A stretch of 44,035 nucleotides of DNA from Nemertoderma westbladi (lineage: Eukaryota > Animalia > Xenacoelomorpha). A program made the translations under genes and the position numbers. Where the stretch lies: positions 1 through 44,035 of the forward strand of contig JAUCBJ010002129.1 in assembly GCA_032718475.1 (NCBI GenBank), in the 5' to 3' direction. Position 1 is the first letter of the stretch; the number at the start of each line of letters is the position of its first letter. Of the stretch, positions 1-44,035 are shown piece by piece. Under the pieces are notes generated by a model. The model saw only the letters and a program-made list of their open reading frames with translations. It made no database searches and was not told the origin of the DNA.

Positions 1-38
1 GCAAATGCCAGTTACACGCAAATGCGCTTCATAAAACC

Positions 39-2633
39 ATGAACTGCAGGTACTGGCAGGCGCTACCGAGGCAAGACCAGATAGATTACGCGTCGAGCAA
101 TAAAATCTGCTCGCGATGTGTGAAGAGTGGACACAAGGCCAGGGAGTGCCAAGAGAAGCCGGTCAAGTTTGGCCAAAGGAGAGGCCAAACGATGGCAACG
201 AGCACGGTAGGGGCGAAGAAGAGAGGAACGGTGTTACTTGGAGTAGTACCAGTGCGAGTGATCGGGGAAGGCAATCGATCAGTAACAACACTAATGCTGG
301 TTGATAGTGGAGCTGCCTTCACATTAGTTGAGGAATGGGTAGCCGAAGAAATAGGATTGAGAACGAGGCCAAGCAGAATGGCGGTAACAACCATCTCTAG
401 CAAAGACGAGATCCTAGAGATGAGGACAGGACGGTGCGCAATTGCAGCAGTGGCACCAGGATGCGATTATGGGGCAACCATCGACCCCATCCAAGTAATA
501 GAGTCAATTAACATCAATGCCAGGCGGCCAACCAACATCGAGGTCGAGCAATACAAATTCCTGGACAACATTGACTTCTCAATCCCAGACGTGGACGTTA
601 GGAAGGTATCCATCATAGTAGGAATGGACTGCCCGACGGCCCACGAAAGAATGCAAACGGTCTTCGGCGAAGACAAGCAGAGTGACCCGGTGGCCATATT
701 AACACCATTCGGGTGGACGCTGAGTGGTCCAATTAAGAGCAAGATACCATTTAGGATGTCGGAGACATCAGGATGCATGTTCGCGGGAACAATGCAGGAA
801 ATGGGTGATGAGGGAGCAGAGGAGCAGCTTAAAAGACTGCTCAGACAAGACTTTGAGGGACTGAAAGAGACCGGGGTCGGGACCTCGGTAGAAGACAAGC
901 AGGCTCTACAAAGCGTGGAGGAATCGATGACGTGTGATGAGGGGCGGTATACAATAGGAATGGTATGGAAACTACCGAAGATACCGCTACCCGATAATAG
1001 AGGGATGGTACTCACGAGACTCCGCAAGCTGAAACAAACACTAAAACGGAGCCCCGAGAAGAACGAGTACATTCACAAAACCATTAAGAAGTACGTCGAG
1101 AAGGGATGGGCCGTGGAGTTACCGGTCGACGAGCCGAACACGGACAGGACATACTACCTGCCACTCCACGTAGCATTAGACCCAAAGAAAGGTAAACTTA
1201 GGATGGTAGTCGATGCATCGGCAAAGACCGACGGAAAATGCTTAAACGATTACCTGTTGGAAGGCCCAAATATTTACAATTCGGGCATAGAGGTGTTACT
1301 TAGATTTCGGAATGGGAAACACGCCTTCACGTGTGACATAGAAGGCATGTTCAACCAGGTCCGTGTAACGGAGGAAGACAGCGACAGTCAACGCTTCTTA
1401 TGGTATAACGGCGAAGAAGAACCGCCGATAATACCAGCGTATAAGATGGTAGTACAAAACATGGGGGCCAAGTCGTCCTCATTTACGACGACTATGGCAG
1501 TGAGAGACACGGTAAAGGGGAAGGAAGATAGATACAGCAGTAGGGCCGTCGATATGATCCGACGCGGCTTCTACGTAGACGACGGTATGGAGTCTGGAAA
1601 TACGGTTGAGGAGATACTGGAAACAGGGCGCGAGGTTCGCGACATCCTGAAAGGATCCGGCTTCAACCTGACCAAATTCCAATCCAGTTCAGAAGAATTT
1701 ATCAAGGCAATAGAGGACAAGAAACCAGAATCGACCATGGACAACCCTACAACAGCCAAAGGACAGGACATGGCGAATAAGAGAACACAATCGCAGCAAA
1801 AGGCATTGGGAATCGTGTGGGATAGAGGAACAGACGAACTGAAGTATCAGCTGAGCCAGGAGGGCGCAGACACCCATACGAAGAGGGGTTATGTATCGTA
1901 TATAGCAAGGATATACGATCCCCTAGGCCTAGCATCCCCATTACTAGTCACGGGGAAACAGATACTCAAGAGAGTATATAAATTGAAGGATGAGTGGGAC
2001 GTAGAGGTACCAGAGGACATCAAGAAACAGTGGAGCAAATGGACAGGAGACTTGGAGAGGATGGGAACATACAACATGCCGCGAGTGTATTTTCCGGACG
2101 GGAACATGACGAATCTGGACCTACATATGTTCTCCGACGCGTCGTTAGAGGCATACGGAGCGGCACTCTATTTAGTACAACGAGAGGGGGCTCACAAGCC
2201 CAGACTAGCCTTTAGCAAAGCTAAGTCAACGCCGCCAGATTCAGCATCTGTTCCCAAGTTAGAATTGACAGCTGCGAGACTAGGAGTTAGAGCCACAGCC
2301 TACCTAGTGGATACAATTCCCAACATAGTGGAGACACACTACTGGACGGACTCCATGGTAGTGCTTGGTTGGCTACACAACGAAAAGACGAGATACCCGA
2401 TATTCGTCGCGAATAGAGTGGACGAAATAAGGGCGAGCACAGAACTGGAAAGGTGGCACTACTGCCCAACAGACGAGAACCCAATTGAGTCCATAGACAC
2501 AATGGTTCAATTTCCACAGTTTAGATGTATTAGCCTCTTTGGGTGGTTTAATGTATACATCACGTGCCATGGGCATTCCTTGCAAATAAGCACTTTTTAT
2601 GTCAATGGCATTCATGTCCCACTGCATTGTTGA
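39..2633 (+). CDS. BEL/Pao LTR retrotransposon gag-pol polyprotein fragment (Zn knuckle, protease, RT, RNase H; integrase lost). Homology ends at about 2483 and the last ~50 aa are read-through.
   Basis: CSRCVKSGHKAREC knuckle, LVDSGA protease, TPFGW, YYLPLH..KLRMVVDAS, DIEGMF, FYVDD, YDPLG, FSDAS..AYGA, VPKLEL, WTDS, FVANRV, WHYCPTDENP, all in BEL/Pao order. The frame is open upstream of 39 to the window edge (CQLHANALHKTMNC). Confidence 0.95.
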   Translation: MNCRYWQALPRQDQIDYASSNKICSRCVKSGHKARECQEKPVKFGQRRGQTMATSTVGAKKRGTVLLGVVPVRVIGEGNRSVTTLMLVDSGAAFTLVEEWVAEEIGLRTRPSRMAVTTISSKDEILEMRTGRCAIAAVAPGCDYGATIDPIQVIESININARRPTNIEVEQYKFLDNIDFSIPDVDVRKVSIIVGMDCPTAHERMQTVFGEDKQSDPVAILTPFGWTLSGPIKSKIPFRMSETSGCMFAGTMQEMGDEGAEEQLKRLLRQDFEGLKETGVGTSVEDKQALQSVEESMTCDEGRYTIGMVWKLPKIPLPDNRGMVLTRLRKLKQTLKRSPEKNEYIHKTIKKYVEKGWAVELPVDEPNTDRTYYLPLHVALDPKKGKLRMVVDASAKTDGKCLNDYLLEGPNIYNSGIEVLLRFRNGKHAFTCDIEGMFNQVRVTEEDSDSQRFLWYNGEEEPPIIPAYKMVVQNMGAKSSSFTTTMAVRDTVKGKEDRYSSRAVDMIRRGFYVDDGMESGNTVEEILETGREVRDILKGSGFNLTKFQSSSEEFIKAIEDKKPESTMDNPTTAKGQDMANKRTQSQQKALGIVWDRGTDELKYQLSQEGADTHTKRGYVSYIARIYDPLGLASPLLVTGKQILKRVYKLKDEWDVEVPEDIKKQWSKWTGDLERMGTYNMPRVYFPDGNMTNLDLHMFSDASLEAYGAALYLVQREGAHKPRLAFSKAKSTPPDSASVPKLELTAARLGVRATAYLVDTIPNIVETHYWTDSMVVLGWLHNEKTRYPIFVANRVDEIRASTELERWHYCPTDENPIESIDTMVQFPQFRCISLFGWFNVYITCHGHSLQISTFYVNGIHVPLHC

Positions 2634-5600
2634 CAATATAGTTAAGCATATTCTTAATGATTGCTTGCAGCAGGTAGGAGAGTCAGTCACAGTTTTTTCA
2701 ATATCCTCGAACCCAGGAGCACATAAACGTGCTTTAACTTTAATGATGTCTCCTTTTAATTTTTCTGTGATAACCCACCTAGTCGATATTGTATGCTGCC
2801 CATTGTCACTTATTTCAGTGTATGTTTTCATATCTGACCACTTCTGCATCTCTTCTTTCTTAGCTGTTGTAATTTGATCCTCTCTGCCATCACGGACATG
2901 AAGAACTAGAACATCATCATTACTAACAGGTATAGAATCAATGTTGTCTTCATGGCTACCTTTTGATTCAGAACTAATATCACTGCTTTCATTTTGGGTT
3001 TGGCTTGAACTTTCATCATCATAATCAGCCATCGCACTACTTATATTCCTCTTCCAATCAGTAATGTCATCTCTGAAACTTTTAGAAAACTTATTTCCAT
3101 CTTCATCTTTAAGATTCCACCAATGCCAATAGTTACCTGTTCGTTTACCGCCTCTACTTATTACAGTAGCAGATTTCCATTCTCCGGAGTTATTATCTTT
3201 GTAGAGAATGTTGTCTTTAACTTTAGGCATTTTTGACAGTGGTATAGCTGATGTTATAGGTTTGTTGGATAGGTTAGAGGTTGATTTAGATCTACAAGCT
3301 TCACTATTGAAGGATGGCATTTTGTCATCAATTTGGTGTACAGTATCATCTACATCATCATCATCATCATTATTGCTTCTACAAACATTATTATATTGGC
3401 CAGTATCATTTTCTATATCATTTCCGATGGCATCAACATTGACATCATTGACTGGCATTAACCTACATGGATGAACTCTCAAGTATTGCCCACCATGTTT
3501 AACTAGAACAAGTTTAACATCAGTACCCAAGACAGTTGCAGGGCCCCTCCAAAATGTGGTATTCGTGCGTTTATAATATACTTGTTCACCTATAGAGAAT
3601 ACATAATCAGAATAATTTCTGTGTTTTCGACTTAGTGCTCTTCTCAGTTTTTCACAACTCTCTTGTTTAAGAAATGCCTCTCTAGCAATGTGCAAAGCAT
3701 TTAGATTGTCACGCACAATTTGACTTCCACAGACTGGATCATTTGCAGGAATAGAATTGTCGAAGCTGATAGGGTAATTTGGGTTTTTACCGAAAACCAG
3801 TTGGTTGGGTGTAAAGCCATAAACATTTATGAGGGAATTCTTGGCGGAAACAGCCCAGTGGATGGCCAATGTGAGGTCAAACTGTGTTTGGTATATAATT
3901 TTCTCCAGACAACCCGCCAGTATTGCATTGTGCCTTTCGACGAGACCATTAGACCATGGACTTTCAGCTGCAGTTGTGATAACTTTTATATTAAATTTAT
4001 CACAAAGTTCAAGAAATTCTTCATTATTAAACTCACCACCATTGTCTGAGAGGAATTTGTTTGGTGAGCCAAAAATACGAATCCAGCATTCTAGAATATT
4101 TTTGACTACAGTTTCTTTCCTTTTGTTAGTGATAATAGCAGCTTGACAATATCTGGTGGCATGATCGACCATATTCAATATGTAAATTCCAGGACGAAAT
4201 AATTTCAAGTCCATTCCCACTGTTTCATTAAATGATTTTGCCAATGGAAACCCTACAATTGGTTTTAGTGGTAACTTTCTGAAACGTTTACAGATATCAC
4301 ATTGACTGCTGACATCATCTACAATTTTAGTGATACTGATATTAATTGGATTGTCACTAGCTTTAGATATCAAATCTTTGAGACGATCAGATGTTGGATG
4401 TGCAAATTGTTTGTGAAGTTTAGATATTTTCCTGTGAAGATCATTATTACTGTCAGAATGTGTAAATGGTGAGGTAAACAGAATCTGATTTACCGTTGTG
4501 ACCATAATATCGTCTGTACGTGACAGGGAAAGGCAATAGTGACCTGTAGAAGAAACTATTAAATCAGTATTTTCACCAAGTAATTCAATTGTATCATTAG
4601 CTAAATTGATTTTACCTCCACCTTTCTTCATAGAAGTACGTGAAAGTAGTAGTGGAATATCACATTCAACAATGTCCATTGACAGTCGTGCCTTCTTTGT
4701 ACCAATATGTATAGGGACTGTTGCTTTAAATATAGATTGATGTTTTTCACCATCACCGAAACGAAATCTAGCATCACTTTGTTTTTCTAAAATTTGATGT
4801 TTATCACTGCAACTTAGTGAATCAACATAACATTTATACCATATAGCACCAGCAACTGTTGCGCTACACCCTGTATCTACTACTGCACAATTCAATGATT
4901 CAGATAAGAGATGTCTATTTGGCATCAGATCTTCATCAGTAAATATAATTATGTCATTTTCAGCATCAGTTAATAGCGTTTTGTATTCATTAGTGGTGGT
5001 GTTGCCCTTGTTAAATTCTGGACATTCTTGTTGGTAATGATAAATAGACAAACAAAAAGTACATTGTGTTGGTTTGCCATATTGATCAGGGGGGTTTAAC
5101 TTTTGGCCTAACTTGGGACGAGTTGCCGGCTGTAACTGTGGCCTAGAGGTTCTGAAATTACCTGTAGCTGCAGGCCTATAGGCCGTTTGTCTCTGGAACC
5201 TATTTCCCGAAAACCCACGTGGTCTAAGCAATGGTTGTCTCTGATTATTAAAATTCCAGCTCCCTCTGCCATAATTAGAGCCATAGTAACATGCATTTTC
5301 ATCAATATCATTATATAATTCTGCCTCACCTTCAACACCATATTCAATGTCAGTAGTACCGGTATCAAAAGTTGTAAAAATTGGTTCAGTTTTTACTTTG
5401 ATTGATGTTTCAGCAACAACAGGGGAATGGGTGGTGGAAATATCAGAATGTAATTTTAGAATTTGAGTTTTCATATTTTCGTATGTTAATTCATCTACAG
5501 TGGCTAATGTCAATTGATGTTTACTGTCATCCAAATTGGCACATTTCAGTAGTTGATATGCTTTTACACCTTCAGGTAGTTTCATGTCATATGTTTCACA

Positions 5601-5975
5601 CTTATGTAGGTTTCTTTCAAAGTTTACCATAAAGTCAGTTATATTAGTTTCTATGGGTCGACGGTAGGCACAAAATTTGTCGTATGCATGAAAAGCACGT
5701 ATTGATTTATCTTTCAGATAAAGACCATTTAATTTCAATACAATTAAACTTACCCCATTGTCAGTTCGTAGGTCGTCACGTTTAATTTCTAATGCAGCTT
5801 CTCTTGCTTGGCCTTCTAAGCTGAGCAGAACAGTAGGACCCTGACGCGTTTTCGGTATATCTGTTGCGTCCTGCCAGATCTCCAATTCGCGTACCCATGT
5901 TTCGTATGAGACATCATCACGTAAACGTGGAGGATTCTTAATGTTGTAGTTGTAACTCGAATTTCCGGAAGCCAT
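2373..5975 (-). CDS. Copia polyprotein (Gag, CCHC knuckle, protease, integrase, N-terminal RT). Likely start is MASGN at 5975; homology ends at about 2484.
   Basis: CTFCLSIYHYQQEC, AVVDTGC, FRFGDG, HKQFAH..CDIC, DDE motifs VGMDL / SDNGGEF / NGLVER, then RT motifs RWV..K, KARLCAPGF, DIKSAYLQG, LWKLNHCVYGLN. The frame is uninterrupted. Confidence 0.93.
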   Translation of the reverse strand: MASGNSSYNYNIKNPPRLRDDVSYETWVRELEIWQDATDIPKTRQGPTVLLSLEGQAREAALEIKRDDLRTDNGVSLIVLKLNGLYLKDKSIRAFHAYDKFCAYRRPIETNITDFMVNFERNLHKCETYDMKLPEGVKAYQLLKCANLDDSKHQLTLATVDELTYENMKTQILKLHSDISTTHSPVVAETSIKVKTEPIFTTFDTGTTDIEYGVEGEAELYNDIDENACYYGSNYGRGSWNFNNQRQPLLRPRGFSGNRFQRQTAYRPAATGNFRTSRPQLQPATRPKLGQKLNPPDQYGKPTQCTFCLSIYHYQQECPEFNKGNTTTNEYKTLLTDAENDIIIFTDEDLMPNRHLLSESLNCAVVDTGCSATVAGAIWYKCYVDSLSCSDKHQILEKQSDARFRFGDGEKHQSIFKATVPIHIGTKKARLSMDIVECDIPLLLSRTSMKKGGGKINLANDTIELLGENTDLIVSSTGHYCLSLSRTDDIMVTTVNQILFTSPFTHSDSNNDLHRKISKLHKQFAHPTSDRLKDLISKASDNPINISITKIVDDVSSQCDICKRFRKLPLKPIVGFPLAKSFNETVGMDLKLFRPGIYILNMVDHATRYCQAAIITNKRKETVVKNILECWIRIFGSPNKFLSDNGGEFNNEEFLELCDKFNIKVITTAAESPWSNGLVERHNAILAGCLEKIIYQTQFDLTLAIHWAVSAKNSLINVYGFTPNQLVFGKNPNYPISFDNSIPANDPVCGSQIVRDNLNALHIAREAFLKQESCEKLRRALSRKHRNYSDYVFSIGEQVYYKRTNTTFWRGPATVLGTDVKLVLVKHGGQYLRVHPCRLMPVNDVNVDAIGNDIENDTGQYNNVCRSNNDDDDDVDDTVHQIDDKMPSFNSEACRSKSTSNLSNKPITSAIPLSKMPKVKDNILYKDNNSGEWKSATVISRGGKRTGNYWHWWNLKDEDGNKFSKSFRDDITDWKRNISSAMADYDDESSSQTQNESSDISSESKGSHEDNIDSIPVSNDDVLVLHVRDGREDQITTAKKEEMQKWSDMKTYTEISDNGQHTISTRWVITEKLKGDIIKVKARLCAPGFEDIEKTVTDSPTCCKQSLRICLTILSTMQWDMNAIDIKSAYLQGMPMARDVYIKPPKEANTSKLWKLNHCVYGLNWVLVCWAVVPPFQFCARPYFVHSIRDEYRVSRLFVV

Positions 5976-6405
5976 TACTATAACTACGGTAATGACAGTT
6001 ACCTGTATCGGTGTACGGAATTTATTTATTGGCAGATTGGTACCGGTATATACTGATATATGTACCGGTGTATTAATATCCAAACGCAAACACCAGAATG
6101 ATGATAACAACTATCAGACTATAGAAGCTTACCAGTCTAGTCTATACCCAGTACTGGTGTTTTAAGGTTCTGAGGTTTGTTTTATATATACCTTTAAGTG
6201 AAGAATAACGCCGCCCAAGCTAGCATTCTATGTTCTATCCATACAATATAAAACATCCTTATCAGTTTAGCAGTTACCAATTACAGCAGTATAATGCAGT
6301 ATTGGCTTTAGTAATGGCATCTCCATTCAGCACATTTCAGCACTTGCCTACACAACACAATATCCAGATCAGTACAGCAGTAGTCCTGTAGTCAGACAAC
6401 CACGT

Positions 6406-6415
6406 TCTGCTACCA
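6406..6415 (-). promoter_or_regulatory. Primer-binding site complementary to the initiator tRNA-Met 3' end
   Basis: Minus strand TGGTAGCAGA directly after the LTR-terminal CA. Confidence 0.85.
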
Positions 6416-6416
6416 A

Positions 6417-6617
6417 TGTGAATGATAAACAATATGGTACAACAGGCACGGACAAAAGTATATTCTCCAGACTCTCAACCCCCAGACAACCGGTACCGGT
6501 ACGGCCATCACCATCTCCTTATAGTGGCAGCTCACATACAGTATATCATACAGTATAACAGTCTGAGCTATCTGGCGACTGAAATCCCACTTCATTACTG
6601 TTAGTAGAAGTAACACA
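6417..6617 (-). repeat. 5' LTR (~201 bp) of the copia element
   Basis: The minus strand begins TGTG and ends CACA, 1 nt before the PBS. The outer edge coincides with the break in the neighbouring RT homology. Confidence 0.8.
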
Positions 6618-7830
6618 GAGTAGGGTGGCTGTATTTAGGCGTTTGATCATTGGAAGTATTCCTATGGCATACATGGCGAGGGCCAAAGGGTCCACCTGTG
6701 TGGTTCCTTCATATGACCAAATTGTTTCACCCTCAACAAACATGCGTACTGGATTACGGTAGGTCTTTATAAGAATTGTCGCCAAAGGGGGCAAATTACC
6801 TGGACATTATGCAGTGTTAATGATCTGTTCAGGGCAGTAAAGGCATTTGTAGAATCTAGGAGTAGTATAGCTTCACAGTCATTTGTATCATAGCAATCTC
6901 GTAACGAATGTATGGCATGCTTGATCCCCGCGAGTTGCCCAAGACACAGCTGCGTGTTGCCGCCTAGCACCCCAAGGTCGGCCTTAATACAAGACATAAT
7001 TGATTTACCTATAATTCTTCTCAAACATTCCCCAACTCCAATGGGACGTACCCCAGGGGATTTGTCCAGTGGTATCAGACGGCACGCATTGAATGCATCC
7101 ATTACAACCGGTATTCTACCGCCATGCGTCGGGCGGCTGCTGCAACAGCATTCCTTAGGGCAACCGATGTGTTCCCGAAAGCTGTCAACATACGCCGCCA
7201 TGCCTCAGCATCGGCTCCAGAGGGGCCGGCTGAGCCATGTGTGCGGAGTGTTGCTTGGAGCACTGTGTCACCATTGATGCCGTTAAATATTACTGGATGG
7301 AAATCGATAACACCTTCCCAATTATGTTCAATCATGGATGGGTCAACAGGTGCATCAGGTGGGTGTTTTTCTTTCAGTATCTGTCTAATGGGTGTACCAT
7401 CGACACACGAATCTAGATCCAAGACAGAACCACCAGATTTGTTTTCCAGAATATTTACTGCTGTAGCAACCCAGCCTGAAACCATACTGTTAATAAATCT
7501 TCTCCTGAGCTTCTCATCTGGACTTAAATTCATAACATTTTTCCTCTTCCTTGCCTGCAACAGCTCCTTAAAATTACCAGAGCTCCAGAGTTCGAGTCGT
7601 CTATTAAGTGTCTCACTGAGACTTTCAGCATAGGTGGTTGTTGTTGAAGGGTTACCTGCACTCTGTAGTAACAGAGCCAGTGCTGTCATGATGGCGGTCA
7701 TGGCTACATTCCCCAGGTTGACCTTCTCTGCAAAAGCTTTCAGTAAATCTGTGATCATGGCCACATATCGACGGCCAGCTGTGGACCTTGGGACCTTAGG
7801 GTTTACATAGTTTACAACTGTTAAAACGTG
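6618..7830 (-). pseudogene. Frameshifted reverse transcriptase of a CRE-like non-LTR retrotransposon
   Basis: ILKEKHP, GSAGPSGADAEAWRR, RLIPLDKSPGVRPIGVGECLRRIIGK, LLDSTNAF, EGTTQVDPLALAMYA over three frames; cut by the LTR before YADD. Confidence 0.85.
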
Positions 7831-7836
7831 TCCATT

Positions 7837-9000
7837 TTATTTTATTTTTTTTAAATATACTTGATATTCCGAATCTAATATGAAAGCCGTTTTCAATTTA
7901 CCCAAAAAAGCATTCATAGCTAGTTCAAACGCTCTTTCATTGCCGACGAAGTTATCAGCAATGGCTCTAGGTTCTCGATGGAGCATTTGCAGTAAATAGT
8001 TGAACTTCTCGTTGGGAGTAAAGGTGCTGTTGGTCAGCTGTTCATCGACATAGGTTTTAAACGTCCTCCAATGCTTATGGTTGCACATAAACTTCTGGGG
8101 TTGTTGCGTTGGCAATCCTTGCCTAGCGGCAAACTTACCTATGTCTCTAAGGGTTGCGTCATTCCGGGTTAACAAATTGTTTAGTTCTGCAGGATTGTTA
8201 AGTCTGGTCCTTTCCCGGGGATTCATACTTACCTGCTCCGTGTCGGTCCTTCTTTCCTTCCGGTTTTGGTACTTCTGATGTCTCAATTCTTCCTCTTCAT
8301 CACTCGAGTCTGTGTCGGTTCTCAGCACTCGCGTTGGTTTATGCGCCGAGGCCCTGACCCAAGCTTCTTGTATAAATCTTTCCGCCGAGTGTTCGAAATC
8401 GGGATTATGGATCGTAGGGATGGGCGTTCTTACCTGAGGACTTTGTGGTATTGTTGCCTCCGATATGCGTACTCGTTGGCCAGGTTGGACTCTATCTAGT
8501 TCAGGCCTGCTAGGATTAGAATTAGTTCTTGCCTGTGCTGCTTCCTTTAACTGTAGGTTACTAAGCATGTCTGTTATAGGTTGGATGTGCGGCGATATAA
8601 CTTGCGCTAAACTGGCACCTAACTCCTCCCTCGTAATAAACTCCTGGCTAGGGTTCTGCTGAATTGTCGGCTCTATTTGGGTAATCCACTGTCTCTCATA
8701 TGATCCCTCTTCCGGTTTAACCAGGAAGTTCTTCGTCGAACTGGGTCGGCGATCCATCCGCGTATTCCAACTTGCGGTTTCGGTTCGCCCAATACTCGGC
8801 CTCTAGGAGATTCTTCTATAAACTCCTTCTCGTCCCGATAATAGTTGCGTCGCGGTGCGCCGTCATGATGGCGCGGATCCTGCGCGATGGGTGAAGCACT
8901 AATACCAACTGGTGTGCGATATGTAGAAAACGGTTTAGCGATCCGAGTACTCGTAATAGCTGGACCGGGTATAGGAATTCTGGTTGCCGTCGACTCACCT
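7837..9000 (-). pseudogene. BEL/Pao-type gag fragment (DUF1759-like capsid region), frameshifted near 8760 and 3'-truncated
   Basis: KFMCNHKHWRTFKTYVDEQL..EKFNYLLQMLHREPRAIA matches the F.G....W..F...K..YL...L pattern of BEL gag; preceded by a low-complexity P/S/R/E linker. Confidence 0.65.
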
Positions 9001-9004
9001 ATAA

Positions 9005-9340
9005 CCGGAGAAAGCAAACAGAAGGACGCAAGCTTCAACTCGACGCGAGCGCAAGGAACGCGAACTCGAGATCGAGAAAAGAAGACACGCATTGTATGAA
9101 GAAAAGGCGTGACTGGAAGAAGAGAGCGCAGCGAGACTTGCGAGGGAAGAAGAACAACGCAAATTGGCGCAATTGGAAAGTGCGAGACTAAACTTAGTGA
9201 GCGAAGAACGAACTAGGAAGGCGAATGAAATCGCCGAGAAGGGGATGCGAATGATTGACGAAAGTGGGGCGAGTGTAGGTACCGAGTTGTGAGAACTGTT
9301 CGCACAGCAGAAGGCCAAACAGGAGGCGAGAACTCATTGA
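9005..9340 (+). pseudogene. Degenerate E/R/K-rich coiled-coil coding fragment, possibly an inverted piece of the same gag
   Basis: Plus-strand translation gives ELEIEKRRHALYEEKA*LEEESAARLAREEEQRKLAQLE. The purine skew flips strand near 9000. Confidence 0.4.
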
Positions 9341-9504
9341 TTATGAATGGAACAAGGTAATCGACCACGCATTCAAGGCAGTGATAAATATCCCACCGTG
9401 ATGGTACTGAATTTCCGCATTATTGCCATTCACTTTTCGGTCTACTACTACCTGCCTGCCTACAGTATGACACTAAATTGTATTATGACTTGTGGTTAGG
9501 AATG

Positions 9505-10669
9505 CGGGTAAATCATTTCGACCTACGCGTAGCTACGCGTAGTTTGTAACTTCCATTCCTGTCATTTACCGGTAGGGCCAGACTTACTGCCTTTTTGACA
9601 ACTACGCGTAGGTGTTTTAAAACTACGCGTAGTTATTTTGGAACTACTGTACGCGTAGGTATTTTGAAACTACGCGTAGGTGCTACGCGTAGCAGTCCTG
9701 ATAACAATGATTTTTCATTTCAGGTCCGGTAGGGTTGAGTAATGGAATAACAGAGTCGGAAGCTCATATCTCGACATACAGCACTGGTAATAAATAATAT
9801 CGGCTCTTTCACATACAAACACAGGATGAATAAAAAGTAGACTTAAAATTCACGTCTCATGATTCAAGTATATTTGTTTCCATTGGATTATTTAAATATT
9901 CTACAGTAGTAAAGCTACCAGTCTACCGGTGAAGTGGTTAAAGCGAAAGCTGATAAATACTGCATAATTCAATTGTTTGGTCAAATAACAAGTGCAACCA
10001 ATCATGGTAGACAATTTAGTCTCCCCCTTCCCTTGTCAAGAGGTTAACATATTAAATATATCCTTGCCCTATCGTGAACAAAGGCAATAAAAAGCATAGA
10101 GTATCGATAAGAACCATCGGCATATTTCCTTTGTAAACTATTTTTGAACTTTAAACATTATTAACACATTAGCGCCCGCAATGCATGAAGTGAAGAATAT
10201 GTAGTTTTTACCAACCCTGCTAAGATCATAGAACAAAGGTGCCAAGATCTTACCAAGACATATAAAGATCGTAAGCTACGATCAGTGTAGATTGGTGATG
10301 CTGCATGTCTAGGGTTAGCGTATATGCCTCTGTATAGAGTATACAGGTATAGGTTACATTACTGTTGAAAGCATTTGATGGTTGTGCGTTATTGTTTATT
10401 GAACATACAGTATTCTTATTTTAGTACTGAACCGCTTGGAATACGTAGGCCTACTAATGAGAAACGTCGTATAGGCATAGTTATGGGTAGCACCTACGCG
10501 TAGTATTATATGTAGCACCTACGCGTAGGTCGCGTAGGACCTACGCGTAGCTATGTGTAGCACCTACGAGTAGTTAATGTTAAAACTATGAAACTGGTGC
10601 TATATGACCCAATGTTGCGAACTACGCGTAGCTACGCGTAGCTACGCGTTGGTCGAAAAGATTTACCCG
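9505..10669. mobile_element. Non-autonomous TIR element (MITE-like) with subterminal CTACGCGTAG palindromes
   Basis: Left end CGGGTAAATCATTTCGACCTACGCGTAGCTACGCGTAG; reverse complement of right end CGGGTAAATCTTTTCGACCAACGCGTAGCTACGCGTAG (36/38). No ORF and no clear TSD. Confidence 0.85.
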
Positions 10670-10887
10670 AAATTTGAAGAAAAGTATTTTTTATGACCAA
10701 ATATGCTGTGCGTGCTGAGTCTTAGGTAATGACGCGGAACCATAGCATAGAGTAGTTTACGGTACTGTACTGTGTGCAGCATTAACCAGCTGTCTTGATT
10801 TCTATTGTCATTGACCATGACTATTGTATTATATTATACCATGCCTACAGCCTGCCTACATACTACATCAAGATCAACAATGCCAAC

Positions 10888-11395
10888 ATTGTTTTGTTTA
10901 GAAAAAGTGATCGTTTATTGTTTTGGTTAGGAAAACCCGCCTCTGTAACCTGCTCCTCTCCCTCAATTGGTAAAGCTGTAAAGTGATCATTTATTGTTTT
11001 GTTTATAAAAAGTGATCGTTTTTTGTTTTGGTTAGGAAAACCCGCCTCTGTAACATGGCTCCTTTCCCTCAATTGGTAAAGTGATCGTTTACTGTTTTGG
11101 TTAAAAAAAAGCCCGCCATTGTAACCTGCTCCTCTCCCTCAATTGGTAAAGCTGTAAAGTGATCATTTATTGTTTTGGTTAGAAAAACCTGCCTATGAAA
11201 ACTGCTCATTTCCCTCAATTGGTAAAGAGATAGTTTATGGTTTTGGTTAGGAAAACCCGCCTCTGCAACCTGCTCCTTTACTTTAATTGGTAAAGTGATA
11301 GTTTATTGTTTTGTTTAGAAATGCCTACCTCTGTAACCTGTTCCTTTCCCTCAATTGGTTAAAGTTATCCTGATCGGTTATTTTTGGTTAGAAAA
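10888..11395. repeat. Imperfect tandem repeat, ~60-70 bp unit, about 7 copies
   Basis: Recurring TTGTTTTGGTTAGGAAAACCCGCCTCTGTAACCTGCTCC..CCCTCAATTGGTAAAGTGAT. Confidence 0.9.
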
Positions 11396-11654
11396 ATGTC
11401 TTATCGCCATCTTGTGTGCATGTTAAGGAGGAGAGTTGTTAGGAGCAGAGGGGAGTTGCACAAAGTTGAATTAATTCAAATATATTTTGTAATGTAGGCC
11501 TAATTTGTATTTTATTTTATTCAATGTTCTACTCTTTTACTGTGTGAATCCCAGTCTGGATGATGATTCAGTACAGTCTGAATATCGAAAAAAAGGGTTC
11601 ATAAGAATAATAAAAGGGGTCATGGGGTAAAAAAATAACTGGATTGGAAAACGA

Positions 11655-12317
11655 ATGGAAAGCAACGGTGGGCCAATTCGCCCCCCTCCCACCAAATGTT
11701 TTTACAAATCGTAATGAGATTGCATTAAATTTGAAACAGAGATAGTTTCACCTCCCCCCTCCTTGCTGGGTGAGCCAGAATTTTTAATTTCGCTTTCATT
11801 CTTTAACTAGATTTTATTCTATTAAATAAATACAACATATTCTGGAACATTTTGTTAATGCATGAGTAGCTACGTAATACTGTAGTATGATTAAAGTAAA
11901 GAGGCATTTCATTGTTGCCAAGCTACGTATGGGATAAACAAAATATTCTAGAATTTGTTGTATTTATTCAATATAATGAAATAGCCTAGCTTATAAGCAA
12001 AACCATGCACGTTTTAAACGCTTATATCTGTGCCAGCCTCTAAAGGGGCATGAAAAATTTAGATTATGTTACATTTTTGGAATCCATATTCGCCGTAAAT
12101 TTCGCCATTTCACAATTTCGCCGTAAACACCTTTTTCAAACGCTTGCAGCTATAGAATGAAAGCGAAAATAAAAATTCTGGCATCATCCTGCAAGGAGGA
12201 GGGAGGTGAAACTACCTCAGTTTCAAATTTAATGGCAATCTCTTTAAGATTAGTATAATTTTTTTTTGGGGGGGGGGGGGGGGGGGTGGCGAATTGGATC
12301 ACCGTTGCTTTCCATTG
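11655..12317. repeat. Inverted pair of a ~160-bp dispersed repeat (about 11655-11806 and 12151-12317)
   Basis: AATGGAAAGCAACGGTG..CCAATTCGCC..AATTTGAAACAGAGATAGTTTCACCTCC..GCCAGAATTTT..TTTCGCTTTCATTCT and its reverse complement. Confidence 0.85.
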
Positions 12318-13799
12318 CCATTTCTTGCTACAGAGGCCCGCGGGGCGGACCAAAAAAGTTTTCGTTTCTGAATTAATTTCTTTAAAGGGACAAGCCGGTC
12401 ATTTCAGCTTTACATATGGTCTGTAAATGAGCATTAGCTTCCTCTAGCCTCGAATACTGACTGTTCTGGAAATAAGTTGTTAGATTATTTTTGATTGTTT
12501 TAGATTACAGTTCGTTTAATGTGGTTCATCGGCCTGTTTCTTATCACTAATTATAATAATATGGATTATTACAATATGGCTTTCCTGATTCTTCCAACTG
12601 TTAATTTATGTATCTGACGGGTTTAACCTTCGTACTTTATATTTGTGTATATATTATTGTTTTTTTACTTTTTACTTTTACTGTTGCCTGTACTGTAGCC
12701 TTGGAGGCGAACAACAATTGGTTAGAAGATAACCTCTCGTTTTGTCTTTAAGGGGCTTTTTGAGTCGAAACTACAAAGATGAAACTTTGTAATAATATGA
12801 TATGTGGCAACAAAACGACGGTGGGTGTGGTTGAGCATCGAACATAATTACAAACTAATTGATTTATTATGTTAATAAATACTAAAGTACTGTACAGCAA
12901 AACTCTTCGCATGAAAGTACCTATTTCTTACCCTCCCTCAGCAAAAAGCTCGAATAAATTATAAACTATTATTGTCTGTTCGGGTTCGGGAATGGAATAT
13001 GCGGTTATAATAATTTTATAATTACATTTTATTTACAATTATAAAATGTATAACGGATAAAATTGCTATCGCACTAACAGTATATCATTTAACATATTTT
13101 CTGGCTATAACAATTTTAGATTGGAATAGCTCAATGGTCTGAGGGATAGCAATCGTATGCAAATACAGAAACTGGATGATCACAATGAGGGTTTGAAGAA
13201 TATATACTGGCAGTAGTACGAGCAATTACAGGTCTGTAACGTATTAACATCGTCGGGCTCCGGTATTACATCGTCGGGCTCCGGTATTCCATTTATCTGA
13301 AAAATCCACCTTTATCACTAAATTTTATGTTTATTGCCTATTCCGTATCATAACTACACTATATATATATATATATCACCCTATATCACTAACTGATAAG
13401 TATCATTCCTATTTCCCTACCTTATTGTAGGACAGAATATACATTATAAAGGCCTGCTGCATTTCTTAATAATCAGTTATAGAGCCTAGTGGATAATATG
13501 TATATAAGTAATAATAATTTACGTCAGAAGGTGATAACTTACACGGAAGAGGACTGTCAATCACCGTCTCTCCTTCGTAATCATAGAAAGAACCATATCC
13601 AGATCCATGTCGTTTTCTGTTTGAACCGGATTTTACCAAAACTGAATCCATTTCTGGACCAACAAAAATCAAATCAATCGCAGAGAATATACCAAATTGT
13701 TACAGGATATCTTAGTTTATAAATGAACTACTATAAAGGCCTATGTATTGTGTCATTGTGTTATCTTTTTGTTAGTGTAAATAATGATATTATAAAATA

Positions 13800-14006
13800 A
13801 TGATTTTGTTCTGAAATGGAAAAATTGAGGAAGCACTGGGGTTTGAACCAGCTCTATACGTGCGTTTCGGACTATCAGGCCTCGTCAGTAGCGCTAACCA
13901 GTTCAGCCATTCTCCACTGACTCTTGCCTTCCTATTTAATCCAATTCTATTGGACAGGCAATATTAATTTGTATATCCTATAAGTTGCATTTCTGAACAA
14001 AATCAT
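13800..14006 (-). mobile_element. Short IR-bounded element containing a tRNA-like Pol III unit with an embedded hammerhead
   Basis: IRs ATGATTTTGTTCTGAAATG (13800-13818) and CATTTCTGAACAAAATCAT (13988-14006), 18/19. On the minus strand: A box TGGCTGAACTGG (13898-13909), B box GGTTCAAACCC (13839-13849), T5 at 13820-13824. Confidence 0.7.
13851..13894 (-). ncRNA. Type I hammerhead ribozyme (minimal stem III)
   Basis: Minus strand GCGCTA CTGACGA GGCCT-GAT-AGTCC GAAAC GCAC GTA TAGAGC: complete CUGANGA/GAAA/GUA core, with one mismatch each in stems I and II. Confidence 0.8.
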
Positions 14007-14743
14007 AATAATAATAACATTTATAACTGAGTTGAGATAACAGCTCAACTCCAATTAATTTAGTGTAAATAATAAACAATAATATATTATATGTATATTG
14101 TATAATGTATATTAAATGCATTTATTATATCCACAATGAAGTAAGTCTTACAGTACTGACAAGTTTATTTACATTAATGCAATGAATATAGTGATTGGCT
14201 AGATTTAAGGAGTCAAATAATCTCTGTGCTACAAAGTGGACTTATTTTTTTTGGCAAACATTCTTATAGCAGTGATTATCAGGAAAGATAATTAATGATA
14301 AAAGTGTATTACCACCATAATACCAATAAACTATTTAGCCCAATTTTGATTGTATGTTAAAGTGATTAATAATAATGGGAAAGCTTTTAATCTGGTTCTA
14401 CTGTATTTGCATTTCAAAGGATTATGCCTAAATGAATCTCATTCAATCAATAAATAATTTACAATATTTAGCATTCATGTAACATATGTGAGATACGTAA
14501 TCTATATTCACTTTTAGACCCGTACGATTAGAAGGCGGATCTGATTGCTACTTTACATTACTTCATTAGTAAACCAACGCCGCTACATTTAGTGAAACTA
14601 CTATAGCTCTCTACAACGCAATATCACCACCACACACAGCCTCGCAGCCTTTGGGGGTTGTTTCTGCAGATGGTATGCAATGTCAATGGACTAACAGTAC
14701 GGTGTAACTACAAACTACAAGGTGTGGTGCCGATGTTAGCAGA

Positions 14744-15485
14744 ATCATCCGTCGTAACTACACGGTGCAGTGGCGACGATAGCGGTATGGCTAATCATCC
14801 ATCGTAACTACACGGTGCAGTGGCGACGATAGCAGTATGGCTAATTAACCGTCGTAACTACACGTGCAGTGGCGACGATAGCAGTATGGCTAATCAACTA
14901 TTATAACTGCACGGTGCAGTGGCGATGATAGCAGTATGGCTAATCATCCATCGTAACTACACGGTGCAGTGGCGACGATAGCAGTATGGCTAATTAACCG
15001 TCGTAACTGTACGGAGCAGTGGCGATGATAGCAGTATGGCTAATCAACTATTATAACTGCACGGTGCAGTGGCGATGATAGCAGTATGGCTAATCATCCA
15101 TCGTAACTACACGGTGCAGTGGCGACGATAGCAGTATGGCTAATTAACCGTCGTAACTGTACGGAGCAGTGGCGATGATAGCAGTATGGCAAATCAACTA
15201 TTATAACTGCGCGGTGCAGTGGCGATGATAGCAGTATGGCTAATCATCCTTCGTAACTACACGGTGCAGTGGCGACGATAGCAGTATGGCTAATTAACCG
15301 TCGTAACTGTACGGAGCAGTGGCGATGATAGCAGTATGGCTAATCATCCATCGTAACTACACGGTGCAGTGGCGACGATAGCAGTATGGCTAATTAACCG
15401 TCGTAACTGTACGGAGCAGTGGCGATGATAGCAGTATGGCTAATCAACTATTATAACTGCGCGGTGCAGTGGCGATGATAGCAGT
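14744..15485. repeat. 50-bp minisatellite, left block (~15 units)
   Basis: Unit ATAACTGCACGGTGCAGTGGCGACGATAGCAGTATGGCTAATCAACTATC and variants. Confidence 0.97.
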
Positions 15486-16253
15486 TTGCCTCAGATTCAC
15501 CAATGGCTTTGTTGGTCAGGGGTGGAACATGAGAGTAGCCTCCTACTCCAGAATCCCCCCCCTCACAATCTGACCTCCCTGGTGACCCAGGTTTTGGGCC
15601 AGAAAGGTCATCAGGAAAGGGACTCAAATAATTGTTGGCTGCTCTCTCTCCAGTAGGGGGTAAGACAGGCAGCCGGTCAGGAGATAACTGACGCCTGTGA
15701 GGCCGATTGTGTCCGGTAATTCCACTGGCCTCTAGTGGCAGGACCTCCGCATTACTAATGTAATCCATAGTGGGGCTTGGGGGTAGTTTTTTGCCGAGTC
15801 ATCTCTCGGGGCAAATACCACACCCTGGTTTGCCATTCCACAGGGTGGGTGTCGCAGTGGAGTCAGATATGAGGCCCATCACCCATATCTACTCTGGCGC
15901 ACATGACCCACCATTGGCTGTTGCAGCTCATCTGCTGGGTCATGCCCTGTACCCCTGCTGCCAGGTGCAGGTCGCAGTGAAGTGCACTCAGAGTGGACAT
16001 GAGAACACTCTATTCCTAACCAGCCACTGGTAGATCACCATCTGCCTGGCCAGACCATATACCCCTGCAGCCAAGTATATGGGTCCTTAATCCAGGACCA
16101 AGGGCGTCCTTATCCAGGAACGAAGGGGTCCTAGTTACAGGACCAGATTTTCCCTAGTAAGAGGATCTATGCAGCACAGCAGGTGGCACCTCCTTTATGC
16201 TGCATGGAGGTGGCAAGTTTTCTTGATCAATGACCTAGAATACCTGACCTAAC
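15486..16253. mobile_element. 768-bp GC-richer insertion of unknown class interrupting the 50-bp array
   Basis: Abrupt composition change; flanked by GCAGT on both sides (15481-15485 and 16254-16258), a candidate TSD. No recognisable domain. Confidence 0.55.
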
Positions 16254-16319
16254 GCAGTATGATAGCCGTCGTAATGTAACGTGATGTAACGTAATGTAAC
16301 TAATCGTAACGTAACTAAT

Positions 16320-19300
16320 CAGCCGTCGTAACTACACGGTGCGGTGACGACGATAGCAGTATGGCTAATCATTCGTTGTAACTGCCCGGTGCAGTGGCGA
16401 CGATAGCAGTATGGCTACTCATTCGTCGTAACTGCACGGTGCAGTCAGTGGCGTGATAGCAGTATGGCTAATCATTCGTCGTAACTGTACGTTGCAGTGG
16501 CGATGATAGCAGTATGGCTAATCAACCATCGTAACTACACGGTGCAGTGGCGACGATAGCAATATGGCTAATCAACTATCATAACTACACGGTGCAGTGG
16601 CGACGACAGCAGTATGGCTAATCAACTATCATACCTGTACGGTGCAGTGGCGATTATATCAGTATGGCTAATCAACCGTCGTAACTACACGGTGCAGTGG
16701 CGACGATAGCAGTATGGCTAATCAACTATCACAACTGTACGTTGCAGTGGCGATGATAGCAGTATGGCTAGTCAACTATCATAACTGCACGGTGCAGTGG
16801 CGACGATAGCAGTATGGCTAATTAACCGTCGTAACTGTACGGTGCAGTGGCGACGATAGGAGTATGGCTAATCAACCGTCGTAACTACACGGTGCAGTGG
16901 CGACGATAGCAGTATGGCTAATCATCCATCGTAACTACACGGTGCAGTGGCGACGATAGCAATATGGCTAATCAACCGTCGTAACTACATGGTGCAGTGG
17001 CGACGATAGCAGTATGGCTAATCAACCGTCGTAACTACACGGTGCAGTGGCGACGATAGCAGTATGTCTAATCATCCATCGTAACTACACGGTGCAGTGG
17101 CGACGAAGGCGGTATGGCTAATCATCCATCGTAACTACACGGTGCAGTGGCGACGATCGCAGTATGGCTAATCAACTATCATACCTGTACGTTGCAGTGG
17201 CGATGATAGCAGTATGGCTAATCAACTATCATACCTGTACGTTGCAGTGGCGATTATATCAGTATGGCTAATCAACCGTCGTAACTACACGGTGCAGTGG
17301 CGACGATAGCAGTATGGCTAATCAACTATCACAACTGTACGTTGCAGTGGCGATGATAGCAGTATGGCTAATCAACTATCATAACTGCACGGTGCAGTGG
17401 CGATTATATCAGTATGGCTAATCAACCGTCGTAACTACACGGTGCAGTGGCGACGATAGCAGTATGGCTAATCAACTATCACAACTGTACGTTGCAGTGG
17501 CGATGATAGCAGTATGGCTAGTCAACTATCATAACTGCACGGTGCAGTGGCGACGATAGCAGTATGGCTAATCAACCGTCGTAACTGCATGGTGTGGTGG
17601 CAATGATAGCAGTATGGCTAATCAACCGTCGTAACTCCACGGTGCATTGGCGATGATAGCAGTATGGCTAATCAACCGTCGTAACTTCACGGTGCAGTGG
17701 CGATGATAGCAGTATGGCTAATCAACTATCATAACTGCACTGTGCAGTGGCGATGATAGCAGTATGGCTAATCAACCGTCATAACTACACGGTGCAGTGT
17801 CAACGATAGCAGTATGGCTAATCAACTGTCATAACTGCACGGTGCAGTGGCGATGATAGCAGTATGACTAATCAACTATCATAACTGCACGGTGCAGTGG
17901 CGATGATATCAGTATGGCTAATCAACCGTTGTAACTTCACGGTGCGGTGGCGATGATATCAATATGGCTAATCAACCGTCGTAACTGCACGGTGCGGTGG
18001 CGATGATAGCAGTATGGCTAATCATCCGTCGTAACTGCACGGAGCGGTGGCGACGATAGCAGTATGGCTAATCAACTATCATAACTGCACGGTGCAGTGG
18101 CGATGATAACAGTATGGCTAATCAACCGTCGTAACTGCACAGTGCGGTGGCGATGGTATCAATATGGCTAATCAACCGCCGTAACTGCATGGTGCAGTGG
18201 CGACGATAGCAGTATGGCTAATCAACTATCATAACTGCACGGTGCAGTGGCGATAATAGCAGTATGGCTAATCAACCGTCGTATCTTCACAGTGCGGTGG
18301 CGATGGTATCAATATTGCTAATCAACCGTCGTAACTGCACGGTGCGGTGGCGATGATAGCAGTATGGCTAATCATCCGTCGTAACTGCACGGTGCGGTGG
18401 TGACGATAGCAGTATGGCTAATCCACTATCATAACTGCACGGTGCAGTGGCGACGATAGCAGTATGGCTAATCAACTATCATAACTGCACGGTGCAGTGG
18501 CGATAATATCAGTATGGCTAATCAACCGTCGTAACTGCACAGTGCGGTGGCGATGGTATCAATATTGCTAATCAACCGTCGTAACTGCACGGTGCGGTGG
18601 TGACGATAGCAGTATGGCTAATCATCCGTCGTAACTGCACGGAGCGGTGGCGATAATAGCTGTATGGCTAATCAACTATCATAACTGCACGGTGCAGTGG
18701 CGATAATAGCAGTATGGCTAATCAACCGTCGTATCTTCACAGTGCGGTGGCGATGGTATCAATATTGCTAATCAACCGTCGTAACTGCACGGTGCGGTGG
18801 CGATGATAGCAGTATGGCTAATCATCCGTCGTAACTGCACGGTGCGGTGGTGACGATAGCAGTATGGCTAATCCACTATCATAACTGCACGGTGCAGTGG
18901 CGACGATGGCAGTATGGCTAATCAACTATCATAACTACACGGTGCAGTGGCGACGATAGCAGTATGGCTAATCATCCGTCGTAACTGCACGGTGCGGTGG
19001 TGACGATAGCAGTATGGCTAATCCACTATCATAACTGCACGGTGCAGTGGCGACGATGGCAGTATGGCTAATCAACTATCATAACTACACGGTGCAGTGG
19101 CGACGATAGCAGTATGGCTAATCAACTATCATAACTGTACGGTGCAGTGGCGATGATAACAGTATGGCTAATCAACTATCATAACTGCACGGTGCAGTGG
19201 CGACGATAGCAGTATGGCTAATTAACCGTCGTAACTGTACGGTGCAGTGGCGATGATAACAGTATGGCTAATCAACTATCATAACTGCACGGTGCAGTGG

Positions 19301-21547
19301 CGACGATAGCAGTATGGCTAATCAACCGTCGTAACTGCACGGTGCAGTGGCTATGATAGCAGTATGGCTAATCAACTATCATAACTGCACGGTGCAGTGG
19401 CGACGATAGCAGTATGGCTAATCAACCGTCGTATCTTCACAGTGCGGTGGCGATGGTATCAATATTGCTAATCAACCGTCGTAACTGCACGGTGCGGTGG
19501 CGATGATAGCAGTATGGCTAATCATCCGTCGTAACTGCACGGTGCGGTGGTGACGATAGCAGTATGGCTAATCAACTATCATAACTGCACGGTGCAGTGG
19601 CAACGATAGCAGTATGGCTAATTAACCGTCGTAACTGCACGGTGCAGTGGCGATGATATCAATATGGCTAATCAACCGTCGTAACTGCACGGTGCGGTGG
19701 CGATGATAGCAGTATGGCTAATCCACTATCATAACTGCACGGTGCAGTGGCGACGATAGCAGTATGGCTAATCAACTATCATAACTACACGGTGCAGTGG
19801 CGACGATAGCAGTATGGCTAATCAACTATCATAACTGTACGGTGCAGTGGCGACGATAGCAGTATGGCTAATCAACCGTCGTAACTGCACGGTGCAGTGG
19901 CTATGATAGCAGTATGGCTAATCAACTATCATAACTGCACGGTGCAGTGGCGACGATAGCAGTATGGCTAATCAACCGTCGTATCTTCACAGTGCAGTGG
20001 CGACAATAGCAGTATGGCTAATTAACCGTCGTAACTGCACGGTGCAGTGGCGACGATAGCAGTATGGCTAATCAACTATCATAACTGCACGGTGCAGTGG
20101 CGACGATAGCAGTATGGCCAATTAACCGTCGTAACTGCACGGTGCAGTGGCGACGATAGCAGTATGGCTAATCAACTATCATAACTGCACGGTGCAGTGG
20201 CGACGATAGCAGTATGGCTAATCAACTATCATAACTGCACAGTGCAGTGGCGATGATAACAGTATGGCTAATTAACTATCATAACTACACGGTGCAGTGG
20301 CGACAATAGCAGTATGGCTAATTAACCGTCGTAACTGCACGGTGCAGTGGCGAAGATAGCAGTATGGCTAATCAACTATCATAACTGCACGGTGCAGTGG
20401 CGACGATAGCAGTATAGCTAATTAACCGTCGTAACTGCACGGTGCAGTGGCGACGATAGCAGTATGGCTAATCAACTATCATAACTGCACGGTGCAGTGG
20501 CGACGATAGCAGTATGGCTAATTAACCGTCGTAACTGCACGGTGCAGTGGCGACGATAGCAGTATGGCTAATCAACTATCATAACTGCACGGTGCAGTGG
20601 CGACGATAGCAGTATGATTAATCAACTATCATAACTGCACGGTGCAGTGGCGACGATAGCAGTATGGCTAATCAACTATCATAACTGCGCGGTGCAGTGG
20701 CGATGATAACAGTATGGCTAATCAACTATCATAACTGCACGGTGCAGTGGCGACGATAGCAGTATGGCTAATTAACCGTCGTAACTGCACGGTGCAGTGG
20801 CGACGATAGCAGTATGGCTAATCAACTATCATAACTGCACGGTGCAGTGGCGACGATAGCAGTATGACTAATCAACTATCATAACTGCACGGTGCAGTGG
20901 CGACGATAGCAGTATGACTAATCAACTATCATAACTGCACGGTGCAGTGGCGACGATAGCAGTATGGCTAATCAACTATCATAACTGCGCGGTGCAGTGG
21001 CGATGATAACAGTATGGCTAATCAACTATCATAACTGCACGGTGCAGTGGCGACGATAGCAGTATGGCTAATTAACCGTCGTAACTGCACGGTGCAGTGG
21101 CGACGATAGCAGTATGGCTAATCAACTATCATAACTGCACGGTGCAGTGGCGACGATAGCAGTATGACTAATCAACTATCATAACTGCACGGTGCAGTGG
21201 CGACGATAGCAGTATGGCTAATCAACTATCATAACTGCGCGGTGCAGTGGCGATGATAACAGTATGGCTAATCAACTATCATAACTGCACGGTGCAGTGG
21301 CGACGATAGCAGTATGGCTAATTAACCGTCGTAACTGCACGGTGCAGTGGCGACGATAGCAGTATGGCTAATCAACTATCATAACTGCACGGTGCAGTGG
21401 CGACGATAGCAGTATGGCTAATTAACCGTCGTAACTGTACGGAGTAGTGGCGATGATAGCAGTATGGCTAATCAACTATCATAACTGCACGGTGCAGTGG
21501 CGACGATAGCAGTATGGCTAATCATCCGTCGTAACTACACAGTGCAG
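16320..21547. repeat. 50-bp minisatellite, main block (~104 units)
   Basis: Strict 50-bp period over about 5.2 kb with a small set of recurring variants. Confidence 0.98.
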
Positions 21548-24500
21548 GTTGAAATTGCTGTTTTTATCCTAATCAATTTAATTAACTAATTAACTGCTAT
21601 TATCTTAGCTTCTCGAAGGCCACACGGAAATTCCATTAACATTTGGCTGAGTTATTTACGTTTAAAATTGGACACAATAGAACAACAGAACAACAGACAC
21701 ACCGTTTGAGTTATTGGTAGCTGTATGCTAAGCTCGCCCCACAACAGAGCCACAGAACAACATAATAATAGAATAACAAACACACCGATTGAGTTAGTGG
21801 TACCCGTCCCGTATGCTAAGCTTGCTTACTTACGTGGCTCTCCCCACAGACTCCTGCTAAATGGCTACATTACTAATCATTAAACGTCCTTCCATTTCTT
21901 TCTTATTATTCGAGACAAGGGTGAAACTTGACGCAAATCCCATATCGGCGAATTAATATTTAATTTTAATTTATCACTTAATTAAAGGAAAGGATGACAA
22001 ACAAATCCATTGGAAATAAGGAAAAGCATAGGAACATAACAGAAACGATATGACACAGAATCAGCCAGGGGGAGTTATTTAATATTTATATAAAATAACT
22101 CGTAAAATAAGTAAAATAACACTAATAAAACTAATAAAATAGTTTATATATTACTTTAATAGAATCCCATTTATTGCTTGATATTTTATAGCATTGCACC
22201 TGTTGTTGGTATGTTTCAATGTTCAGAGAGAAGACCCTTTAGCTCAAATTATTTCTATGAGTATTGAGATATTCAAGAACATAAAATGAGGTCCAAATTA
22301 TTTTATTACAATATTTTTCAATCACTACTGGCATACAAGTGAATAGGAGCCCGCTCGACAGCGGGATAATTACTGTAAAAATCTGTAGGATACTTACTGT
22401 AAAAATCTCAGGATATATAACACTGACTGACTGACTGATAATTATCTAGGTTCAGGCACTTCCTGACTGGCGATTTTGATGAAATTTTGATTGTGCATTG
22501 CTTTGGTGGTTCATAATCGCGTTACAAAATATCAGATCGATTCTATGTGTAGTATTCGATATATTTAGTTTTTTGACATTATTTTGTCGCGAAATTAAGA
22601 GCAATGGTAAAATAACAAATCCTGCCTGAGCTGCAGCAGCTAGCTGTGGAGTAGGAACGGTGGAGTGCAGGGCTGTCTGAGATAGAATTCCACCCAGGTG
22701 GAATTTCTTGACTTTGACTACACCCCTCCAGCCTGCCTTTACCTTGTAGGAGCAGCGCTGCTGGCTGAGTCTACACATCCTTTATCAGCTCTCAAGTACA
22801 GACTGAAAATAGTTGAGTTGTCAATAAACATAATAAAATATACAACTGCAGTAGGATTATATTATTATTCCACGAATCCTTGGGCTGATTATTTTGTATG
22901 TAGAAAGTTCTTAAAAATAATATTCTTATTTTTATTATTACATAAGATTAGCATCATTTTTTAGCTGAAGCATTAATAGTGCAAATTAATTTAATTATAT
23001 TTTAATACCATTACTACATTAATGGCATAAGATAAGTTTTACCATTTCTTACAAATATTATAAAACTTAATAGTGGTGCGAGCATAAAACTCAAATCACG
23101 CAAATTTAAAAGAATCGGGTGTGTTGTCATAATATCTATTTCCATAGGTTATTCTGCTTGACTGGGTCTTGGTGCGGCTTTGCTTTTGGGACGGGGTGCT
23201 GATTGAGAGGGGGGTTGAAGTGGAGGGGGGAACTGTCCTCCCTTTTCAACCTTCCTCAAATGCTGACAAAATCAGCTGAACTCGCAGTATACGTTCCCGT
23301 ACCTGGTACAATAACTGACTTTGTTCTTCTTGGTTGAGGTGCCCTCTAAACAGTTGGGCCTCTAGTTTCCCCATAGAGTTGAACTGAGTTGGACGTATCC
23401 TGATGCTGAACGTTTCCAAACTGCAGGATCTTTGGTGTCCTTCGATACTTTCAACTGATGAAGGTCACTCCAAGGAGCCTCTGTCATCCTTAAAGGCTGT
23501 CCTAGGCTGGGAACATTCCATTGAACCTCTACCAACTCTTCCATTGAGTAACCGGCATAGTCGTATTGACAAGGATGTCCTCCTGTACGAGTAACCAAAC
23601 ACACTGATTTGAAACCACTAACACAGATGCGTAACCTGGTACAATTTGTTTAGGTGTAACTGGAAACCCAAATTCATAAACAGATGCTCTAATTTGTAAC
23701 TGATAACTCAATTTGTTACAGAACGCTCAGATTTGTAACCAGGAATTCAAATTTGTATCCGCTACCAGTTGTCTCTTTTATTTCTTTTATTTTCGTATAT
23801 TTAAATTGATTTATTTCTAAACATGGAATAAATTACAGAATTCTCAGGGAGTGAAAAGGGTAGTTGTGTATCAATGGCTTCTTCTAAAAAGTATGTGGAT
23901 TCAAGCGCCAACATCATGGATATTTGTTTTCTGATTCGTAGGAGAAAGGAAATATCTCAATTTCGAAAAATAAAAATGAGAAAAAAAATAAAAAATCTGC
24001 CCAACTTAATGTATATTGTGTAGTGTAATTTCCCCACAAAGGCTCGAAAACTCATATACAACTTCCATATCCCTCCCATCTACTACTGACAGAGACGTTG
24101 AATTTAATTAATAATTGTTTAATCAATACAATTCTATTTCCGGAGTAACGTTATACTAATCTTGCGGGAGGAATGATATACTACATTATACGCAGCATAA
24201 CACCAGTTCAGTTGTGGTACACACAGAATAATGTACAGTAAGTAAAGCGAGTGGAAATTTATGTAGCTAATAACGGAACATTCACTTTGTATACTTGTTT
24301 TTAAAGATAGTTATTATTATTATTACAGAGAAATTACAGATATGTAATAAAAAAACCATGCGAAAATCATATTTAAGGGGGGGGGGGGGGGGGGGGGGTA
24401 CACCATTTCATTTTGGTTCAAAATATGTCGAAATTATTTTTATGATCTATTATTTATAATGCACGATTAAATGGTCTTTCCAAATCTGAAAACCGCTATT

Positions 24501-24639
24501 TAATAACTCTTTTAGTTTTCAAATTATAACAAATTCCATTTAGGGTGACCTATTGAAATTACTATTACTATATATATCGGGGACTTACGGGAAATGTTTT
24601 TGGCTGACTTAAAACGAAAACACAAACATTTTATAAAAT

Positions 24640-25415
24640 TCTATGCATTCTTGAGGGAGAATAAGTCGATGCCTGCGTCCTAAACGCAATCCTCTACAAT
24701 TGTGAATCTTGGGGCTACCAAAATTTATCTGTTCTAGAACAAAAATATCGAAAAGCTCTGAAAACTATGCTCGGAGTAAAAGCTTCAACTCCAAATGAGT
24801 TCGTTTACATTGAACTTGGACACCCCACGATTTATGCTATTATAAAGGCTCGCACTGTCAGTCTGACCAAACGACTCGGTACAGAGAACCACGATGACGA
24901 AGACCCGCTATCATCATTATTACTGAGCGACGAAGGCAATATTGAAAGGTCTACCCTACGTCATACATACGGGACTGCAGCAATATCTCAAACGCCAAGG
25001 ATGTTGAGAACGAATCGCTGAACACGATGAAGTCGAACATCCGGAGGAAAGCCGATGAGGGAAAAACGAAATATCACCTACAGAATCTCGGGGTAAATCC
25101 TTCTCTATCGAGACCATCCTTGTACAATCACATGTACTCCTCTCCAGATATTACTGCCTATGCCCGTATTCGAACAAGCTCTCATGAGCTTGCTATCGAA
25201 AAGGGTAGATACACAAGAGTACCTCGTGATGAACGGCTTTGTAGCTGCGGCAAAATAGAGGATGAGGAACACTTCATCCTCTAGTGTCCCAAATATTCCC
25301 TAACACGCGACGACTTCATAGGACATCTCAGCACACCTCCATCGATAGCCGATGTCCTCGCATTTTCAGGATGTCCAACATTTATATCAAAACTTTTCCA
25401 TGAAACAAAATAAAA
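24640..25415 (+). pseudogene. 3' fragment of a non-LTR retrotransposon ORF2 (RTE-X-like post-RT region and Cys/His motif)
   Basis: ILYNCESWG, MLGVKASTPNEFVYIELG, RIRTSSHELAIEKGRY..PRDERLCSCGKIEDEEHFIL*CP; frameshifted. Confidence 0.8.
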
Positions 25416-25994
25416 CGTAATTTTATAATTTACTAAACGGGGTCAACGACCCCAGTATTTATTTTAATCTAATTTATATTTATTCCATATGACGTTAAGA
25501 ACTTACATCCGCAGTTCATATAAATTATGCACCAAATTATTTTGCCAAACAAACCCTATGATTTCTTTATAGTAAAGCTCTGGATTCTTTATTGACCTAT
25601 ATATTTATTTATAGATTTAGTTATTCTTTATGATCATTTAATTTATTAAAGCCCTTGATTCGTTAATGACTTACATATACACTTACGTATCTATTTACTT
25701 TTTCTTTATGATGTTCCACTAAAGCTTATTTCTGCATTTAATTTATAACTATTGACCTATTTAATCAATTTCTATTTCTGCATTTAATTTATAACTATTG
25801 ACCTATTTAATCAATTTCTATATTCTCACTAACTGTCGTTATATTTCTCGGACTATATCGACATTTTGTGCTGTCTTGTTATATTAAGTTATTATTGCCA
25901 ATATATAAAACACAATGAAGCACACTAACTAAATTAATATAAACTACCTACCTAACTATATACAAAAGTACAAAATCAGTCTAACCCACTGAGT

Positions 25995-28190
25995 CAGTAG
26001 GGGGCGCGGGGGCAGCTGGCGACAAAACCTCGTCGTGGAGGCTGTCGGACAGAGGGTCCATGGAGCCGAGGATGGAGGCCGTGTTGCCGATCAAGATGGC
26101 CACGAGGAGCATTGGAGGAGGAACCAATGGGATCGCGGCTCCCGGCCGGTAGATAGGCCTGGACCCATGCTGGGTCTGAGATCCGGGTGTTCGCTATCTC
26201 CTGGTGGGCACCCCGCAGAGTTGAGTCGTACTCCTCCAGGAGTCCCAGGTGCTGGAAGCAAGGCGCGGCACGGAGGAAGTAGGTGAGCCGGGGGATGGCG
26301 AAGGAATGACGGAGGAGGAAGTACGCATGCTGAGAGTCGAGGAGGTGCAGCCGGCTGGCGAGCATGGTGAGGTCTCCCGCCTTTTCCTGAAGGCAGGATA
26401 CGGTGCCGGCGACCACGATGGGGGCACCGAGCATCGTCAGGTACTCGAGCGGGCGGACCTGGATGCCCGCACAGACCTCGTCGAAATTGCCATGGATGCG
26501 CGCGCGGGACTCATCGGACTCGGCTCCGAGGAAGAAGAGTTCACTCTTGTGAACTCGTGGTTGATAACGAGTCCGCACTTTCTCCCATCCTCTATCACCA
26601 CACGTAAATTCTCCAGAACAACTCGGTAGTCGCCGGCGAGGTTCCCGTCGTCCAGGTACCAGACGTTAAAACTCGACTTCAGCGACTGGATGGTTGGGTT
26701 CACCATGTTGCCGAACAGTCGAGGTCCGTCGGAGTCCCCCTGTTGAACTCCCTCGTCGGAGAGGAGGGTCTCCTCCCCATAGATGAGGGAGCTGGGTTCT
26801 CCGTATGCCGCCAGCGTGTAGTTGTACACGCTGGGGTAACGCTGGTACACAGTCTCGAGGAGGGTGTCTCGCCGTACCGAGTTGAAGGCATTGCTGAAGT
26901 CGACCTTCAGCAACACAGACCCCGGAAAGTTGTCCTCCGCGGCGAGTGACCGCGCCGCGTGGGCGGACGCCTCCGCGCCGCATGGGCGGCCACCTCCGCG
27001 CCGTTCTTTGTCCCAATCCCGAGCTGGACGCTCCCGTACGACTCCATCCGTTCCTCTTTGGTGATTTCCCCCACGAACTTTGAGTTTAGGTGCCGTAGGG
27101 TGTTGCCCACCGCGACGGGGCGGACTCCACCCCCTTGCTTGGAGAAACCAAACAGGTTGGTGCCAAAGAACGTGGGGTGAATGGATTCCGGAATGGTACT
27201 ACTACTAGGATTGGCATGCTGCATTGCAGCTGCATTTTTAAGAATGCTGTGCCGGCTTATTGACAAAATTGCACCACCACAACTCCCTATCACCCATGAC
27301 ATTTGCTAGATCATCCACATCTTCAAGGCCAGTGTCCTTTAAGATGCGTCTCAAGAAAGTCATGGGCTGTCCATCATGCTTATTCACTCCATGAGGCTGC
27401 CAAAGTACAAGATTATGCACTGGATGGTCCTCACGGCGAAAGCAATGTCCTGCAAAGCGGAGGCGATTTTGTTCTTGTGTCAAGCTTGGGGGAACCAATG
27501 AGACACCTCCAATGTTATATAGTGTCTGGTTGGAGATGTGTGCATTGAACTTGACACAATGAACCCGGCATAGCATTCTTGTGAATGTGCCGTCCAGAGA
27601 TTTGGTGTCCTCAGCAGTTAGAGCCGGCGGCCACAACGTTGATGAACCGGGAGAGACTAGAGACGAGTCGGTTTCCAGCTTCTCCATTCGTGTGGCCGAT
27701 AAGATCTTTCAAGATCTGCAGCCGCATTCCGTCGGGGCCGCCGGCGCTGCTGCATGGGAATGATGCAACGAGTTTCCTGACTACCGCGGGCGAGCAGGGG
27801 GGAGTTGTTGGGGTTGCCACGGGAGGTGGAGGAGTCCGTCGGTTGTCCGGTCGGGAGGGGTGCTTCAACTTCAGCCTCTCCAAAGTCTCTGGTGTGTTGG
27901 GCGCCATGGAGTCTTTAGAAGACACCAGGCGAATGGCGCCCTTCACATCGCCATCCTCAATCTTCTCTGCCACCGCTGCAGCGAGACGGATGGAGTCGTC
28001 TCGTTTTTTGGGCCGGCGGGATCTGGTGGTGGTGGATCGGGATTCCAGTGGTTGGTGTAGGTTGCTCCGGAACTCGCATATCAGCCCGTTGATCTGGGAC
28101 GCGAGGGATCGAGTGTGCCGTCGGCCCCCATGCTTAGGGGCGGGAATACAGCGGTGGCAGACAAGGAGGAGGTTGAAGGAGGAAATTAAA
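25995..28190 (-). pseudogene. GC-rich CRE-like non-LTR retrotransposon RT region, frameshifted and interrupted
   Basis: EDGDVKGAIR, LKLKHP, SAGGPDGMR, GGVRPVAVGNTLR, QLGIG, LKVDFSNAFNSVRRD, GVQQGD, VWYLDDG, LGAPI, IPRLTYFLR. Confidence 0.9.
27197..27622 (-). mobile_element. 5'-truncated RTE-clade LINE 3' end with a (TAG)n tail, inserted in the CRE-like element
   Basis: KSLDGTFTRML, HISNQTLY, RLRFAGHCFR, LVLWQP, KDTGL, MGDRELW, then TAGTAGTAG. The host protein reads FINVVAAG on one side and TIPESIHP on the other. Confidence 0.85.
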
Positions 28191-28532
28191 GAAGGTTGGT
28201 TGTAGCTGAGTCAGTCAGTCCAGCAGTATTCCAGTAGTATTCCAGCTGTATTCCAGTAGTAATACATCCGTAGATTGAAGGATGAATTTAAAAGCAATAT
28301 TTATATGTGTTTGAATCTATAATTTACTGTTGCAATTATTAGTCAATATTAAACATACATACATACATAATTAGGTACCTATATTCTAAATTATAGCCCA
28401 AACCATACAATTTTGAAACGGTGAGAGTGATAAATCGAAGAGTTGTCCGAAAATGGTGTACCCCCCACTGCGATAAATTAAGAGCCAGTCACAAATAGCA
28501 GTAAATTATTATTGCTGCACTAATACGGCAAG

Positions 28533-31090
28533 AATCGGCATGCTGCACTATTACTGCAATAATCGACATGATGCACATACTACTGCATTAATCGGCATGT
28601 TGCACTGCTACTGCAATAATCGGCATGCTGCACTATTACTAAAATAATCGTCATGCTGCACAATTACTACAATAATTGGCATGCTGCACTACTACTACAA
28701 TAATCGGCATCATGCACTGCTACTACAATAATCGTCATGCTGCACTATTACTACAATAATTGGCATGCTGCACTGCTACTGCAATAATCGGCATGCTGCA
28801 CTATTACTACAATAATCGGCATGATGCACTACTACTGCAATAATCGTCATGCTGCACTATTACTACAATAATTGGCATGCTGCACTGCTATTGCAATAAT
28901 CGGCATGCTGCACTATTACTACAATAATCGGTATGATGCACTATTACTAAAATAATCGGCATGCTGCACTATTACTAAAATAATCGTCATACTGCACAAT
29001 TACTACAATAATTGGCATGCTGCACTACTACTACAATAATCGGCATCATGCACTGCTACTACAATAATCGTCATGCTGCACTATTACTACAATAATTGGC
29101 ATGCTGCACTGCTACTGCAATAATCGGCATGCTGCACTATTACTACAATAATCGGCATGATGCACTACTACTGCAATAATCGTCATGCTGCACTATTACT
29201 ACAATAATTGGCATGCTGCACTGCTACTGCAATAATCGGCATTCTGCACTATTACTACAATAATCGGTATGCTGCACTGCTACTGCAATAATCGTCATGC
29301 TGCACTATTACTACAATAATTGGCATGCTGCACTGCTATTGCAATAATCGGCATGCTGCACTATTACTACAATAATCGGCATGATGCACTATTACTAAAA
29401 TAATCGTCATGCTGCACTACTACTACAATAATCGGCATCATGCACTGCTACTACAATAATCGTCATGCTGCACTATTACTACAATAATTGGCATGCTGCA
29501 CTGCTACTGCAATAATCGGCATTCTGCACTATTACTACAATAATCGGTATGCTGCACTGCTACTGCAATAATCGTCATGCTGCACTATTACTGCATTAAT
29601 CGGCATGCTGCACTGCTACTGCAATAATCGTCATGCTGCACTACTACTACAATAATTGGCATGCTGTACTGCTACTGCAATAATCGTCATGCTGCACTAC
29701 TACTACAATAATTGGCATGCTGCACTGCTATTGCAATAATCGGCATGCTGCACTATTATTACAATAATCGGCATGATGCACTATTACTAAAATAATCGTC
29801 ATGCTGCACTATTACTGCAATAATCGTCATGCTGCACTATTACTACAATAATTGGCATGCTGCACTGCTATTGCAATAATCGGCATGCTGCACTATTACT
29901 ACAATAATTGGCATGCTGCACTGCTACTGCAATAATCGGCATGATGCACTACTACTGCAATAATCGTCATGCTGCACTATTACTACAATAATTGGCATGC
30001 TGTACTGCTACTGCAATAATCGTCATGCTGCACTACTACTACAATAATTGGCATGCTGCACTGCTATTGCAATAATCGGCATCATGCACTGCTACTACAA
30101 TAATCGTCATGCTGCACTATTACTACAATAATTGGCATGCTGCACTGCTACTGCAATAATCGGCATTCTGCACTATTACTACAATAATCGGTATGCTGCA
30201 CTGCTACTGCAATAATCGGCATGATGCACTACTACTGCAATAATCGTCATTCTGCACTATTACTACAATAATTGGCATGCTGTACTGCTACTGCAATAAT
30301 CGTCATGCTGCACTACTACTACAATAATTGGCATGCTGCACTGCTATTGCAATAATCGGCATGCTGCACTATTATTACAATAATCGGCATGATGCACTAT
30401 TACTAAAATAATCGTCATGCTGCACTACTACTGCAATAATCGGCATGATGCACTACTACTGCAATAATCGTCATGCTGCACTATTACTACAATAATTGGC
30501 ATGCTGCACTGCTACTGCAATAATCGTCATGCTGCACTATTACTACAATAATTGGCATGCTGCACTGCTACTGCAATAATCGACATGCTGCACTATTACT
30601 ACAATAATTGGCATGCTGCACTGCTACTGCAATAATCGGCATGCTGCACTATTACTACAATAATTGGCATGCTGCACTGCTACTGCAATAATCGGCATGC
30701 TGCACTATTACTACAATAATTGGCATGCTGCACTACCACTACAATATCGACATGCTGCACTGCTACTACAATAATCGTCATGCTGCACAATTACTACAAT
30801 ATCGACATGATGCACTATTACTACAATAATTGGCATGCTGCACTGCTACTGCAATAATCGGCATGCTGCACTATTACTACAATAATTGGCATGCTGCACT
30901 GCTACTGCAATAATCGGCATGCTGCACTATTACTACAATAATTGGCATGCTGCACTGCTACTGCAATAATCGGCATGCTGCACTATTACTACAATAATTG
31001 GCATGCTGCACTATTACTGCATTAATCGGCATGCTGCATTGCTACTGCAATAATCGGCATGCTGCACTGCTACTACGATAATCGTCATGC
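28533..31090. repeat. 28-bp minisatellite (~90 units)
   Basis: Unit AATAATCGGCATGCTGCACTATTACTAC with alternating variants that give a 56-bp dimer. Confidence 0.98.
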
Positions 31091-31575
31091 TTGATGCATT
31101 ATGATTGCTATGACTACTTAGCAATAAAATTATGCTGCCACAATTTAATCCACAATCGGCATTTTTGCATTATCCGAGCCATGTACCATAAACCTATATG
31201 GGTAGCTGCCTGTTCTCATTGGTTAGAATCTGTCATTTTGTTCAATAAAAATGTTTCAAGACTAAAAAAATTATGGTGATAGTGTCGAAGTTATTATAAT
31301 CACTTTTATATATTTAAATAATTTAATATCTTTCGCATCTACGTAATCTTTGGCCATATCATCTGTCAAACAGATGGTTACAATAATCACTTTTTATGAA
31401 TTATGATTTTTTAAATTTATAATTATAATATTATTTAATCGTTGCATTATTATTGGCATTTCAGAAATCTGGGAAATTATATACATAATATTTTAACCTA
31501 TAATTACTCCTATGGACATTACCGGCTACATGTAAGGACAATTACTCCTAACAACATTTTGGGCGAAAGAGTAAC

Positions 31576-32232
31576 ATGGATATCGAGTTCGCGAAAATAA
31601 TATTGGTCGCGGTTTCTATATTGACAGAGAAAGTTATAGATGTGTCTACCACTGCTACTTGTTTTTATAGACGCACCCTGATTACCTATACGACCGCTCA
31701 TCCCGACGTGTTCCCAGATGTCGATTGGTATGTAGAACACCCAGGTTCCAGTGAAACAGATTGCTCCACCTGTGCTTTGATATTCAATCAATTGCCAGGA
31801 AAATTTTCCTTAAACAACGACAACATGAAAGGTTTGATGTACACGAGGTACGAATACTGCGTTCGTGATGAATGCAAGGATTACAAAGAAGACGAATGTA
31901 TGCTGGTGTATCAGGATTCCCTTCAAGAGATTGGATCAACGTACAGCATCGAGATGACACATCCAAGCTGCCAGCAGATCTGTTGCAACGGCACAGAAGC
32001 CTGCAACAAAGTAGAAGACGTGATGTGGGAACACGATTATCTGTACCCAAATGGAACCGTGAATTGGAATGATCCCATGTTTGATCCTGTTACAACAGAA
32101 CCACCAAATACCACAGAGGCAGAGCCCACGACAACGGCTGAAATATTCACAACAGCTAGTTTGGCGAAACACCTCAATGGAGTTGATTATATTCTGCTGA
32201 CATTAACAACAATTACTATTAACTTCTACTGA
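31576..32232 (+). CDS. Putative secreted/GPI-anchored Ly6/uPAR (three-finger, quiver-like) protein with a Thr-rich stalk
   Basis: 218-aa intact ORF in AT-rich flanks: hydrophobic N-terminus, 10 Cys ending in CCNGTEACN, N-glycosylation sequons (NGT twice, NTT), TTEPPNTTEAEPTTT stalk and a hydrophobic C-terminal tail. Confidence 0.75.
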   Translation: MDIEFAKIILVAVSILTEKVIDVSTTATCFYRRTLITYTTAHPDVFPDVDWYVEHPGSSETDCSTCALIFNQLPGKFSLNNDNMKGLMYTRYEYCVRDECKDYKEDECMLVYQDSLQEIGSTYSIEMTHPSCQQICCNGTEACNKVEDVMWEHDYLYPNGTVNWNDPMFDPVTTEPPNTTEAEPTTTAEIFTTASLAKHLNGVDYILLTLTTITINFY

Positions 32233-32639
32233 TGTACAATAATCGCCGCTGCCTGAAAATGATTATTTAATTAAAAGCTACGAAGTTTGAACTTTTATGT
32301 TTATTCTCTAGATATTGGGAAATTTACTGAAAACTATTTATTGAATTAACTCAAGTCCACGACCACCATTGTGTTATATACATCTGTTTCTACACCTTTC
32401 TTTGTGTTCCTTACATCTGTTAGAGCATCTCAGTGTATAATAATAGTGTATAGTAATATAATGTATCCCAGTTATACATGTATCTCGGGTCACCTATAAC
32501 ACAAGACGGGAAAGTCCAAAGTGCAATCACAATCCACCTGAAGGAAAAGGAGTGCCATAAAAATAAATACAACGCGTTTTTGGCCAAAAATTACAACTCC
32601 CCATTTTGGGTCTAAAGGAAAGAAATGGACGCAGCACTA

Positions 32640-33180
32640 TTATCTTAATTTTATATGGCTCCGAAACATGGCTAACAGAACAACTACAGAGTGTAGAATC
32701 AATGTATGTAGACGTTATAAAGTCCTGCCTTGGGGTCCGTAAATCGTGTTCTAATGATCTATGTCTAGTTGAATTACGAATTCCCTCCGTAAAAGCTCCA
32801 ATTAAGTCCAGACAGAGGCTTTTCATTTCGTTTGTCTCTAAGACTATAAGAATGGACCACTACTGTTTGCTCTAAACTTGGCTAGATCGCTACGTAGCCC
32901 CATGGCGCTATACTGTTGGCCATGGAATCTGACCCTATCAAAACGGACATGTCAGATCGCATAAACAGACTTTCGAGAGACACAAGCTCTCCAAAAACTG
33001 AAATATATAGAAAAATACATCCAGAACTAAAAGTAAATACGAAAATATATAATGAAAAAGTAAGTAATAACGAAGTCCACCGTCTCTTGTGGACACGGAG
33101 CCGTTTATCGGCCCACAAACTGCGCATAGAGACCGGGAGGTGGTCATGTATTCCACGTGAGCGACGCATATGCCATTGTA
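32640..33180 (+). pseudogene. 3' fragment of an RTE-X-like non-LTR ORF2
   Basis: ILYGSETW, CLGVRKSCSNDLCLVEL, TRSRLSAHKLRIETGRWSCIPRERRICHC. Confidence 0.8.
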
Positions 33181-33196
33181 TATGTTATAGTGCATT

Positions 33197-33360
33197 ATGA
33201 TAATGCTCTCCATAGCGTAAAATATCAACCGCCCCTATTGGGGCTCGAACCCGGTTACCTAGGTTTCAAACTTCCGGTTATCATCAGCCGAGTGTGTGTC
33301 CTAAGACCACTGAGCTACCAGGGCGGTAGAAGATTTTTTCACTATGGAGTGGGCTATCAT
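33197..33360 (-). mobile_element. Second IR-bounded tRNA-like Pol III unit with an embedded hammerhead
   Basis: Minus strand A box TAGCTCAGTGG (33307-33317), B box GGTTCGAGCCC (33241-33251), acceptor-like ACCGCCC/GGGCGGT pairing extended by imperfect IRs ATGATA..CTCCATAG..ACCGCCC, and a downstream T4. Confidence 0.7.
33249..33293 (-). ncRNA. Type I hammerhead ribozyme-like motif
   Basis: Minus strand ACTCGG CTGATGA TAAC-CGGAA-GTTT GAAAC CTAG GTA A CCGGGT. Stem III is the palindrome ACCTAGGT; stem II closes with U-U and there is one extra A after the GUA. Confidence 0.65.
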
Positions 33361-33435
33361 ATACTGTCATATCACATGTCATATCACATACTATCATATA
33401 TTGTACTTTCCTATGAGTGACTGAAAAAGGCCTAA

Positions 33436-33521
33436 ATATGATAGCCCACTCCATAGTGAAATAATCTTCTACCGCCCTGGTAGCTCAGTGGTCTTAGGAC
33501 ACACACTCAGCTGATGATAAC
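33436..33521 (+). repeat. Inverted, truncated second copy of the 33.2-kb element (ends at CTGATGATAAC)
   Basis: Near-identical reverse complement of about 33277-33362; abuts the LINE RT. Confidence 0.9.
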
Positions 33522-33522
33522 A

Positions 33523-36135
33523 CTAGTGACTTCAAACTTAGTTACCTTCTTTAACTTTCTTTTAGAACCAAACAAAATACTTTCAGTCTTACCGTAGTGA
33601 ATGGATAGCTTATTATCAACCAACCACTCATTACAGGATTCTAGAACTGCACTTAACTTTTGGGAAATATGGATAGGATCTTTATGAGAGAAAATAAGAG
33701 CACTGTCGTCGGCATATAAAATGAGTTTAAAATCGGGATCTATACTACTTATCATATCATTTACATAGCATACAAAAAGCAGAGGACCTAATATACTACC
33801 TTGCGGTACGCCACAGGTAATCTCTTGTACAGTAGACTGCGATTTGCTAATGACTACAGTTTGACCTCTGTCTGACAGGTAGGACTTGAACCAGTCTATA
33901 GAACCTACACCCATCAGGCCTAACTTACCAAGCAGAATTTCGTGATCTACAGTATCGAAAGCCTTTTGTAGGTCCAACATTACCATACCAGTATATAAAA
34001 CCTTTGCGTTATTACATCTAATTGTATCAGTTAAGTTAATAAGGCAGGTGTCTGTAGAATATGATTTACGAAAACCGGACTGAAGTTCATAGATCAGATT
34101 TAGCCTACTAAGATGTGCTTCCAGCTGTAGAAAAACAGAACGTTCTAGAATTTTAGATACAATACTTAAGATACTAACAGGTCTGTAATTACAGGGTTCT
34201 ACTTTACTATTATTTTTATACAGAGGAACAACCTTAGCTAATTTCAGTTCGTCTGGTACTACATTATCTACGATAGAGTAACACGCACTTTAAGTACTTC
34301 AGCACCATCCTTAAGAAAACGGGCAGGTATTAGGTCTAGACCGGTACTTTTTGAGGCTGATGGGCTAAGTAGATTTTGAAATACGAAATCCTCAGAAACG
34401 GGTTTTAAAAATAACTTTTCTGAATTTTGTAACTTTTCAAAATAAAAATTATTTAGAGTTTCGGACCCTATACTATATTTATTACTTGATAACGGTAACT
34501 TCTTAACTAAATTAGAGGCAACATTAGTAAAATAATTATTAAATAAATTACTAACTAGAGTATGATCATGAATCAGCTAACCGTTATCTTGCAGAACAAT
34601 ATTCGATTTAGATTTTAGGTTTTTATAACCTAAATATTTTAGGGTAGACCATAGACTTTTAGGATTATCTTTATTCTCACTTATTTTGTTGTACAAATAT
34701 TCAGATTTAGCTTTTTTTATTTCCCGTTGGACAAGGTTTCTATATTTGCAGTAATTATTATAATCAGCTGAAACACGGTATTTCCTAAATTTATACAAAT
34801 AGTTATCTCTTTCTCTGATATTACTAAGGATACCCGAGGTCATCCAGGGCTCAGTGCGTTGTTTAAGACTAATTTCTTTAATTGGTGCTACAGTATTAAG
34901 TGCCTTTAGAAAATTATCTTTAAAAACAGTGTACGCAAGGTTAATGTCAGCGGCCTTAAAACAGGGTTCCCAGTCAGAATTAACTAACAAACTTAAAAAG
35001 CGTTCCTTGCTGTAATTTTTCATAGACCTAACTGTTACTGTTTTATGATCCCCGAAAAAAGATTTTTGTGTCTTCCTTGTGCAAAAAAACTATAAAATGA
35101 TCGCTTAGACCTATAGGTAAAACCCCAGATTGAGAAATAATATCGGTATTATTACAAAGGATGTGATCTAGTAAAGTAGAAGTTTTACTGGTAATTCTGG
35201 TAGAATCTCGAATAATTTGTTTTAAACCAAACAAATTTAAAATACTTTGGTACTGTTTACAGATGGGGGATGCTTTGTGATGGTAACAGATATTAAAATC
35301 ACCTAAGAAATATATTTCACAGTCTGACCTAAGATTACATAAAATTGTATTTTAAAAATTTTGCAAAAAATCTGATTGTTTAGGGGGCCGATATAAAGTA
35401 CCGATTAAAAGCTAAATCACATCGAATGTAAGTAGAGACACCACCACCGTGTCTGTCCCTATCCTTACGTAAAACTACGTAATTATCAATATAAATTTCT
35501 CCATCAGAAACACTATCATCGAGCCAAGTTTCAGAGATTGTTAAAACCGCTGGGTTGGATTTATTGATTAAAATACGAATTTCGGAAAGTTTGGGAAGCA
35601 GAGATCGCGTGTTTAAATGCAAAAAATGCAGACCTTTTTTCTTAAAAAATTTAAAAGTTTCACTCTCAGCATCACTTGGAGTTTGCAGAGGCGATGTGAG
35701 GAATGAATCGTCGGTTTCTGATTCTAAAATTGTATCATGAAAGGGAAGTTCGGTAAAAATACAGCTATTGCAGAGAAAACTTGGTTCAAGATTGTTTCTG
35801 GTGGAGAATAAATTACTGCTTTTCCTACGGTAACATTTAAAATGTACAAATGTGTCACAACTCTCGCATTGGACGATCTTACTCCGAGAGTTTGTTCCTC
35901 GTTGACAGACGGGACAGTTGATCTTCGGGGCCCGCGTCCTGCTGGGTCCTCGGTTGGTCTTAATATCCCCAGCCAGAGACAGAAGACAGAGTTTGGTGAT
36001 TAGGCCTCTAGTTCGTGGAGAGGAGACCCAAGATCTTCTTCCCCGACGAGAACAGTAGAGGCTAAATCCACTCGTCGACCACATCTCCGTCGAGGTGTGG
36101 TTGAAATTATGTAATTTAGTTTGATTGTTAATCAA
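33523..36135 (-). pseudogene. CR1/L2-group LINE ORF2 (2A-like motif, PHD finger, APE endonuclease, RT), frameshifted and 3'-truncated
   Basis: LAGDIKTNRGP; CPVC..CESCDTFVHFKC..CNSC; HLNTRSL, ISETWL, RKDRDRHGGGV, STLLDHI, GLSDHF; EPWMT; [38 protein letters not shown]. Confidence 0.93.
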
Positions 36136-37079
36136 TTTTATTTGTAAATCTTCAGATTTACTTACTGTAAGAAAATCGTGTCTGTCTGTCTGTTTGTCAC
36201 ACGAAATGCTCCGAAACTATCCGGTCAATTGTGTTGTTCTTTGTATTATGTTCTTGGTTCCCGTTTATTTATATCCGTTATTTGTACCGTCAATTGTATC
36301 GATTGGACTAATCTATTTTGTCTGTATTATTCTGTCTTATTGTCTGTATGTTGTAAATTGTTCATATTATTACAGAATGCTGTGCAATCACCCGGGATTA
36401 GTCAATAAAATAACTAAATAACTAACTAACTAAATTAACTATAATAATAGCATTTAAGAATAGCATTGAATTAAAAATATTGAACAAAAAATAGCATTGA
36501 ATTAAGAATATTGAACTTATAGCATTGAATTGAAAACCCTTTCTTTTCTTCAATCCCAGTACTTACGATCCTATACCACCAGTATCTGCGCCTATTACTG
36601 AATTTTAGCAACTGAATATTATAATAATAGCCTTTAACTAACTACTCACTGTATGTTTTGCACACTACACCCTTCTTGAGTCTAGCTTCCACACTTGTGA
36701 CACACCAATACTTGAATACTTCATCATCCCACTCAACACCTGAACCTTCACATTCATTGGATATTGAGTTTATTGACATTCACATTCGATGCTTGAAGTT
36801 TGTCTTCATTTCATATCGAGCTTGCTTACTTAACGTCCATTTCTGTCCGCACACCAGGGGCCAGTTGCATAATTCAACCTTAGCTAAGGTGTACATTAAG
36901 TACTAAGTGTTGCCTTAAATGGTAGCACGATCTTAGTTCCAATCGCACATTTTCAAAGGCGAACTTAGTTCCAACTGAAACAAATTTAGATCCAAAGTAA
37001 ATTTTATAAAGCGAACTTAGTTCCAATCCAAGAATATCAAAACGAAATTAAAGTAAAATTGAAGTAAAAGTTAAAACCG

Positions 37080-38420
37080 AACAACCAATAACCGAAAACA
37101 TTAACAAGCATGAGAAAGCTAAGGACGATCTTAAATTGGCCTACAACATCAGCCAGGAAAAGTACATACAGCAATTAAAGCAATTACAACTACTGCTCAT
37201 ATAAAGCAACAATCAAGACTTACCTGGCAAACTGTAAATGAAGTATCTGGTCGGAAAAGTTGAGCAAAGTGGCGCCTCAAAGCCGATAGTCCTGAAGAAC
37301 GTGTTGGGAAGTGGAAAAATCACTTCAGCAACTTGCTTGGGCAGCAACCAAACATCGAGGTCAGCCCTACAATGAAAATATATGACATGACGCTACCTAT
37401 AGAAACAAGGGACTTCACACCTGCCGAACTCCAAAGAAGCATTAAAAGCATGTCCAATAATAAAGCGAGTGGATTAGATGAAATCCCAGCGGAGGTATGG
37501 AAAACCGGAGTGCTAAACAGACCATTATTGAATGTTTGCAACCTGATGTTAAAAGGGGAAAAGCCACCACCAATTTAGACTAAAGGTCGACTAAAGCCTC
37601 TCCCCAAGAAAAGATACCTCGGTATACCAACAAACTATCGTGGGATCTGTCTGCTTGTCGTAGCTGCCAAAATATACAATAAAATGATTCTATATCGGAT
37701 TAGGCCTCACAAAGAGAAACTACTGCGTAAGAGCAAAAACGGATTTTGACCAAGTAGATCAACATTCGCTCATTGCATAAGCCAACAAAATTACCTTTGC
37801 ACTACGGATACTGATTGAAGGAATTAAGTCAAAGAATCTCCTCGCAGTCATGACTTTTGTGGACTTCAAGAAGGCATTCGACTCCATCCATAGAGGCCAA
37901 ATGTTTGAAATCCTAAGAGCTTATGGAATACCAGAAGTAATTGTTGCTCGCATTGGATTGTTATATTGTGACACAGAAGCGCAGGTACTCTCACCAGATG
38001 GTGAAACTGAGTTTTTCTCAATCCTGGCCGGGGTACTGCAAGGTGACACATTAGCACCATTACTATTTGTAATTGTGCTGGATTACGCAATGAGGACGGC
38101 CACAAAGGGTGAAGATCTGGGATTTCATACTTCAAGAACGCAGAAGTAGTAGATATCCGGCAACTACAGTCACAGACACCGACTTTGCGGATGACATCGC
38201 CCTGCTCTCTAATACGCTAGCAGATGCACAGCTTCTACTAAATAAAGTGGAGAGGGCTGCTAAGGAGGTTGGATTGCATATAAATGCTACCAAGACCGAA
38301 TTCATGACCTTTAATGTTGATGGAAACTTGACAACCATTGATAATAATCAACTAAGGAAGGTCAACGACTTCCAGTACCTTGGATCATGGATAGAGAGTA
38401 GCAAATCATTATTGTACTAA
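37080..38420 (+). pseudogene. RTE-clade LINE reverse transcriptase fragment with stops and frameshifts
   Basis: KASGLDEIPAEVWK, NYRGI, FVDFKKAFDSIHR, GVLQGDTLAP, DFADDIALL, GLHINATKTE, FQYLGSWI. Confidence 0.92.
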
Positions 38421-38610
38421 ACTTAGTTAAATTAGCAGTCTGCCCAACCCTGTAACCATACATATTGATTATATAATATAATATTTCTAATTATTCTAGT
38501 ACTTCATTATCAAGCGCATAATTTTTGTTAATTTAGTTTACATTTGTCTTTATTTTAATTTAGGTTATTTTCTGTAATCATTATAATAGTTAATTTTTTC
38601 CAAGTTGTTT

Positions 38611-38652
38611 TTTGGCTGATGATGTATATCATTATATACGAAACGTTCCGGA
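38611..38652 (+). ncRNA. Minimal type I hammerhead ribozyme-like motif (Penelope pseudo-LTR type)
   Basis: TTTGG CTGATGA T GTATAT-CATT-ATATAC GAAACGTT CCGGA: 6-bp stem II, palindromic AACGTT, stem I with G-U pairs. Confidence 0.6.
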
Positions 38653-38705
38653 TCTAAATACTTGTGTTTTTTCCTATCGCACTACTTGTTCTTTTCTGTT
38701 TTAAA

Positions 38706-39939
38706 TTACGATATCCTCCTGGGATCACCATAACCAAGACTAAGGTTTACGAGACCACCCCTCCTATCCGTCGGATGATAGAAGTTATACTGCAGTCGTC
38801 CGTGTACTGTGTGTCGTTGTGAATGTCGAATATAATGTGTGTTCCAGTGTAACACAATTCCATCTAATTCGTTCTGAACAAGTTCGTGAAAGGAGAACCA
38901 CAGCATATCCACTTCGGCACTATCAGAGGGGTAATAATCTCCCGTTTCAATGAGGTCCTTGAAAAAGTTATCCAAAAGTTTCCCCATGATCGACGTAAGT
39001 GGGACCACCAGCCCTTGATACGTTGGTTATGTGTTGAACTAACATCTATGTGCGTCAATGTTGTTTCTAAAAAAAAGCCTGGGAAGCCGCCATTAAACTA
39101 TTCTCGGTACCTCTGTCTGTCTCTACCCTTACAGGACAACCATATATCCCAACTGCGTCTAGAAACAGGGAACAAATTGTATTAGGATTATTGTTAGTCT
39201 TGAGGAGTTTTAGCCATATGATATAACGTGACCATCCGTCAAACCGTAGAAACGTCAAATCGGGAAACCGTACGGTTTTAGTTTATCGTGGTCATCCACG
39301 TGCCACACGGCATTGGGACCGTGAAATCTCGTCTCCTTTGCAGTCTGTGGCGATGCCGTAATAATGTGGCCTCCGGAGCAATAGCGCGTATAATATAAGC
39401 TACAGTTCTTCTAGGCACAGAAATCCCCTGTAACTTTACTTGTTGCCAGACACTTCTGTAACCCCATGATCCTGTAGAACCCTCGGTCAGAGAAACAATC
39501 TCAGCAAATACAGTATCGAAATCAAATTCGATGTTTTGCCGAGAAAGTCCGAAGTCTGATAGTCTCCACCGTAATGTTCACATAGATGGGATTATGCCAT
39601 GATTTAACGACAAAATGTTTAATAACTCTCGATGGGTATGTCCTTGTTGGTAGTATACTGTAAGTAAACCTTTAAATTCGCTCATGTTGCAGAATGAAAC
39701 AGTACTGGGTTTAGATACCAGTAGTAAGAATACCATACATTTGAACATCGGGCATTTAATTGTCCCGCTATTCAAATAACCAATCGGAATTTGCCGTGAA
39801 ATTTCGCGGCTTAAATTCGTGTCTTAAAGTTTGCGCCGTGAAATCTCGCGGCTTAAATTCGCGGCTTAATTTTTGTATGTTAGCATATGTACCATGGTGA
39901 CTTGCTTTGTTTAAGTTGTGGCCGTTGTGGGCTTCCATA
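38706..39939 (-). mobile_element. Decayed IS3EU-like DNA transposon (HTH plus DDE integrase-core transposase) with one terminus
   Basis: GPNAVWHVDDHDKLKPYGFP, DGWSRYIIWL, GCPVRVETDRGTEN, SSTHNQRIKGWW, WNTHYIR across frames; N-terminal YYQQGHTHRELL..TLRWRL helical region; subterminal GCGGCTTAA repeats; minus-strand terminus TATGGAAGCCC at 39939. Confidence 0.7.
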
Positions 39940-40204
39940 AATCACGGATCCCATCGCATTAACTTAAATATTTCAAATTATTAAAATCTCGAAATGTAAT
40001 TTAATATCCAAATCAGGAGCTGGACGTCTGGGGAGGAATAATGTGTGACATCAGAGTAGATGTTTCATTGATTGATCGAACGGATTAAGTGGTAGGCATT
40101 CACCAGCGGTAACATAGTGTATGGATGATACAGTATTCCTTTAAAACTTATATTTATTTATTTATATAGACCCTCCTCTAATCTTCCCATAAGTTGCTAG
40201 TTAC

Positions 40205-40244
40205 ATAGTCTGATGCAGACCGGTAGGTCGAAAACGTTTACTAT
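40205..40244 (+). ncRNA. Minimal type I hammerhead ribozyme-like motif (Penelope pseudo-LTR type), core possibly mutated
   Basis: ATAGT CTGATGCA GACC-GGTA-GGTC GAAAACGTTT ACTAT: perfect stems I and II, palindromic AAACGTTT, AATAAA about 20 nt downstream. Confidence 0.65.
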
Positions 40245-40560
40245 TGTTATCTTCAATTAATATAATAAACCAGCTAAAGACACTCAATGTTTTATTTTAT
40301 TTCTATCATCCATTCGATGGATGGTAGGCATTGCACACATAATGAATCCATTATAATATACTACATGTTACAGCAGTATTACAATACCATATGATATAGA
40401 ATATAGCCATGTGTTACACCCAGGGGGTACGTACGATTTGGTTACACCATGCCCCGGAATATAGGATCTTTCTTTATTTAAGTAACTACTGGACAGTGGA
40501 TGATAATCCACTGTGATGATCCACTTAATCCACTTAATGAGATTGCATAAAATTTGAAAG

Positions 40561-41307
40561 TGAGATAGTTTCACCGATATGTGATAGTGAGATAGATAGT
40601 GAGATAGATAGTGAGATAGATAGTGAGATAGATAGTGAGATAGATAGTGAGATAGATAGTGAGATAGATAGTGAGATAGATAGTGAGATAGATAGTGAGA
40701 TAGTTTCACCGATATGTGATAGTGAGATAGATAGTGAGATAGATAGTGAGATAGATAGTGAGATAGATAGTGAGATAGATAGTGAGATAGATAGTGAGAT
40801 AGATAGTGAGATAGATAGTGAGATAGATAGTGAGATAGATAGTGAGATAGATAGTGAGATAGATAGTGAGATAGATAGTGAGATAGATAGTGAGATAGAT
40901 AGTGAGATAGATAGTGAGATAGATAGTGAGATAGATAGTGAGATAGATAGTGAGATAGATAGTGAGATAGATAGTGAGATAGATAGTGAGATAGATAGTG
41001 AGATAGATAGTGAGATAGATAGTGAGATAGATAGTGAGATAGATAGTGAGATAGATAGTGAGATAGATAGTGAGATAGATAGTGAGATAGATAGTGAGAT
41101 AGATAGTGAGATAGATAGTGAGATAGATAGTGAGATAGATAGTGAGATAGATAGTGAGATAGATAGTGAGATAGATAGTGAGATAGATAGTGAGATAGAT
41201 AGTGAGATAGATAGTGAGATAGATAGTGAGATAGATAGTGAGATAGATAGTGAGATAGATAGTGAGATAGATAGTGAGATAGATAGTGAGATAGATAGTG
41301 AGATAGT
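40561..41307. repeat. 12-bp tandem repeat (GATAGTGAGATA)n, about 60 copies
   Basis: Near-perfect array with the variant GAGATAGTTTCACCGATATGT at its start and again near 40700. Confidence 0.98.
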
Positions 41308-42029
41308 AAGTTGTTGGTACTGATTGAAAACTGGCCATGCAAGATAATCTGATTTTTGCTGAAAAATAGCTGATATCAAGGACTTCTAGAACATAATATT
41401 TATAATATTTTGATCCATGTTCTTGTAGACCTTGCTGATATATGGGCGTTCGAAGTGGCATGTTTATGCATCTGTGCAAGGGTTGTGGGATTCTTGCATG
41501 GTCAGTTTTCAATCAATACCAACAAATCACTAACGGTACAAGAATAACTGCGGTTTTCTCTATATTTTTTTTGGAAGGAAAGTATAACACTGCGACATTG
41601 GGTTGAAGTGGTATGCAAGGACAGTCAAGTTTAGATGAACTCCGTATCCAAAAATGTCGAGAAGTCTGATACGGAATTTTATAAGCTAGAGAGATAGAGA
41701 TAGAGAAGGCAAAATCGAAATACAATGCTTAGTCACTTAGTCAAAAAAACAAAAAACAAAACAAAAAAAACAAAAAAACACTTAGTCAATGATGGGATAA
41801 GGGTCATGGAAGATGGAATAGGTTTACATTGAGTTCAATTACATATGTTTACACCATGTCCTGGAATGTAGTGTCGTTATTCATGTACCTGCCCCCTACC
41901 CCCCCCCCCCCCCCCCAAAAAAAAAAATTTGTTTTTCTTCAAAACTTAATGAGATTACATGAAATTTGAAACAGAGATAAATTTACCTTCCTCCACCTTG
42001 CTGACTGAGCCAGAAGTTTTATTATATTT

Positions 42030-42287
42030 AATATTTACGAATTATATTTATTTATTTATCAAGCACGTTTAATTAAAAAACCTTACCGGTAGGTGTGTTA
42101 GTACCAAAGTATGTAAAAAACTAAAACCCCGACGTTGCATGCAATCAGAGATCAGCTGACAGCAGCCAGCTGATCGGTAGGTTTCGCCCTACCTTAGTTT
42201 TTTACATACTTTGGTACTAACACACCTACCGGTAATGTTTTTTACTTAACCTGCTTGATAAATAAATAAATATAATTTGTAATTATT
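42030..42287. mobile_element. ~255-bp fold-back MITE with ~90-bp arms
   Basis: TTACCGGTAGGTGTGTTAGTACCAAAGTATGTAAAAAACTAA is perfectly inverted, the outer AT-rich arms are also inverted, and there is an inner hairpin GATCAGCTG..CAGCTGATC. Confidence 0.85.
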
Positions 42288-43008
42288 GTATTCTCATTGG
42301 TGTGTGTATTTATATACACCATATTCTGCTAACAGTGCTAACATATGGATAATCAAATTGTTCCTGAATATCATGTATTTATTAAAAATGAATTAAAAAT
42401 CGATACTATCGTTATTTTTGATCGCATTGGAGAGGGTGTTTGTTGAAGACAAACCATCTTATAATATTACGATTTTTGGTGATTTTAATTTCAGAACATC
42501 GTCGGAACTCGATTATATTGGAAATGACTGACGTAAGCGAGTATATTCTGTATGACATACTTCCGCCATACATTCTACTCTTTCGATGACGAAATACAAC
42601 CAGACCAGTTGGGGAACAGCAGTGAACTCGAACAATAATAATAATGCACACATACTTTATATCCGCGAAGAAATTCACAGGCAATGCAGTACCACGGATT
42701 AGCAAATGAGATTGTCTCGTTGCGTATAAACAATAATAACTGTTTTACGTCATTGTTCATGCATAGTAAAATGTATGGCGTAGGGACATTGGACATACTG
42801 AGCAATAATGACGCACTGCGATATAAAGCTGGAAATTATGTAGTACTGGAGATTTGATGTGCGAAATTAATTCCATACAAATAAATAAAATATTTGTTGT
42901 GTAAATACAATTATCGTTATCGTAAAAATGCGCAAATACAAAACCATGAAACTTTCGAACGCCCACACCTCAGCTATCTTTTCACGGCCAGTTTTCTAAC
43001 AACATCTC

Positions 43009-43108
43009 TACTACTACTATCGGCATGCTGCATTACAGCTGCATTAAATATATATTACATATATATTAAGAATGCTGTGCCGGCTTGCGGACCAAATTTG
43101 GTGTCTAA
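43009..43108 (-). mobile_element. ~100-bp retroposed fragment with a (TAG)n tail and TSD, sharing the 3' end of the 27.2-kb RTE fragment
   Basis: Shared AAGCCGGCACAGCATTCTTAA..AATGCAGCTGYAATGCAGCATGCCRAT..AGTAGTAG; flanking direct repeat CTAAC(C)AACATCTC. Confidence 0.65.
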
Positions 43109-44035
43109 CTAACCAACATCTCACTACATATATGTATAAGGTTGAAGAATAACTGCGGTGTCCGGCGGAGACACCGTTTTAAAATGCTTGTTTCTAAAGA
43201 ATAAAAGCGAAAATAACAATTCTGGCTCACGCATTAAGGAGGAAGGAGGTGAACCGATCTCTTTTTAAAAATTCCTGCAATCTCATTTGATTTGTAGAAA
43301 TATTTGGGGGGAAGGGAGGGGGGGGGCAGATACCTGAAAAACGACACTATATTACAGGACATGAGCATTATTTTTACTGTTTGAGTCGCGCGTTACTATA
43401 AAAACATAATTAGAAAAATGTTCCAGATTCCGTACAAACATTAACAGTTCAGTAGTAGTGCAAAACACCCAAATAAATTATGACAAGTCTTTTACTTTTA
43501 TAAAAGAACCAAAGTAATATTTGAAGGAAATACATAATTGTAGCGAACAGTAGAACTCAAGGTTTGATAATATGAAATTTATTTAATATTGGGTAGATGT
43601 AACTGCGTAACCATGAAATTTCACACGTTGACAAATGTTGCGATTGTTATGCATTGCTTGGTTTTTGCTATTCAGAGCGTTGTAAACCATCTGATGTAAG
43701 TTTGCAACCGTAGCCAACTATGTAGGCCTAAATATAATAAATTAATAATTGCAATGTATCGCATAATTGGTATGTACGTTTTTTGTTTAAGGCTTTGACT
43801 TATCATTTTATTACATAATAGCACACCTAATTATATACCTTTTTGCACCGAATAAACTCAACTTTCCACCAAAAACGGCTCACTTTTTAGCACCAAATGT
43901 TATAAGGTCTGTCTATGGCGCGGGTTAGGGTCGCCCTGTCGAAACCATAGACAAAAAGTGTCTTCAACCCTAAACCTAACTGAAAACCTGGTTTTCAACC
44001 ATGCCTGTGGCCAATAAGGCCAATTGAAGCCATAT

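Follow-up and report, generated by a model that had tools for sequence, protein, structure and literature searches.

A multi-copy repeat with a hammerhead ribozyme motif nested between the A and B boxes of a tRNA-like unit

The minus strand of the window, which is the whole 44,035-nt stretch of DNA that was analysed, carries between positions 13800 and 14006 an A box, a type I hammerhead, a B box and a run of five T residues (T5), in this order and all within inverted arms. The element is best explained as a decayed solo copy of a non-coding animal repeat of ~275–290 nt. With a probability that we put at roughly 0.5, from the sequence and from analogy with known elements, this repeat would be a non-autonomous retroelement of the retrozyme or Sm-alpha type that has a new, nested layout and spreads through RNA.

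The A box (13909–13898, minus strand) was called from sequence and fold, using the box consensus, and belongs to a D-arm-like hairpin (13907–13893). It leads into a complete type I hammerhead (13894–13851, minus strand), which is assigned from the sequence together with the family majority letters at 13884 and 13871. On the same strand, the 5′ strand of helix I (13894–13889) is followed by the CUGAnGA core (13888–13882), helix II (13881–13869), GAAA (13868–13865), a helix III of 2 bp with a loop of 4 nt, GUA (13859–13857) and the 3′ strand of helix I (13856–13851), and the cut is predicted at 13857/13856. Every invariant core base and the G10.1–C11.1 pair are present, as are the CUGAnGA, GAAA and NUH core, the three helices and the opening at helix I that characterize the type I class. 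Helix II forms four of its five pairs, with a C–U mismatch at 13879/13871, and helix I forms five of six, with G–A at 13892/13853.

The B box (13849–13840, minus strand), also called from sequence and fold, belongs to a T-arm-like hairpin (13852–13835) with a pair probability of 0.64–0.77. The T5 run (13824–13820, minus strand) is the predicted Pol III terminator, and a T run is found at the equivalent site in other copies (loose ends before 13834 and 13839). A leader (13917–13984, minus strand) that precedes the predicted Pol III start is common to other copies. The inverted arms lie outside these parts, the upstream one at 13985–14009, with gaps to 14028, and the downstream one at 13797–13821, with gaps to 13774; they match over 25 nt at 88% identity, or over 48 columns once gaps are allowed. 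The preliminary description had placed the unit inside a 19-bp inverted repeat, of which the enclosure holds and the length does not. An 8-bp hairpin (14029–14051) lies 20 nt beyond one arm, where the element nears its upstream limit. A direct repeat of 14 nt (14060–14073 upstream, 13772–13785 downstream) would represent a target-site duplication or a terminal overlap.

A hammerhead descriptor, written after the motif was seen, matched the window once, with both boxes present, whereas block-wise dinucleotide shuffling of the window, repeated 1000 times, produced four hammerhead matches in total and none with either box. Another CUGAnGA..GAAA string in the window (38616–38657) fails the descriptor, and no second copy of the element was found in the window. 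The A box, the hammerhead core, the B box and the terminator all lie on the minus strand where the preliminary description had placed them, and the tRNA–hammerhead chimera that it proposed is real, in that the boxes and the core are present and none of the 1000 shuffles reproduced the combination.

The preliminary description had proposed a check against the Rfam models, and this gave no support: neither a hammerhead nor a tRNA match was returned for the element at the gathering score or at E-values up to 10, and the only matches in that range were to two unrelated snoRNAs (E = 5.7 and 7.1). ARAGORN likewise reported no tRNA in the element. Compared with a tRNA gene, the D and T arms can form, the anticodon loop and the variable loop are absent, and the acceptor stem is weak. 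In the model, the D-like arm (13907–13893), the three inner pairs of helix I, helix II, helix III and the T-like arm (13852–13835) are mutually compatible, and the combined tRNA–hammerhead fold has an energy of −3.7 kcal/mol alone and −9.0 with the remainder folded. In this fold, G13892 and A13853 become single linkers flanking helix I, presumably at the sites where tRNAs have the G26–A44 pair. Since helix I lies between the D-like and T-like arms with its linkers at these sites, it can form, in the modelled structure, in the position of the anticodon stem, with the catalytic core in that of the loop. The earlier claim that a hammerhead replaces the anticodon arm is borne out in this model.

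In the fold prediction for the window copy, the hammerhead pairs have a probability of 0.01–0.06, compared with 0.82–0.83 for a competing hairpin that sequesters the core, and the hammerhead is absent from the predicted fold, whose free-fold minimum is −19.8. The window copy is, judging from its letters, decayed, because stem II carries a mismatch where most copies pair Watson–Crick, and it is predicted to be inactive and misfolded. When the helix III segment was paired with a second copy of itself, six of eight positions paired (−3.1 kcal/mol). This self-complementarity agrees with the short helix III of the dimer-cleaving type that had been described, cleavage itself being a prediction.

The element was compared with four contig sets (X1–X4), which are labelled as DNA and come from one organism, in three samples and three studies; X1 and X3 share a sample, and one of the runs may be the source of the window itself. 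No RNA set was among those listed as containing the stretch. At 80% likeness, 256 (X1), 178 (X2), 184 (X3) and 19 (X4) contigs aligned to 13640–14180, as against one contig each for the flanks of the element in X1–X3. This comparison of sequences indicates that the element belongs to a multi-copy family, as the preliminary description had supposed. The mean per-contig depth at 13884 is 27–98 times the flank depth (X1–X3), so that tens of copies are the least to be expected and hundreds or more are likely. The summed contig depth reaches 132,056, compared with 29 at the single-copy flanks (X1), a sum that does not equal copy number because overlapping short contigs add up. In X4, the depth is uneven and some parts are uncovered, and its pattern was left out of the evidence. 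Among 32 pieces examined (652 more exist, and some represent the same locus across runs), 10 span the B box to the A box unbroken. The nested layout is therefore not peculiar to the window locus. Short tandem duplications of the A-box half alone or of the B-box half alone (13880–13910 and 13839–13870) were also seen in contigs of X1–X3.

The letter that restores the stem II pair at 13871 accounts for 11,995 of 12,424 (X1), 6,010 of 6,338 (X2), 16,162 of 16,767 (X3) and 606 of 606 (X4) of the summed depth. At 13884, the free N7 position, U is found in nearly all of the depth, and this letter would weaken the competing hairpin of the window copy. Further frequent core variants are located in loop II (13875) and at 13869, where a G–C to G–U change, likely a CpG change, makes up 11–40% of the depth in X1–X3. 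No invariant core base is touched in any of the 40 variant rows that were examined, out of 45. From these letters, the stem II difference is a repair and not covariation, and a young family would give a similar pattern. No compensatory double changes were seen in the helices in the per-site variant tables, which list no substitutions for 13831–13868, although individual pieces differ by 5–7 letters within that range; the 3′ half is thus poorly tested. Loose ends before 13865 (X1 and X3) suggest, at a low agreement of 0.47 and 0.51, copies whose helix III is longer by two bases; GUA, six bases and a motif like the B box again come after it.

Family sequence continues for ~140 nt on the upstream side of the predicted Pol III start. 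That the leader is common to other copies is seen from loose ends behind 13909 in 21, 18 and 17 contigs (X1–X3, agreement 0.63–0.69), and leader pieces in other contigs reach 13954–13983. In further contigs, the A-box region is joined to ~14038 (part of 14038–14060) in four joint forms, the sides of which have only 24–35 letters and are weak singly. The preliminary description had considered a self-transcribed RNA of ~100 nt to be the mobile unit, and copies that extend so far upstream of the Pol III start speak against this; the 100-nt Pol III RNA is probably not the template, since the copies contain a leader that such an RNA would lack.

On the downstream side, one X2 contig runs unbroken through 13793–13861, from helix III through the B box, and seven contigs each in X1 and X2 run from the B box into the T run and then diverge without the downstream arm. 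The A box and the ribozyme core are the most widely common part of the family, and few contigs hold the arms relative to the core. The arms occur in the window copy and in at least three other arrangements, and are apparently missing from most copies; a core-less copy with two arms (13836→13988) was observed in X1, X2 and X3, and in one contig an arm is joined to the A box across 21 letters (13909→13988). A strand-reversal joint (13906/13938) is found in all four runs, X1–X4, and inverted partial copies are typical of Penelope-type insertion. No unit-length tandem joint was found among the joints listed, where one may go unseen because the contigs are short and the family is diverged. A 3-bp TAA duplication of the Harbinger type was considered and dropped, because homology passes the TAA triplet and continues to 13793 in three contigs.

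The exact 14-nt direct repeat (13772–13785 and 14060–14073) brackets ~275 nt. Among 2879 random pairs of AT-rich flanks, none reached a direct repeat of 14 nt, the longest being 13. The repeat may have arisen as a target duplication, may mark a terminal overlap or may be internal sequence; alignments above 14073 in a few contigs make a clean target duplication less likely. Between the two repeat copies, the 274 nt fold with z = −4.0, and none of 200 shuffles was equally stable.

One X4 contig joins 14019 to 13764 and skips 254 nt (13765–14018), which on the minus strand start with GT and end with AG, with CTAAC just before the AG and no common letters at the joint; GT..AG ends are expected by chance in ~0.5% of random joints. 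This joint may reflect a spliced intron covering nearly the whole element, if X4 is RNA (it is predicted to be DNA), or a deletion allele. Its interpretation as an empty insertion site was dropped, because family sequence (14019–14059) remains and because of the GT..AG ends.

The window is rich in repeats, with satellite arrays, a Copia-type element and several LINE-type reverse transcriptase fragments. A frame of 1245 codons (2373–6110, minus strand) has integrase and Copia-type reverse transcriptase matches, and a LINE protein of the window has named animal relatives in krill and clam (3 named animal rows among 120), which points to an invertebrate as the likely source. A long array of a 50-nt satellite (14743–21547, ~15 + 105 copies, with a higher-order period of 150 nt) starts 700 nt from the element. 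On the downstream side, ~120 nt past the element, a 111-nt stretch (13653–13543, minus strand) resembles an exon: it has a CAG acceptor that is rich in pyrimidines, an ATG (at 13651), a run of 36 open codons and, as donor, GTAAGT. A separate dispersed repeat family occurs at 11654–11808, 12119–12316, 40532–40575, 41898–42023 and 43163–43326, with two copies inverted ~300 nt apart, and a host-like, cysteine-rich frame of 226 codons with hydrophobic ends (31552–32232) gave no Pfam match and no homolog.

When the layout pattern was scanned elsewhere, 39, 0 and 0 matches were obtained in viral contigs, 13 in metagenome contigs and 8 in prokaryote genomes, and none of these 60 loci has a paired stem II together with both boxes, in collections that hold little animal DNA. 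Six viral contigs (L005, L010, L013, L024, L034 and L039) contain hammerhead-like cores with a paired stem II and no A box. No description of a hammerhead between an A box and a B box was found in the literature searched, a scope that leaves aside Repbase/Dfam and most subscription papers.

For the retroelement, we infer the following mechanism, in every step from transcription onward. Intact copies would be read as part of longer transcripts; multimers made by Pol III would be blocked, because the T run would stop Pol III before the next unit. Dimers of the hammerhead, whose helix III is self-complementary and 2 bp long, would cleave after GUA, and the cut would leave a 2′,3′-cyclic phosphate and a 5′-OH at the anticodon position, where the D arm, the T arm and the long arms would hold the cut ends together. 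The host tRNA ligase RtcB would join the ends, units cut from multimers would close into circles, and a Penelope-type reverse transcriptase would copy and insert the circles. From the two boxes and the T run, a Pol III RNA of ~100 nt would also arise, a possible dimer partner in trans.

The size, the low GC content, the self-pairing and the long flanking repeats fit non-LTR retrozymes and argue for such a retroelement. Against it, a scan of 12 window proteins revealed no Penelope element, and it is weakened by the fact that tandem arrays define retrozymes, yet the joints listed include no unit-length tandem. The T run directly behind the B box would also block the route through Pol III multimers used by Sm-alpha. 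Given the inverted arms, the core-less two-arm derivative and the internal deletions, a DNA element fits equally.

Such a DNA element, to which we assign an appreciable minority chance, would be non-autonomous (a MITE or foldback element, or one associated with Helentrons) and would move at the DNA level with the tRNA–hammerhead cassette as cargo, while Pol III would give a self-cutting RNA of 100 nt that has no role in movement. The arms, inverted over 25–48 nt, are expected of it; the core-less copy with two arms (X1–X3), the copy with an arm next to the A box and the four joint forms at ~14038 resemble internal deletion derivatives, and the common sequence upstream of the Pol III start requires no RNA step. 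The 8-bp hairpin 20 nt past one arm also favours it, and a hairpin near the element end is seen in Helentron-type ends. DNA-level movement is harder to reconcile with the scarcity of arms relative to the core, including the seven armless contigs each in X1 and X2 that pass from the B box to the T run, and with the TAA triplets beside the arms, which mark no boundary, since the match continues to 13793 in three contigs. It gives no reason for keeping the ribozyme core and stem II intact, and the 14-nt flanking repeat speaks against it, as such a repeat is long for most DNA transposons. The short fixed duplication directly beside the inverted repeats by which MITEs and foldback elements are recognized is absent. 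If the element moves as DNA, the ribozyme would be a curious cargo of modest interest.

Three other explanations appear less probable. A SINE-like unit, in which the 100-nt Pol III RNA itself is mobile and is cut into A-box and B-box halves that are resealed, or else is kept uncut for copying, is improbable. It would account for an A box, a B box and a T run that are complete within 100 nt, for the A box and ribozyme core being most widely common and for the many copies that lose similarity behind the T run, but at least 45 nt upstream of the predicted start are common to copies, and cleavage would split the promoter. Of the features of tRNA-derived SINEs, the internal A and B boxes are present and copies starting at the Pol III start were not seen. 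A host multigene family that encodes small Pol III RNAs, has been multiplied by duplication and has a function of its own, for example as self-made RNAs resembling tRNA halves, would explain why the promoter boxes persist along with the terminator and the upstream leader, as they do in RNA genes. It is distinctly improbable, in view of the many diverged, deleted, inverted and partly duplicated copies, which look like decaying selfish repeats, and of the likely CpG change at 13869 in 11–40% of the depth (X1–X3). That the hammerhead is a chance look-alike within an ordinary tRNA-derived repeat would agree with the lack of an Rfam match, with the disfavoured hammerhead fold of the window copy and with the absence of compensatory changes from the per-site variant tables. 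We regard it as very hard to credit, given the presence of all core bases, G10.1–C11.1, three helices and GUA, the four matches in 1000 shuffles, none with a box, and the improvement of stem II by the family majority letters.

A more specific proposal on the working of the retroelement, which we advance as doubtful, is that it is a mobile RNA acting as a natural, self-cutting mimic of a pre-tRNA, in which the hammerhead, standing where the anticodon loop would be, would replace the tRNA splicing endonuclease, the scaffold would pass the ends to RtcB to be circularised and the 100-nt RNA made by Pol III would act as a trans partner. If this is true, the trans partner would let solo copies cleave. 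A ribozyme built into a tRNA scaffold that brings a Pol III promoter and terminator of its own would allow two questions to be addressed with a single 100-nt RNA: how solo copies of hammerhead retroelements that depend on dimers come to be transcribed, and how they are cleaved and passed to tRNA ligase. The family would be a natural counterpart of the engineered systems that combine ribozymes with RtcB for circularisation.

Among the known systems, the Helenus TRIMs resemble the element in that a non-coding animal mobile element has A and B boxes, derived from a tRNA, midway along a longer terminal sequence, as stated in the available text of PMC10886601. In contrast, Helenus has two LTRs, a PBS, a PPT and 4-bp duplications, and that text describes no ribozyme. 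Four motifs of the element occur nowhere in one Helenus supplementary file (PMC10886601); no second copy lies in the window, and the element could conceivably be a solo LTR. The hammerheads of Penelope-like pseudo-LTRs share the short helix III, the palindromic loop region, G10.1–C11.1 and the dimer-type design, according to the available part of PMC4209133, whereas no coding part lies near the present element and the word 'tRNA' occurs 0 times in the text of PMC4209133.

Closer likenesses are seen with the metazoan non-LTR retrozymes, which, in the available parts of the sources, have a type I hammerhead, a low-GC unit of 150–450 nt and strong self-pairing (PMC7229834; PMC7761336; bioRxiv 10.64898/2026.07.22.740005), with long flanking duplications when present and solo copies common. 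The present element, with its type I hammerhead, its low GC content, its 274–288 nt and its z of −4.0, agrees with this unit and is a candidate retrozyme. Animal retrozyme RNAs are circularised by RtcB, self-paired and 170–400 nt long (PMC7229834, available text), and retrozymes form tandem units, reportedly without a promoter (PMC7761336, available text). The available text of bioRxiv 10.64898/2026.07.22.740005, which gives the Penelope link of retrozymes, has 'tRNA' and 'promoter' 0 times each. Unlike the retrozymes as presented in these parts, the element has a tRNA-type promoter and a terminator surrounding the ribozyme. In the window it occurs as a solo copy.

The Schistosoma repeats Sm-alpha and Sj-alpha likewise combine a tRNA-related Pol III promoter and a type I hammerhead within one short repeat that is non-coding and high in copy number (PMC6765202; PMC2770079). 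In the available parts of the papers, their promoter is joined to the hammerhead with the promoter first (PMC6765202; PMC2770079; PMC8490949) and, after cleavage, comes to lie 3′-terminally in the unit (PMC6765202). Here, by comparison with those parts, the ribozyme lies between the boxes, the cut would split the promoter, the B box is succeeded by a T run, and long inverted arms are present. Since the hammerhead is placed between the boxes, here and in other copies, and not behind a whole promoter, the element is not a member of Sm-alpha, though, by sequence and analogy, it would work like a retrozyme or an Sm-alpha element.

Follow-up and report, generated by a model that had tools for sequence, protein, structure and literature searches.

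The 44,035-nt stretch of DNA analysed here, which we call the window, carries on its minus strand an element, E2, whose sequence reads as a tRNA scaffold in which a hammerhead motif would occupy the position of the anticodon arm. Its anatomy, its family, two positions of its 3' end and a local head-to-head layout were all established. We propose that E2 is a copy of a non-autonomous retrozyme/Sm-alpha-like element, copied by a Penelope-type reverse transcriptase-endonuclease, and we assign to this proposal a probability of about 0.5.

The first-pass annotation had reported A box, hammerhead, B box and inverted-arm motifs for this second element of the window, and every one of them is present at that place on the minus strand, in the order closing stem, U8-type A box, type I hammerhead, B box, 3' strand of the closing stem and T run (Table 1). 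The alignment of the inverted arms spans 41 and 39 nt, and in the predicted fold the pairs of the closing stem (33327-33321/33234-33228) have probabilities of 0.83-1.0. Judged by its motifs, the unit packs a promoter match, a ribozyme motif and a putative terminator into ~110 nt. ARAGORN found no tRNA at E2, and Rfam gave neither a hammerhead (RF00163) nor a tRNA match for it. MicroRNA hairpin models of Rfam were rejected for this locus, as they score below gathering and match the E2/E2b inversion.

Table 1. Positions in the window of E2, its neighbourhood and the divergent element E1.
Feature	Position	Strand	Basis
E2: TA-bounded inverted-arm unit with tRNA-like promoter match and hammerhead motif	33196..33361	-	sequence, contig ends
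5' arm, 41 nt, with closing (acceptor-like) stem at its end (33327-33321)	33321..33361	-	alignment with 3' arm
Pol III type-2 A box match	33307..33317	-	sequence
Type I hammerhead motif, dimer type	33249..33293	-	descriptor, homodimer fold
Hammerhead stem I	33293-33288/33254-33249	-	sequence
Core CUGAUGA	33287-33281	-	sequence
Weak stem II: U-U plus three pairs	33280-33268	-	sequence
GAAA	33267-33264	-	sequence
Stem III: perfect 8-nt palindrome	33264-33257	-	sequence
GUA triplet, predicted cut after 33256	33258-33256	-	sequence
Extra A behind triplet	33255	-	minority allele in contigs
B box / T-arm match, overlapping stem I 3' strand	33241..33251	-	sequence
T run, predicted Pol III terminator; T4 in E2 (33222-33219)	33218..33222	-	sequence and family depth
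3' arm, family's main 3' boundary at its end	33196..33234	-	arm alignment, contig ends
Optional 3' tail, 14-17 nt, common to other copies	33179..33195	-	contig depth
Junction filler from short duplications of E2's end, 39 nt	33362..33400	.	TRF 33357-33389, period 12; one zero-depth bin
Repeated sequence upstream of ATGAT in E2's subfamily	33401..33436	+	depth 4084-7434 in X1
E2b: inverted partial copy, head-to-head with E2, interrupted in stem II	33437..33521	+	84/86 identical to E2 (98%)
LINE reverse-transcriptase frame, cut off at E2b end	33507..34289	-	Pfam RVT_1, E 1.8e-34
E1: sequence-divergent partner family	13800..14006	-	descriptor, contig depth
E1 parts: A box; core; GUA; B box; T5; with 22-nt arms	13909-13898; 13888; 13859-13857; 13849-13839; 13824-13820	-	
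14-bp direct repeat bracketing E1 plus 14 and 53 nt (13772-13785/14060-14073)	13772..14073	.	

The family of E2 was followed in contigs of public runs from two studies, X1, which may be the source of the window, and X2, aligned on a 511-base stretch that includes ~70 bases of LINE (455 and 855 aligned contigs, respectively). Summed depth over the hammerhead, B box and 3' arm was ~42,000-104,000 in X1 and 90,000-180,000 in X2, against 56 and 143 in the flank, values that are not to be read as copy number. E2 belongs to a many-copy family, and in both studies the hammerhead, B box, T run and 3' arm are linked at high depth; the A box and the hammerhead are linked in contigs of the E1 family, so that the tRNA-like and hammerhead parts, which the first-pass annotation had allowed might normally occur apart, are joined elsewhere too. 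Across the A box and the 5' arm, the region in which most copies diverge, depth drops about tenfold; the 5' half of the A box recurs in the loose-end consensus of other copies and its 3' half varies. In runs of two other organisms (X6 and X7) no contig aligned to the E2 or E1 stretch, which does not prove absence from them.

Variation among the copies largely keeps the structure. The U-G pair of stem I is C-G in 69% (X1) or 57% (X2) of the depth, and stem I is mostly fully paired across the family; the alleles at the closing-stem pair 33323/33232 allow C-G, U-G, G-C or A-U, although they are not phased on single contigs; a common variant at 33275 lies in loop II. The T run is T5 in 99.8-99.9% of the depth. 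In the hammerhead core no variant reaches at least 8% of the depth, and the core is thus conserved across copies as anticipated, although, since the family is homogeneous, missing core variants alone are weak evidence of selection. Two caveats had been attached to this copy, a U-U pair closing stem II and an extra A after the cleavage triplet. The former holds family-wide, while the latter falls, since the extra A is a minority allele, absent in 78% of the depth in X1 and X2 alike (34 and 44 contigs).

A descriptor combining hammerhead, A box and B box, written post hoc after both elements had been seen, has exactly two matches in the window, E2 and the element at 13888 (E1), and a relaxed scan of the window gave no third element. 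The descriptor had no full match in 1000 dinucleotide shuffles, which contained 13 hammerhead-only matches and one hammerhead with B box. A pattern scan for core and B box retrieved 3 loci from viral contigs, 118 from metagenomes, of which 54 of 64 parts were scanned, and 105 from prokaryote genomes; none of these 226 loci has all parts, and of the five that passed a filter for stem and B box none has an A box. When viral contigs were scanned for an A-box start plus core, nine loci were obtained, and inspection by eye showed no B box within 30 nt downstream of the triplet in any of them. Two of the metagenome contigs (L042 and L115) carry a type I hammerhead of the dimer type, with a 6-bp stem I, a 4-bp stem II and a palindromic stem III, that runs into a B-box-like word; L115 has no upstream A box and L042 has 15 bases of upstream sequence. 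Elsewhere in the window, an A-box-like match resembling that of E2 (13127-13144, plus strand) is followed by neither hammerhead nor B box.

E1 and E2 have a local alignment score of 28, against 19.5 ± 3.1 for shuffles with a maximum of 38; the similarity is not significant, which bears out the remark in the first-pass annotation that they have little primary sequence in common. With the extra A of E2 discounted, both elements have 32 nt between the cut site and the T run, and 57-58 nt between the cut site and ATCAT. The nested layout, with equal spacing in unrelated sequences, has either been retained or evolved twice. For E1, Rfam RF00163 gives 17 bits, below the gathering score of 34. In the E1 family the mismatch in stem II is a pair in 95-97% of the depth, and position 7 of the core varies. 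The arms of E1 are found at ~1/200 of the core depth in X1 and still lower in X2; the inverted arms differ in length in other E1-type copies, with two joints to 13988, and one E1-type contig has arms without the promoter-hammerhead cassette. No fold was found for the end of E1, whose left end reads AA, not TA. The 14-bp direct repeat around E1 was found at 2 of 825 sampled positions, both being the repeat itself, and from its sequence and placement it is a possible target duplication. Upstream of E1, ~20 nt (13925-13945) are 90% alike to a 46-bp tandem repeat at 25756-25821; a short hairpin with 8-bp arms (14024-14046) lies in a repeated segment 5' of the element, and joints from the E1 core restart at 14037-14039 in other copies.

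With regard to the ribozyme, CUGANGA, GAAA and an NUH triplet are present in order in E2, and stem I has 6/6 pairs, with one bulged A in the E2 copy. An 8-bp stem III is possible only as a dimer: when the unchanged 45-nt core was folded as a homodimer, the minimum-energy structure was a double hammerhead with exchanged stems I and the 8-bp stem III, at -26.0 kcal/mol versus -5.7 per monomer. As a monomer, the full predicted transcript of E2 preferred another fold, in which stem I pair probabilities are 0. The G10.1-C11.1 pair closing stem II is present in E1; throughout the E2 family it is missing and replaced by U-U, or by a bulged U and then A-U, so cleavage is not assured. As this pair is termed highly conserved in the hammerheads of Penelope-like elements (PLEs) described in PMC4209133, the activity of the E2-family ribozyme may, to judge from the sequence, be low. 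The same paper describes an unpaired base after A9 in PLE hammerheads, and the first U of stem II in E2 could be that base.

The lack of an Rfam match for E2, the U-U pair and a monomer fold that disfavours the ribozyme would all be expected if the parts had come together by chance, or if a decayed tRNA pseudogene happened to resemble a hammerhead. We give this hardly any credence: the shuffles yielded no full match, the full set of parts occurred in none of the 226 pattern-matched loci, and E2 belongs to a many-copy family with structure-keeping variants. These observations, with the two matches in the window, uphold the earlier suggestion of a recurrent class of elements.

The ends of the family proved less simple than had been supposed. 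At the main 3' boundary, position 33196, 21 and 23 contigs diverge into mutually unlike AT-rich sequence. Beyond it, a minority of copies, E2 with 17 nt among them, continues into the tail, whose bin has a depth of 3884 (X1) and 9055 (X2) versus 56 and 96 immediately outside; 5 of the 16 pieces listed start at 33179-33182, and 7 contigs have loose ends at 33179. The tail is also present in three of the pieces listed that depart from E2 beyond 33299, and it is thus optional across subfamilies. A hairpin between the tail and the 3' arm is not significant, since 163 of 2000 random flanks and 51 of 2000 shuffled tails fold equally well. The first-pass annotation had taken ATGAT..ATCAT as the termini of the mobile unit, and this is not supported in that form, given the tails to 33179-33182, the repeats upstream of ATGAT and the low depth of the E1 arms. 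Family sequence outside ATGAT and ATCAT on both sides, the T run and the inverted copy E2b are all additions to that first description.

A promoter, a hammerhead and an end placed 58-75 nt after the cut make up a geometry like that of a pLTR, and retrozymes are reported to derive from pLTRs (bioRxiv 10.64898/2026.07.22.740005, main text). The unit could then be the pLTR of a protein-coding PLE with a tRNA-derived promoter, and its copies solo or truncated ends. We regard this as improbable: the loose ends past the 3' end and past the tail differ from one another (agreement 0.56-0.61) and share no continuation among those listed, and the internal T5 would stop Pol III ahead of an ORF.

Next to E2 lies E2b, separated from it by the filler and the upstream repeat, at which two joints restart (33401 and 33402). 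Around the E2/filler/E2b locus, which sits between two different truncated LINE-like frames, no flanking direct repeat of more than 6 bp was found, and the flanks of E2 insertions are AT-rich. Nine joints in the contigs were read: seven as a head-to-head layout at other loci, one as an internal deletion and one as a different spacer; none joins E2 units head to tail. For each joint there is a single contig per run, aligned at 80% likeness, and among the seven head-to-head joints four are flagged as unreliable, having sides of less than 30 nt. Two of the seven break at 33253, one base off the start of the predicted 3' product. The window itself holds no head-to-tail tandem units, only one full and one inverted partial copy. 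By analogy, the head-to-head copy with filler and without a long duplication resembles a PLE insertion.

The TG..CA ends and the tRNA-like A and B boxes within a unit of 165-205 nt recall the units described in PMC10886601, so that E2 might be the solo LTR of a short LTR retroelement combining a Pol III promoter of the Helenus/TRIMp3 kind with a hammerhead (compare plant LTR retrozymes). This is very improbable: no 4-6 bp duplication stands beside the TG..CA ends of E2 or E1, E1 gives only a 5/6 match in an AAT-rich context, and the window has no second direct copy of E2.

TA stands outside both TGAT ends of E2 and also at E2b, and ITm elements are described as duplicating TA (PMC10045372). 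Together with the 41-nt arms, the sharp boundary at 33196 with its unlike flanks, a depth at 33218 of ~2x the value found for 33232 or 33255, as would result from both ends mapping to one arm, and the E1-type contig with arms and no cassette, this would fit a TA-targeting MITE with TGA..TCA ends, carrying a Pol III-hammerhead cassette, which would have been taken over from a retrozyme or would be retained because it has a function of its own. The predicted Pol III transcript includes neither arm end, and because the T run is inside the element such a MITE has to be reckoned with; nevertheless, we consider it unlikely. The left end of E1 is not TA, the core of E1 is far more abundant than its arms, repeated sequence runs past both ends in E2's subfamily and the tail occurs on other subfamilies too, the mirror layouts would be unexplained, and the same cut-to-end spacing in two unrelated families would need two like captures. 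A non-autonomous IS3EU/GingerRoot element, for which PMC10045372 gives TA..TA termini and a 6-bp duplication, was rejected, as the flanks of E2 and of the E2b-type end mismatch over 6 bp.

Under copying by a Penelope-type enzyme, the A and B boxes would recruit Pol III, and the palindrome would anneal two RNAs into a double hammerhead that is cut after GUA. A longer or read-through RNA with the 3' arm would then be primed by the Penelope protein at 33196 or ~33180, two nearby internal priming sites, use of which would account for the main end and for the optional tail. An inverted 3'-end copy would be placed at the other side by priming on both target strands or by self-priming, and this would give rise to the ATGAT..ATCAT arms and to the mirror layouts; in E2's subfamily such an arm would have become fixed and then diverged. 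Since two-ended priming from one RNA site puts that site at both outer ends, ATGAT..ATCAT would be expected in both families without a transposase. Published descriptions of PLEs offer parallels: a palindromic stem III in a dimer-type hammerhead is described for metazoan PLEs and retrozymes (PMC4209133), and PLE traits include head-to-head inverted repeats and optional tails, as well as insertions of which some have a duplication and others none (PMC3846280). PMC11167929 reports on a purified PLE protein that cleaves AT-rich DNA and extends both target strands, and whose priming at two internal sites defines the tail.

Copying by a Penelope-type enzyme has about an even chance of being correct in our judgement, as it is favoured by the dimer-type hammerhead, the dimer fold, the structure-keeping variants, a spacing conserved without sequence similarity, the head-to-head layouts, the optional tail, the AT-rich flanks and, for E1, the 14-bp direct repeat and the varying length of the arms. 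Against it stand the missing G10.1-C11.1 pair, the three-pair stem II, the monomer fold, the absence of head-to-tail joints among those read and the TA flanks. Its main difficulty is the T5 run, which in nearly all copies lies 21 nt inside the main 3' end. Pol III terminates at T runs; the modelled transcript would be ~110 nt long and without both outer arm ends, so E2 is not a plain SINE, and the end that has to be copied would be missing from a plain Pol III transcript. The template would have to come from read-through, from another promoter or from the other strand. The tail, at 14-17 nt, is also shorter than the optional tail of 30-40 nt given in the PLE papers. GIY-YIG was found in none of nine frames scanned, of 49 listed in the window, and no Penelope ORF was identified there; no ORF with reverse transcriptase and GIY-YIG was seen joined to the repeat in the window, where the flanking frames are a LINE reverse transcriptase (RVT_1) and a frame without assignment.

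More speculatively, and with little probability in our view, the elements may be mobile Pol III micro-genes making a tRNA-shaped RNA of ~110 nt, the anticodon arm of which would be a hammerhead that works in pairs only. The T run and the 32-nt spacing would then define a small RNA that gives the second ribozyme half in trans to long transcripts bearing the family. If this were true, cleavage across the transcriptome would depend on copy number. Were such units to travel as DNA, they would be cut-and-paste elements maintained by selection for a ribozyme, a kind without match in the literature searched.

The window as a whole is eukaryotic DNA rich in repeats, among them LINE and Copia-type frames, satellite arrays and a number of inverted-repeat elements. 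The LINE cut off at E2b is fragmented (33507-36216, minus strand), has a PHD finger and RVT_1, and ends exactly at E2b. A 1245-codon open frame (2373-6110, minus strand) with rve and RVT_2 corresponds to the pol of a Copia-type retrotransposon, truncated within the reverse transcriptase, and a 226-codon frame (31552-32232, plus strand) with a Thr/Pro-rich stretch resembles a Ly6/uPAR-domain protein (Atlas scores <0.9, no Pfam match). Satellites lie at 14743-15485 and 16315-21547, 28513-31091 and 40583-41306, with periods of 50 (~120 copies), 28 (92) and 12 (60). Elements bounded by inverted repeats, some of them nested and interrelated, are found at 9505-10669, 11654-12316, 41304-41532, 41855-43363 and 42030-42287.

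We know of no promoter for animal retrozymes or for most PLE-derived hammerhead repeats. The Sm-alpha/Sj-alpha repeats of Schistosoma are like E2 in being short, many-copy and non-coding, with a tRNA-derived Pol III promoter and a type I hammerhead (PMC6765202, PMC2770079, PMC8490949). As they are portrayed in later descriptions rather than in the original maps, they differ from E2 in having the promoter followed by the hammerhead (PMC6765202), whereas E2 has the hammerhead placed between the boxes, with some of its bases also part of the B box; the Schistosoma unit is 335 nt, whereas E1 and E2 measure ~165-205 nt, have inverted arms and contain an internal T run. tRNAscan assigns related copies to tRNA-Gln(TTG) (PMC2770079), from which we infer that the anticodon arm is kept in Sm-alpha/Sj-alpha.

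The non-LTR retrozymes of metazoans also have a type I hammerhead, a short palindromic stem III and a similar unit size, are proposed to depend on PLEs and can occur as dispersed monomers (PMC7229834; bioRxiv 10.64898/2026.07.22.740005). They are defined there as tandem repeats, with units of ~170-400 nt, that give circular RNA, whereas no tandem form of the E2 unit was seen; the terms 'Pol III' and 'polymerase III' do not appear in the main text of either report. The pLTRs of PLEs resemble E2 in having a dimer-type hammerhead and an optional 3' tail, in occurring as head-to-head copies and in inserting at AT-rich targets, whether or not a duplication results (PMC4209133, PMC3846280, PMC11167929). 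Their promoters are described as TATA/Inr-like, whereas the predicted promoter of E2 is of tRNA type, and E2 has a shorter tail, no G10.1-C11.1 pair and no RT/GIY-YIG ORF seen in the window. Helenus and TRIMp3 have tRNA A and B boxes within a TG..CA-ended unit, with a 4-5 bp duplication and paired LTRs, neither of which E2 has (PMC10886601; hammerheads are named there only in a reference title).

The literature searched, which included PMC4455052, PMC3088659 and PMC5993326 and consisted mostly of open-access main texts, not Repbase, gave no description of a hammerhead set between A and B boxes or carried by an inverted-repeat element; the supplements of PMC7229834, PMC4209133 and bioRxiv 10.64898/2026.07.22.740005 may hold similar elements. 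E1 and E2 bear on how hammerhead repeats are transcribed and on whether dimer-only hammerheads act in trans, and the comparison suggests that two-ended Penelope insertion perhaps produced some of the elements whose ends have had them classed as MITEs. What E2 adds to the known hammerhead repeats is a dispersed form that has inverted arms and in which the T run and the spacing are conserved.
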